64,000 nt of DNA from Podarcis vaucheri (Eukaryota): NCBI GenBank assembly GCA_965113315.1, contig OZ220364.1; one strand, given 5' to 3'. The position numbers and the translations under genes were made by a program. Of the stretch, positions 1 to 64,000 are shown piece after piece. The notes beneath the pieces were generated by a model. The model searched no databases. It had not been told where the DNA came from and saw nothing but the letters and a program-made list of their open reading frames with translations. Each line of letters opens with the position of its first letter. Within the stretch, counting starts at the first letter, position 1.

Positions 1-21
1 GGTTTTTTGAAAGTGACAGAG
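1..21 (+). CDS. ACSL6: ACSL6 coding exon, 3' end only (…GFLKVTE), truncated by window edge
   Basis: GGT TTT TTG AAA GTG ACA GAG|gtgaat; GFLKVTE precedes the gate exons in ACSL6; phase 0 donor at 22. Confidence 0.85.
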
Positions 22-1968
22 GTGAATATTCTATCTGATTTATTTATGTTGCAAAAAAAAAATCAGCAGAATGTATAACATGCAGTGAATCGGTTACTTT
101 GATGTGGAAACAGCTACCGGATGTGAAACTGCCTTTTTGAGAGGTCCTCCTTGCCTTGGTGCATCTGGTGATACTCTTTCAAACAGAGCTGGGTTGAGTG
201 TTTTTTTTGCAGGATGCTGAAATCTCCAGATCCATCAAAATAATTCAGGTATCAGTTAAGATACTAGCCTACAATTGTCAGTGAGTCTTTTTCTACATAG
301 AAAAGGTTTCAGAATTTTGTTTAAGTCTTTATCCTCTTTTGTATGAGGATAACATCCCAACTTGACGATAAAGTTAGAAATATTTTGGAAAGAGGGAAGC
401 AAATCAGGGCTGGAGCAGTGTGTCCTCAGCTTCAAAATGAGATAGCAGTCCGTGTTACCTAAAATGAGTCACAGAACTCTGAACGCTTCTTCTCTTTGTG
501 CTCTGGAATAATTGCCAATAGGAATGTCATTTTCCATCATTCTCTGTCTGTCTCTCTCTCTGTACTCCAGATTGGAGTATATACCATAAATGTATTTCCT
601 ACAGTAAAGCTTCATCTGCATTGCTGAAAAACCTCAGTCTCGTGCAGTGCCTTGTTAGGTGCACTGATAGTCCTTCCCATTGTATTTACCAACTCTTCTA
701 ACTGGTTGACTTTTGCTTTCTTAAAGCATGGGTCCTACAATTAATGCAGTAGCAGGAAGCATGGTGGGGCAGTGCCACTCATCTGACCTCCCTCCAACTG
801 AATCACTACTGCATGCCATGATGTTGCGGGACAGTGGCAAGGCAGTACAGTGCAAATGTACCAGCAGGAGCACTATATTAGTTCTGCAGGCACATTGGCA
901 CTGTGCTGACCTTAGTGGCATCTTGCTCCTTCCCCTCTCCATCCTGGTATGCAGCAGCGACTCAGTCAGAGGAACTTCAGCTGAGTGGCAGAGGCCTACC
1001 ACGCTGTCAGCTTCTGTATTTATGTAAGTCATAATTCATAGGGGCTTACATGGATATAATCCCCTGTAAGACTGTGAGGAGTTATCAGCGTAATATGAGA
1101 AGGAAATGTAATTGTAAAATGTAACCACAGGTGATTCCTTCTGTGCATTGCTCTTCTTAGTTTGAATCTGAAATAATGTAATGTATTTGGGGGTTAAATG
1201 AGAACCTAGAATCAATGATGGGTTGTAAAAATAGGATCAAATTATGCAACATCAAAGCATTGTTAAATCAAAGGATTTGTCCAGCCTTAGCAAGAATGTG
1301 TTGGACTGTTCATGAAAGTTTAGTACAATTGAGGAACATGTTCTCTCTGTTCCTGGATGAATCCTGTTTGTAGAATCACTATAAACAGGATTAAAAACTC
1401 CACATTTTAGATGTGTGATTTATGATCACTGTCGTTTCAGTTAGTTTGCCATGATTTCCATAGCCTAAATAAATAAATAAATAAATAAATAGTAGCTTAA
1501 AGGTTGGTAGCTTAATCCTTTTTGCCATTCATGAGCATGTTTAGTGTTATGGGCTGGGCTTACAATTCCGTAGCAGTTTAATTCCACGTTAATTACCCTT
1601 CAAGTGCCCTTATGGATAACGTGGATCAAACTCACTTTCCTTTAAAAAAAAAATGAACAAAAGAGAGGAAGATAAAAAGATGGCCTCTTCCAGTGAGAAA
1701 ACTTTGTGATCATGGTAGCAAAAATCTGCTGGGTATTAACTAATGTTACATTATCATTTAAAGTTGATATCCAAGTGCCGATTTAAACCATAGCAGGAGT
1801 CTAATACTTTAAGTCTGCAAGATTAGCTCATAAGGTTGCCTTCTTTTTCTCTCCCTAGTAGGATTTCTGTGCCAAGCTGCCTGGTAGGAAAAATCTAATC
1901 TATTAAATTTTGGTTATCAAATTGCCTTTGTATCCCCGCAAAGTGTCACTTGCTACATTTCTATTGAA

Positions 1969-2160
1969 GAACATAGGAAGCTGTCTTATAAACTGAGTCC
2001 GACCATTGGTCTATCTGGCTCAGTAGCTAACACTGACTGGCAGCAGCTCTCCAGAATTTCAAACAGGAACCTTTTCCAGCCCTACCTGGAAATACAAGGG
2101 ATTGGACCTGGAACTTTTTGCAAGCAAAGCACATAGGTTCCAGCACTGAGCCACAGTCCT
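1969..2160 (-). mobile_element. tRNA-derived squamate SINE (Squam3-like)
   Basis: Reverse complement of a GTAGCTCAGTG…TTTGCATGCA…AAGGCAGCTTCCTATGTTC-type element; related copies at 2325, 17404, 32330(-), 53531 and 59091. Confidence 0.7.
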
Positions 2161-2324
2161 GCTTATCGGGTAGCTTATTAGTGGCAAAAGAATCCTGCCA
2201 GGTAGGGGTGAGGATCCTGTCAACCTTATGATCCAATCTTCTGGTTTTGAGCTGTACTAATGCTCAAATGGGCATTTGGAAATAAAGTTTAAATCATTTG
2301 GCATACAAGGTGTACAAAAAAGAT

Positions 2325-2465
2325 CTGCTGTAGCCGAGTGGTGCAGGACACACTTTGCATGCAAAAGATCTTCGGTTCAATTCACAGCATCTGCCCGCAG
2401 GGCTGTGGAGGACTCCTGCCTGACAGTCTGGAAATCTGCATCCAGTCAGTGCAGAGCGATAGACT
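2325..2465 (+). mobile_element. tRNA-derived squamate SINE (Squam3-like), 3' truncated
   Basis: TGTAGCCGAGTGGT…CTTTGCATGCAAAAG…GGTTCAATT…CCAGTCAGTG. Confidence 0.65.
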
Positions 2466-2921
2466 GTGGCTTCCCATGCTCCCAAGTCAGGTGAATGTTG
2501 GCACTCAGCTTTGTTGTTTAGCAACCGGACACCTTTGCAGGAAACCTCTTAGGAGAAAAGAGCTATGCCTTACCTTGGAATATCACAGGGCAACAGAAGT
2601 GTCAAGGACAGAGGACAAGAAGCCCAAGCGCATTGGTCGAAGGGCATGCTCACCACCCAGCTCTCCACACATGCTCTGCGCAGTGGAGAGCGCTCTCTGC
2701 ATACGTCCCTGTGTTCTTCACCACTCCTGCTAACATAGTTCCATTGGTGTTGTGGCCTAACGCATTACTTCAAACACTGTTCTCTTTTTTCTCGCTTAAT
2801 AATCTTTACCCCTTTTGCTCCTCTTGGTGCCATTTTTCTTTTTTATTGTTTTATGACTTTCTTGTTGTGTCTTCCTGTCAGTGTTTCTTTCCTTTCTGTC
2901 TCCCATGCCCTTCATCTGCAG

Positions 2922-2999
2922 AAAGTGATCTTTCCGAGACAGGACGATGTGCTCATCTCCTTCCTGCCTTTGGCTCACATGTTTGAAAGAGTGATACAG
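2922..2999 (+). CDS. ACSL6: ACSL6 mutually exclusive F-gate exon KVIFPRQDDVLISFLPLAHMFERVIQ
   Basis: ctgcag|AAA…CAG|gtaaga, 78 nt, phase 0/0; S-F-LPLAHMFE gate motif. Confidence 0.96.
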
Positions 3000-3062
3000 G
3001 TAAGAAACCTGTCTAGACTGACCCGGGCCTTGCGGGGCTCCTTGTTTTTGTTTTTTTTCCAG

Positions 3063-3140
3063 AGTCAGTGGTCTCCTACATTTGAGGATGCACACATTTC
3101 CTATTTGCCTTTAGCACACATGTTTGAGAGAATGGTACAG
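3063..3140 (+). CDS. ACSL6: ACSL6 mutually exclusive Y-gate exon SQWSPTFEDAHISYLPLAHMFERMVQ
   Basis: ttccag|AGT…CAG|gtaagg, 78 nt, phase 0/0; S-Y-LPLAHMFE gate motif, paralogous to the exon at 2922. Confidence 0.96.
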
Positions 3141-3519
3141 GTAAGGTCTTAGTGTCAGTGGAAGTCCACTAATTCCCCTTGATCAATGAGTCTGCTAATG
3201 GTCACATTTGTATGCCACACTAAACTGTAGTTTAGCATGATGCGCATAAGCTGCACAGAGCTGCAGTGTCAGGCTTACACACTCCTCCTCCTCCGCATGT
3301 CTGAGAAAAGGAGTGATTTCAACATGGTCAGTTTCCACAAGCCCTGTTCAAAGCACAGTTTCTGAAGCTGTATTGTTTAAACTAACCATAGTTAACATTA
3401 AGAACAGCTCTAGGCTTAGGCAACATGGGAAACAGCGCTTAACCAAAAGTGAAGGCTTTTGAACTCCTCCTCATGGCTGCATGGAAGTAAGAGAGGGGAG
3501 GGGAGGGAAGAGCCTGAAG

Positions 3520-3655
3520 CAAGCATAGGCAAACTCAGCCCTCCAGATGTTTTGGGACTACAACTCCCATCATCCCTAGCTAAAAGGACCAATGATCAGG
3601 CATGATGGGAGTTGTAGTCCCAAAACATCTGGAGGGCTGAGTTTGCCTATGCCTG
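3520..3655. mobile_element. Palindromic hAT-type MITE
   Basis: 51-bp perfect inverted arms 3523-3573/3602-3652; 8-bp TSD GCCTGAAG/GCCTGAGG; diverged copies near 16574, 22863, 25930, 27716, 30778, 39650, 41417, 43357, 48678 and 53962. Confidence 0.85.
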
Positions 3656-4496
3656 GCCTGAGGCTTAATGCTGCCTGTGCACATCCATGGTTTAGCCATG
3701 GTTTGGGTTTTACCGTGGATTCAGTGGCTGCAATCTGGTTTGCAACTACAGCCTGTCTACTGTAAAAGTAAAAACACTTACACTCCAGAAATGCCATGGG
3801 CTATTTGACAGGGGGAATTTTCAAGCCCCAGTTCTTTGGCACCACCCCAGACAATATCTCCCAACTTCCAGCTTCTGCAGAACCTGTCTGCTGCAGCATA
3901 ACGGGATACTGACTGCTCCGAAACTAGTGTTGAAATTTCTAGTGGACTTAAACACGACTGAATAAGCATTCTTTTATTCCACTGACTTAAAGCTGGGTCT
4001 GAAGAAAACTGTCCCCAACAGAGCCTGAATCACAGCACCAAGTGTAGTTTTCCTTTAGCAAGGAAACAAATATCAACAAATAAAGGTCTCTTTTGAAGAA
4101 ACTTTTATATGAATTTGAGATTAATCCAGTTACCATGCAAAAGAACGGAAAGGCCCAAAGGTTAAATAATAACAACATATTATTTTCTGAGAGAGGCTAG
4201 AAATTGGACAGCTCTTGATAACAGATTTGGGGGTGGGGAGGAGAAAAATGCCTCCCTATCCCGTTCTGCTGAGATATTCCTTCTGTCAATGGACAGGCAG
4301 CATTGAGTACTCCCCTACAGAAATTAACAACCGGAGAGGCAGTTTTCATAAGCACCATAATGACAGTGGCTGCTGCCAGTTCATAAATCATCTGGTTCAC
4401 ATATTACATTGTCTATGCTAACATATACTGGGAAAAGTACAAGACCCTTTGCATGGAGGTGTCCTGGCTCCCACCCAACACACAGAAACCCTAATG

Positions 4497-4903
4497 TGTG
4501 AGTAAGACGAGATGTTTATTCACGCAAGTAATGGTACAAGGTCAGCAGAAGACAAAGAGTTCAGGAATCAGGGAATACTTTCAGAACTGGATGGAAGCAA
4601 CAAAGATGTCCTGACAGGTTTCATGCCCCACCCACTAACCTTTTAAAGGCATGGCATGCTCACTCACAAGATTCACTCACTTTGTAGGAATGTCAGAATT
4701 GCAACCATGTGCAGGGTGGGTGGGTCTGCTCCCTTCTGCGAAAGTGGCAGCTGCTTCTAGGCAACATTACTGCACCCTAGGCTCCAGATTCCCTGTCTAG
4801 CAACGCCTGATCTCACCATTCAGGTCTCCTTTCAGTTTCCTCCTCCGATGTTGGGGCTTGCCAATCCAAACCTGATCCCAATCACACAGCAGAGATCTTA
4901 ACA
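4497..4903 (-). mobile_element. Probable solo LTR
   Basis: TG…CA ends, near-TSD TAATG/TTATG, minus-strand poly(A) signal at ~4515. Confidence 0.4.
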
Positions 4904-5063
4904 TTATGACCAAATGACCCATACTAAATGACCCAGATCAAGGAGAGCTATTCATAAACACGCAAATAATGCTTAAGAAAGCATTGTTTAAATGAGCAGG
5001 AAGAATAGTCACTATGTATGTGATTAAACTAAAATTTATTTTTTTCTGCTTTTCCCATCACAG

Positions 5064-5198
5064 TCTGTAGTGTATTGCCATGGCGGGCGAATTGGGTTCT
5101 TCCAAGGGGACATCCGCCTACTGTCTGATGATATGAAAGCACTGCGTCCCACCATATTTCCTGTTGTGCCAAGACTGCTGAACAGGATGTATGACAAG
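5064..5198 (+). CDS. ACSL6: ACSL6 exon SVVYCHGGRIGFFQGDIRLLSDDMKALRPTIFPVVPRLLNRMYDK
   Basis: cacag|TCT…AAG|gtaagc, 135 nt. Confidence 0.96.
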
Positions 5199-6496
5199 GT
5201 AAGCCTAACGTATGTTTTAGCGATTAAAATAATCAGTGATGGTCTACAGTTCTGTTACCCAATTAAGTTAAGTGGACCTACTGAATACTACTTTTTTGCA
5301 TCTTGAATTCTTTGGCTGCTTTGTTTTCCGCTTTGCTGTAAATCAGCAGAAACAAACTTACACAGAGTTATCACATTTGAAAAGTGAAACAAACTCCCAA
5401 GTTATACCTAGCTTTGTGCATTACTGTTTATTACATGTAGTCAGTATAACTTGCACATCCTCAGTATGAGTTTCCCTTCTGTCTGATGTTGTAGCTTAGC
5501 AGATAGGATACTGAACAGAAGAAACTTGTGCCTCTAGTTCCACCACCTATGTTTTTCTATGCCTGAAGATTATTATTGCTAGCAGGATGCCCAGAAGGTG
5601 AGCTTTGACTTGTGAAGGCATGGTCTGTTAATCAAAGCTGTTTCGCTTACTAAATTAATGTATTGGTACACACAACGGAAAGGAGTTTTAAAGTGATTTC
5701 AAGAAAAGCACAAAATTACATTATAAAAATATTCATACAAACGATATAGCACCCAGTCTGCTTTATCAGAGAAGCTCCCTTTCCACCGACTTGCAAAAAG
5801 CAAGTGTTAAGGTGTCATGTGCAATATTATTAGGGCTGTTTGTGAGCGGGGAATTAGCATCCCAGTCAGACTTAAAAACCTTTCTCCTGAGCAGCCTCAA
5901 GTTTCTACATGCAAGCCTCCTCACTACTGGGCCATGGGAAGTTTCTGACAGGGAGCCACTGTAGACTCTTTCCAGCACTCTGTGCCTTGTTTGTAAGCAG
6001 GGAATGTGCACTAGAGCAAGGTGATGTTATCAATACGTTCTCAGCTGTCACCATGGACTGATTGGTGCTTTACATGCATGGGGTGCTGCTAAGCTGTGAA
6101 AGGTACACAACAGGAAATTTTCCAGAGATGATTTCCAGGAGTGTCTGTTAAGAGTTGACCTACTTTCTATTTTCTAATAATGTTATGACTGCACTATGCT
6201 TGATTTACCTGTCATATCCGGAAACTATGAATGTGATACACATTTATTATTGGTACCCAGTTCTCATATAGGTTTTCTGTATCCACCCCCCTAGAAACAA
6301 AACAGACTTCTAGATACAATTTATATATTTTTTGTTTGGAAATTGATTCAACGTTCTTTCTTTTTCTTTAATCTGATGTGGAAGGCAAGCATGTGTACAT
6401 CATACTGCAACATTTGCCAGTAAAATACTTTGGGGTGGTGATGGTGGGGCTGACTTCTGGTGAAATCTCGTCTATCTGGATAGTCAGTAGAGAAGG

Positions 6497-6497
<1 letters not shown>

Positions 6498-6528
<31 letters not shown>
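6498..6528. repeat. (TG)n microsatellite
   Basis: Direct reading; other simple repeats at 1467-1490 (AAAT), 16398-16445 (TG/GA), 19224-19280 (CT/CA), 47794-47814 (GT) and 50826-50855 (GA). Confidence 0.95.
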
Positions 6529-6531
<3 letters not shown>

Positions 6532-7303
6532 AACCAGCCAATGATAACATTTATATTTATTGCTTTGCCCACTTCCACCTGTGGCCCCACCCAATCCTGG
6601 AATGTGGCCCTCAGCAAGGACTGTGTCCCGTGGGCTGCTGAAGCCTGTACATTTCTTTGCTTTTTCACATCTTTGCTGTGTACCAGCATTGTATACCTGA
6701 GAGTGGATTTGCAAGCAGGAAAAGGAGATTGTGAATCAACACACCTGAAGTTGTAACAGCAACGTGAAAGAAGTCTGACTTCCACTCCCTAACATTTTTG
6801 CATGTGGGGCTGTTTATAAAATGATTTCTGATGAATCTTAGGTTGGTTTGACATGGAGATTTGCCATAATTGCCACTTCATAAAACATTAATAAAAATAA
6901 CAGCCAGCCACAATTAGCTCATTAACAGACTGGGAACTGCTCTGCAGCAGCCAGATGTTTCTATTCTGTTGTTACAATATCCCCAATAATTCTATATAGC
7001 TGTGCCAAGCTAATTACACAATGGAAGCCCTTGGGATACCTTAATCTCTATACATACTTTTCAGTGATTTTGTTTTCCCTTAGAAGAGAACAGAAAGCAT
7101 AATTCAAAGTGAATTGCAGCAGAAGAGCTTTATTGTTAACTTTTAGCAGTGGTATAGTTATGATTAATTCAAACAATTAATTATACTGCTGGCATCTGTG
7201 GGGCCCTGTCTGCTTATGCCAGTGATAAATTTGGTGCCGCTTCCCTTTTAAGCTGTGCAATCTTTTCTCTCTCCCCACGCCCTGCCATTCTGCATTCTCT
7301 TAG

Positions 7304-7438
7304 ATCTTCAGTCAAGCAGACACCCCACTGAAACGCTGGCTTCTGGAATTTGCTGCCAAGCGTAAAAAGGCAGAAGTTCAAAGTGGAATAATCAGAAATG
7401 ACAGCCTGTGGGATAGACTATTCTTTAATAAAATACAG
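7304..7438 (+). CDS. ACSL6: ACSL6 exon IFSQADTPLKRWLLEFAAKRKKAEVQSGIIRNDSLWDRLFFNKIQ
   Basis: cttag|ATC…CAG|gtaagg, 135 nt. Confidence 0.95.
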
Positions 7439-8594
7439 GTAAGGATCTGGAAAAAAATGGGCACTTGTGCAAGGAACCCTTTACGAAAATGAAATTGTAC
7501 ATGAAACTAGAAAAATTACCGGGGGGGGGGGCAACCTTTCCCAGAGAGCCTTCTTGCCCTGTAATGGATTGGGCTTTGGCCCCAGCAGCATTTTTTATGG
7601 GTGAGGCCTTTGAGTGGAATTGTTATTCAAATGAATGGAGACAAACCTTGGGCTGAGTGGGTCCCAGTCACTGAATGGGTGTTTGCCCCCTAGCAACAGT
7701 TTTACTGTCCTTCAAAGGAGCTGGAAGTCTCTTTCAGTCTGGATTTTAATCTAAACTGGAGAATCTGGCTGCTCCCTAACTTAATTTTCAGGCATTAGCC
7801 ATGGCACCGCCCTGTCTTGCAACAGACAGAAGCAACTTGTTTAAGAGTCAACTAATCTTTCACTCTCTATCGGCTGTTTAGTTTTATGCAAGTTCACAAG
7901 TACCTAAACTGTGAAAATCACAGGAAATGTTGCTATCAAAGTGACTAATTCAGGATTGCTGGAGTAAACAAAGAGACCCCAAATAGGCGCCATTCTTCTT
8001 ATAGAATCCCGATCCACTTATTGTGAAAATTCGCATACCAAAAGTGAAACTTATTGTAGCTTTAAGGAGATTGTTCATCAGTGCAAATATTTCTGCTTAC
8101 CTGATAGAACAATCTCATTCCTGCTCGCCTGTGTGCTGTTCTGGGGTTACTTTCAACCCCCCAGAGCACATTTGGGAGCACGGCATGAAGCAAGAAATGA
8201 AGCCATTACTAGAAACACAAAAGGAAAGCTTGGACCAGTAAGAAGCAAGATCATATTCAGAGTCTATCAGAAGGTCTCAAATACATTAGTTAAGAGTTTT
8301 ACTCAACAGTACTTGCTCCAACCAATTGTGTGCTCCTCCAAAAAAAATTGTAATGATAAAAAATTATAAGCAAGAAACAAAAATACAAGGTTGTAGCTAG
8401 CTGTGGCTTTGCAGTAATAGAAAATGCTTATGATTGTGTACGGTGGGGCATCAAATTTTCACCCATTGTTCCTACCTCCTGCACCTCTGTATCTTTTCCC
8501 ATGCTATTTGGAACGGCTCTGTAGGGACTGCAGTAGGTAAGGAATCCATGAAAATTGGATGTCATGGTTTGCATGAGGGTACACTTTCTGCTAG

Positions 8595-8956
8595 GGACAC
8601 GGGTGGTGCTGTGGGTAAAACCTCAGTGCCTAGGACTTGCTGATTGTATGGTCGGCGGTTCGAATCCCCGTGGTGGGGTGTGCTCCCATCGTTCGGTCCC
8701 AGCTCCTGCCCACCTAGCAGTTCGAAAGCACTCCTAAGTGCAAGTAGATAAATAGGGACCGCTTTATAGTAGGAAGGTAAATGGCGTTTCCGTGTGCTGC
8801 GCTGGTGCTGGCTCGCCAGAGCAGCTTCGTCACGCTGGCCACGTGACCCGGAAGTGTCTTCGGACAGCGCTGGCTCCCGGCCTCTTAAGTGAGATGAGCG
8901 CACAACCCTAGAGTCGGGCACGACTGGCCCGTACTGGCAGGGGTACCTTTACCTTT
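8595..8956 (+). mobile_element. Sauria SINE, full length
   Basis: tRNA-like head with B box GGTTCGAATCC, (ACCTTT)n tail, 15-bp TSD TACACTTTCTGCTAG at 8580-8594 and 8956-8970. Confidence 0.92.
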
Positions 8957-9126
8957 ACACTTTCTGCTAGTGCAAAACCATTACTGGATACAGACAATCC
9001 AGTTTTATTTGACATGAAAATAGAATACTCTACAGCCCATATTATGCATTCAGAACTACACTCCCTCCCCTCCCCATTTCTCCCAGAACATCATTCACCT
9101 AGGCTGAGGTGTGTGTGTGTGTTATG

Positions 9127-9755
9127 TGTGGCAAGGTCAGGAATGTTTGCGTGGCGAGGCCCTGGGCCCCGCAGTTACATTAGATAATAAACACACAGAC
9201 ACAAATGTTTAGGTTAATGGGATAAAACAGGCCACAACTTTATTGGTTACAGATGTGAGTGGCTTGGCTCAGGCATTGAATGAAACCGGACTATATCCTG
9301 ACTCCTGCACATCTGCCAGGAGTCTCATAAGGGTAAACCACTGGTAGGGGGAGCCCTATGATATACACTGAATAAGAGCTCCCCCAGGGTCCCCGATGGG
9401 GTCGTGGCATGGCTTTGGACAGGATCCACACGTCCGGGTCCCTTTAACAGGATACCCTTAACGTGGAGGGGCAGGCGGAGGCAACAACCTCCCCTCCCAT
9501 AAACAAGGCTTACCCAATGCCTAACCGCCACTCAAGCCCTAAAGGCTCGCCGCCAACTTAAATGGCTAGTGGCCATGCCCCCGGCCAACCTGATTGGCCA
9601 GCCGGGGGCGTGATGCGGCTGGGAGTCCCTATGACTTGGGCGGCATCCCTCCACCCACAGCTGGGTTACTGGGAGGTCCTGGATGCACTCCTGCAACACT
9701 GTTACCCCCACCCCCGGAAGGGGAGCAGACTTCCAGCATGCAGTGTGATCTTCAT
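9127..9755 (-). mobile_element. LTR-like (Gypsy/DIRS-type) terminal repeat; related copy on the + strand at ~14270-14810
   Basis: The reverse complement of 9190-9280 (CAATGCCT…GTTGTGGCCTGTTTTATCCCA…TGTGT…ATTAT) aligns by eye to 14670-14760; minus-strand AATAAA at 9239-9244. Confidence 0.45.
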
Positions 9756-9925
9756 AAATGTGGGAGAGGAAAGAGGTCTGGAAATATAGGCATAAACTAT
9801 TCGACTAGATCTAACGGGTAGGCTGATCTTTGTTGTCCCTGAAAGCCCAAAGTATACTATGCAAATATGTACAATAACTTCTTTATGCTATATGCTGTTT
9901 TTTCAAAGTTCTCTTTGCCCAACAG

Positions 9926-10021
9926 GCCAGCCTGGGCGGCTGTGTTAGGATGATTGTAACAGGAGCTGCTCCTGCTTCTCCCACTGTTCTGGGCTTCCTT
10001 CGAGCAGCCCTGGGATGTCAG
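9926..10021 (+). CDS. ACSL6: ACSL6 exon ASLGGCVRMIVTGAAPASPTVLGFLRAALGCQ
   Basis: aacag|GCC…CAG|gtatgt, 96 nt; TGAAP motif. Confidence 0.95.
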
Positions 10022-11067
10022 GTATGTTGTACCTGTACATTTATCCAGTTGCACTTTTTATTTCCTAGCTAGAAGTTCCGCTACCATTAGGGGAAAGCTA
10101 GATTGTTAAAAATGAGCTGTGGTATTAACTAATAACACTGTGGGAACTAAACACATCCATAATGGAAATAGGGAGAGTTAAGTATTAGGACCATATAAAG
10201 AGCCATGTTTACATACAGCAAGTCCCTTGCAAAAGTAATATGCTAATGGTAAAGATCTGATCAGAACTTGTGTCTAGATTTTAATTTACAGTTCAGATCA
10301 GGTGGGGGAGGTACTATAGACAGATTGGGGCCAGATTTGTCTGCCTTCCAGTTCTGTCTAAGGGGAATCCCCCTCCTTGGATGCCCCTGTGTTTCCTAGA
10401 TACCATTGAAGATCTCCCTTTTTAAGAAACAAGATGGATGCACCCACCCTTCTTAAATGGGTGTTCAAGGTGGCCGGGATGCTGAGTAAGACAAACCCAG
10501 CTTGCAGTGTCTTTCCTTTTTCTTTAGCAGCAACCACCGACAGGCTTTTGCAGGTGTGGGCAGAGGCCTGTAGCACTAAACTTGACCAATAATTGGCTCA
10601 TGCCATTCTCAGCCAGGTACTAGTGGCTTTCCTAGCTTGCAGTACAAGTTCCAAGGTGCATCCTCTTCAGCTGCTCTCAGAGTTCCTACAAAGGAGAGAT
10701 TTCTCCTCCATCTTTACTGTCTTTCTCCATCTCTAAATTCAGCAATCAGAAGCTATTATTGTTCACAATTGTAATTTAGATTGTGTTCTTCCTGAGTCCC
10801 AACACTGGAGAGAAAAGTATTTATTACTCATTTATTTATTTTTGGCCTTCAAATAAAATGGTGAAATTAGCATCATCTTGTTTAAATGATGCAGGCCTCT
10901 GAATACCTGTTCTGCCTCTGAATACCAGTTGCTGAGGATCGCAAGTGGAAGAATTCGGCTGTCCACTTGTTCTGCTCGAAGGCTTCCAATAGGCATCTGA
11001 TTTGACTAGATGGACCTTTGGTCTGACCCAGTAAAGTTGTTCTTATTTTCTTACATACTTTTGACAG

Positions 11068-11140
11068 GTCTATGAAGGCTATGGTCAGACAGAATGCACA
11101 GCTGGCTGTACCTTCACTACTCCAGGGGACTGGACATCAG
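11068..11140 (+). CDS. ACSL6: ACSL6 exon VYEGYGQTECTAGCTFTTPGDWTS(G)
   Basis: gacag|GTC…TCAG|gtaata, 73 nt; GYGQTE adenylate-binding motif. Confidence 0.96.
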
Positions 11141-12266
11141 GTAATAAACCAGGCAGGGTACTGAATCATCAATTAATCAATTGCCTTTTTATGCATTATG
11201 AAATAATTCACAGATAAATAATAAAAACAGCTATGAATAATTGTAAAAACAATACATAAACCAAATAAAGTTAGCTGTGAAAACAATACAAAATGAACAT
11301 CAAAGACAGGGACCTTTTCATCCAGCTGGAAAAGCTTGTTGAAACAAATATGTCTATCATTTCCCCCCAGAAACTACAGATAGTGGGCACCTTTCATATC
11401 CCAACAGAGATAAATGTTCCACAAAACAGGAGCAGCTGCACTGAAAACTCTGCTTTGAAATACTGTGGCTTCTGGTATTTCAGAGATTGTAAGGATAAAC
11501 TCCTGTAGAATGCAGTGACCTACTAGGTATATGAGGAATAAGGAAGCCCCTTAATAAATTCTGTTTTAGAATGCATGTTTAATTAGCTTATTTAAGCTTG
11601 AAAACAATTAGGTCAGAATCCTAAAATGCCATGTATGTGCGTGCAGGAGAATGACGTGTAATCGTGATATACTTTGCAGCTTTGGGCTCAGCATTTTTCA
11701 CTGCCAAAAAGGCAAGCAGCTTTAAAAACCAATCAGTGGTTTGTCCCTTTTCTCACTGAAACAACAGCTGTGCTCAGCCTAAACAAATGCTACTTACCAG
11801 TATGCGTATATCATTTCTTTAGATCCCAGCTTCTGTGATTTACGATAATCTGTGGCCCTGTTTGGATTTTGTTTCCTCCTTTGGATTGTCCTTAGAAAGA
11901 GATGAGCTCTGGGTTATATGTGCTCTTTCCCCTCACTTCTAATTACAATTATTATTTTTCACTAGACTAGCAATAAAACTGCATCTTCAGCAATGTTCAG
12001 ATACTTTTATGATAATAATCTGCTGTAGTCGTTTTACTTTTGTTTGTCTTTATTTTTTTTTAAAAAAAGACAAATGTCTCCTTGGCAAGAAGCCAGTGAC
12101 TCGATTGCAGAGCAGTCTCCTTCACCAGAGAGCACTGTGAACTGCACTGTCACTTTCATAAATCTATGTCGAGGGATTAGATCCTGCACTGGGCAGGTTG
12201 TTGGCCTAGATGACCTTTATGGTATACCTTGCAACTTAAAAACTATCATCTCTCTGTGATTTGCAG

Positions 12267-12355
12267 GTCATGTTGGAGCACCTTTGCCCTGTAATTTAAT
12301 CAAGCTGGTGGATGTTGAAGAACTAAATTACTTTTCTTCTAAAGGAGAAGGAGAG
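12267..12355 (+). CDS. ACSL6: ACSL6 exon (G)HVGAPLPCNLIKLVDVEELNYFSSKGEGE
   Basis: ttgcag|GT…GAG|gtaaca, 89 nt, phase 1/0. Confidence 0.95.
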
Positions 12356-14019
12356 GTAACATGCACTCTTCCTGAACTCTTTGCTGTCTCACTTGTAGTT
12401 TAAAAAAGCCAATGAACCATTTTCCAGAGGCAAGATCTGTCACTCCTTTACAGGAGATAGGAGGGTGAAAAGATATATATATTTCTTGAGGACATGACCA
12501 ACAAGCTCAGGTGCAGAAGGAGTTTGCTCTGGTGCTCAGGAAGGCAAGCGAGCAAGTCGGGCATTGGCTCTCATTCTTTCATTTCAGTACTGATGATCCA
12601 AACTTCATGCAGGGTAATGGCAAGAATTCCTGGAACTGACAGGCGCTGGGAAGGGAGAAGGTTCATGCCATAACTCCTTAGAAGCCTAGTTTAGGATGAA
12701 CAGCTAAAGGAAAACAGGCACAATGAAATATACACAGCATCCTTGGAGTAAGATGGTGGCAGTGGACTTAGACATTCATCTTGTCCTGCTGGCCAGGATT
12801 AGTATTGTGGTGAGGCTGCTTTCTGATTACTGTGAATAGGACTATTATTGTGGATTTGCCTTGAAGGAATGCAGGAGCACAGTTTGGTTTCGAACAAAAA
12901 ACGATGAACCATCATTAAAAGATGGTTTCTTGGTTTTCTCTGGAATAATTTGAAGGGGCGGGGACAAAGAAGAGTGGCACCTGAAAGTCCAACAAATAAG
13001 TTATAGCATAAACTTTCATAGTCTTAGGGCGTAAGTTATTGTGGACTATGAAAGCTTATGCCACGAGGCATTTCTTAAGTCTTCTACAAGACTCTTTCTG
13101 CTGCAACAGTCTGATATGGCAACACACATTTCACACCCAGCTGAAGATGGTGTAAGCAAAATATGTGCGTTTGAGAAAGAAACAGAAGAGCAACTGGAGT
13201 TTTGGAGACAGAGAAAGCTTGGAGCTGTAAGCTAACAGCAGCTGAGGAGGAAGAAAGGTGTCTTTCCCTGGCAGTCTGGTGTGGGAACAATGGACTGGCT
13301 TTGTTGAATGTTAAGCTGTCTGCCTCCACCTATGCTTGACTTGCATATATTTATTTAATACATAATTTTGTTTTGCAAACTGCAGTACAATAAACAACAA
13401 CAAAGCAAAAAGTTGCAGATTTCTCATGCACCATTGTTACAGGATATAATGGGGGGGGATAAGAATTAAAAAATAATAATTAAAACAACTATCTGATATA
13501 GCCTCTCCAAAATACAGCCCAGGTACATTTGTAAATAAACCCAAATATTACAAAACAAATGATGCTTCTATTCTGCCTGTTGTGCATCTAACAGTATGTT
13601 GTGTTGGCTTAGGCTGGTCTTTGCTCAGATGGAACAGAAAACCTTCACTCAGGAAGCATTACACATGTTCCAATCTACTCATTGTTGGCACAGAGTCCTC
13701 ATAGGCAAACAGCTGTGCTTCTAGAACTCACAGGTCCAGCTTCCTGAAAGTCTCCCACCTTGTATCAGTGGTGCCAACTGTATATTTGTGTGGTTGGCCC
13801 TCCCCTCCCCAGAAAAGGGTTATGCCAGTATTCAGGGGCATGTGATTATAAAATAAGAGTTCCTTGTGTGGCTCAGTCTAACTCATAGGCTGAGGTTCTT
13901 GAAGACTTTTTGCCTATATATTCATCATTTGTGTGAAGTTATAACAATTGGCCTAAGTCTCTCTTTTTTTAAAAAAAGATGTCTACCTTGCAGTGTACCA
14001 GCAGATCTATCTCTTGCAG

Positions 14020-14136
14020 ATTTGTGTGAAAGGTCCAAACGTTTTCAAGGGCTACCTGAAAGATAGAGAGAAAACCACGGAAGCTTTGGACAAGGATGGG
14101 TGGCTTCATACTGGGGATGTCGGGAAGTGGTTGCAC
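14020..14136 (+). CDS. ACSL6: ACSL6 exon [39 protein letters not shown]
   Basis: ttgcag|ATT…CAC|gtatgt, 117 nt; first half of the FACS signature DGWLHTGD. Confidence 0.95.
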
Positions 14137-15110
14137 GTATGTACTGAAATGCTAACTTTGCACACTAAGATTGCAGGTTTACAAGCCCTTCTGACCAAAG
14201 GAAGAAGTGAATTAGACATTGATGTGTACGTCAGATCATGAGTATAGTGGTGGATAAAAATTACTACTGTGTGATATGAGTATATGCCAGACCTACATCA
14301 GGGTTCAGCTCCAACATTGGTTCCCTTCAGATTCCAACCCTCCCCTGGCCTTATTTTATGGGCTACCTCATAGCAATTGTCACATCTTACTGGTGGATAA
14401 GGCATTGGGTTGGATCCTCAGTCTATGTGGGTGGGGGTGGTCCATGGTCACAGGGTATCCCCTTAATGGGAGCCTGGAGGAGGTACCTCTTGTTCTGATG
14501 CCTAGCTTGGGTGCTAATGGGCTATAGCACCCCAAATGGTGATTTTGGGGTTTGCCTGGATGTGATACATACTGTGATATGTATCTGTCCCTGTGGGGTG
14601 ACCCATAACATTGATCAACCCTGCCAATCATCTACCAGCAGTTGGGCTGGTTGAGTTCAGGATACCCACCCAATGCCTACCCCAAAACCTGCTGACACCT
14701 ATAGTTGTAGCCTGTTTAAATCCCAACATTGCTGTTCTTTGTGTTGTTGTGATTATACCTAACCTCCTCCCCACCCGTGGCTTTATTATGCCTGGGCCGG
14801 CCACTTTCTGTTAGGTTTCATAGATATTTGACCTTAGCTTCTTTGGCCAGTCTGAGAAATTTGAAATCTGTTTGAATTCTGCTGCTCAGAAGGGACCTAG
14901 TAGACTGGAACTGAGTTGCTGGCAAGGCGATCTCACTTTTCCCTAGCTCTACGTGATTACTTGCTGCTGCATAAGCGTGTCCACACTTGCAGGCTTCCCT
15001 TCGGCATCTGATTGGCCCCTATGGGAGATAGGATGCTGGACTAAATTGGCCTTAGGACTGAACCAGCAGACAGACTTTTCTTACAGTCTTATGTTATTTT
15101 TTACTCACAG

Positions 15111-15254
15111 AATGGTACACTTAAAATAATTGATCGAAAAAAGCATATATTTAAACTGGCTCAGGGAGAATACATTGCACCAGAGAAAATTGAGAATATC
15201 TACATTCGCAGTGAGCCTGTCGCCCAGATATATGTGCACGGAGATAGTTTACAG
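15111..15254 (+). CDS. ACSL6: ACSL6 exon NGTLKIIDRKKHIFKLAQGEYIAPEKIENIYIRSEPVAQIYVHGDSLQ
   Basis: tcacag|AAT…CAG|gtaacg, 144 nt; LKIIDRKK and GEYIAPEKIE motifs. Confidence 0.96.
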
Positions 15255-15736
15255 GTAACGCTATCCATTTTCTAAACATTCCTTGAAATTTGGTCATGCC
15301 TTTTATACCATTTTGTATTGTTTCCTGGGTTGGGGGGGGCGTTGCATTTAGGAACAGGCAAGGTGTCATATTTATTCCATTTAATAATGTTCAAAATGGA
15401 TACAAGATGTTGGTGTCTGTTACCTGCTGAGCAGGTAAGGTCAGCAGCTAGATACATAGTTTAATGAGAGGAGCACAGCATTTGCTCACTGATGTCCCAG
15501 GCACGAGGCATTCTGGGACATGTAGCAAACTTTCTGGCGCAGTGGTCATTGATTGACCTGCATACTCTATAAAGTCTGTATTGATCAATAGGGAAACAAC
15601 TGCATAAGCAGAGTCAAGCAACACACCCACATGCAGATTTTGTAACATTTGGGGCCATCCTCCTGATGGAACTAGAAGAGCTGAAGGACTATGGAGGAGA
15701 AGTGAAAGTAACTTTATTGCAGAACTATTTACTGTA

Positions 15737-15962
15737 CAGTGGTACCTCAGGTTAAGTACTTAATTCGTTCTGGAGGTCTGTACTTCACCTGAAACTGTTC
15801 TTAACCTGAAGCACCACTTTAGCTAATGGGGCCTCCTGCTGCTGCCGTGCCGCCGGAGCATGATTTCTGTTCTCATCCTGAAGCAAAGTTCTTAACCTGA
15901 ATCACTATTTCTGGGTCAGCGGAGTCTGTAACCTGAAGTGTATGTAACCTGAGGTACCACTG
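15737..15962. mobile_element. Tc1/mariner (Tigger/pogo-like) MITE
   Basis: 18-bp perfect TIR CAGTGGTACCTCAGGTTA / TAACCTGAGGTACCACTG, TA TSD on both sides. Confidence 0.88.
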
Positions 15963-16238
15963 TATATGGAAGCCATTATCAAAAGTTAAGAGAACAGAGC
16001 TCTGCTCTGAACCTCCACTGCTGAGAACACGAACACACACACACACACACAGCTCTGACTCTTGTGATAAGCAGAAGCTGCTGTATCATTGTTTGAGGAA
16101 TGGGGGGCAAAGGGCAAAGAACTTGACAAGCACTCTTATTTAGGAAGCACAGATAAGAGAGCACAGCAAAATTCAAGGGATCAAGATGGGTTTGCTGTGT
16201 CACAAATACAGCCCCCAATTTTATCTGTATCGTTGCAG

Positions 16239-16340
16239 GCCTTCCTGGTGGGGGTTGTTGCACCTGATGCTGAAATCATGCCAGCCTGGGCCAAGAAAAG
16301 AGGCTTTGATGGAACTTTTGCAGAGCTCTGTAAAAATGCG
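16239..16340 (+). CDS. ACSL6: ACSL6 exon AFLVGVVAPDAEIMPAWAKKRGFDGTFAELCKNA
   Basis: ttgcag|GCC…GCG|gtaaat, 102 nt. Confidence 0.93.
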
Positions 16341-16397
16341 GTAAATTGCTTATGTACATGTTCCTGTGCATTATTAACATGCAATTCAGTGCCAATT

Positions 16398-16447
<50 letters not shown>

Positions 16448-17403
16448 TGAACAGACAAACATAAATTATAATTCTAATTGGTAGATCAGAATTTGCCAGT
16501 GCACTGAAAGAGCCTTATGGCGAATGATGCAATATGATAAGCTGAAAGGCCAACTTCAATGTTACATTAAAAGCAGCCTTCCATATCCTGTTGCCCCCAA
16601 GATGTTTTGGACTCCCAACTCCCAGCAGCTCTAGCCAGCATGGCCAATGGTCAGGGATGATGGGAACCGTAATCGAGAATATCAGGAGAGCAGCAAGATG
16701 GGAATGGCTGAATTAAAACAATTCAGCTAATGTGTTTGGATCTGACTGTGACTTTTTCTTTAGAAAAAAAGCAGCTACAGGGGGCTCTGAACTGGATCAG
16801 ATCCACAGCACGGAACGAGGGAGCTTAACCATGCCCAGTTTTCCTGCTAATAATAATGCCCCCAAATGACATATTTACTGCTTTGGATAGTTTTCAGGCC
16901 AAAAGGGAAAAGGGGTTTTAATCCTGGTCAGGATTCCCACAGCTTCTTTTCATAAAGAAAGGCACAGCCAAGTCCAAAGCACAGTAGTTAAAACTGCTTT
17001 TAACATAATGTGTAATTCTGGCTCTAAGTAGCTAGGTGATTACTGTGTTAAGAGGCTGGGACATCTGTTAGAAAGATTCCATTAGATAAGCAAAGCTCTG
17101 TCCTGTAACAGGAGCTAGTATAACATCTTGGTTTTTTTCCACTTTCTTTTATCAGTACTGTTCCATTGCTACAAGATGACATCTATTTTTTTGCACAATG
17201 AGATATACTTTTGTTTCATTTTGTTTTTTGGAGGCTTGGAATGTCTGAGCCAGCGCCAAATCATGTGATTTCTCTGCTGTTGCCTAGACTAGATAAAGAT
17301 TGCAGTAATGTTCCAGAAAGAAGACAGCAAAGCTACTAAAGAGCAGGTTTTATTTCTTCTATGGGTGTTCCAGCACATTTATCTTTGGTGGAAGCCATAA
17401 GTG

Positions 17404-17599
17404 AAGGACCATAGCTCAGTGGTGGACATATGTACTGCCTGCAAAATGGGGTCAAGATTCTCAGCACTGCCTGGATGTTCTAGGGATTGAAAGACCCCAT
17501 GTCTGAAACCCGGCAGAACTGCTATGAGTCAGTGTAGGCTATCCTGAACTAGATAGACAAATAGCCTAACTCATTATAAAGCAGTTCCTACGCTCCTAT
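17404..17599 (+). mobile_element. tRNA-derived squamate SINE (Squam3-like)
   Basis: ATAGCTCAGTGGT head…AAGCAGTTCCTA tail. Confidence 0.65.
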
Positions 17600-18713
17600 G
17601 TATCTGAATAATTAATTCCCCACTCCTTTGTGACAAAGCCAGGTGAGCTACTACCACTTGAGTAAGGGGGTGGAAATATGTAGAGCAGCTAGGATTTAGC
17701 AGTAGCAAAAGTAATTCCTGGCAACATTCTTGGGATGTTCAAGAAATAAGGCTGTAATCCTATCCCTGCTTACCTGGGAGTAAGTTCCATTGAACTCAGT
17801 AGGACTTACTTCTAAGTAGATGCCTACGCTAGAATCCAGGGACTTGGTTATTAGAACACTAAGGAAGTAGACTGTAAGCACTTTCTCTTTAGATTGCCAG
17901 CTGATCAGGCCTGGGACCTGGCCTCTGTGCAAAATGCAATTCATATTGACAGCATTAGATAAATAACATTGCAAATGGCATCAGTGTAAGGTGTAGGGAA
18001 TGTTTTCCGTGGAATGGAATGGAATCTACTATTTTGGAACTGGCGTTATAAGATACAGTTTCAGTCACTGAACTCGTTCGTACTTTAATTTTAAATGCAA
18101 AGAGGAAAGTGAGAGCTCAGAGCTCTAAGAACAAATTCCAAGCCAACATGCCAGAATAGGAATTTAAGTCTTTGTCCTGCAAACTGTGTTTGTGCTTGGG
18201 AAATTTAAATCAAGGAGGTATTTCAGACTACATGACTGCATGAAGACTACAGGACCAGAATTCCTTAAGGATGGGCAATGTTTTTCAAGCTGAGGGCCAC
18301 ATAACCTTCTGAACAGTCTTGCAAGGGCAACTTGCCAGTAGTGGCCAAAAATGGGTGGAGCAACAAATGTAAATTTTACCTTTTGTACAATAGGCTATTT
18401 TGTACAAACACTCAAGCACCCTGCCTCTATCCTCCCCATGTCAGAGTTCAAAGACACGTTCCAGGTGGGCATATTTGGAGTGCGAAGCTTGGCATGTGAA
18501 GGGTGTGACCTGAGAAGAGTTCCAAGGGCCAGACAAAGAGGTCGTGGGACAGACAATTCATCCCTCTGCCTGATATTTCCCATCCTTGCCCTACACAGTA
18601 TAATCACATTTCACCCTCTGCTTCTTTGAAAAGTTAATTGTCAACAGAGAGCCAAATAAATAATTATTTAAAGGACTTCCTGGCTGTAAATGTTCTCATA
18701 TGTTCTTACTTAG

Positions 18714-18785
18714 GAGCTCAAAAAAGCAATAATGGAAGATATGGTGCAGTTAGGGAAAGAGAGTGGACTTCATTCGTTTGAACAG
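18714..18785 (+). CDS. ACSL6: ACSL6 exon ELKKAIMEDMVQLGKESGLHSFEQ
   Basis: acttag|GAG…CAG|gtaaat, 72 nt. Confidence 0.94.
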
Positions 18786-19224
18786 GTAAATACTAAATAC
18801 TGATGATAGCTTTTGATTACTAGATGCAGATGAGCTTCTTCTTTGTGACTGAATAGCAGGGATTTTAGCATGCATTATATAAAAGCCCCAATGCCTCGCT
18901 TATGCTTTGTGGTTCAGTACTCAAGTGTGTATTTTTCTATGAAATAAAACTATCCTTGTCTGTTTATGAATGCATGAAAGGTAATGTTACAGAAGGTCTC
19001 TCTCTATGATAGATAACATGATAAAATATTTGAAACACCATTCCATTCAAGCTGAGAGCAGTACTGGAAAGTCAGCTTAATTACCATTCTTGTAGCTGAC
19101 CTGGAAAATACAGCTGTTCTGTTTGTCCCCCATCCATGGACTAATCTCCTCCTGACGTAGGTATTTTTGCGGCAGACCTACAAACCTCCAATAAGGGAAG
19201 TTCAAAAATGGACATAATGTACTC

Positions 19225-19283
<59 letters not shown>

Positions 19284-20919
19284 CATTTAAGAAGTGTGAT
19301 CTAAAATAAGGTCATGTTGTGATTCTATTATTTTTAAAAACACAAATGTAACAGCTGTAACATTCGTATAATTCCTAAGCGTGCCTGCATTTGTGCACTA
19401 GATTTGGCAACAGCATAATAAATGCACTTGCAGTGTCATAATGCATGCACTAAACAAGAATAGAGACTGTAGAAACTAATTCCACATAAAGCTTTCCTGC
19501 TTTTTCAAAAACTGGTCTATAAAAAAATGTTGAGAACTTACTGTCTCTTAAAATTGCTTTTTCTCCCATGCTGTAAACTTCCCTGTGATGAAATATACTA
19601 ATCTATCAATTCATCTAATATAATCCTTGAGGGTATGGGGGACACATATGCCTCTGTTCTCTGCATCATTTCAGCACTGTGTAGTGAGGTGGGCGGGGGG
19701 AGCCCTCCTAAATGAATTCTTAAAATCACAAGCAGGAAACATGGGTACAAAGAAGATATTAAGGGCAAAGCCTTTTCCTCTATAGTCACTGCCAGTTGCT
19801 TGGGTAATGATTTTGGGTGTTCTTAGCTCAGGGAGGCAACAAAGAATCAAAAATATGCAAGTTGCATTGTACCCAGTACTCTTATAATGAGCTCCTGACA
19901 CTTAAATGAACAAATGCACATTTAAACATCATAGTTTCCTATGAGGTCTATATTCAGGATTAACACTTGATTTAACACTGCTTTCTGCAACATAGAAGAT
20001 GGATGGCTAATGTGTTACTCTTTAATTGTAAAAATGCAAATAAAACATAAATGATCCTTAAGTTGCTTCCACAATTAATGCTTAGCACCATCACATTTTT
20101 CACAGCAGCAGCAAAGATTTTGCCAACACGAAACTTTGAAGTGGGCACTGCAGTTCATTTTCAGGGCTAAAGGTAGTCAAGTGTTTTAATAGTTAAAATT
20201 TAATTTCCCCTAGTGCCAGTTATTTCTGCAGAAGGTGGAGAGAACTCCGCATGTCCTCATTGTGTCTCAATCCTAGAATCGAGCCTTTTAAGATTGTTTT
20301 TGATGCAGAAATGTATTTTTTAAAGTCTGTTGCTAAAATATACATTGTGTCTGCCATTAAATGCCAAGTGATAACAACAACAGCCGAATTTAGAATTTCT
20401 ATTCCAAGGTATATATACCAAAGCAACAGGCACAGAACCTCAGCCATGCAGCAAGCTACCTCATTCTCAAATAAGCATGCACAGGATTGTTCACCTTTCA
20501 ATAACAAGCCAAGCAAATAAAGAGCGACAAAACTTCCAAATATCTAAATAGTCTGGGTTGTATTAAGAAGTCAGATAAACGAAAATACAGTGTGACTGCT
20601 TACTATAATTTATGCTGTAAAAGTCACATGCTTTGCCCTATTGGGAGGGGGGGGACCTTTTGTTCAAAAAGCCAGTGTATTGGGCAAAGCTAGGGACATT
20701 ATTGATGAATTTCTGCAACTAAAAGGCTGAATTTAAAAGTAGGCAGGTGTTAGCACTGGGCTATTACATCCTACATAGGGGTGGGTGTGCAGAATAATAC
20801 TTGGCAGAGTGACCAGTGTGATATGTCTGGAACACAGCTATCAAATCAGCTGTTTCCTTTTATTCAATGTTACAGTATATTTTTATAAACATGTTGACTT
20901 GTTTCCCCCCCCCTCATAG

Positions 20920-21060
20920 GTTAAAGCTGTTTACATCTACCCCGAAATGTTCTCTGTACAAAATGGTTTGTTGACACCTACATTAAAGGCTAGGAGACCA
21001 GAGCTGAGAGAATTTTTCAAGAAACAGATAGAAGAGCTTTATTCAAGCATCTCCATCTGA
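20920..21060 (+). CDS. ACSL6: ACSL6 last coding exon VKAVYIYPEMFSVQNGLLTPTLKARRPELREFFKKQIEELYSSISI*
   Basis: tcatag|GTT…ATC TGA; NGLLTPTLK catalytic-lysine motif; stop at 21058-21060. Confidence 0.95.
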   Translation, partial: VKAVYIYPEMFSVQNGLLTPTLKARRPELREFFKKQIEELYSSISI

Positions 21061-23014
21061 CACCGGGGGAAAGTTCTTCAGAATAACGGACTCTGTAGCA
21101 ACATTAGGATAATACTGAAACGTGAAAAGGGCGCAGTTGAAACGAATAAGCATCTGACCTTCCACGCGAGCCTTCTGTTGTCGGAAGACACCATCACTGA
21201 GTAATTCTTTTACCATCTAGTTCTAGTTCCTCTTGTTGTAATGGATGCTCTTGAAGATTGCTTAAAAACATACTGGACAACCGTTAAGCTACTTTCAATC
21301 CCACTCCTTCTGAAAGCATTTTACAGACACCTTTGTTATTAATACCTGCAAAAACATAAACAAAGATCCCTTAGCAAACAGGAAAGAAAAGCAGACTGGA
21401 CCTGCCCATTTTGTATGACACTCCTCTAAGCTCCTGGATGATTCAATGATGTGATAGGGTTTCCAGATGTCTCTCTGTATGGGTACCATTAAGAACTCTT
21501 TAGAAGCAAGCAGTTCCCAGGTTGCACATCATGCACACACCTTCCTTAGCATGGTACGGCACCTTCCTTCGTGTGGTGTAGCTTCACCCTTGGCTGCTAC
21601 TGCGTGCATATGTGGCCAAGAACTCCTCACTGCAACTGAGCTCTTAAAAGTACCAGGGTCCCACTCAGCGAGATATCTGACAAAGACTAGTGGTCTACCT
21701 CAATGTTCTTGGATGCTCAAAGCCAGAAATAAATCTGTTACCCTGATGTAGAACTTAAAACTGGAATTGTTTAATCGTTCTTTAAGTGGTAGCACATGCT
21801 TTCCCTGCAAGACATAAATTGAATTCACCTTGTGTGAGCCATTCACAAAAAGAACAGATGGGAGGAAGAGTTTGGATTTCTTATGTATCGAAGTAGGAAG
21901 AGCTTTGGATTTCATGCCTACTTAATACAGTGCAGTGGCATGTGCTGGGTGAATGCTAACCTGTAATTGCCAGAAATGTCAGAAATGTTACAGGCCCTGG
22001 AATTTTTTGTATTTCTTGTGTCTTGGATGTCTCTGCAATTAGCAAGGGATCCCTGTGGCTGCTCCTTTTAAAGAACTGACTGCCTTGTGTTGTGGCAGCT
22101 ACCTGACAGCAACGTGCAAAACAGAAGGATAGTTGGTATAAACATGCTGCATAATTTTGCAGCTTCCACTCCCCACCACCCCAGTGGATTCCAAATAGAA
22201 TAGGATTTTGAGTCAGAGCTTTCCCTTTGCAGCACTTTATAGCGGTGCACTTCAGGAGAACTGAGCTGACTTCAAATAATTTAAAGAGGATGCAGAGTCT
22301 TAACAAACAGCTGTTTGGCCACATCATCTGACTTTAAAGCAGCTTCTCCCAGCTTCTTCTTCCACCAGGCTTGCATCTACTCCAAGTCCCCACCTCTTAT
22401 TCTCATGCATTCTGATAGCAGGCACTTCTGAGCAAATAGTAAAGGCTTCACTCCCTTGACAATGGCCTTGAGAGGGATTCACTTGACTGAATAATAAAAA
22501 TAAATGTAGAAAAAGAGCCTGTTCCCATATTTTTTTAGGCCAACACCTTAGAAATTTGCCTAAATAAATATTCCATGTTTCAGTGGAGAAACTAACGCTT
22601 GCTCTGGAGAACCTGCACAAGCCTTCTTATGATGCCCAGGAATTGCAAGTACTGTAGATCAGGGATGGGAAACCTGTGGGCAAGCCTAGTGGTGCTGGAC
22701 ACCCAAGGCCCCATCTGCCAGCACATCCAGTAGTCAGATCTGATAGGACCTGCTGAAGTTCCCTCTCTTTTATGCAACTACTAAAGGTGCAGGGGCCACG
22801 TCCCCTTCTGCATCTGACTACCTTAAATATAGTTTTCTGCTCTGAAGTAGTAATTTGATTCAAGGGTTGGGAACCTGCAGCTGAGCTAAAACTCCATTCA
22901 CACCTGACAGTTGACCATGCTGGGTGAGGCTGATGGGACTCAGGAGTTCAACACCATCTGGAGGGCCACAGGTTCCCTAGCCCTGGCATAGTTAGTACTA
23001 GTACCTGCATACAG

Positions 23015-23400
23015 GAGGACACAAGAAGATCTCTGCTGGATCAAACCTAAACCCAGTCTACTCCACCATTCTGTTTCTACAGTGGCCTGCCAGGTGTTCA
23101 TGGGAATCCTGCAACATGAGGGTAGCAGCACCATTCCTACTTGTATTCCTAACACTGGCGGTAGATCATAGCTATCAATACTAGTAGCCATTGATAGCTT
23201 TACCCTCCATGAATTTGTTTCTCTTTTAAAGCCATCCAAGCTGGTGGCCATCAATATCTTGTGGTAGTGAATTCCACAATTTAACTATGCACAAAAATAG
23301 TATTTCCTGAAACTTCCAACATTCAACTTCATTGAAGAAAAGCTTTTCTATATATACTTTCTGCACATCATGCATAATTTCATCCACCTCTGTTATGGAT
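23015..23400 (-). mobile_element. Old CR1-like LINE 3' fragment
   Basis: Minus-strand MATSLDGFKR peptide typical of the CR1 ORF2 end, plus its 3' UTR. Confidence 0.65.
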
Positions 23401-26339
23401 GCGTGTTTGCCTTTTCCCCAAACGAGAAAGCCCTAAATATTGGGCTCTTTCCTTATAAGGGAGTGTATTGTTTTGGTTGGCCCTTCCTGCACAACTATTC
23501 CTCAGTGGTGGCAGTGGCAGGGTTAGGTGAATGTCTGAGTTCAAATGCCATAGCTATATGAACAAAGCCATAGAACCAAATCCAGTGCTAACAGATTATA
23601 TGGCTTTCTTGAAACTGTCTCCCCAGACGTAGTTCAGATTTTCTAAAGTTCTCAACACACAGCACCTTGCATGGAGAAAGAAGCTTGTGACCATATTAAT
23701 ACAGGAGCTGCTTCTGATGTAGATCAGCATGAGTGGAAAAGCTGAAAGGTGGTGAATAGGATGGCAAGGTTCAAAAGAAGGCTTTCTGTATACAAGAGGG
23801 AATTTTAGCATCTGTAGTCTGCATTATACCTGCTGAATTTCCCCATATATATCACTATTCAAGGAGCAGTAACTTGTCTTTTTTGCACCTGGAGCTCCCT
23901 AATGAGTCACAATGCTCACATATATTGATATAAGGAAAGATCAGCTTAGATGTTACTTTTTACATGAGGAAACCTGGGAGGTTTTAGGACATCTGAACTA
24001 TCCATGAGACATCAAGAAGTCTTGGGCTTGTTTGAGCTGAAGTAGACCTACTATCTCCATATCATCTTACCAATAACTATGGTGTTAAATGATTTATCCA
24101 CATGGAGCTGCTAAATCAGTCAAGTTGAAGGGTGACCAAAGTGAACTTAACATTGCAAGATATTTTTTTTTAGAAATTAGAGAGACAGCGATTTAATGAG
24201 CAAGTGTTTAAGCTGAGCCTGGTTAATTAATGTCTGTTCTGAACAAACTGTTAAGATTTCAAAAGTGACTGCACTTTTGAAGTAGTACTTCCAGTACAAA
24301 AAGTACTTCTTTTGTAGTTTTCAAATGCCTGTTCTGATTTCTTGATAGCCCAGCTACAAAGGTTTCACTTTATGCTTAAACTTATCTGATTATCCAGGTT
24401 CTATCAGTGCAAAAGCAGAATTAAAGCCAGTAATTTAGGCTTCACTGTCTGGGCATAAGTCTCACTGAACTCAATGGGACTAACTTCTAGTAGCTATGTA
24501 TAGACTGCACTGTTAGATCCACACTTGAATACTAGGCTGCAATTTTACAGCAGATAATGACACCACGTACTTTTCATATTCATTGGAGGAGGAAGGTACA
24601 CAAGTTTTCTTGTGTGTGTTCTTTTCATTTAGGTTAAGGCATTGCTTGGGAATGATTTTCTAAATGCTTACTTCCCTGAGCTATAAACACTGGAGAAAAC
24701 TGGCCCACAGATTAAAAGCAGGTCTATATGAAATTGAGGATTTGTAGTTGGCACTGGCTCTAAAATTCTCTCATGGCCCCAATTTACAGTCTACAAAGGT
24801 TACTTAGATATTTATTGAACTTTTACTTGAAGCAGTACATAGGAACATATTGGGCAGGATCCAGCCAAAGCCCCTTGGGTATGATCCAGCCACTTTTCAT
24901 TCTCTTTGATTTCAGTTAGACAAGCATTTTCTTAAAACTTAGATATTTTCTAGTGAAACCAAGAGTTCTTAAAATGGTTAACACTGGTCTAGCATATTTT
25001 TCTTAAAGAAAATAATTCAATTGTGCATTTCCCTTCATTGAGGAATTGCAATTCCTTAAACCATCATAAGGAAAATCCCAGTAATCACAATTGCCCACTC
25101 TAGTGGCCGAGTTGTGAATGTTGTTCAGTATACACAAACCCACACAATTTTGTTGTTTGCTGCAGAAAAAGGAGCCAAGCTAGAGCTTGGCCCTATATGC
25201 TTGCTAAACATTACAAGATGTATTACACCCCAGTTAGGCAAATAGGACAAACACTATGGCCTAGGGACAGATTGCTATCCGCCTGTCGTTTGCAATGGAT
25301 ATCTGTCTCTGGATTCAAAGACTACTAGGGAGTAGGCATCCTTGAACTTTAGGTGCCCTTTATATGATATGACGGTAGCATGAGAGCCACTTACTCCTGG
25401 CTTTATGCCACATTCATGCTGCAACATTTAAGAGCCCGGCAGCACTTGAGTTAAGCATCATACAGGTCCTTCCCACCCAATCATCACCCTTTTACCTCAC
25501 CTATGAAACAAGTACATTAGAAGAACCCATTGCTGCTGTGCTGGTTGCCCACATGGCCATGTGCTTTTAAAAGTTATAAAGGCAAAATATAATGCCATAA
25601 TGGTAATGGATGAATGTGGCTCCTACATTGTACCCAGAATACAAGGACACCTTACCGAGTAAACATGCATACCCCGAGCGGTCAGTACTTAAAGAAAGAC
25701 ATATAAAAGCATAAATCAGAACACGAACTAGGTTTAAATAAATTGTAAGTTTTCCTATATCAGCAAATGTGCATATGCCAGTTTAGGATATGCACTGTTA
25801 CACCAGTATAATCACGGGATTACAATGTTACCGCACCAAAGGCTATTGCTTGTGGGAATATTATTTCCTATCAGAGTTTTTTGTACTAGCACTAGTACCT
25901 GATCCTAAAAAGATAATGTAATATATAGGAGGTAGACAAAGTGCTGCCCTACAGGTGTTGATGGATTATGAGCTCCATCATCTCTGATCACTGGTTGTGC
26001 TTACTCAAGTGGAGGTGCATCAATGTCTGGAGGGCAACAGATTGGCACAATGACACCTGCTATGATGTTATGCCAGCAGGAAAGATCAACACCCCAGCCA
26101 GTTAAAATCAGAGTTCATGGCCATCATGACATGCTAGTCAAAACAGAGTCAGCAACCTTTGGCCAGCCAATCCAGGATTTTGCATATACTCTGAATCGGA
26201 TTGCAAACTACAGTGAAAAATAATAGGTCAATTTATCATCAAAAGCACTAGAATTAAACCAAGACAAGTTCAGAATACATAATAATGGGATTTATCTATT
26301 CGTTACACACCCATTCTATGAGCCCATTAAACAGTTCTG

Positions 26340-27600
26340 CTGCTGACTCTTGGATGATACTGATGATATAGATCTTGTTTCAGTCAAACACCAAGACGGC
26401 CTTGGCTGCTGATTTATGCTGAGAAAAGGGATGGGGGATTGTGACCCAAGATCTCTTGGTGGATTTTGCAACCATCTGGTATCCAGAATCCAACTGAACA
26501 GTTTCTCTCCATTGGAAGTTGGATGCACTGTACTATACTTCAGTGGTTCCACTCCTACTTTGATGATCAGTTCCAGAAGGTGGTATTTGCATTATGGGGC
26601 CCTGTGGTATTTACACAATGGGGTCCCCATGTTTCCATCTTGTTTTCTATTTTCCTAAATACATACATGAGCTTAGCAACACCATTCAGGGATTTAAGAG
26701 TGAGGTGCTGCCAACAAACTGATGTCATAGAGCTCCACTTCCAGACGAAGCAATGGAGGTGCTGAATTGCTATGGATCATTCATTGGCTCCAGACAAGAA
26801 AGAGGTGAATGGTTTGTCAGAGCACAGAAGTGTTGTTGAACCAGTTCCTTCTAAGGAATCAGGTTCATAGTTTGGAAGCAATCATCCAACACTATCACTG
26901 GAAGCCTAAGTGTCACCTGTGGCATACAGTGTTCCCAGCTAAGGATGATGTGCTAGTTGCAACTCCTCAACAGAGGTAGCACGACCACATTTATGCCCTA
27001 GTAACCTCCAGTTTATACTACTACAGTGCATTACAAAGGCTTCCAAAGATTTCTCAAAAATTTCAGCAAGTTCAAAATTCAGTTGCCTCAGTACTTACTG
27101 GGATTGGCCTTATGGAACATATCACTTTTCTTAACAGCCTCTGCTTTGGACACAATTCAAACTGCTGGTGGCCACCTTTAAACTCTTAGATGACCAATGA
27201 TCCTGGGTCCATAAAGAGTCACATTTTCCCATAAAATTTTATTTTATGGGAAAATAAAAAAAAATTCTGCCCAAATTTTATTACCACTAGAGATCATTTT
27301 AAGAGATCCTCCCTGTGTCACTTAAGTTAGGTGTGAGCAGAGAGAGGGCTTTCTTTGTTGTGGCACTACATATGTCAAATGTCCTCCCCAGACTGCTACC
27401 TGTTGAATACCATTTTTATTATTTTAATACATGTCCAGTGTAGATTGCTTTAAGTGACATTTTATTGGTTCTACTGGTTATTAATATGCACTATTATACT
27501 TCTGTTGATTTGATTTTCTGATTTTTTAAAACTGAGTTTTATTGTATTAGGTATTTTCTTCCAGCTCTTTTTACCTGATGGCTAGTATATAAATATTTTT
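26340..27600 (+). mobile_element. Highly degraded L2-like LINE (RT to 3' end)
   Basis: Decayed RT-like segments (LQWFHSY, GVP, TSSLYY), AT-rich tail; boundaries approximate. Confidence 0.5.
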
Positions 27601-30600
27601 AATTAAAATAAAGAATTTTGAGGGCAAGGGAACAAAAATGGTGATCCTCTCCAGTTATCACTCTGCAAGGCAAGACCATCCAAAGATCAGGTGCTTAGGT
27701 GGACAAAAGAAGACTTCCTCAAGCTAGTGCCCTACAGGGGTTTTGGATTACAATTTCCATCAACCCCAGCCAGCATAGTCAGTGGTCAAGGATAAGGGGA
27801 GCTCTAGTCTAAAATGTCTGGAGGGTCCCAGGTTGGGGAAGCTTGAGCTAGCTCACCTCAGGTTCTGGTAGGAGGATGGGAATAATGGTCATGCCCCATG
27901 ACCCTGAGCAGATAAGATGAAGCAAGCTGGTTCTACATTCCTAGAACTTAACTAAGGAAATGCACAGTATTTAAAGATGAGTTGTGTTCTTAGTTATTAG
28001 AGGGAATCTCTGTGTTAGCTGGTTCATACATGCATGTTCATCACTTGATGACTTGTGGTTATTGTGTGAACTGTGTCCACCAGAAAAGCATGGCATTGAT
28101 ACGAGGTGAAGTAAGACAATATGGAGGTTTTGTTCCTGGTCAATGACATTATTTTCCACACACGTCATCTCTTCATTTTGGAACCTCATCAAAGTGATAA
28201 ACTTGCATGTGTAAATCTGTGATGGGCTGAACCAGGGCCTAAGTAAATTATACAAGAAAATTCAGTCATTACTGCAGGTTTAAAATCATATTACATAGTT
28301 TTGTATTATGAATACCTGATGTTAAAGTCTTCCCCATAAAATATCAAAGCGCCAAAAAGCATATACAAGTGAAATAAAAAGCACTATTAGGACCTATTTA
28401 TTTGACAAATCACCCTGCAGTCAAATGAGGATTTTCAGCGTATCCTGCATGAAAAGAAGCTGCAATTCCTTTACAAACATTTTTGCAGCACATGACTGGT
28501 AATGACAGTAAAATCTTGTATCTTGTTAATATCTTGGATTTGATTATTATTGCATATATCAAAAAAGCAGCTTCTATCTTTTAACAGGTTTCTTTTTTTG
28601 AATGAAACAAATTAACTTGAACATTATAAACTATTGTTTTCCATCTGTGAAAAGCACAAACTGGTGATCTATATGTAAATAAACTATGACATGAATGTAA
28701 ACTTTAAAAGTAATAATACTATTTTTGCATGAAATCTGACAAAGAGATGTACTGGTTCTCACAGAAAACTATGGAAATATTTCATCTAGGGATTATTAGT
28801 ACAATAGATGGAACACTGTTTTCTTTTGAAGTAAACAAGCTTTTGCTAAAACAGAATTTTTCTTGCTTTGTAGAATTTACCAAAATGAAAGCTGGAAGCT
28901 TGGATGCTTTAGAACTAATGCTACCCAAGCACTAGTGAGATTCAATCTGCAATCTTATATACGTTTGCCTGGGAGTAAGCCCTGCTGAAAATAAGTGGAG
29001 CAGTTTTATGTAGAATTAGAAATTTGGCCTGATAATGGCCCAAATGACGTCTGCACACAACGAATCAGGGTTAGATATGTTAGGAAAAATCCCCCCTCCC
29101 GCCACTGAACTAGAATGCCTACTCTTTCTGCTGCTACTGGGGAGTTTTTCCTGACTACTGTTTTCGCCATAAGAGTTTCTATGCCACAAAAGTATTTATG
29201 TGAAATCTTTCTCTTTGTCCTTAAGAGTACACTAATTGACAGGGACAAAGGAATGAATGTCTTATGAATTTGCCCATCAAAGTCTCTCCCCCCCCCACCG
29301 CCCTTAATACCACTATGGCAGGAGGTGTTGTAAGTTAAATGATTGAGCTCTATTTTCAAACCAAAATGAGCAGAATGGGCTGGCGTTTTAACTCCAAAAA
29401 TGCCAGAGGAAAGAGGCATTATAGAGGCATATGTAGTAGGCATGGTGGTAGGGTGGCCAGGTAATGGTGACTGGTGGGGTTACACACTACTACAACACTC
29501 ATTCCACTCTAGGCAAGGCACTACACCCATGAACTTTGATCTTAAAAGGACTGCACTAACTGCAATGAAAGCTCCCAAAATAGCTATAACCACCTTTTAA
29601 AAAAGCAAAAGAAAAGCGGAACAGCAGTTAGAAAAAGATGGAAGTAAATGGCTGGGGAGATTTACTTGAAATCTTGCAAATACTGTAAAGTGAATAAGCA
29701 AATGGCTTTTACTATAGAGAAAATGACTAGTGTGGAAGCATGTACTTATTATTATCAGTGCAGGTTAATGAGAGCCACCACCTCCATACCACCAAAGTAC
29801 TGATCTAGTATTGATAGCTTGATGAACTGAAATGGAGAGGCAGCATTGCTGAGTGGGGTGCTGAGCATATTCATTCTGCTTTCCTATTTATAGCAGCATC
29901 CCTAAGTTCTGTAGAAGTAGTCAATGCTTCTTTTTTATTTAAAAAAATGAGGTTCTGATGCTTACATTGATAAAAAGTGCTGTGGGTGGCAGCACAAAAT
30001 GGCTGCCATGGACAACCAAAAAAGAGGTGATGGTACTCTGTACCAGAGAGTACAGAGAGAGAGTACAAAATTATTGCAAGTAGTGAAACTAAGTAGACCA
30101 ATAGCAGCTCCTGCCAAAATCCTATCTTAAGTTCCAAAAGTTATCCTGGTGTGGGGGAAGCAGGTAATCACTGAAGGTTGCTCCAATATCCAATAACACT
30201 AAATTAGCCAGAAAGCGCTGTACTAAATGCAAATTCACTAAGATGGCAGTCTCTGTAAGCAAAAGGTGGCTGCATGTTTAGGCATCAGCAATCACTAGGA
30301 AAGTCAAGACTAAGTACCTGAACTCAAGTATGCAATTCTTCTGCTTTGCGTGTGTGAGCGCGTGTATGTGTTTTAAGGCCAACAGCTTCAATAACTTGCA
30401 AAAAGCCAATTTGGACCTCTGTAGTAAGATGTACATATTTATTTCAATGGGATTTGCTTACAAGTAGGTTTTGGGCTTCTTAAAAAGTAGGGGCAGGGGG
30501 AGGTTAATTAGCATTACTTAGGTTGCAATCCTGTGCACTTACCTGGAAGTATTACATAGGATTGCATTGTTAAGACTGTGAACCTGATAGATGATGAAGT

Positions 30601-33127
30601 TAAGCAATAAATAGTCTGTTTTAAGGGTGTCCAGTTGTAAGGGATAACACAATTATTGTAACTTTAGCACTTTTGAAAAGAAAAGAGAGAGAGAAAGACA
30701 GTAATTTAAGCAAGTGTAGCTTTCCTTGATGCTGCATGATGAGTTGCATCTGCCAAAAATGTAAATCCCAGCAGCCATGGGGAATCGGTAGCTGTCCAGA
30801 TGTTAGCTTATGCCATCCCTGACCATTGGTTGCGCTTGTTGGGTCTTATGGGAGTTGGGAGACAAACAAACTATGGAGGGCTTACATTTTCCCCATCCCT
30901 GTGTTAAAATGTGCAGGAGCTCAGCACTCTTTCACATTTGGTCACACTAAAGGACTTGCAGCAAAAGCAGTTCATAATCAGGGAAGAAAACAAAGAAACA
31001 AAAAAGACCCCCACAAACACCAGCCACAATTGTTCCCAATTAGGATTTTTCTGTGAGACAACAGCACTTCTGTAAAAACCTTACCCTATCTATCATACCA
31101 CAATAGAACAACATGCCTGCATTCAAATAAGAGTAAAACATTGCAAGTCAAACAGCCATTTCCCCTAAATATACTGCTTATTCTATTTTCAACTAAAGAA
31201 AAATGAAGAGATAAAAATGCAAGGACTTATTTGTTTAAGAACAATTGTAATTAAATATTCTATCCTCCCTAGTTTTGGTATATCCGCATGTATACCTAAA
31301 ATACAAAGAAGCAAATGTGGGATTTTTGTTTTGTAAAGAACTGAAAGACTGTCAGGTTTCTCAAATTTGTTAATATTCCTCTTGACTGACAAATAAAATA
31401 TTTTATACAAAAATTGTTTTATTCTAGTATTTTGTCTGTGTGGTCAGTAACTAGTCATTCAGAAATGAGTGCCTATACCTATACTATATTATGCTTGTTT
31501 TCTTTTCTTTTTTTTTAACAACCAAAGAAATACTGCATTCTGAGGTCCATTTCAGAAATCTATGCTTTCTGACTTCAATGTCTTTGCAGATAAAGAGGAA
31601 CCTGTCTGCAGTCGCTTGAATTTATTCTCGTTATAAAACTGGCAGTAACAACAGAAGAAAATGTATGAGCTTGTTTAACATGAATAGATGGGAATGTATA
31701 GTATTTTTTCAGACCATGTGTTTAAAAGAATAAAGTCAATAGAATTATTCAGCTTATTTTCCCACTCTGTGTATTAATGTAGTCTTCAACTGATCCCCTT
31801 TTTATATATTTTCCCCCTCATGGTTTAACACAAACGGACAAGAGGCTCACTATTTTCAGTGGTTCAAAGTCAAAGCAGCCTTGTATGCTGTAACTTTAGC
31901 AGAGCAAGAGAAACAGATGCCCAAACAGGTGTGGGGCCACTCAAGGACTCTGAGAGGAAAATTCACGCAAAATCTATCACCGCTATATATAATTCAATTT
32001 TATTAGGTGTGCTTCATGCTGGTGGATCCTGTTCCATAAATTGAGAGTTAAGTTTGGAACTCTCACATTGCACTGCTCTTCTAGGGCTTCCCCATCTTAG
32101 AAAACAGGTAGCGAATTGCATGTTTGAACACTTCCTCTGTAACAACAAACAACAGCAGCTGTCTGTGGGATGCCCTGATTTGCACAAGAACCTGGGGGGA
32201 GGGGCAGGAGATGGAGGAGAATTCCAACATGCAATATCTCACATGGATTCTGAAGTAGTACCATTCCAAGAGCTTGGGACCTCATGACTCATAATCATAG
32301 AGACAAGGAAATACCGTACATCTAATAATACCATTGGTCTGTTTAGCTGAGAACTCTCTATAACTGGCAATGGGTCTCCATGGTTTCAGATAAGGGTCTT
32401 TCTAAGCCCCACCTGAAGTGGCTAAGGATGGAGTCTGTGACCTTCTGTATGCACCATAAATTCTCCATCTATTTAGCTATAGCATCTTCCCCTGAATGAA
32501 TTCAATTAAGAACAATTGTATGCCAGCCCTTGTATCTTTATAGAGTCACTAGTTTGAATACTGGAAAGATGTCATTTCCTCATCATGTCAGGATTACCAA
32601 ATTTGAAACACATAGAGGAATTATTGTCAACACCAGTTCACAGTGCCACCTACTGAACAACAACATTGCTGTGCATATACATATGTGTGTGTGCACGCAC
32701 ACCCACCCACACACCCCCAGCTTAATTCAACATACAATTCACATTTCACATTTTAATTATTGTTTAGGTTTCCCCCTCAAAACTCAGCTTAGTATTTCAT
32801 GCCAGTTTGGTGTTTGCAAATAGCAAACATACTGCTTTCATCAACACCTATTCACATGGCGTTTGATAGATCGTATGTACTCAAAAACACTGCCTCTATT
32901 AAAAACCTCATTACAACTTCTGCGTCAATTAATCTGTCAGCAAAATCACAATAAAAAGTAAAGGTTTGCCTATGTTGTTCCAAATTGGTCAGCACTACTA
33001 ATCAAGACTATGCTATTATATTACTCCCTTAATCACACTCCCTTAATCATATGAGAATTTCTGTGCAGACTAGCTTGATATTGGGGATGTACTGCTGCTA
33101 GTCTGAGGTTCTTTTGCCAGTGCAATA

Positions 33128-33301
33128 CCATATTTACTCAAGTCTAATGCGGCATCAAATCTAATGTGCACCTCAATTTTCAGAACCTTGAAACCAAAAA
33201 ATGTATTTGCTGGCGAATGTAAAGGTGCCATCAAATCAAACTTTAATTTTCGCAGCGTAATTTAGCCAAAAAAGGTGAGCATTAGATTTGAGTAAATACG
33301 G
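33128..33301. mobile_element. Tc1/mariner-superfamily MITE
   Basis: TIRs CCATATTTACTCAAGTCTAATGC / GCATTAGATTTGAGTAAATACGG flanked by TA. Confidence 0.75.
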
Positions 33302-33679
33302 TATTTGATATTTGGTGGGATGGGCATGTATGTTGCCATGGGCAACCTCCAAGGACTCTGACCCTTCCTGGTTCTTTTATTTGCACAGGACTAATCCTTA
33401 TTTCTGGGTCCCAAGAAATGCCCTTGTGAAGAAACTACTCCTAGGCAAACAGCACCCTTCCTTCCCAAAACAAGCAAAACACACTCAGACAAAACCATAC
33501 CCATCAAACCACACACAGTTGGCCAAGCACAATGCCTGTCCAATAATCTAAAACATAAAGGAAAGCACACACAACCTCACCATGCAGTGACAGTTTTCTT
33601 TCTTACCAGACAGTGACAGTTCTCTCTCTTTCAAAAATTATATTTTTCTTCTTTTCAGTGTTTTTCTCTTTTCCATCCC

Positions 33680-34000
33680 AAATTTAAGACGGTTTGGCTG
33701 GGAGGCAAAGCTAACTCTTGGCCTCTACCTGCCCCACCCTCTCCCTTTTCTAATAAATTTGGGAGTCCTCCTAGAGGTATTCTGGGAAGAAGAAAGGAAA
33801 ATGGACGAACGGTTGAAAATGCCTCCTACAGGTAAAAATAGAAGGGGCTCGAGGCCTGCAGGGGACCCCTGACTTAAAGTATTTATCAACACAGATGCAG
33901 GTATGGATCAGGTCCTGTGACCTGCGTTTTGGTTTGACTCCTTTATTTCTGCCACGCCAGAAATTTGTGTTCTCTCAGAATGGGGCTGAATTTGAAACCT
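33680..34000 (+). promoter_or_regulatory. Candidate MEIKIN promoter / non-coding first exon
   Basis: Slightly CpG-enriched stretch with MYB-type site AACGGTTG (33808-33815), CHR-like TTTGAA (33991-33996) and donors cag|gtaaaa (33832) and cag|gtatgg (33901); the acceptor at 35004 upstream of the ATG implies an upstream exon. Confidence 0.35.
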
Positions 34001-35038
34001 GAGGCAGTTCTCAGTAGGGGAAGGGGGATACCTTGAGGCGAGACCGCTGCCTCCTCTCAGTTGCTCAGGCAGTATTTGTATTTATTTAATCCAAATGTTT
34101 CATTTTCTTTTTGCTTGGTTGCATGATCTTTTGCCCATAGCACTGCAGGCAGTCACAGTTAAAGGCATATCCACGCTGAAACAAAAAGTGGGTTTGGAGG
34201 TAGCTTGCAGCCTGAGGAACCTTGGGAAGTGTAGTTCTGTGAGGGAAGCAGGGCTGCCTGCCTGACAGAAAATAGTCAGCACCTTCAAAAAAATTATTCA
34301 CAGGGTAGGGAACAGTAGCAAGTAGGTGATTTTTAGGTATGTGTTGCAGAAAGGGTATAAGTGTGGAGCGAAGGAGGTGGTAACATTCAGCAACAAAATA
34401 CTATCATAACTAGATTTAAACCAGCTTAATAGTAATCCCATTTCCCCATAGAACTTCAGGAAGCAGAAACTATAGTCTGAGGGATGGAAATGCTTGGGAT
34501 CTTTAACCAATAACTCAGTCTTGTTTACTAATCGACAGCTCCCAGGATTCTTTGTGGATTCATGCAAGAAAAAACTGCCAAAGGTTTATATAGTAATTTG
34601 AGTGTAGGGTGTTTGGCGCTTGAAATTATATTCTAGACAATGTTTGTTTTTGAAGTGTGTATGTGTATTTCATTTGGTGAGGGATCTTTGATATTTGGGT
34701 TTAGAATTGAACATACTCTCTGGCACACCGAGCTCCAGTGAAAACATTTCTGTTCTGTGGGGCTGACAGCCCCTTTATACAGTGAGGTAATATTGGGTAA
34801 TACAGGGGTAAATATGGATTTGTTTAATCCTTCAGGGCATAAACCACAGGAGCTTAAACAAGTTTCAAGAAAGCCAGCAATCCACCAATAAGACTCTTCC
34901 CTTCCCTAAAGGTCATGGTTTTGGTTTTTCCTGGCATCTATGCTTAGATTATATTTTACTTGTCAGAACCTCTTTTCTTAGTATTGCCTCTTACCGCTTT
35001 GTAGGCAGCATTGTTGTGAGGAAAAGAAAATAAAGAGG

Positions 35039-35222
35039 ATGGACTGGGTGAAATTGCGTTCCTATTCCCGGAAGAAGCGGGCTCAACAAAATGTCCATTG
35101 TGCATCTCCTATCCCAGCTGTGGCAGCATCTGCTGCTGTAGGTGCAAGGAATGCTAAAGCCAAAGGGAGTCGGCTGCGCCTAGATCTGCTTTCTGGACCT
35201 CGGCAGGAATCTCATGTCAGAA
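35039..35222 (+). CDS. MEIKIN: MEIKIN first coding exon MDWVKLRSYSRKKRAQQ…ESHVR
   Basis: N-terminus resembles human MWPLRVYTRKKR (from memory); upstream acceptor tttgtag| at 35004; the donor AA|gtaatt at 35223 was chosen because it gives phase 1, compatible with the next exon (3' boundary less certain). Confidence 0.7.
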
Positions 35223-37322
35223 GTAATTGTTCATGCAACTACCTTGTCCTTCCCCATCACATCCCTGTTTGTCTGGATTAATTACAATATTTATTGTGTC
35301 TTTGCGTAGTGGCACAAAGGCCCTAACTACTCTACTGTGTACTGTCTAAAAATGTGTAGGGGTGAGAATGTACTCTTAATGTAGTCACTTTATGTACTCT
35401 TAATGTAGTCACTCTTAATGGAAACACTTTATTGGTGAAATTGGTAGTGGGGAAGAGGGTGAGGTGTTTGTGAATGTGTTGGGGGCTTATCTCACCTGCT
35501 ATGTCTTGATGAGTATTGTAGAAAGCCGCTTGGCCTGCTAAATGCATTACATGGGGCACAGAGATGGGGCTCATTGCTTTCCTTAGTTTGGTTTGTATTC
35601 ATAGTTTTTGTCACAGTTGCTCAGACCCTGACAACACTGAGCTCATTACTCCAGAATGTGCTCCTTCTGCAACACTGAATGTCAACAGTGAACTCGGTCC
35701 TGATGTCAGTCTTTACCATCCCAGCTAAAAATCACCAGCTGCAAATACAAATCAACTGTCCCCAGGGCACACAAGGATGAATCCTACCCTTTGAGCCACC
35801 TCACAGTGGAATCCTGTCTTAGGATGCAAGCACCATTGAACCTAGTGAAACTTACTTCTTGGTAAACAGGCATAAGATTGGGTCTTGAGCCAGTTGCTGT
35901 TTTGCTTTTTCCAAGGTTCTCACTGCTTTTGAAAGCAACACTCCTATCACCTGGTGTTTTTCCAAGCTGTTGAATCCCCACCCTCTCAGGCCACTTTCTA
36001 AATTTATGGTGCTTTCTGGGGCTCCTCTGCTCAACGCCATTCTCTTACAGTGGGCAAAGACTCCTGTACGCAATTGTGTGTTCACATATGGTTTGCTGCT
36101 GCATGCTAGGATTTGTGGGGTGATGTAGTGTGCCCCAAACTGACATTAGAAGTCTAGTGGAGCAGCCCTATGTCTTCTCAGGAGTAGGTTTGTAGCATTC
36201 TGCTGAAACACCTGCATTGGCTGCCCATATGCTCCCAGACCAGGTCCAGCGTTCTCTTATACAAAGCCCTGATCAATGTGAGTCCAGGATACCATAATGC
36301 TTCCCTTAACCCTTATATACCAGCTCACTCACTGAGATAATTTGGAGAAGTACTGCTGGTTGTCCCCCATATTTCAGAAGCCTGATTGACTTCAACGAGA
36401 ATTTAGGCATTTAGGATACCTGGTTCCATTCTGTGAACTCTTCCAGCCTAGATTATTCAGGCATTCTCACAGTTAATTTTCAGGCATCTCTTGAAGATCT
36501 TTTTATGCCAGAAGGCCTATGCAGCTGCTTAAACTTTTGAAGATGAGCCACCCATTTTGTGATTATTTTATATTTTTATGGTATATGTTTTATTGTACAT
36601 GCATATTTTGTTGATACTTTATGTTGAGGGAGTTTTCTATAAATATTATACATAGCATGCATGCATACATACATAACGTACATACGGACTTTATGCAAAC
36701 AGAACACTGATGTTGCCATTCAAGAGTGGTGGTTCATCCAAGTCTCCTCTTTTAGAAATTTTTGATGGTGTACACAATTATTTCCCCTACACCTGTAATG
36801 TTTAGAAACAGCCATTTTTATAAATTGTGTGTGGGTGCCACTGACAACAACACCTGTTCTCATCTGTCGCCAAAATAATTTGCCCCTCTTGAAATGCAAA
36901 GAGCAGGTGGTAAATCTGAATATAGTTATGCACACTTAAGTCAGTGGTGGACTTTGGTCTTTCAGATTTCAGTGTCGCCTTGTGGGCAGCCAAAATTCAG
37001 CACCCCCCTTCCTCTAACCACCTGTTTGGCTCAATTCAGTACATCATAGTTGTGGTTCCCCCTATTGCGGTAGAACCAGTCATGCTGCCCTAAATCCACC
37101 TCTGCTTAAATCCTGTTGTTCCCAGAGGGATTTGCAGATTATTCTCAAATATTTTTGAGGTAAAGTGTTGCTTTATTGTGACATATCCCTCAGTCGCATG
37201 ACAAAAAGATCCTTGTTAGGGGGAGGAGGATAAAGACTAAGTATGGCTGCAGTCTTACCATATGGAGTATTTACCTGTGTGAAGAATAGGTGGAAATGTA
37301 ACCTGTTGATGATTATTCTACC

Positions 37323-37471
37323 CAGTGCTTTTTTCTTGGGGGACGCAGAGGTACGCATACCCCTAAACATTTTGTGAATCTAGGTTTGGCCTCATTGAGG
37401 GGGCAGTATTTCAATATGAGTAGGAAAATGAGAGTACCCCTAAACAGTTTTTTAAAGAAAAAAAAGCACTG
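37323..37471. mobile_element. hAT-type MITE
   Basis: TIR CAGTGCTTTTTT / AAAAAAGCACTG; 8-bp TSD ATTCTACC/TTTCTACC. Confidence 0.78.
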
Positions 37472-38190
37472 TTTCTACCTCAACAGCTCTTAAAACTGCG
37501 CAGCAAAAGTCTTTGATCCAGATAGGCTTGGTTTACCAAGTGCATTAAATTGGACTGTCAGTAGGGGGAGCTTTTTGCCTTCTGATATTGTACTAAGTCT
37601 TGGGAGTATCAAGGGGATGGCCTTAATTTCTTTTTTAAAGAAACTGATAGCAAAACCTGATGAAAATTAAAAGGTGCAAAGGAGTTGTTCCTGCAAATCT
37701 CTGGAGAATGAGAGTTTAACAGGTGTCTTGATTTCACAGTTGTACCAGGACTTTCCTTTTGAGAGCAGTAATTCCATTCTAGTGTAACTCCCTGGTTTTC
37801 TTTTGCTCATTCTTTGTTGACTTGCTAGAGTTGTGTTGTCCTTAGCTGATACACAAACAAAACAAATGTGGAGTAATCTACTGACCTTGAAGAGAATATG
37901 TTCAGGGTGAGTTAACTTGCTTTTTAATGCACCCAACTGTATGTGCATATGTCTTTGCTTTGTTTGCATGCCAAACTATGGTGTATCAGGGCTGTGCAGA
38001 CTCCTGAAGAGAATCTCACAGCTGCCTTACTTCCCCCAAGTCATTTTACTCCTGTACTGTGATGAGTTTGGATTGGCTTAGCTTGTCATACAAACCTAGG
38101 CTCACGGGTAAGCTCTTTCCTCGTTTACCATGAGCTGCAGCCAAGAACAAACCATGTAGTTACTGTGACATATGAACTAGACCTGCATAT

Positions 38191-38535
38191 CATAGAATCA
38201 TAGAATCATAGAGTTGGAAGAGACCACAAGGGCCATCGAGTCCAACCCCCTGCCAAGCAGGAAACACCATCAGAGCACTCCTGACATATGGTTGTCAAGC
38301 CTCTGCTTAAAGATCTCCAAAGAAGGAGACTCCACCACACTCCTTGGCAGCAAATTCCACTGTCGAACAACTCTTACTGTCAGGAAGTTCTTCCTAATGT
38401 TTAGGTGGAATCTTCTTTCTTGTATTGGATCCATTGCTCCGTGTCCGCTTCTCTGGAGCAGCAGAAAACAACCTTTCTCCCTCCTCTATGTGACATCCTT
38501 TTATATATTTGAACATGACTATCATATCACCCCTT
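38191..38535 (-). mobile_element. CR1 LINE 3' fragment
   Basis: (CATAGAAT)n is the reverse complement of the CR1 (ATTCTATG)n tail; minus-strand ORF with ORF2 C-terminal peptide RGDMIVMFKYIKG. Confidence 0.88.
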
Positions 38536-39504
38536 ATTCCCATACATGCTAGGGAGCCACACCAATTGCAGAGTGAGGAATGGCAGGCCAGCCCAGGCAA
38601 ACTGTTTAATGGAGCACCCCCTTCCAATAAACGATCCCGCAGTGAGGTTTAACAGAAGGGTAATAGGCCCTTCACCCAGTGTTTTCAACCTGCTGGGTGA
38701 AGTGCTTGCCGCCCTCCATTAAATGCAATTGCAGCAGGGAAGGGTGTTTCACCAAGCAGTTTAGCAAGAGGCTCTTTGAAGGCCCTCTCCATTAAACCTC
38801 TCTTCAGGCATGTTTGGTAATCTGATGGGTAGATGGGAGCTTGCATCCAGCGCACCATCTCCTTCAACCCTTGCCCCCAAGGTTTGAAAGCCCCGTGGGT
38901 CACTTGAAGTCCCAACAATCAGGGCTTCAAAGGGAAACATTGCCTGGTATCACTATGATGTCAGGTGGGCAGCATGGAGGGGGATGGACAAACTATGGGG
39001 TTTATGGGTGAAGTTTAAAGAATGGGTAGTTGGCTAGGGGGTTGGTGAGCAGAGTGAGCATGGGCAGAACCCCTTGTGTGTGTGTAAGTGTGTGTGTATG
39101 TATCTATGGAAATGTAGGTTGAGTGGTTAATATACACTCAAAGAAAATGTGCACATAATCCATGAAGAAGAAACTGTGTACATTCCCTGTTCAATATAAA
39201 TAATCTCAAACAGTCATGGAGGAATGTGCATATCTTGGTTTGAATTTTGTACATACTCGGGCCACCAGAAATAATTACATTGAAGCCCTTCACTCAGCAC
39301 CTGTATACAAATTGGGTGAATGCCAAACAACTGTGACGTCTTAACATAAAGAAATGATTCTTACTCTCTCTCTTTACATCAAAACAAATCCTTTGGGTAA
39401 TGTAGGACTTTAGGTTAATATAAGTTTATACAGTTTATACAAGATTTGTTCTGTTGGATCATAATCCTGTGTTTGGCTAAACATTCACTTTTTTATCCCT
39501 GTAG

Positions 39505-39595
39505 GACAAATTGGAAATGCCATTACAAAAGCATTGCCCAAAATTCAAGAAGCCTCTGGGGTGACCCAGATGGACTGCCTTTCAGTGGAACAAAG
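39505..39595 (+). CDS. MEIKIN: MEIKIN exon (R)QIGNAITKALPKIQEASGVTQMDCLSVEQ(S)
   Basis: ctgtag|GA…AG|gtatgt, 91 nt, phase 1/2; LPKIQE resembles human LSKIAE. Confidence 0.75.
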
Positions 39596-40038
39596 GTATG
39601 TTATAACAACCATTCCAGTTATTCTATTATTGGATCTGGGGAAAGGTCTTGGGCACTTGAGGCCCCAACTGAGTCCACATAGATGTTGTTGGACTACAAA
39701 TCCCATCAACTCTGACAATTGGCTATGCTGATGGGTTGGAGTCCAACAACTTCTGGAAAGCACCAAGTTCCACACCACCAGTCTAGAAACTGTCAATATG
39801 ATGATGCAGTTCAGCTTTAATTGTATTTATAGGCGTTATGGCCAGGACAGGAAGGACTTGCCTTGTTTTGGGCAACATCCCCAGAGCAATAATAATGCCA
39901 ATTTCTGTTGTTAGTTGATTTAAGTTCAAATTAAGAGAAGTCATTCTTCTCAGAAATTCCAGATATCAGAGTTGGTTTGAAATTGCCTATGAAAAATACA
40001 GACCCGTAATTGTGCTGTATTCCCCCCCCCCCAAATAG

Positions 40039-40117
40039 CACTGAATTAAATGAAAATGAAAACAGAAACATGGAGGTGAATAAAAGTATCAATAAAATGG
40101 GCACTGCTGTATTAAAG
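40039..40117 (+). CDS. MEIKIN: MEIKIN exon TELNENENRNMEVNKSINKMGTAVLK
   Basis: aaatag|C…AAG|gtatgt, 79 nt, phase 2/0 links its neighbours. Confidence 0.7.
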
Positions 40118-41111
40118 GTATGTATTTAATTGTTAAACCTCTTAAATCCCAACAAATCTATGTACTACTAGTAGGGTAAAAACGAAAGACTGCTGCACCT
40201 TCAGAGTCCAGCCAATCAAAATACATATACAGTATTTTGTATGCAGCCAGTGGTGTGTCATGGAGCTGCTTTGCACATCACACTAAGCCAAAATCACAAT
40301 TAAACCATGCTAGCTCCTAGGCAGCATGGTAAGTGATCCGGGATGATGGGAGTTATAATTCAAAATATATGGAAAGCACCAGGTTGTTTCTGTATGTATT
40401 CTGTGGTTCTGACTTTAAAGTGGGGGCAAATCCATCTCTCTGAGGTACGTGGAAATATCAGGGTTTGCAGTAGTCACCAGCATAATTAGTGTACCAGCGT
40501 CTCTGATTGCTGGGAGAATTTTAGTGTGGAGGAATATTAGAAGTCATACTGTTTCAAGTGGTTGGTGTAGAACAGATGAATTGTCATAAAGACCTAAGAA
40601 TATTGTCCAGGCAAGTTCATGGTTATGCTCTATTCACATTGACTTGGATAGTGGCTGGAAATGTGCATCAATCACAATGAAATTTATACAAGTTGACAAT
40701 ACCACTATAGAGGTTCAGTGCCCAGGAAATAACCACCATATGGGTTCAGCTTTAAATTATTCTCTCTGTCATGTTAGTCTCCACACAGAACCTCTGATCT
40801 TAACAGAGACTGTGCTTGGAAGAAATTCTGGGGCTTTGTGGTGAATGAGAAATTCTCCCATTCTGCTTGATGACCTTCTGCAGATGAACAATTTACATAA
40901 TTTAAAATTGCTTCCATGTGGCCATTGATAATACATTTCAAATCCAAGAGTTGCTCTGATCAATGTTAAGGAATATTTTGTTAATGACAAAACTGTGCAG
41001 AACTGTTTCTTTCTGAGAAATTATTTTCATGAATTTTGTATGGTCATAAGGGAAATCACAGTTTTATCTACGTCATACCTTGTCATCTGCATCTTTCACT
41101 GTTGTTCTTAG

Positions 41112-41172
41112 GATTCTTTGCATTTAAGCTCTGCAAGTAAAGAGAGTGCGAGATATAGTGAAACTACATCAG
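41112..41172 (+). CDS. MEIKIN: MEIKIN exon DSLHLSSASKESARYSETTS(G)
   Basis: ttcttag|GAT…TCAG|gtgagt, 61 nt, phase 0/1. Confidence 0.75.
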
Positions 41173-42440
41173 GTGAGTATGCTTAAGCATACTGGATCAG
41201 GAACTGTATTCTTCTAAATATTATTCCAAGTTCCCTAATGTGACTAGTCCTCATGTTAATATTTTAGTTCCCCCAACCCAATTTTAATTCCCCCAACCCA
41301 ACTCTGTGGCCAGTGCTGAAGCTTTCCTCAGGAGCAATTCATATCACTAGTGTTTCTTGTTCAGCCTTCTACATAAGAAGAAGAAAGGCAGAAAAAAAAT
41401 GAATTATTGGGTGAACAGGAGCGAATAACCTTTGGCCCTTCAGATGTTGCTGAATTACAACTCCCATAATCCCTGAGCACTTGGACTGCTGGAAGTTGTA
41501 GTTCAGCAACCTCTGGAGGGCCACAGGTTCTTCACCTCTGGTCTAGAAATACCAGTGGGTGTTCTAGATAGCTTTGCTGAATGCTTGGGCTTCAGGTTGG
41601 TGTATTATAACTAGAGATTTGAAGACCTTTAAAAAAAAACCACAGAAATACGTTTTTCCAGTTTTTTCCTATTTCTGAAAAATTGGAGGAAAGGTTCTTC
41701 CCCCCACTATTTTTTCTGGTTGGGGGGGGGGGAAGAATTCCAGGCCTTCACATCACTAATTATAACAGACTTCTAAAAATTCAAGTAGATTTTGAGCACC
41801 AGTCTGTAGACCAGGATATAACTTTTAATGCCTTGCAGATCTGTATAGCCCAAATATGTGGATAATAACTTAATATTCATTCCCATCAACCATCCTTTTA
41901 ATTGACTGCTCACAGTGGCTGATGGCACCTAAGTCCTAGTCTTATTTCCACCCTAATCATATTGTGCACTTTGGGTCATTTGGTCCACTGCCCATCTGAT
42001 GAAGAAAAGGGATCGCCAGTTACTTTGTTGAAATCCTCAATATTCTTATGAAAAATTGTTAATATATTATAAACCTGTTCTGTTCAGTTTAATTAACCAT
42101 TTTAAACCATGGCACTACATAGAAGTGGTGCTGTTTATCATTTCCAGGATACCTACAGTATTTCTTTTATATAGAATAAATATATTACTGCTTATGATGG
42201 AAGCTGAACATTGCATGTATACAGAAAGAAGTGCAGAGGTTAGCGTATTGGACTAGGAGACGATGGTTCAAATGCGCTTTCAGCCATGAAACTCACTGGG
42301 TTACTTTGGCCCAGTTGCCATCTTTCAATCAAACCTCCCTCACAGGGTTATTGTGAGGGTAAAAGAGGGATAGAAAGAACCATGTGGATGTATGTCACAT
42401 GGAGCTCCTTAAAGGAAATTTAGGACATGTAACGTAATAC

Positions 42441-42794
42441 GCGGGTGGCGCTGTGGGCTAAAGCCTCAGCGCCTAGGGCTTGCCGATCGAAAGGTCGGCG
42501 GTTCGAATCCCCGCGGCGGGGTGCGCTCCCGCTGCTCGGTCCCAGCGCCTGCCAACCTAGCAGTTCGAAAGCACCCCCGGGGGCAAGTAGATAAATAGGT
42601 ACCGCTTACCAGCGGGAAGGTAAACGGCGTTCCGTGTGCGGCTCTGGCTCGCCAGAGCAGCGTTGTCACGCTGGCCACGTGACCCGGAAGTGTCTCCGGA
42701 CAGCGCTGGCCCCCGGCCAATAGATGTGAGATGGGCGCACAAACCCCAGAGTCTGTCAAGACTGGCCCGTTCGGGCAGGGGTACCTTTACCTTT
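42441..42794 (+). mobile_element. Sauria SINE, CpG-rich (young)
   Basis: Same consensus as 8595; TSD TAACGTAATAC at 42430-42440 and 42795-42805; inserted at the tail of an older MIR/CORE-like SINE (~42230-42430). Confidence 0.92.
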
Positions 42795-43129
42795 TAACGT
42801 AATACAAAATGAAAACTAATCCAATTGAAGCTATTAGTGTTGCTCTTCTCCATCTTTCTCTCACGTGGCCTGCCTTCTGTTCTTGTGTTCGCAGGACTAT
42901 ATTGTATATTGTATAACATACAGTCTTAACTGCATCACATTAAACACATACATATATCTAATGTTTTTCCTAGTTCAGCTCTCCACTGGAGATGTGTATT
43001 TTTTTTTTCAAACTGAAGCCCAGATCTTAACATTTGTATGCATTTATAGGTGCCCAGCATATCAAGGGTACCTGAATGAGCACTTTCAGACTGAGTAGTG
43101 TCCTGATCTCATTTTTCCTTTATTTCCAG

Positions 43130-43270
43130 GAATGACTTTACCCACAGGTGTTTCACATTTTCTGCTGCAGTGTTTGGATGAAGAGTCTTCTCTGTGCTCT
43201 AATACAGAATCTAGTGATGGAGCAAGTACTTATTCATCACCTGAGATATTCAGAGATGAAAACACATTAG
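43130..43270 (+). CDS. MEIKIN: MEIKIN exon MTLPTGVSHFLLQCLDEESS…YSSPEIFRDENTL, with the separase ExxR site
   Basis: ttccag|GA…TTAG|gtatgc, 141 nt; SPEIFR matches human SPELFR. Confidence 0.88.
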
Positions 43271-43444
43271 GTATGCATGCTTATGCTCTACATGTGGGAG
43301 TGACCGTTTGAGAAAAGCATGTGTGCACGCATCTATATTTTTTAGTTGCAGAATGTAGGGCAGAAATTGGGAACCTGTAGTCCTCCAGATGTTGCTTTCT
43401 TTTCAGCCCCAGCAAGCACGGCCAATAGTCAGGGATCATAGTAT

Positions 43445-43588
43445 CTTAGAATTTGTAGAGTTTGAAGGGATCACGAGGGTCATCTAGTCCAGCCCCCTGC
43501 AATGCAGGAATATTTTGCCCAACATGGGGCTCAAACCCATGACCCTGAGATTAAGACACTCATGATCTACTGACTCAGCTATCCCAGA
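43445..43588 (-). mobile_element. tRNA-Lys-headed SINE with CR1-derived tail, nested in a hAT MITE (~43357-43630)
   Basis: Reverse complement GGGATAGCTGAGTCAGTAGATCATGAGTGTCTTAATCTCAGGG…CCTGCATTGCAGGGGG…GGACTAGATGACC; + strand copy at 46735-46862. Confidence 0.65.
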
Positions 43589-44048
43589 GAGGAAAAACAT
43601 TTGGAGAGCAATTGACTCCCCATCCCTGCTGTAAGGCCTGACTACACTACATTTTTATTTGATTAATCAAGTCCATCATATAGTCAAGTGGGGAAAACTT
43701 TGCTAATTGATTGTTGCCAAATGCCTCTTAATTTGGTCAGAGAATGTCCATTTAATCCAAGGCTAGAGTTCAGAGTGTCCTTGGCAATTCTTGACCTATA
43801 CTACATTTTTTTGATTGGCTTAACCCCAGCAATGGGCAATCAACCACACATTGATTGCTAAACAAGTGCTTCAAATTACATTCTCAATAATTTTTTGTAG
43901 GGAGGGGATCTAAAGTCTTTACACTTTATGCCATAACAAGCCAACTGAAATCTGTGGAGGTTCTTCAAGAGTGATCAGCTTACAAATGCAATCAGCTTAC
44001 AAGCATTTCAGAAAGATGGTATCAACCATATTGTGTTATGTGTTTTAG

Positions 44049-44168
44049 AAAAAAGCAGCACTGGTCCAGAAGAATGCCTTGGGCACAGGAATTCAACCCT
44101 CTTGGATACCAGCAAAGCCATCAACATAGACAAGATGCCACATGTGCCAAATCTTTCACAGATACTGG
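44049..44168 (+). CDS. MEIKIN: MEIKIN exon KSSTGPEECLGHRNSTLLDTSKAINIDKMPHVPNLSQIL
   Basis: ttttag|AA…CTGG|gtaacc, 120 nt; NSTLLDTSKA matches the conserved Meikin core. Confidence 0.92.
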
Positions 44169-44800
44169 GTAACCTTGAACATGTTACATAAGTGTTTGGT
44201 TGCCAGCTTGAGTTTAAACCTTTCTTTGATGCAGAGGGGAGCAAATGAGGGTGTTGGGAACTTGAGTTGGTGCTTCCACACTCCAAGTGGCAGAGCTGAA
44301 TGTCTGGAAATAAAGCAGCTTGATGATGAGACCATGGGAAGACTAAAGTGGTTTGAAGAGGAAAGATTAAGCATCCTAGACACAATTGGTCAAGCTACAG
44401 GGTGGGGCCAATTCATATATCCTTTTCTTCAGTCCGTCTCCTGTGTCAAACCAGCATCTATTCAGGGCTGCCCCAGCTGCCCAGCAACTTACTATAACAA
44501 CTTCATGGTTAGCTCCAGCACCTATTTTTCTTGAAAAAAAGCACTTGGAACAAATGTCAGTTCGTTTTTCTGTGAATTGACGTTTGTTCCAGTTCAGGGC
44601 TAAACAGCTGATTATCCCAGGGAAAGCAAGGGGCAAGCGAAAATCCTCTTGGACCCATGCTTTGAAAGCACAGGACAAGCAGAAAAACTCAGACCTGTGC
44701 TTTCTGGGCATGGGACAAGCAGAGGTGTGGATGAGTCCTGTGTTCTGCTGTATTGATCTAGCTTACCTTGATCACACTCTTCACATTTGATCTCTTCTAG

Positions 44801-44837
44801 AAACCACTTTAGGAAAAAAAGACCAGAGCATTACAAG
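44801..44837 (+). CDS. MEIKIN: MEIKIN short exon (E)TTLGKKDQSIT(R)
   Basis: ttctag|AA…AAG|gtaata, 37 nt, phase 1/2. Confidence 0.7.
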
Positions 44838-44857
44838 GTAATATCAAAGCAAAATAT

Positions 44858-45379
44858 TGTTACATGCCATCCTAGTCTCCGAGCGGTGTGAGATTCCAGG
44901 GGTTCCAGGTGCTTCTCCAGGGATTGTGTTTCTAAAGAAATGAGCCACAGCGGAGGCTGTGATGTCTTTAGGATATACGGTTTATTTACACATACTTTAT
45001 ATACAACCTGAGTCTGCGATGGGGAGGTTCAAAGCATTAACACTCCAAAAGGTTCTTGCCCCTCCCATGGCCATAGTCTTGGATGCCAGCAAAAATCAGC
45101 CATCAGCCTCTGGTCAGCTTGCTATGTTTAACAGACTGCCACTTTTCTCTCAGGCTTGCTGACACAGCCGGCAACTATTTTTTCTCCAACCGACGTCATC
45201 CCCAACTGCAATCCTAAAAACAACTGCTCTCCTTCCAATTCTAAAACTCCACTTCAAAGGCTTTTGTCTCTCTAGCCAATTATGAGTTGAGAGAGGGGGT
45301 CGGGTATCTGGCACCCAGGAATTATAAGCAGGGTCCAGGAATTAGAAAGGGAATTCAGGCACCCCACAAACGCATAACA
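44858..45379 (-). mobile_element. Solo LTR (Gypsy-like)
   Basis: TGTTA…TAACA termini, 4-bp TSD ATAT (44854-44857, 45380-45383), minus-strand AATAAA at 44981-44986. Confidence 0.7.
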
Positions 45380-45737
45380 ATATTTTTTTGTGACTGCTCT
45401 TTTTTTAGAGACAGTATATATGCAACTGCTCGGAGTAATGACTCTGATTGTGGCAACTACATAAAGCACTGCTTTAGCCATGGCCATTAAGAAGCAACAG
45501 CTGTAGCCAGGGAAATCCCCTCTCACAAAGAGAGCACATTGGTGGAGCATCCTATTATGGCAAAATTGAAGATATTAATTGGTCTGTTGACGCATTAGCC
45601 AGTGTATTTTCACTAGATTTGAAGTGATATTAGCCAATTAGGAAAGAAATCACTTGGATCTTAATGGAAATTTTGTGAGCAGCTAAGCATATAACTACTT
45701 TCTTACTTCAGTCTTTTTTTATTTTTTACTGTGGCAG

Positions 45738-45793
45738 GCTATCAAAGCAGAAATCACGTTCTGAATTGACAGATGTTTCAGCTGTAGTTGCAG
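45738..45793 (+). CDS. MEIKIN: MEIKIN exon LSKQKSRSELTDVSAVVA(G)
   Basis: tggcag|G…GCAG|gtaaat, 56 nt, phase 2/1. Confidence 0.7.
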
Positions 45794-46553
45794 GTAAATA
45801 ATGTTATTTAAAACAAACAAGTTGCAAGTTATGTGACGCGACTAGCAGATTTGTTTTTGCTGTGTGCTTTTAAAATAACAAGTTCAGGCCACAGGGCCTG
45901 TGTATAATGATGGCCCTGAAAGGTTGCCCCTCTTTGCCTGGCTTGGTGGCCCTCCTGGCATTGAAATTCCCTTAGCTCAAACAGCTGCAGAGCCGGATAA
46001 GAGATGAACATGGAAGCCAGCACTAAAGCAGAATGAGGGAAGTAAACATGCCATTGCCTCTTCCTCCTCAGTCAGGCAATTAGAACGCTGCAAGGCATGG
46101 CAGGAACACTGACTGCAAACAGGGAAAATGCTGGCGGTTTTTTAAAACGAAACACCAAAATACTGTGGCTCCTCCTGGCTGCAGACTGCACCCCAGTCCT
46201 TCCTGGTTACCATGGCAACTGTGTTTGTGGACTCTTGAAAAGTGATTCATCCAGAGTAGCTCACCCCCACCCCATTTTCATACTTGCAGACACACATACC
46301 ATTTAAGAATCTCTTTCCACTAAAAAAAGGGGAAGGAAAGAGAAAATTGAGTGAAAAGGACAAGCTACATAGTGTTAAGGGGTGGTTAAAAGCTCAGAAA
46401 TTGAGGCCGAATGAATGGCTCTGCAGATCAGCCAGTAAATGACTGCAGATCAGCCCATGACCCCCAGACTGCAGCACAAAATTGAGACAGAGAAGTAGCT
46501 GGACCAATTTGCACAGTCAAATTGAAGAATTATTTTTCTTCCTGTTTTCTCAG

Positions 46554-46648
46554 GGAAACAAGTGTGCAAAATTTTGCCTGCAAAGGAAAAGACACCTGAA
46601 TTGCAATCTTTTGGAGCCTCCTTATTGCCTCAAAAACAAACAAAAAAG
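46554..46648 (+). CDS. MEIKIN: MEIKIN exon KQVCKILPAKEKTPELQSFGASLLPQKQTKK
   Basis: ttctcag|GG…AAG|gtgacg, 95 nt, phase 1/0; resembles human ACEILLAEKT…KTKKK. Confidence 0.78.
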
Positions 46649-48359
46649 GTGACGAGTTTAATGTTCATAGGTTGCCATGTGTGAATTGGGATAGTGGTGT
46701 GGTGGACAACTAACTGTAGTGACACAACAATGGAAAGATAGCTCGGTAGAGTATGAGACACTTAATCTCAGAGCCGTAGGCCATGTTGGGGAGAAGATGC
46801 CTGCATTGTAGGGGGTTGGACTACATGACCCACATGGTCCCTTCCAACTCTACAATTCTATAATTTTATCCATCCTACCTATAGATAAATCTGGACAGAA
46901 GTGTGGTAATAATCTTCAGTTGACATTAGTCCTTTCATTCATTTTTAAAAAAAAAATCCAGTAAGGGGTCATCATGGGTTTACTGGGGATGGGGCTATAG
47001 TCCTGGCACACTACCTGGCCCCATGTTTAGATGAGCATTCTGTTACCCTGGATCAGTCACCCTGACCAAGGGGCAGGAGCTCAAGCAGTAATCACATGAC
47101 GGCACCTTAGTGCCAGTGATGAGTGAAGGGGGCTGTACTTGATGCTACAACTTCAGAATAGGTCATGCTATGGTGGCGCAGTGGGATTGTTAACCCTTCC
47201 CCTGCTTGCTGACTCTGCTCTCACAATTCTTCCCTGGTCCTCCCCACGCACTTTATGGGGCAGCTTTCTGTGTTCCATTGTACATTGAATTATTTGGGTG
47301 GGTAATGATTAAGCACCTCTTGTTTTCTTTCTTTTGAAGTTGGATTTCAAGTTGACCTCGTGGAAATCATTGGAACATCCAATTATAAAATAGCAGAATT
47401 AAAGTTGTCCCTTTAACCTGTCTTAAATAGCCACCCAAATAAAAATGTTCTGGTAACTTAGGCTCTAAATTTGGTAAACCTTTGGAGAAGGAAGCTGCTA
47501 TACCTGAGGCATCCTCAAAAGAAACTTACTGGGCCCTAGTGGTACAAATTCAGTTTTTTCATATATTATAGAAAGGTGCTCTCGGCTTATCTTTCAACTA
47601 ATCTTTTTACATAATATGAAACCACTTCCCATCTAGAATCTCTAGTCAGTGGCTATTACTTGTTCTTCTAAGTGGGTGTGGTTATCTTTTCTTCTGTGTA
47701 ACTCATTAAATAGTTGACAGTGTGAGCTCAGTGAAGGCCAAAGTAGAGGGGCAAACCACTCACTTGCAGAATTTTCCTTTTACAAATATGTTTGTGTGTG
47801 TGTGTGTGTGTGTGGTCTTGATCAAAATAAAGGGTGGCTTCTGTTCATGATGAAAGGAAAGCTATTTGTTAAAAGAAAAAACTGTGCAAAGACAAGCTTC
47901 ATAGCAGATATCTAGATTGCTCCTCACATTGCCCTTTTGTCCTCACACTGAGATTTTGGAATTGGGAATTGTTAGTGTTCTTGTGCTAAGATCATTTGGA
48001 ACAAATGTCATGTTTTTAGTGAACATAAAATGGGTCAAGCACTCTATTGGCTGGCCGTCTTCCAGGGACTGTCATGTGATCCTATAGTCCTAATGAAGTA
48101 TAGTGCAACGACTAAAACCTTGATCTCATCTATCCTCTGCCATGAGATTACTAGTTGGCCTTCAGCAAGCTGCTATCTCTTTCTACCTCCCCTGCAACAT
48201 GAGGCTAATAAGTGAGAATTTCATCATGCTATTGTTCATAAGAATTACTGAGATGTATACAAAGCGCTTCAATTGCTCAAAATGCTGTCTAAAACACTTT
48301 TAAGTACGTCCTTTACAAGTGTTGATGATACTACTATACAATTCTTCATGTTTCTGTAG

Positions 48360-48512
48360 ACTAAAGATCAGCAACCCAGGAAAATGAAGTGCACAAAAAG
48401 AGTACTGTTTTCCTCATCCTCATCCTCATCCTCTCCTTATGTATTGAGTCCAGCCAAATTTTGCGGAATTGCAGCTGAAACCTTAGGCTCTGCACAGCCA
48501 GGTACTGGCATG
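48360..48512 (+). CDS. MEIKIN: MEIKIN exon TKDQQPRKMKCTKRVLFSSSSSSSSPYVLSPAKFCGIAAETLGSAQPGTGM
   Basis: ctgtag|ACT…ATG|gtaagt, 153 nt, phase 0/0, open; no human counterpart that I recall. Confidence 0.62.
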
Positions 48513-49481
48513 GTAAGTTGTTTTCAACTGCTAAGCTTTAAGGGAATGGGGAGTGCTGCACTTGGGGGTTAGAGAGCTGCTGCAAGGCTAAGAGATGCAG
48601 AAACTATACTGAATGGTGGGTGCTATGGGAAATTACAACGCAAAAGCTGGCAAAAGACAAAAGTGGCACTAGTTAAACTAGGTGTCGGGAGACCTGGGGC
48701 TTTGGGATGTTGTTGGACCCCAGCTCCCATCGTCTCTAACTATTGGACACACTGACTAGGGCTGATGGGAGGCTGGGTCATGTTAAACAATATGAATGAG
48801 CCTTTTGTGGTCTGTGGGCTGAATTGGCTCTTCAAAATTGGGAGTCTCTCCTCCATTTGGCGTGGTTCCACTTAGAGGTGTATTTAGTGTTCAGGAAACA
48901 GGAAGTAGTGCTTCAGTTAGCTTTTCCATACTTCCATACTTTTGCCCCCTGCTTTCTAGGCACAGGTCTGGGCTTTAAAGCTCATTGTCTGAGCACTTCC
49001 CACCCACCCACACTTTCCCCAGGAAAACTCTAATGCAGAATCAAAACAAATGGCAATTCGGGTTTTGGGCAAATTGCCATTCGCTCCGATTCAGTGATAA
49101 AGAGTGGGGCTTTGCAGGAAAAGAACTGGCGCAAAAATAAAAGTGCTTGGATGGGGGGCATTAAAACACAGACCTATGTCTAGAAACACAGCACAAAAGG
49201 AAGTCTGGATGAGCCCAGAGTCTTCTCAGGCATGTTCACTTGACATTTTGCTTTCAGAATGAATTCAGAGTATCCTGCGATACAACCAAAGCATTCTGTT
49301 TACAGGAAAATCTGGTTATCTGCTTAAAATGGATTTCTCTCTTATAAAGGAATTCAATTTGGAAACTGGATGGGGCTGCAGGTAGATGTTTTATATGAAG
49401 GAAATTAAATATTTTAAAATTAACAGCAGAACAGATTGCTCTCCCTCTTTGCTTCTGATAAACTTTTATGTCTGTCTATCG

Positions 49482-49557
49482 GAGAGCAGTTCCAGAGCAG
49501 TGAACATAGGAAAGAATAAAGCGCTGTTAACAAGTGCAGCACTTCTACAGACAGAAG
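49482..49557 (+). pseudogene. MEIKIN: Apparently decayed MEIKIN exon ESSSRAVNIGKNKALLTSAALLQTE (homologue of the human GKKNRGLLTSTPSSETA exon)
   Basis: Translation similarity at the expected gene position; expected donor reads G|attgag (no GT) followed by an in-frame TGA; acceptor weak (ctatcggag). Confidence 0.55.
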
Positions 49558-50037
49558 ATTGAGAGTTTAGCAAAATAAGCTCAAAACAAATGTAACCATT
49601 TGCATTTATTTCCATGTGAATGATACGATGCAATGAAATGTGTTTATATTTAAAACATCAGGGTCTTGGTGTTGTTGTTTTTATCAGTTTCAGGCGGCCA
49701 TTTTCAAACCAGTTTTGTGGGCCAAAAGCTATATCTCATTTATCTGCAAAATTTCCTGGCTTTTGAAATGTTTCTCAGTACTGTATGTGCTAGTAGCTGT
49801 TTTGAAATCTGGGGGCCACTTTAGGCAATACCTTTCCTGTGTAGAAAATAATCATCATGCAGGAAGAAAAGTACTTGCATTCATATAAAAATTGCACATA
49901 AATAACCGTTGCGGCTTCCAAATATGTGGCAAAATAGATGTCGGTACTGGTGGCCAGAGTGTAGGGAAAAAGCTGTACATCTCCACTTACCTGTTGTTCA
50001 AACCACAAACTAATTTCTTTTCTTCCTCTTTACTAAT

Positions 50038-50040
<3 letters not shown>

Positions 50041-50083
<43 letters not shown>

Positions 50084-50100
50084 CATTATTATTATTATTA
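50041..50100. repeat. (TTA)n microsatellite
   Basis: About 20 units with one TCA interruption. Confidence 0.95.
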
Positions 50101-50643
50101 AACATGCATCTCTTAAGATACACAAAAGGCTTAAAAGAGATAGTGAATGGCTTCGTGGTAGTGTGTGGATTTCACTCTTGGTCTACTCCGTTCAATGTGC
50201 CACACTAGCTTTCTTTTAAAGGAAAGAAAAGAAGCACAAACAAACTGTAAGATTGCCTTCATTTGCCTTATCAGTAGTTTAGGTCATCCTGAAGACAGAT
50301 AAGTATATATTCAGAGATTCTCAAGTATTACACTAAATGTTCCGCTCAATTCAGAAAAGCAGTATGCATGTGTCCTTTTGTCTTTCTTCTGACAAACAAC
50401 TGCAGTTACCCCCTAGGGCTGTAGCAGTGTGCTGGGAGAGAGAAGCTGAGTGACCTGTGACAGTCACGTACTGACAAAGAGAAGGCTAATTGTCATTCTT
50501 CCTCATGACTCAGACAGGCTGTATATGCAAAGTATAGGATGCCAGGAGGGGACTCATTTGAAAGCTTGCTTCACCTTTTATTTGAAGGATCTTAGATCCG
50601 TATTAATGAGAGTGCTGTACATTTTTGTTTTGTTTTGATATAG

Positions 50644-50769
50644 TTGGACTCTTCATCAGTGCATAAAGTCTCACTCGGTGAAGCTTCCTTGCCAAGCACA
50701 AGTCGTTCAAATGTAAATTCAAAAGAAGTCATTCCTGCTTCCCTGTCTCCAGAAAGTGTTATTCATCAG
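50644..50769 (+). CDS. MEIKIN: MEIKIN exon LDSSSVHKVSLGEASLPSTSRSNVNSKEVIPASLSPESVIHQ
   Basis: gatatag|TTG…CAG|gttata, 126 nt, phase 0/0; resembles human IDLSSVQKASFEE…VNSNEIVP. Confidence 0.8.
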
Positions 50770-50821
50770 GTTATATCTCTATTATATTTTTCCCTTTGCG
50801 GCAGTGCTAACCACACGTACT

Positions 50822-50858
<37 letters not shown>

Positions 50859-51732
50859 ACATACTTTTAAATAGACAGGGCAGGAGAACATATCAAATGA
50901 TTCCAAAACTCAAAATTGCCTATCTATGGTAAGTGAGAATGGGATATTTAAATCGAAGTCATGTTGTGAGGCCTGTCCTAAACCTGTTTGATTATACAAG
51001 CTGCTGCCACAAAGAAAGTCCAATGTGGAGCTGCATTAAAAAAATATATATAAAAAAAAGCACAAGCAAGAATGCGCAGTACTTGGCCACATTTTAATTA
51101 TTTTAAACTTTAAGACAAGAAGTACTCCTCCCCACCCACCAATAAGGGATTATGAAGGAAAATGAATCCCTTTGACTTCCATTCAAAAAACCAGCTGGAC
51201 CAATTTGTCTTCTACTGGGAAAGCTTAATCCACTCCTGGACCCATAAATCTCATCCAAAGGCTAAAATAATAATAATAGATGTGTAAAGAATCTCTAGTA
51301 CAGTGAATGGGGGAACACAGAGCTTTGTTTTATGCAGTGTCGGTTGGAACCCAAAGTATAGATTAAAGTGGAGAGAGTACAGAGTGTCTCAAAAACAGTT
51401 TGTAAAGTACAGATTCAGGGTGAATCGGGGGTGGGGCTTGGGCTGTGTACATCCCTACCTTTTGGCACCATCCATAATGCACTTTTGCTGAAAAAATAGC
51501 AGAACCAGGGTTTTTTCCACCCAGAGCCTGTAGGGGGTGAAAAGAGTATGTTTGTAGTGAACACATTTAGGACACCTTCCTGTTGGCGGAATGTCCCACA
51601 TAACATGGCTTTTTCCAGATATTAAAATTACAACCATAGTTTAGTGTTATCGTTTATGAGCAGCACCAAGCCTTGAGCTTGTGAACGCCCTTCTCCTTTT
51701 CCTTTGGTACAGCCTAAAGGGGACTGGACGCA

Positions 51733-52095
51733 GGGACATGGGTGGCACTGTGGTCTAAACCACTGAGCCTAGGGCTTGCCGATCAGAAGGTCGGCGGTTT
51801 GAATCCCTGCGACAGGGTGAGCTGAGCTCCTGTTGTTCGGTCCCAGCTCCTGCCATCCTAGCAGTTTGAAAGCATGTCAAAGTGCAAGTAGATAAATAGG
51901 TGGGAAAGGTAAACGGCATTTCCATGTGCTACTCTAGTTTTGCCAGAAGCGGCTTAGTCATGCTGGCCACGTGACCCAGAAAAACTGTCTGTGGACAAAC
52001 GTTGGCTCCCTCGGCTAGTAAAGCAAGATGAGTGCCGCAACCCCAGAGTCGTTCATGACTGGACTTAACTGTCAGGGGTCCTTTACCTTTACCTT
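51733..52095 (+). mobile_element. Sauria SINE, different subfamily
   Basis: GGGACATGGGTGGCACTGTGG head, (ACCTTT)n tail, TSD TAAAGGGGACTGGA at 51715-51728 and 52096-52109. Confidence 0.9.
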
Positions 52096-52398
52096 TAAAG
52101 GGGACTGGAAGCTTTTGCTTTTAAACTAATCATAATTCCTCATTATGTTCAAACTTGAGAGTTCTCTGACTAGCATAAATGATGCTTTGTCAGGATCAAA
52201 TATGATTTACAATCCTGACTTTCTGTCTAACTGTTTTTGAACTCTTGAGTTTCCTGAGTTAAGATGCAAACAAAGGAACTCTGCTTTGCTTAAGTGGAAG
52301 CAAATGCTTCCAGGTTCTTCCCCGTGGCCACTCTGGAGGAGAAAAGGGGAGAGGGAGCATAGGAGCCCAAAGCTATTGGTTCATAATTCAGTGCTATA

Positions 52399-53054
52399 AC
52401 TTCATTGGGTCCCGGCACCGAGGAGGATAAAATAAGATGTTCAAAAGCACAGCGAGATAATGAAAGGAAATAAAATCCAAAGGAAGGAGGGGAGTCGGCA
52501 ACAAAGGGCATTTAGTTAAAAGAGTTCTTTGAGCTCCGATAAGAGTGTCTTACCTCGGCGCCATCTTGAAAGTACTCCCTAAATTAATAATCCCAGCCCA
52601 ACGTAGGGCTTTTATGCTGGCCCGGTTGAATGTCTTTCCCTCAGCATTTGTCCGGGGAAGATATCAAAACATCCCTAGAAACAAGAGATTCTGCAGATGC
52701 TCTATGAATGTCCCGGACACTGTAGAGCATATTCTCTTTCATTGCCCATTGTACAGTACGCTCCGTCAACGCGTGCTGTCCCCTCTTTTGGGTGGTCTGG
52801 AACCCCAGCAAGGTGAATGTGCGGGATTCTGCCTATCCGACGTTGACCAAAGGGTAATGGCGGGGGTAGCCGAGTTTTTGGCTGCAGTCCTCCAAGGAGC
52901 AGGTTAACAAGGAAAACCACTGATTTTATATGTATATATATATATATATGATTGTAGCCAACTGCTGCCTTTTTATATATATTTCAAGGCTTTTACATGT
53001 TATTTTCCTTCTTACGGTTTTTATTTCCATAATGCCTAATAAAGGTTTGATTTC
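52399..53054 (+). mobile_element. 5'-truncated RTE-X-like non-LTR retrotransposon
   Basis: ORF 52545-52907 RRAFMLAR…GRY…RFCRC…EHILFHCPLY (C-terminal CCHC); AATAAA 53038-53043; 14-bp TSD AATTCAGTGCTATA at 52385-52398 and 53055-53068. Confidence 0.8.
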
Positions 53055-53124
53055 AATTCAGTGCTATATCAAAGCCCAGTCTATGCCTTGTAGGATGGCC
53101 TAAGTTTTGTTCCATTTCTTTCAG

Positions 53125-53248
53125 TGTCTACGTAACCCTCCAGAAATCTGCTGTATCATTAAAGCTTCACCAGGATCTAGACCACTGAAAGTTCTCCAAC
53201 ACCCACTGAAAAGAAAAAGAGAGTTTCCCCCACCAGGAGCAACTGAAG
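53125..53248 (+). CDS. MEIKIN: MEIKIN exon CLRNPPEICCIIKASPGSRPLKVLQHPLKRKREFPPPGATE (CENP-C-binding C-terminal region)
   Basis: tttcag|TGT…GAAG|gtaaag, 124 nt; EICCII-x-x-SPG signature. Confidence 0.92.
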
Positions 53249-53855
53249 GTAAAGCAGGACAAGGGGATACAGAATATGTATTTATTGTGAGAACTCCTTA
53301 CACAAGGAAGAGGTTTGGGGGGGTGGTGGTTGTTGTCAACTGTTGAAGTTCCTATTTTTGACTGAAGGAATCCTTATTTGTAAGTATAGGTCATGCCACA
53401 AAACTTCCCTTCTGTTTGAATCTACAAAACAAATTGCTGGGGGACATTGGGCTTGGACTTGGGTTCAAAGCCCAGCTCAGCCCAGAACTTGCCAGGTCAC
53501 TGGGCAAACCATGATTTCTCAAACATTGTGAGAGATGTAACTGAATGGTAGAGCATCTGCTTTGTATGCAAAAGGTTCCAGGGTTCAACCCCAGGCTTGC
53601 CCAGGTAGAGCTGGAAATGTCTCTAGTCTGAAACCCTGGAGAACCACTGCCAGTGTAGATGAGATGCTTTCATGCAGAAAGAAGATTCCCAGGTTCTGTC
53701 TGGCACCTCTAGGCCAGGTTGTAGATATGCTGGTGGGTCTCCTGGGTGGCAGAAGCAGGGAGATTGCATAGCTCTGTAAGTCAATTAAAGTGATATGTTT
53801 TCTCCAAAAAGTGAAATTGAAATTAATTCCCAATGCAAACTGATTTCTTTTTCAG

Positions 53856-53875
53856 ATCTTATTACCAAATACTAG
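53856..53875 (+). CDS. MEIKIN: MEIKIN terminal coding segment (D)LITKY*
   Basis: tttttcag|AT CTT ATT ACC AAA TAC TAG; phase 1; resembles human DIIIKMA*; the 13 exons total 1287 nt (divisible by 3). Confidence 0.8.
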
Positions 53876-56800
53876 ATCTACAGGAACAATAGGTAAGCAC
53901 TGCTGCATGTAATGTGGGGTAGGGGAGAGAAAGAGAGGGGAGCACTTTCTAGAAACCTCAGCAGCAGTCCTCCAGATGTTGTTGGACTCCCTCCCAGTTC
54001 CCACCATCCCAGGTAGCATGGACAGTGGTCAGGGATGATGGGACTTAGAGTCCAACGACATCTGGAGGGGAAACCAGGTTGGGGGGGAAGCCTGCCCTGC
54101 AGCTGCATTGTATGGGCAATGGGTTCAGTAAAAAAGAAAAAAGAAATGGACACCTAAGTCCTATCTGAATGAATGGGATTTTATATTATGCTGATGCCCC
54201 AGTGATTTCAGTAGTTATTTTCTTTTTAACTTTTCAAAACATTTTGTTTGTCAGTGGTACATGATCTTCTAAACTGCAGCTTTATTGTCACAGAGTATTT
54301 AAAACACCTGAAAAATATAGTTTGGGGGCCTTTATTGTTACCTTGAGGGAAAGTATTTTGTTTTTTTATGGACTGTTCTCTAAGGGTACAACATTTCCTT
54401 TACTTGTTAAAAGAGAAAAAAAACGGGAAATTGAGAACATGGAATGGTAGGAAGAAGCTGAGCTGCACGTTTGGACTTCATTAAGTTTGAAAGTTAATGA
54501 CACCTTCAAAAGAGATTCTGAAAATACTTGCAGTTCTGGAAATCTATATTCTGGTAGGTAAAAATAAGATCAGGAATTATAAAAGTTAGTACAAGTGTCA
54601 TTCTTTTACCTCATGCTTTGTATATACCGCTATCCTGTATTGCAAAGCACTTCTTTATTGTAAAATGTGTGCTGAATATACTTCTGGTAGCTCTCAGCCT
54701 GATTTCCAAAACTTAAATTTAAGTGCTTCGGTTTAAGCCAGTTTAGGATAACAGCATCTACTTGTAAATCTTAATATTTCACATCAACTGGTCTTGTGAA
54801 ACTGACTCGTGTGTGAATATGGATATGGATTTGAAACATTAAGCTAAGATGCGTATATGTAGAAAAACGAGATGCATTTTGTTAGAGTCAAGCTACTTGC
54901 ATCTGAATTCAGAATGAAGTTCTAACCTTTAACATTTGGCATAAGAAATGCTCTGTTCCTACCTACTCATTTTGTGCAAGTAGACTCTGTGGTCTGCCCG
55001 CTTAGGACAAAAAGTGTACCCTATGAAGTTTTGTCAGTAGCGTGATATTGACTTTACAATTCTATGTGTAACTGCTTAACCTATTTTTTTAAAAAAAATG
55101 TAGAGTGGTGGGCAGAAAGCTGCCCAAGTTCTGTACTGAACACAAAATCTGCACCACTGCATAAGCACACATAAAAGGAAAGTTCAAAGGAAACATTTTG
55201 AGTCTTCATTTGTTTAAAGTGGAAAACCATTTCCACCGGCGTGCACCCTCCCTACCATGAGTCACAAAGAGTAGGAGGAAGACTGGATTGTCTAACGCTA
55301 ATTACTAACTTTCACTTATAATATAAAGGGAAAGAGTAGTCAGGAGACTCAAGTGATGCAAACTGCCTGAATTTCAGTCTTGATTCCAGCCTGAACTTCT
55401 GGTATCTGCCTCTGCTTCCTGTTACTTATTTTCAGCTGCCATTCTGGAAGCCTAAGCCAGCCCCTGTAGCTGTGTTTTTACAGTGCATCTTGACGCATAA
55501 ATATTAGCAGATCATACGTTGTCTCCATGCTGCATAACTTTTTACCTGTTCATTTCTTTACATCTAGTTGCAGTTAAAGAGAGAAGAGTAAGTGGAGCCA
55601 TTGGGTTGTATCCAAGAAAGTTGTCTTGCCTACACAACAGGGCTTCCACTTCCTCTCTTCTCCCCCCCCCCCCACACCACCTCCTTGTTGGCTCCGGAGG
55701 GTTGGGAAAACCCCAGAACCGATTGAGAGAGGGGTGTGCAGGGAGAGCAGGTGCTGTTGCATAAGTGGGTGGAAACCACTTTTTAGGTCCTTCCAGAAGG
55801 GCACTGAGGCTGGGAATCTTTTTCCGATAGCTCAAGCTAGCAGCATTCTCTCTTTCATCCAATATTCTACTCTTCAAGATGGGGATAATACAGAGCTGAT
55901 GTAAGGTTTACAGTGTGTGAATTTGCCATTGTTCAGCTCTTCCCATCCTTGGAATATGAGGTCTCCTCAGTGGAGGAACAGGGACATCAGAATTCCCCAG
56001 CAGATCTCTACAGCACCAGTGATCCTGAAGAGATTTTTGTATCCCTATTCCAGCTCACCATACCAGCTGACTGGGTTCCAGGCCATCTCTTCGTGTGTCC
56101 CCCCCCCCCTTGTCTCCCAACACCACAGGAGCCAAGATGGGGAGACTAGCAGAAGCTTCAGAGCTACCACCAAAGTGCTCAGCTACCTGCACAGGAGGCT
56201 ACTTGGGAGAAGGGGGAAGTATATGGAAGCACCTACGAAGATCAGCACAGGATGGAACCTCTGTCTCTTAGGGCTCATCCACACTTCCACTAGTCTTGTG
56301 CCTAGAAATCACCTTGATTCCTGTCAAACCTGCTGATCACATAAGGTTCTGTGGACATCCCTACGAATGTAAGGAGAAAGAGTTCAGCTAGCTTTATTTT
56401 GAAGACCTAAGATACATGCAAAAATAAATAAATTCAGACTGACAGTGAACGTTGATGTCTCAAGCGGGTGCAAAATGTAAACAAAATCTGGAGAACGATT
56501 CTTCTAGAATGGTGCATGGGTTATAGTGAAATAGTTGTCTACAGGTAACTGTTCAATCTCACAGTTTCTGTCTTCAGAATATCATACCTTGTCACACTTC
56601 TTATTGATAGTGTACTAGAACTTGGATTTGGAGACAGCAGCATTAACCAAATTAGTCTGAAAGAATAATTTATTGCATTTGCTCCACATCCTCGTGAAGC
56701 CAAAGCTGACCTAGAAGTTACCTGTGCATTTGAAGAAAATATCCACAATGCTACATGTTCCTGTGCAAATAACACCAGTGGCGAAGGCGTTTTAAGATTG

Positions 56801-59090
56801 TTTCAAAAGGTGCATTTGATGAAAATACCAGATTTGATTAATATTTTACCATGAAGATGTGGTCATGCTAATTTAGGCCAAAGTACTTTTATGGACTTCA
56901 ATCAGCCTTACATACGTTAAGAGTGTCTCCTTGATTATATTTGTATGCATGGGGCTTCCACGTTACAATATGCAGCTGCTGGCCTGCAGTGTGTGCTACC
57001 TGCCACTAAACTATAGGGTACTCTACATACATTTACTTAGTGGTACTTTGTTGCAGTTGTGCCACTAGTGTATATATAATTGTTGAAAACCACTTTTTGG
57101 AATCAGATTCTTAAAGCTCAGTAAGTACTGGGGGGATGAGTTTCTCTTGTCTGACTAAGGATGAATTTGGTAAGATATTATTTCTGGAAGAGTAATCAAG
57201 AAGGTGAAGATAATCCTCACTGATTGACGGTTTGCTACTTTTTTAACAACTTTATTTAGACTGTGGAGCTTAGTCTCTGCACGGTTTCCTTGATGCTATT
57301 TTCCAAAACATCAAACAGGACAAGGTCACCACACTAGGAAGATTCACCTCTGATGGAGGCCTTCAATGCTGTTGACACAAACACAGCAACGTACTTTGAA
57401 TGACAACAAGTTTCTGATTCCAACCAGGAACCATCTGCATGAGGTAGCTGTGCAGGGTGTCAGTTTAAACTTCATCTTGCATAATATAAGCCTGGTGGAG
57501 GTGAAGAGAGACAGAATCTGTTCCTAACAAAAGCCCTTGCTTATACAGAAGGGGACCCCTCCAACCATACTCTAGTGCAAGACTGGCTGAAAATAATAAT
57601 ACGTACTCCTTGATAAACATGTCAACAAGCATCAAATTGATTTATGCAAGTCCTATCAGTTGATGACTGCACTTAAAGTAGTAACTTGTGTATGTGAATG
57701 ACATGTCTTGAATTAAAGACCACCAACAGAAATTCTATCTTGCAAGAAACATGAGACTTTTCAATGGAGTAGCCAGACTAGATATCTCACCCTTCCTGCA
57801 TTGTGCCACCAGTGGGTGGAAGCCAACTGGGCTCCTGAAGAGACAGAGCTGGCTGGTAGGAGCCAATCACAGGCCCCATCTAGCATGAGATGGGTATGTG
57901 TAACCAGAATGAGGAGTCTCCTCCAGTCTGCCTCACATGTATACTAAAGGTGGAAGCCAATGTCGATGTAACTTGTGTGAGATTTGGGTTGCTACTGAAT
58001 TCCTGTAAAGCAAACATGAATTCCTTGTATTGACGGAGAGGTTTTTTTTAGCAAGGTAGGCAAGATTGCAATCCTCACCCTCATGGGCCATCTTAGGTGC
58101 AAGGAACAACTCGCCTGTCGACCACCTGACAAATGCCAGAGGATTATCCCACCCACCTATCAAAGTACCTTGCATGGCATGTGGGAACCACAGCATAAGG
58201 TGATTTGCCAGTTCTGTGCTTGGCAAAGTGCCAAATATAGGCTTCGCAAAACTGGCTTTCTGCAGGATTGGGCTGTGTGATCAGGATTCCCAGCTGATCT
58301 GCTTTAAACTGTCCGTGCTTTAAACCGTTCTTCCCTATTAAGTTATGAATGAAGCTACTAACTACATAGTCCTGTATTTTATTAAAATGCCATAACGAGG
58401 CATCTTTGCTATGCTGTGTTTTCCTACTCTGCCCTTCCCCTGCCCAGTTAAATTGGACTGGAAACAGAACATGATTTTGTAGTACAGTATCCTATTGGAC
58501 ACTTAAAGGTTGCGAGACACAATCATAGTACTCATAGAAGTAGCTGCTATTCCCTAAAGTCATTGGAACTTCTTGAGAAACGAGGGCTGAAAATAATCCT
58601 TTGAAGGATTTTAATGACATCATCTCAGATGAGTCACATTCCTAACTTGTGGGAAATGTGCAGTGCAGATTTGACGCCTGATCATTTTATGGCATATAAT
58701 GGGACCCTCTAGACATTTTAAAGTGCAGCAGTAGAAATAATTGAGAGTGGAATTAGTAAATGTGTGATGTCTGCTGCTGCTTTCACGTCACCAGAAAAAA
58801 GGAAAGTGGGGGGATGCTTTCCTTCTTTCTATTCAGAGCACTGTAGGTTTGTGTAATAACACTTCTAGAGCATGCCAATTGACTTCTTTCACTTCATAGT
58901 TACAGTTTGCTGAGCCCTGGGAAGAGGAAGCGGGGAGAGGAAGCTGAATCTCACATAAACCTATTACTGTAAAGGTAATGAAGCTCTGCGTAGGAAGAGA
59001 TACCTAAGCTTGCTTTTACATTTCTCTGTCATGACCCACATGCGTCACTATATACATTTGCACTGTCTGATCAGCAAAGTAGTCCATGGT

Positions 59091-59256
59091 GAAGGGTCGT
59101 AGCTCAGTGCCAGGGCATCTGCCTTGCAAGTGAAAGATCCTAGGTTCAACCCCTGACATTTCCAGAAAAGACTGTGGATGAAATCCTGGAAAACTGCTGC
59201 TAGTTGGGTGGACAGTACTGAGCTAGATGGACTCTGTATAAGGCAGCTTCCTAGGT
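59091..59256 (+). mobile_element. tRNA-derived squamate SINE (Squam3-like)
   Basis: GTAGCTCAGTG…GGTTCAACCCC…CTGAGCTAGATGGAC…AAGGCAGCTTCCTA. Confidence 0.7.
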
Positions 59257-59289
59257 TGATTGTTCTGGTAATGCAACTGTACTTTAAGG

Positions 59290-59765
59290 GTAGCTGATGG
59301 GTCTCAAACCCTTGAGTTAGGGACTTCCCTGCATGCAAAGGCAGGATCTGGAGGATTGAGTGGATGAGACCAATAGTCCAGAAGGTGGTTTCTGCACATG
59401 CAAGTGAGGGCAGATGGAGCTCCTCAACCTGGAAATGGAGCCCATCTAGGAAAAAGAAAACTAATACTGAACTTCTGCCTTGTGGTATATCTTTGGGAGA
59501 AGAAAGGCTAAGGAGTAACCTTACACAAATCCGGAGTGGAATCCCTAAGACAGTCAGATGGTGCCTTGTATGCCTCCTTCTGGCAACTCCTGCAGCCAAG
59601 CTGGTGCCAGATGTATTACTCTGCTTTCTTTTGGACCACATCAGCGAGGCTGAGAGGCGGTTCTGTCATCTGGGCACACTGCCCATGCTTGCGCCCAGGG
59701 AGGTCACTTCGGTGCTGCTAATGCTGCGGTTTGACTACACCCCTGGAGGCATACTCCATTGTCTT
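59290..59765 (+). mobile_element. Interspersed repeat, probably derived from an RTE-type LINE 5' region
   Basis: Recognisable repeat-like text (CAAATCCGGAGTGGA…GGCAACTCCTGCAGCCAAGCTGGTGCC…GGTCACTTCGGTGCTGCTAA); family assignment uncertain. Confidence 0.4.
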
Positions 59766-60808
59766 TTGATAGATCTCAGCAAGAAAATTAAGGGAGCAGT
59801 GTTCAAAAAGGTTTCAGCCTGATCTGGGCCTTTGCAGGTGTGTTTCAGGATCATTTTGTATAATACTTCCAGGGTATTACATACAGAACAAGTTACACTA
59901 ATGCCAATTCTTTGGGCTCAATGGGCACTTACAGCTAGTGATGAAAGTGAGTAGAAGCTCTCAGTAGTGTTTTCTATGTGTTAGTTGGACATACCAAGGA
60001 GGATCAGGATGGTAATACAGTATACACACCCGTTATTAGTCTGAAAGGGCCTGCCACATGACTGGGAACCCTGATTGCCCCAGAGTTCCTAAACATGGGG
60101 AGCAGCCCTTCCAAATAAACACTGGATATTGGTGGGGGCAGGCCCCATTAGACAGGCATGGACTATTGTCCTTTCACATGCTCAGGGATTGCATGGGGGA
60201 GGACAACTAACACCTGTCAAGAACCCCTTTCCCTGCTTCCTTCAGCACTGTGGCTGCTGCCTAGTCACTCATCTTCCCTATGTCAGTGACCTGTCTTGGA
60301 CTTAGAGCAACATAAAAGTCTGCATGTTCTGCTGCTTCAAGATTCAATGAAGCACTACCTGAGGGGTGTGTGTGTGTGAGAGAGAGAGAGCAAGTAGGAA
60401 TACTTAAGCAGATCCACACATTTCAATCATAATCTGCATTTAGAGCACATAAAATAATTTTGGGGAGTGTAGCTTGGGGTGCAGGGAAAGGTAGCTTTGT
60501 CAGGGGGGACTACAGTTTGCAAGATCCTTGTTCCGTGATCATGTGCTTTAAATGTGTGTTGAATGACATTTAATTGCACAGCTCGGGATTGCAGAGAAAA
60601 GGGGAAATTGTGGCTGCTGCAGTTGGAAGACTTCGTGGCCGTCCCAAGGTGAGCCTCGTTCATGGAAATTCGTTTAGTTTTAAACTGGGCCTTACTAAAT
60701 TACTCCGAGAACCACGCATGTTCTTAATTAAAAGTTCAGAATTTTTGGTGCTGATAAATCCAGGGTTGCAGGTTCTGCTGTTTCTGCATTGCTGGGGTTG
60801 GACCAGAT

Positions 60809-60984
60809 CAGAGCTTTCCTGTTAGTGTGTGGGCTGCAGTGTGTACTGTGTGTCACGTGACTGTTCCTGCGCTGTTCCTGGGGCTGTTAAGGGGTTAGTT
60901 TTGATTGTAAAACTGAATTACTGTGTCACGAAATGTTGCATGTCTAAAAAGTGTGTCACCAACATGAAAAGTTTGGAAAGCTCT
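60809..60984. mobile_element. hAT-type MITE nested in a CR1-tailed SINE remnant (~60783-61028)
   Basis: TIR CAGAGCTTTCC / GGAAAGCTCT; the host sequence GGGGTTGGACCAGAT…GATCCTCATGGTCCCTTCCAATTCTAC is split by the insertion. Confidence 0.65.
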
Positions 60985-61199
60985 AGGTGATCCTCATGGT
61001 CCCTTCCAATTCTACAATTTTATTCTAATTCTGGGGAAGCAGAACCAAAGCAAAAACACGGGGGGGGGCCGCTAATAAGTCAAGAGTTTAACTACGATCG
61101 TGACAAAATACAAACGGGGCAAGCTTTTAATTTTTTGCCTTCTTGCATCCCTGTTATTGACCCTTGTTGGGTTTGGGAGGGGGTGCAGATTCAAACATC

Positions 61200-62400
61200 T
61201 CCAGAGCGGCTCAGGAGTTCCACATCCTCCAGGGTCGTGGATTTCTAGTCGGGGCGTGGGGAGGAAAACCAGGCAAAACTCCACAAAGCCATCCCATCCA
61301 AAGCGCAAGGAGCACTCGGGCGTCCCCATTCCCGTCTCCGTCTTAGAATGCGGCCTGTTTCGTGCTCAGTAAGCTAAAACTCAGCGGATCGGAGGCGAAG
61401 TTGGCGGGAGAGCCCAGGCCGAGCGCCTCCCGCTTTCCTCCCTTTCCCTTCCCTCTCCTTCCTTGCACCAAAACATCCCCAAGCGCCGCCGCTCCACCAA
61501 AGCCAAGCAGGGATCGCCGTGTTCCCCACGTGGGCTGGGCCGGGCCGGGCCGCGCGGCCAATCGGCTGCCGGGAAGCCCGCGCGAAACCCCGCCCGCCCG
61601 CCTCCCCCTCCCGCCGCGGCTGCTCCAAGTGATTAATTTTTGTCATATGACTGTCACACCGAATGGAGTCGGGTTCGCGGAACTAGCCGGCCGTCGCAGC
61701 TCGCGCGCGGGGAGGGGGGAGATCGCTGGCTGCTCCGGGCTTGGCCCCGCGAGAGCGGCGCGCTCCCAAAATGCCGCCCACACCCACCTTGTTGCAGAAG
61801 CTCTTCAACAAAAAGAGCGGCTTGGTCTCCCCCTGCAAGGAGCCCCGGGAAGAGTGCGTCTTCAGGTAAGGGGGCAGGCAGGGGGCGGGTGGAGCAGGGG
61901 CTGGGGCTGGCCCTGGGTTGGTTCCGGGGTCGGATCGCGGCGGGGCTGATCCCCATCCCCTCTCCGGCTTGGGGGCACTGCTTGGCTTCCTTGCTGCTCT
62001 TTGCGGAGTCGCCCTCTTCGCCTACCATCCGAGCCACGCCGCCGATTCTTCTCTTCCCCATCCCTAACTTGACACACCAGACTCTCCTTCTCTCCCAGCC
62101 TCCCCCCTTTTCCCCCCAGGAGGAGGCGGAGGGGCGGGCGGGGAGTTTTCCTGGCACCGTCTTGCCTTGGCGGCCACACAGCCGATCTGCCTCCCAGGCG
62201 GAAATCACACGGATGTGTCTCTTCGCCATGCGCCAAAACTTCGCGCAACGTTGTTTCTACTTTTTGAGGAGCTCCCTCTCGCTCCTCTTCCTCCTACTCG
62301 TGCCTCGGAGGATCGTGGCCGTCACGTGCGTGCAGAGCCGAGTATCCCCCCCCCAAAAAAAAATCACTTTCTTGAGTTGCAAAAAGAGAAACGGCTCCCC
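61200..62400 (+). promoter_or_regulatory. FNIP1 CpG-island promoter
   Basis: High GC/CpG; CACGTG 61527-61532, CCAAT 61558-61562, GC boxes ~61588-61603, palindromic GTCATATGAC 61642-61651, GTCACGTG 62321-62328; G-tracts after the exon 1 donor. Confidence 0.85.
61771..61865 (+). CDS. FNIP1: FNIP1 (folliculin-interacting protein 1) exon 1 CDS MPPTPTLLQKLFNKKSGLVSPCKEPREECVF(S)
   Basis: Matches the FNIP1 N-terminus (MAPTLFQKLFSKRTGL…DCGFS, from memory); donor CAG|gtaagg; CpG island; synteny downstream of MEIKIN. Confidence 0.92.
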
Positions 62401-64000
62401 TCAAAAAGGGAGCCACTTCCCCTTGCTGCTTCTCAAGCTCTTCATTTGGGTTCTGTTGGGGAAAGAAAAGAAGAAGACCGGCTCTCTCTTCTTCCTCCTC
62501 CTTTCCCAGTGGTCCGTTCCCTCCTCCTTTCTTCAACTTTGAAGCACTAAATAGACAGTTAAATTAAAAATATATAATATGCCATCTGCACACACTTGGC
62601 TGTCTTGAAAGTGGAAGCGACGACGCTTGACTGCCTGGCAAGAGCCACCTTAAATCTTAAGGAGGGACAGTAAACGGCGGACTGTCTGGCTGCCAGTGTA
62701 GTGTAGGGTTACCAGAGAAATCTGCTTGATCTTGCCATAACAGAACCCTGCCTGGCTGGGCGAGGGTACCGAATAAACAGGCTGCAAGCCAAGGATGGTT
62801 CTGTGAAAGCCCTTTGTGCCTCTCGGAAAGTTCCTTTTGCGTCTCGTTTCCCTTAGTAATAATAACAGAAACAAAACGTACATTTCAGCTCTGTGACTGT
62901 GCAAGAGACTTGCCGCTGAACACTTTGGGCTTATGATATTCTTTCTTATCCTTTTGCCTGTTGATGGTCCAGTACAATCCTAGAGATACGCTGCTTATAT
63001 TGGGGTCGCAGCAATAGTCAGAAATTGAATAACAGTACTGTTGGCACCCATATTTAAGCGCTGAGATCAGATATTACTTAGAAGCCTTTCCATTGTGTAC
63101 TCAGCCAAAATTGTTTCTGAATGTCCTGTGCGTATTTCTTGGACCTGGGTACTACTGAGTTCTGCAGGAGTGACTTCCAGGCCTTAGGATGCAAACCTAT
63201 GCACCCTTATGTGGGAAAACCTCACTGAATTCAGTAGGACTTATTTGTGAGTGATGAAATAGGGAACTGGGCTGCACATGACTTGCACAGATGAGGAATA
63301 GTATGCTTTTGGTGTTGAGTCTTCTATCAGCCCAATTCCACTGCTGCTGGAAAAGAAAGTTAGTTACCAACTTTGAATTTAGTATTAGAAGGCTGATGTG
63401 AGTGGAAATCATTTGCTTAAATTACATAACAGAAAATACTATGGTCTTGTAGAGGCTGCTAGGTGTTGCCACTGACTTCACTTTGACGAAGATTTCACTA
63501 TTCCCACAAAATTTCTGTTTGACATTCTCCACTTGAATTATTTTCATTGTCTAACCATTTCGTTCAGTTTAACTATATTTCAAAACATAAAATAGATTGC
63601 CCAAAGGCTTCTTTGTGGAACCACTTACCAGCTTTGTTTAATTTTATACACAACCGTGTTACTGTTTGTTGGCACTGGGCGTTGATATCACCTGGTAATA
63701 CTCCACTGTGCCACCTAGTCTTCAAGAACACCTAAATTAGCCCAAACAGTCAATCCTAGCTGCATCTACTCAAAGGTGTTTTATAAGCAAACCTAATACT
63801 GTATCTATCTGGCTACTTCTAGTGCGCCGTTTTATTAGACTATCAGTATGCAAATGGGAATTCCTTAATGACATGTGAATAAACATGCAGAAGTCATTGA
63901 AAATTCTTTTGGAGGTTGACATATTAAAGTCAGTGTTTAAGAAGATACATTTTTAAGAACATATACTTTGAAATAAATATTTCCACAAATAAGAAGCAAG

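Follow-up and report, generated by a model that had tools for sequence, protein, structure and literature searches.

A conserved LxxIxE motif as a candidate PP2A-B56 dock on the predicted separase-released part of a lacertid lizard Meikin

When separase cuts the meiosis-specific kinetochore protein Meikin, what function, if any, leaves with the N-terminal fragment? Separase cleavage has been shown for human Meikin at ELFR, residues 151-154, with S149 at P6 (bioRxiv 10.1101/2020.11.29.402537), and mutation of that P6 serine, a proline-directed site, lowers cleavage. N-terminally tagged mouse Meikin departs from kinetochores after the cut and the C-terminal fragment remains and binds Plk1; loss of the N-terminal fragment from the kinetochore is published for both mouse and human. 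N-Meikin alone does not bind Plk1, and separase cleavage is required for normal meiosis II. The literature found assigns no role to the released part, and it is on exactly that part that the candidate B56 motif described here is located.

The window analysed is a 64,000-nucleotide stretch from Podarcis vaucheri (assembly GCA_965113315.1, contig OZ220364.1), and all features given below are on its + strand. The stretch bearing exons 1-5 is the 5' half of a lacertid MEIKIN gene. A phmmer search with exon 1 returned eight MEIKIN N-termini, whose relatives are annotated as meiosis-specific kinetochore protein (PF27928). Podarcis lilfordi MEIKIN is 91-100% identical to the exons taken one by one, and the exon order matches that of P. 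lilfordi and Zootoca MEIKIN with 75-100% identity over all exons. Exon 1 (35039-35222) consists of 61 codons, from the start codon on, plus one nucleotide, and is followed by the donor GTAATT at 35223; its translation begins MDWVKLRSYSRKKRAQQ and is 95% identical to residues 1-61 of the P. lilfordi protein. The predicted start, ATG at 35039, has A at -3 and G at +4 (a strong Kozak context), and an in-frame stop is found 20 codons upstream with no intervening ATG. Exon 2 (39505-39595, acceptor tgtAG, donor GTATGT) is kept in frame with exon 1 by a phase-1 junction, and its translation includes ITKALPKIQEASG. Exons 3 and 4 were placed by tblastn with protein P0119, at 40039-40117 (residues 91-118, 93% identity; also in a spliced contig from exon 2) and 41112-41172 (residues 119-139, 95% identity; donor CAG/GTGAGT), and carry the frame from exon 2 to exon 5. 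Exon 5 (43130-43270), 100% identical to P0119 residues 139-185, encodes the conserved block TLPTGVSxFLLxCLD and the separase site, its translation ending STYSSPEIFRDENTL. The later exons, located approximately between 44042 and 53247 by tblastn with P0119 and P0153 (75-100% identity per exon), lie at 44042-44167, 44797-44838, 45736-45798, 46553-46651, 48360-48512, 50644-50769 and 53122-53247, and include the C-terminal block PPEICCIIKASP.

Transcript evidence agrees with the start of this model. In run X1 an RNA-derived contig passes directly from 39593 to 40037, skipping a GT..AG intron and confirming the exon 2-3 junction, and the X1 contig match starts exactly at 39505, the first position of exon 2. 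A second X1 contig spans 35071-35221, inside exon 1. MEIKIN reads were absent from three bulk RNA runs, for which the tissue of origin was not given.

Exons 1-5 encode a predicted disordered N-terminal fragment that ends at SPEIFR (43237-43254, exon 5), which matches the ExxR separase cleavage motif and has Ser-Pro at P6/P5. S175, P176, E177 and R180 are invariant in sauropsids, and this is the predicted separase site. Mammalian Meikin (Maier et al., bioRxiv 10.1101/2020.11.29.402537) shares the S-P-E-x-F-R form, with its Ser-Pro at P6/P5, and a similar spacing of the site from the N-terminus. It also has a C-terminal kinetochore-binding block; the lizard counterpart is the predicted CENP-C binding block CLRNPPEICCIIKASPGSRPLKVLQ at about 53122-53247, conserved across sauropsids. 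The lizard differs from mammals in having Ile at P3 of the site and in a degenerate PLK1-docking LLTSTA exon. The exon corresponding to that of other reptiles reads LLTSAA and then runs into an in-frame TGA, and lacertid gene models omit it. A sequence-only reading of this locus had recognised MEIKIN, its start and frames, and the order of a YSR-like motif (RSYSR), an LxxIxE motif (LPKIQE) and the separase site; all of this was correct, the three strings being found in exons 1, 2 and 5. The invariant SPExFR site comes after both motifs, so the layout of a detachable module, as that reading had it, holds.

LPKIQE (39534-39551) lies in exon 2 within a 12-residue island, K-x-L-P-K-I-x-E-x-x-(E/G)-V (residues 70-81, 39528-39563). 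The B56 motif was scored as [LMFI]xx[ILV]xE, in which the Glu at P6 is invariant and the preferred residues are Leu at P1 and Ile at P4 (PMC10970375). It is retained at the aligned site in 131 of 131 non-redundant sauropsid N-terminal fragments, a set made up of squamates, turtles, crocodilians and birds. The variants observed (LPKIQE, LPKIKE, LSKINE, LPAIQE, LPKVQE, LPKLHE, LAKIKE, LQKITE and others) change only at the x positions and among the residues allowed at P4. Balanced conservation is 1.00, 0.95 and 1.00 at L72, I75 and E77, compared with 0.43-0.52 in the flanks of the island, and the conservation test that the sequence-only reading had asked for thus clearly favours this motif; the values for the other island residues are 0.98 (K70), 0.93 (P73), 0.91 (K74), 0.86 (E80) and 0.89 (V81). 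L72 and E77 are among the 25 invariant columns of the whole sauropsid protein. Of 183 registers, only 6 reach 0.95 or more at i, i+3 and i+5 alike, and the chance that one of these few would fit the B56 pattern is about 1%. A lone LxxIxE string is within chance, since 27% of shuffles of the 188-aa N-terminal fragment contain one; its conservation is beyond chance. With P1, P4 and P6 fixed across sauropsids while P2, P3 and P5 drift, LPKIQE behaves as a functional short linear motif, and AF2 (48-sequence alignment) predicts the region to be disordered, with a mean pLDDT of 49 and residues 60-100 without secondary structure. On these features it is a real short linear motif, and most likely, at roughly even odds, a dock for PP2A-B56.

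B56 affinity is favoured by acidic or phosphorylated residues at P2 and P7-9 and by a basic patch within about 15 residues upstream (PMC10970375). In the lizard motif P2 is Pro and P7-9 read A-S-G, where most other taxa have N-S/L-E; K70, at position -2, is nearly invariant, and K-G-K/N is found upstream in birds and turtles. Its affinity may be low, because P3 and P5 are basic (K, K/Q), P2 is Pro and the lizard P7-9 residues are A-S-G. A close comparison is the KARD motif of BubR1 (KKLSPIIEDSREATH), an LxxIxE dock for PP2A-B56 at kinetochores. Like it, the Meikin motif falls within a segment, predicted to be disordered, of a kinetochore scaffold to which a Polo-like kinase also docks, with Lys just upstream and Ser/acidic residues at P7-9 (PMC10970375). 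Unlike it, the candidate Meikin dock carries Lys at P3 and P5 and, at P2, a Pro, and therefore no phosphorylatable P2; it also belongs to a protein of meiosis-specific expression and to a fragment that loses its kinetochore anchor when separase cuts. In Caenorhabditis elegans, BUB-1 targets PP2A:B56 in oocyte meiosis I through an LxxIxE motif (PMC7787666). In both proteins a meiotic kinetochore component would recruit B56 directly by a short motif and not by shugoshin, as a prediction in Meikin; BUB-1 is an unrelated protein for which recruitment was shown experimentally and which has no protease-controlled release. LPKIQE adds one more candidate, open to testing, to a class of motif already known.

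The best explanation overall, to which we assign a probability of about 0.5, is that the island is a B56 dock released from its kinetochore anchor by separase. In meiosis I, while Meikin sits on the kinetochore, LPKIQE would dock PP2A through its B56 regulatory subunit. The cut site is about 100 residues downstream of the motif, so that separase at anaphase I would then part the motif from the C-terminal fragment, which is anchored by CENP-C and binds PLK1. In the published model PP2A is recruited indirectly, via Plk1, Bub1 and Sgo2, and no description of direct docking of Meikin to B56, or of Meikin to PDS5, was found, in agreement with the sequence-only reading. A Meikin dock would, like shugoshin (SGO2), put PP2A-B56 near centromeric cohesin in meiosis I; Meikin differs from SGO2 in that it acts upstream of shugoshin, through Plk1 and Bub1, in that model. 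Shugoshin binds the PP2A-B56 holoenzyme by a coiled coil and is not known to use LxxIxE. No reptile or bird sequence in the set lacks a motif match at the LPKIQE site, and a direct phosphatase link is therefore worth testing. The hypothesis, that Meikin directly holds PP2A-B56 at meiosis I kinetochores beside its own Plk1 until separase ends this, is open to point mutants. It is relevant to the question of how centromeric cohesin becomes unprotected between the first and second meiotic divisions, and to the balance of kinase and phosphatase on a single kinetochore scaffold, as in BubR1. If B56 is not bound, the island still marks a conserved interaction site in Meikin.

That the island serves some other partner not yet described, or works inside Meikin itself (for instance by boosting PLK1 binding or activation), with a coincidental fit to LxxIxE, is the less probable but still credible alternative. 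According to published work, C-Meikin is less potent towards Plk1 than the full-length protein, although N-Meikin by itself does not bind the kinase, and the conserved stretch is twelve residues long, compared with six for the motif; the figure of about 1% for a coincidental fit is small yet above zero. Against it, the PP1 RVxF, calcineurin PxIxIT, ABBA, HP1 PxVxL, MIM and KNL1 KI motifs do not fit by eye, and a KEN box is confined to birds and turtles.

LxxIxE alone leaves the conservation of K70, P73 and K74 unexplained. K-x-L-P fits a cyclin-docking RxL motif. An RxL/Cy-type dock of this kind could bring cyclin-CDK to the invariant Ser-Pro sites of the N-terminal fragment, S23-P24 and S175-P176 (P6 of the separase site), and so tune cleavage and not dock a phosphatase. 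The near-fixed K70, L72 and P73, the invariance of S23, P24, S175 and P176, and the reduced cleavage of human Meikin when its proline-directed P6 serine is mutated are all consistent with this. RxL does not, however, require the invariant I75 and E77, and the pattern of free P2, P3 and P5 with fixed P1, P4 and P6 is that of LxxIxE, which makes cyclin docking unlikely.

The sequence-only reading had gone further than a B56 dock, proposing that the N-terminal fragment is a cohesion protector in which RSYSR competes with WAPL on PDS5, LPKIQE recruits PP2A-B56, and both are lost to separase as meiosis I gives way to meiosis II. The site on PDS5 would be the APDAP loop at its N-terminus. Were this true, a single SPExFR cut would remove both ligands at once and give a direct route from anaphase I separase activity to the meiosis II state in which centromeric cohesin is no longer protected. 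RSYSR (residues 7-11, 35057-35071) does fit the PDS5-binding 5-mer [R/K]-[S/T]-Y-[K/S/T/G/A]-[Q/R/K/A], in which Tyr is key (PMC12264150), just as LPKIQE fits the B56 pattern, and the claimed agreement of both lizard strings with their consensus stands. L6, just before the 5-mer, makes position Tyr-3 hydrophobic, a feature shared with the fungal Wapl consensus [M/Phi]xxYG[K/R] (PMC10656103). The strict form [KR][ST]YSR occurs in a fraction of 0.0008 of N-fragment shuffles and the broad 5-mer in 0.01, and residues 3-10 form a short helix in the AF2 prediction. In its 5-mer and its hydrophobic Tyr-3, RSYSR resembles the YSR-type motifs of WAPL, sororin, Haspin and ATRX. WAPL, like Meikin, has its motif at the extreme N-terminus. 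Loss of fission yeast Moa1 leaves core-centromere cohesin bound to Mis4 and not to Pds5 (PMC10917647).

It is the distribution of the motif among orthologues that speaks against the dual protector. Tyr9, together with W3 and L6, is fixed in all 37 non-avian sauropsids, within a conserved N-terminus M-[DE]-W-x-K-L-R-[ST]-Y to which RSYSR belongs, and to that extent, by half, the conservation test favours the motif. Tyr9 is kept in only one of 94 birds, the other 93 having Ala or another residue. The 5-mer itself is present in 23 of the 37 non-avian sequences and in none of the birds; the remaining 14 read RTYSG, RTYSE, RSYSH, HSYSR, HAYSR, RHYSR or RAYSR, the Arg and the first two positions varying in geckos, skinks, snakes and monitors. 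Unlike the established motifs, this candidate is thus lost in birds and degenerate in several squamates, and PDS5 binding would be no more than an extra confined to some lineages. Even in WAPL and sororin the YSR motifs are reported not to be strictly essential. Binding of RSYSR to PDS5 is possible but doubtful and not a conserved core feature; that the N-terminal fragment is a separase-detachable protector, combining PP2A-B56 with a WAPL-competing PDS5 ligand outside birds at meiosis I kinetochores, is improbable, and the original interpretation as a whole is partly supported. That both matches are functionless chance strings in a fast-evolving disordered protein would suit the shuffle frequency of the B56 pattern and its second match in the same protein (LQCLDE, 43165-43182, P6 conserved at 0.28), but the motif-defining positions of LPKIQE are kept from squamates to birds beside divergent neighbours, which makes a chance origin very unlikely.

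The Arg that closes RSYSR is also the first residue of a basic cluster, RKKR (residues 11-14), followed by S23-P24-x-P26 (35069-35116 in all). S23, P24 and P26 are invariant among 48 diverse sauropsid MEIKINs and the cluster is found in birds as well (APRKKRRSSPLPG); the Arg may be no more than part of a basic, NLS-like cluster ahead of a conserved S-P-x-P site.

The part of MEIKIN in the window lies on the + strand and opens with exon 1 at 35039-35222 (+), which translates as MDWVKLRSYSRKKRAQQNVHCASPIP... and ends at a GTAATT donor. Its start codon, an ATG at 35039, is flanked by A at -3 and G at +4, with an in-frame stop 20 codons upstream and no ATG between. Exon 2 (39505-39595, +; ..GNAITKALPKIQEASGVTQMDC..) follows in frame across a phase-1 junction. 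Exons 3 (40039-40117, +) and 4 (41112-41172, +) were placed from homology and keep the frame; a single exon at 41129-41172 between exons 2 and 5 was rejected, since homology gives two. Exon 5 (43130-43270, +) reads MTLPTGVSHFLLQCLDEE...STYSSPEIFRDENTL. The sequence-only reading had placed three strings in this protein, a YSR motif RSYSR (within 35057-35074), an LxxIxE motif LPKIQE (39534-39551) and a separase site SPEIFR (43237-43254), and the translations of exons 1, 2 and 5 contain all three.

The exons of the window were searched one by one, and full-length comparisons were made with database orthologues. Exon 1 alone, run with phmmer against 1.8 billion representative proteins, gave eight matches, all N-terminal, and a turtle protein from these, used as the seed of a word search, gave 232 relatives among the matches listed. 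These listed relatives carry the name meiosis-specific kinetochore protein, with Pfam PF27928 (Meikin), and come from turtles, crocodilians, birds and squamates. MEIKIN of Podarcis lilfordi (P0119) matches the window at 91-100% identity in eleven exons and 75% in one, the matching exons being collinear between 35039 and about 53250 (+), which places the window in a lacertid close to Podarcis. Exons 1, 2 and 5 and full-length orthologues gave no match when scanned against a Pfam set without PF27928, and exon 1 and a family profile, searched against PDB sequences, returned chance matches only, with no solved Meikin and no WAPL or sororin peptides among them.

Contigs of the RNA run X1 confirm that exon 1 is transcribed and that the exon 2-3 junction is real: one lies on 35071-35221, and a second starts to match at 39505 precisely and jumps from 39593 to 40037 over a GT..AG intron. 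The mRNA 5' end and the exon 1-2 junction fall outside these contigs. Three bulk RNA-seq runs of unspecified tissue under the same species label placed zero reads on exons 1-3, with reads on intronic repeats only, which for such tissue does not argue that the gene is silent. Within intron 1, two segments (37216-37603 and 38186-38573) drew hundreds to thousands of RNA reads in all runs. Those reads have many variant letters and loose ends, and the segments behave as copies of an expressed multi-copy repeat, not as MEIKIN exons.

Taken in a single sequence, LPKIQE is weak evidence for B56 docking, because the B56 regex matches in 27% of shuffles of the 188-residue N-fragment, ie Meikin up to the separase site. 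A second match, LQCLDE at 43165-43182 (+), lies within a conserved FLLxCLD block, its P6 Glu is unconserved (0.28), and it shows within this very protein what a chance match looks like. Conservation was measured within sauropsids, in an alignment of 131 non-redundant N-fragments (22 squamates, 13 turtles, 2 crocodilians and 94 birds). The relatives listed for a turtle query, a short-form profile and a 230-aa gecko fragment were likewise all sauropsid, with no mammalian, amphibian or fish MEIKIN among them.

The regex is kept at the aligned site in 131/131 N-fragments, as LPKIQE, LPKIKE, LPKIRE, LSKINE, LPAIQE, LPKVQE, LPKLHE, LAKIKE, LQKITE, LPDINE and others. Leu is constant at P1 and Glu at P6, P4 is Ile (rarely Val or Leu), and P2, P3 and P5 drift. 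Clade-balanced conservation is 1.00 at L72, 0.95 at I75 and 1.00 at E77, against 0.43 and 0.52 in the ten-residue flanks and an N-fragment median of 0.60, so that the selective conservation expected of a docking motif holds decisively across the sauropsids sampled. In just six of 183 registers do positions i, i+3 and i+5 all reach 0.95, and five of the six lie in a TLPTGVSxFLLxCLD block. Full-length alignment of 48 sequences leaves only 25 columns invariant; L72 and E77 are two of them, and S175, P176, E177 and R180 of the separase site are others. From this alignment AlphaFold2 predicted disorder along nearly the whole protein (mean pLDDT 49) and no secondary structure near LPKIQE. Conservation, register rarity, invariance and predicted disorder are what is normally asked of a functional short linear motif, and LPKIQE bears the signature of one.

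The published B56 motif is [LMFI]xx[ILV]xE with an invariant Glu; acidic or phosphorylated residues at P2 and P7-9 favour docking, as does an upstream basic patch (PMC10970375). LPKIQE agrees with that definition at the core positions and in part with the modifiers, most taxa having N-S/L-E at P7-9 and K at -2, and the lizard A-S-G. Two other motif classes were rejected. In turtles (P0010-P0021) and most birds the residues aligned to 39543-39554 give LPKIKEN, in which a KEN box (KIKEN) overlaps the motif; it is absent in squamates and crocodilians, hence not what is conserved, and could add APC/C regulation in some lineages. The separase exosite motifs LPE, NHLEYE and LxxpS/D/E adjoin SCC1 cleavage sites, and LPKIQE is not LPE and stands about 100 residues upstream of the Meikin cut.

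RSYSR and LPKIQE both precede the separase site, as had been proposed, and S-P-E-x-F-R is invariant. In human and mouse Meikin, separase cuts after the Arg of ExxR, and a Ser at P6 of the cut site promotes cleavage; N-terminally tagged Meikin is off kinetochores after meiosis I, and the C-fragment stays via CENP-C and still binds Plk1 (bioRxiv 10.1101/2020.11.29.402537). The same study found no Plk1 binding by N-Meikin (1-154) and lower potency of cleaved Meikin towards Plk1, and its model brings PP2A in indirectly, by way of Plk1, Bub1 and Sgo2. The conserved island around LPKIQE, K-x-L-P-K-I-x-E-x-x-(E/G)-V (residues 70-81, 39528-39563), would on our reading dock PP2A-B56 on kinetochore-bound Meikin, where B56 and Plk1 together would form a scaffold resembling BubR1, and separase at anaphase I would uncouple the B56 dock. 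We give this, our best reading, about an even chance. The docked B56 might act on Rec8, on phospho-sites of Meikin itself (among them the P6 Ser or the Plk1-docking sites) or on attachment factors, all of which is pure inference. The island could instead be a K-x-L-P cyclin dock, K70 and P73 also being conserved, or it could serve another partner or act within Meikin on Plk1.

Within the N-fragment, conservation peaks in T-S-G-M-T-L-P-T-G-V-S-x-F-L-L-x-C-L-D (residues 137-155; 43130-43195, +), a block just upstream of the separase site. Because it is on the N-terminal side of the cut it is a candidate docking element for separase or a partner; we are aware of no role described for it.

RSYSR agrees with the strict [K/R][S/T]YSR consensus as well as with the broader [R/K]-[S/T]-Y-[K/S/T/G/A]-[Q/R/K/A], which was drawn up for WAPL, sororin, Haspin and ATRX (PMC12264150), and shuffles of the N-fragment match these in 0.08% and 1% of cases, respectively. 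The fungal Wapl consensus is [M/Phi]xxYG[K/R] (PMC10656103), and L6 of lizard Meikin is likewise at Tyr-3. The proposed conservation held for the Tyr in one part of the tree and failed across the family. Non-avian sauropsids retain the N-terminus M-[DE]-W-x-K-L-R-[ST]-Y well (W3, L6 and Y9 at 0.92-1.00 within each clade), and AlphaFold2 predicts a short helix at residues 3-10. Three observations count against a PDS5 motif here. The 5-mer itself is broken in 14 of the 37 non-avian sequences, one of them unparsable, as RTYSG and RTYSE (geckos), RSYSG, RSYSH (skink), HSYSR (python), HAYSR (monitor), RHYSR and RAYSR, and 93 of the 94 birds have no Tyr at the aligned position, eg MERCRWQSASRGGKAPRKKRRSSPLPG. 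All clades have in common, within exon 1, a basic cluster that precedes an invariant S-P-x-P; the Arg of RSYSR may therefore owe its conservation to an NLS-like patch, and a rival reading of the N-terminus is an NLS with a CDK site.

Full-text searches for Meikin with PDS5, LxxIxE or B56 brought up reviews and studies in yeast, many subscription papers being outside their scope. Within that scope no report was found of direct Meikin-B56 docking or Meikin-PDS5 binding, nor of a function assigned to the Meikin N-fragment, and a search for LSKIAE, which the sequence-only reading had put forward, with VYTRK, as a human counterpart, gave unrelated papers only. The nearest functional hint is that fission yeast without Moa1 has excess Mis4-bound cohesin at core centromeres, Pds5-bound cohesin not being increased (PMC10917647). 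Both the protein and the motif class are known; what would be new is the candidate LxxIxE instance in Meikin.

Further downstream, 49470-49563 (+) holds a remnant of the LLTSTA(F/Y)LQPEDLE exon, reading ..GKNKALLTSAALLQTED*EF.., where Ala replaces Thr and a TGA falls in frame; the Podarcis and Zootoca gene models skip this remnant. The intact exon is the PLK1-docking region in Rhineura, Pogona, Elgaria and a turtle. Upstream of MEIKIN, two adjacent ..(F/Y)LPLAHMFER.. copies at 2853-3152 (+), with a weak AMP-binding Pfam match (19 bits), look like alternative 'gate' exons of an ACSL-like acyl-CoA synthetase, and 16089-16484 (+) holds an ACSL C-terminal-like piece, ..EIMPAWAKKRGF... These pieces suggest that ACSL6 lies upstream on the same strand. 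At 60000-62600 the GC content is 0.54, against about 0.41 elsewhere, and this CpG-rich segment, with long spurious ORFs on both strands, looks like the CpG-island promoter of the next gene downstream. The flanks of the window would fit the order ACSL6-MEIKIN-FNIP1 of mammals.

Follow-up and report, generated by a model that had tools for sequence, protein, structure and literature searches.

The window analyzed here, that is, the whole stretch of 64,000 nucleotides from contig OZ220364.1 of Podarcis vaucheri (GCA_965113315.1), contains the MEIKIN gene on its plus strand. The features of the gene that our analysis uses are the following.

35039..53874, plus strand: MEIKIN coding span, 13 exons and 428 aa, the sole locus matched in the genome
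43234..43254, plus strand: S-S-P-E-I-F-R, a predicted separase ExxR site whose Cdk serine lies in an S-[pS]-P
44090..44158, plus strand: N-S-T-L-L-D-T-S cluster and N-L-S, equivalent to human S175, T176, T180, S181 and S196; the likely remaining PLK1 docking region
48360..48512, plus strand: live exon upstream of the dead exon described below, with a phase 0 donor and a run of Ser that closes with SSP (48429-48437); the contig of run X19 leaves the genomic sequence here
50644..50769, plus strand: live exon downstream of the dead exon; the loose end of the X19 contig agrees with 29 of its first 30 nt
53125..53874, plus strand: last two coding exons, with the ICCII and DIII-type motifs (CENP-C-binding in MEIKIN); the DIII-type motif reads DLIT

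All 12 introns of the 13-exon model are bounded by AG/GT, and the model is colinear with P0013. The exon words of the annotated Podarcis MEIKIN fall in order along the window, and one exon is 100% identical to P0002, whose cluster members carry the MEIKIN annotation. Among the best candidates scored, the single DNA match and all seven genome protein matches to P0004 lie inside the gene; no second copy that could account for the relocation raised in the first-pass annotation was found there. A Pfam scan gave no MEIKIN family match, with no useful result for any of the four proteins submitted; the homologues are listed under PF27928. Judged by its sequence, the lizard gene is an ordinary MEIKIN orthologue.

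Compared with human MEIKIN (P0311), the lizard protein has in common the predicted separase ExxR site including the P6 (Cdk) serine (residues 174-180, aligned with human 149-154), the N-S-T-L-L-D-T-S cluster, the S196-type site and the C-terminal ICCII and putative DIII-type motifs, in the same block order, and all five non-STP PLK1 sites are kept in the alignment. ICCII is intact and DLIT is the second C-terminal motif. The lizard protein differs by the absence of all three human STPs (T251, T264 and T276), the exon of T276 being dead, and by an extra region lying between them and missing in human; the 428-aa product has no STP, as annotated earlier, and has two SSP motifs. Lizard PLK1 keeps the exon with the His-Thr-Lys phosphate pincer. 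The MEIKIN tail (53856-53874) is two residues shorter than that of the congeners and than in the five lacertid models compared, which could reflect either a change in this species or a slip of the assembly. Upstream, 33801-33831 and 35005-35033 form a possible additional exon, with an ATG and a GT donor, splicing to the first coding exon and giving a 19-codon upstream frame whose stop lies 5 nt before the main ATG. Downstream, 61772-61866 is the first coding exon of another gene, in a GC-rich island; this gene may be FNIP1, which lies next to MEIKIN in mammals. A search of solved structures with this first exon returned 0 matches.

The exon at 48360-48512 is followed in phase 0 by that at 50644-50769, as previously proposed; between the two lies a further exon with the following parts.

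49482..49565, plus strand: dead MEIKIN exon of 28 codons, 84 nt, phase 0-0, homologous to the human T276 exon by position and spacing
49480..49481, plus strand: broken acceptor, CG instead of AG; relative F has no listed difference
49533..49541, plus strand: remnant of the motif, reading S-A-A where lizards and turtles that keep the exon have S-T-A and mammals S-T-P
49560..49562, plus strand: premature TGA of recent origin, read as TTA (Leu) in relative F through a difference at 49561
49566..49567, plus strand: broken donor, TT instead of GT; relative F has no listed difference

The first-pass annotation had read this interval as a dead pseudo-exon, and its translation over 49482-49562, the S-A-A reading and the damaged acceptor all hold. 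Its donor lesion (G/att at 49558) was misplaced, the real one being GAG/TT at 49566-49567 at the end of 28 codons, and the TGA, correctly seen, had been put after the exon; in the register of the homologues it is codon 27 of the 84-nt exon, nonsense where relative F has a leucine codon. In alignment, the Rhineura and Hemicordylus homologues have 28 additional residues precisely at the junction of the flanking exons. When the six frames of the window were scanned with a profile of this exon from 29 reptile species, 49485-49565 scored 33.7 bits (E 4.9e-10) and the second-best place 2.7 bits. The dead exon is identical to that of Pogona at 22/28 positions and to that of Rhineura at 19/28; its likeness to Rhineura (68%) falls within the range of the six live exons compared (55-82%). 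It departs from conserved columns at three residues, namely codon 2, the motif Thr (Thr in 29/29 reptile keeper species) and one Pro (Pro in 28/29), and among the 30 sequences compared the motif Thr is altered in the dead exon alone. In combinations of 10 acceptors and 15 GT/GC donors near the exon, no cryptic AG/GT pair reopens a frame of at least 20 nt; open frames of at least 20 nt come only from five weak GC-donor pairs, none of them with the Thr.

Of the 24 listed runs, four (X1, X10, X17 and X19) were mapped over 48436-49800, each in the form of contigs. A DNA contig of the same species (run X1, depth 36.8, covering 49189-49800) is equal to the window across the dead exon and its splice sites, which answers the earlier concern about assembly error; its two differences from the window both lie upstream of the dead acceptor. 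At window positions 49443 and 49447, in the intron just upstream of that acceptor, both DNA runs differ from the window, probably reflecting the other haplotype. In DNA of relative F (run X10), the sole difference inside 49480-49567 is at 49561, where TGA becomes TTA. The CG acceptor, the TT donor and S-A-A are thus common to both species and the stop codon is not, which indicates that splicing died first and that the stop is younger.

Support for skipping comes from run X19 (relative G), in which a contig of depth 63.8 leaves the genomic sequence at 48512 and continues into the start of the exon at 50644 (29/30 nt). The predicted junction is therefore present, in a single contig of a single run from another species, and was read from the loose end of that contig; the RNA status of the run is the tool's guess, no listed holder of the stretch being recorded as RNA, but a contig that bridges an intron of 2.1 kb points to splicing. 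The contig of X17 stops at 48493, short of the junction. Both X17 and X19 have zero RNA depth over 49264-49800, a value we discount as evidence since contigs drop rare isoforms and are compatible with rare inclusion of the exon. All nine lacertid models, from four species, skip it.

The homology of this interval to a coding exon, the splice sites broken in DNA and the exclusion from transcripts, in the relative's contig and in the lacertid models, are those of a pseudo-exon, and we conclude with near certainty that 49482-49565 is a dead MEIKIN exon. Splice-site decay is a known route to the loss of symmetric cassette exons, and the present case resembles it in the multiple-of-three length, the 0-0 phase, the damage to both splice dinucleotides and the later nonsense codon. 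It differs from ordinary decay in that the lacertid loss takes away a signalling motif almost invariant in mammals, and in that the squamate losses seem to be three. As to its age, the window species and relative F differ at 9 positions in about 610 nt, and the three amino-acid changes that they have in common at conserved columns (Poisson interval 0.6-8.8), set against those differences, suggest a death several times older than the split of the two species (A and F), an estimate too rough for an age.

The lizard exon by itself is ordinary splice-site decay, and its value lies in the pattern that it exposes among vertebrates. Homologues were taken from the best 120 of 177 matches (twice), 101 representatives and cluster members, with one protein omitted from the mammal set; the sample extends to neither tuatara, teiids nor lacertids other than Lacertini. 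The cut-off for exon detection was 12, and Tiliqua (10.1) was counted as a keeper from its alignment (15/28). Among the mammalian models listed, the exon was detected in 111 of 119, with STP at the site in 111/111, and some STP is present in 117/119. Among the 174 sauropsid models listed, by comparison, not one has STP at the site of the dead exon and six have it elsewhere. The exon is kept, with S-T-A, in 27 of the 28 turtle models listed (17 species) and in all 29 models listed from ten non-lacertid lizard species, Rhineura accounting for 4/4 of its own, and, with S-T-G, in both crocodilian models listed. All 29 non-avian reptile species that keep the exon therefore read S-T-A or S-T-G with an invariant Ser-Thr. 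The first-pass annotation had described a change from S-T-P to S-A-A in the lizard; the immediate ancestor was S-T-A, so that only Thr>Ala belongs to the lacertid line. Of the bird models listed, 36 of 80 have a detectable exon, none with S-T. The snake models listed (21/21, nine species) and the gecko models listed (5/5, four species) are without the exon as annotated, an absence weakened by the fact that the neighbouring exon is also often missing from models.

Outside the sauropsids, STP occupies the site in mammals (echidna included) and in newt, caecilian, coelacanth, lungfish and one shark; the possum reads SSP. It is absent from the site in three models of Xenopus tropicalis and one of axolotl, the former indicating that the motif was lost outside reptiles too, and for Xenopus laevis the figure legend of a preprint marks an STP site by alignment (10.64898/2026.09.11.750869). 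The homology to the mammalian exon, questioned at the outset, is supported by position and spacing: the reptile motif site aligns to human T276, and in 11 of the 12 proteins compared, which include lungfish, human, turtle and lizard, the interval between the motif and the D/N-L/V-S of the following exon is free of gaps, the twelfth, newt, being one letter off the pattern and aligning otherwise. The profile of non-reptile sequences (mammals, amphibians and coelacanth) is weak, with 6.3 bits and E 0.19, but is top in the window at the right place; the link appears to be carried by position and spacing rather than by the profile.

From this distribution we infer that STP at the site is ancestral and that its proline was lost on the stem of reptiles and birds. 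The death of the exon probably followed the loss of the proline, on three separate occasions (lacertids, snakes and geckos), because their sister groups, Rhineura, iguanians, anguimorphs and scincomorphs, keep the exon. The count of three follows the accepted squamate topology. Two other motifs have a different history: the cluster N-S-T-x-x-x-T/S-S is present in 172 and S-P-E-x-x-R in all 174 of the sauropsid models listed, and the former is the most conserved stretch of MEIKIN from shark to human. Homologues of the next exon (50644-50769; 126 nt, phase 0-0) are missing from many bird and gecko models and from some lizard models. This exon is probably an alternative cassette, and two adjoining symmetric exons would then be labile.

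The functional meaning of these changes can be approached through the human protein. In Maier et al. (10.1101/2020.11.29.402537), joint mutation of the three STPs of human Meikin reduces PLK1 binding and does not abolish it, additional loss of S175, T176, T180, S181 and S196 abolishes it, and binding requires PLK1 activity. The Polo box, as described in PMC13161223, needs S-pT/pS-X, with Pro at X mainly selecting CDK priming; sites without Pro can arise by self-priming, and pSer is bound less well than pThr. Reviews unite MEIKIN, Moa1 and Spo13 by a Ser-Thr-Pro Polo docking motif (PMC7379579, PMC7617577). Set against the MOKIRs Moa1, Spo13 and Matrimony, as outlined in the same reviews, lizard MEIKIN is likewise predicted to be a meiosis-specific kinetochore Polo adaptor, and the STP docking site that defines them is absent from it and from all reptile and bird models fetched.

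We favor an explanation that, as a whole, we consider reasonably probable: the exon would have died once its Polo-box site was dispensable, and PLK1 is predicted to use the conserved N-S-T cluster upstream for docking. CDK1 priming may have been removed by a single change of Pro>Ala in the ancestor of the sauropsids, after which S-T-A could have been kept as a secondary, PLK1-primed docking site. The Ser-Thr, invariant in the 29 keepers, points to continued selection on the site wherever the exon persists; it seems to matter there, and its loss may not be neutral. The frame-neutral 84-nt exon could then drop out without a frameshift, presumably in three separate squamate losses, the birds having eroded the motif in place; in lacertids, the splice lesions and Thr>Ala, common to relative F, would precede the stop. 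Reptile MEIKIN likely holds the Polo kinase through other, conserved sites. By extension from the human data, lizard MEIKIN would still bind CENP-C, be cut by separase and recruit PLK1, with PLK1 self-priming at N-S-T and D-T-S, which the Cdk site of S-S-P-E-x-x-R may initiate. A more specific version is tentative, and we lean somewhat against it: that a CDK1-primed STP became a PLK1-self-primed S-T-A at the origin of the sauropsids, and that lacertids, snakes, geckos and birds then dropped S-T-A and were left with the N-S-T cluster alone.

The S-T-A of the keepers has Leu at -3 in 28/29 species, no Pro at +1 in 29/29, and at -2 a residue that is neither acidic nor an amide. In CENP-U, the residue that follows T78 is also Ala. 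The reptile L-L-T-S-T-A resembles the self-primed CENP-U/PBIP1 T78 site, as presented in PMC13161223, in Leu at -3, Ser at -1 and the lack of Pro at +1, and differs from it in having Thr or Ala rather than D/E/N/Q at -2 and no neighbouring STP that could serve relay priming, so the comparison is one of analogy only.

Other readings of the same data were weighed. One, close to the lineage-specific loss of canonical PLK1 docking that had been proposed for this DNA, holds that this lizard lineage lost STP docking by killing the exon and that its MEIKIN differs in kind from that of other reptiles. The death of the exon, a motif Thr changed here alone among the 30 sequences compared and the intact exon of the sister lineage Rhineura speak for it; the absence of STP from the site throughout the sauropsid models refutes it for the proline, which leaves of it the possible loss of a working S-T-A site, the snake and gecko models fetched are likewise without the exon, and the non-STP sites needed for binding in human (10.1101/2020.11.29.402537) are kept in the lizard. 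We regard it as quite improbable. Slightly less so, and still unlikely, is that MEIKIN of lacertids, snakes, geckos and birds does without PLK1 recruitment, PLK1 arriving at meiotic kinetochores by way of BUB1 or CENP-U, described as its master docking sites in PMC13161223, and MEIKIN acting through CENP-C and separase cleavage. The lack of STP, the loss of the S-T-A site in four ways and the weakened human binding without STPs agree with this reading, but STP-less human Meikin still binds PLK1 (both human results from 10.1101/2020.11.29.402537), and the second PLK1-binding cluster is the stretch of MEIKIN best conserved from shark to human.

We give a similarly low probability to the idea that docking moved, with CDK priming kept, to a Cdk-primed SSP, either the one that ends the Ser run of 48360-48512 or that of the separase motif. 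The former is present in 9/9 lacertid models and in five of the six snake models examined, and S-pS-P fits the Polo-box rule, although pSer is the weaker ligand (both from PMC13161223). This SSP is also found, however, in the exon keepers Rhineura, Hemicordylus and Varanus, is absent in three of four gecko species and in iguanians, and belongs to a low-complexity Ser run of the kind that yields SSP by chance. The run itself (48411-48437) varies in length among lacertids, and its SSP end is a possible substitute docking site. Least probable, and very much so, is that the exon is still included at a low level through cryptic sites or that its lesions are assembly errors. The frame is open in relative F and AG dinucleotides follow the old acceptor at a distance of 3 to 8 nt; against this, the lesions appear in two DNA runs of two species, no GT donor yields an open frame with the motif, and the exon is in no lacertid model. 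A link to parthenogenesis was considered and dropped, given that Varanus, which is capable of facultative parthenogenesis, keeps the exon and sexual lacertids do not. Judged by title and opening of the abstract, none of the listed papers on MEIKIN and parthenogenesis concerned reptiles.

The consequences of this pattern reach beyond lacertids. STP has been presented as the one feature common to MEIKIN, Moa1 and Spo13, and fertile reptiles and birds are without it, some of them even without the exon; the pattern directs human genetics toward the 175-181 cluster rather than toward the STPs. If the more specific version given above is correct, the N-S-T cluster, and not the textbook STP, would be the original central site of PLK1 docking on MEIKIN in vertebrates, and an entire vertebrate class would have a MEIKIN-PLK1 timing uncoupled from direct priming by CDK1. 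The turtle and Pogona (S-T-A), lacertid (exonless) and human (three STPs) forms are natural separation-of-function alleles that can be compared for the real PLK1 docking site and its priming kinase. The pattern is undescribed in the titles and abstract openings of the papers listed on MEIKIN with lizards, reptiles, chicken, Moa1/Spo13 evolution or STP and on squamate exon loss, and MEIKIN is unmentioned in PMC12225707; sequences from reptiles or birds may already figure in the alignments or supplements of Kim et al. 2015 and of Maier et al. as published in the journal.

Some observations concern the collection of homologues itself. The MEIKIN homologues of coelacanth, lungfish, caecilian and Xenopus (P0143, P0152, P0145 and P0146) carry unrelated or empty annotation names. 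Unnamed matches resembling ray-finned fish sequences keep the N-S-T-L-L cluster, mostly without STP. One sea turtle protein (P0077) has an STP at aa 256 in a context like that of human T251, likely a separate gain.
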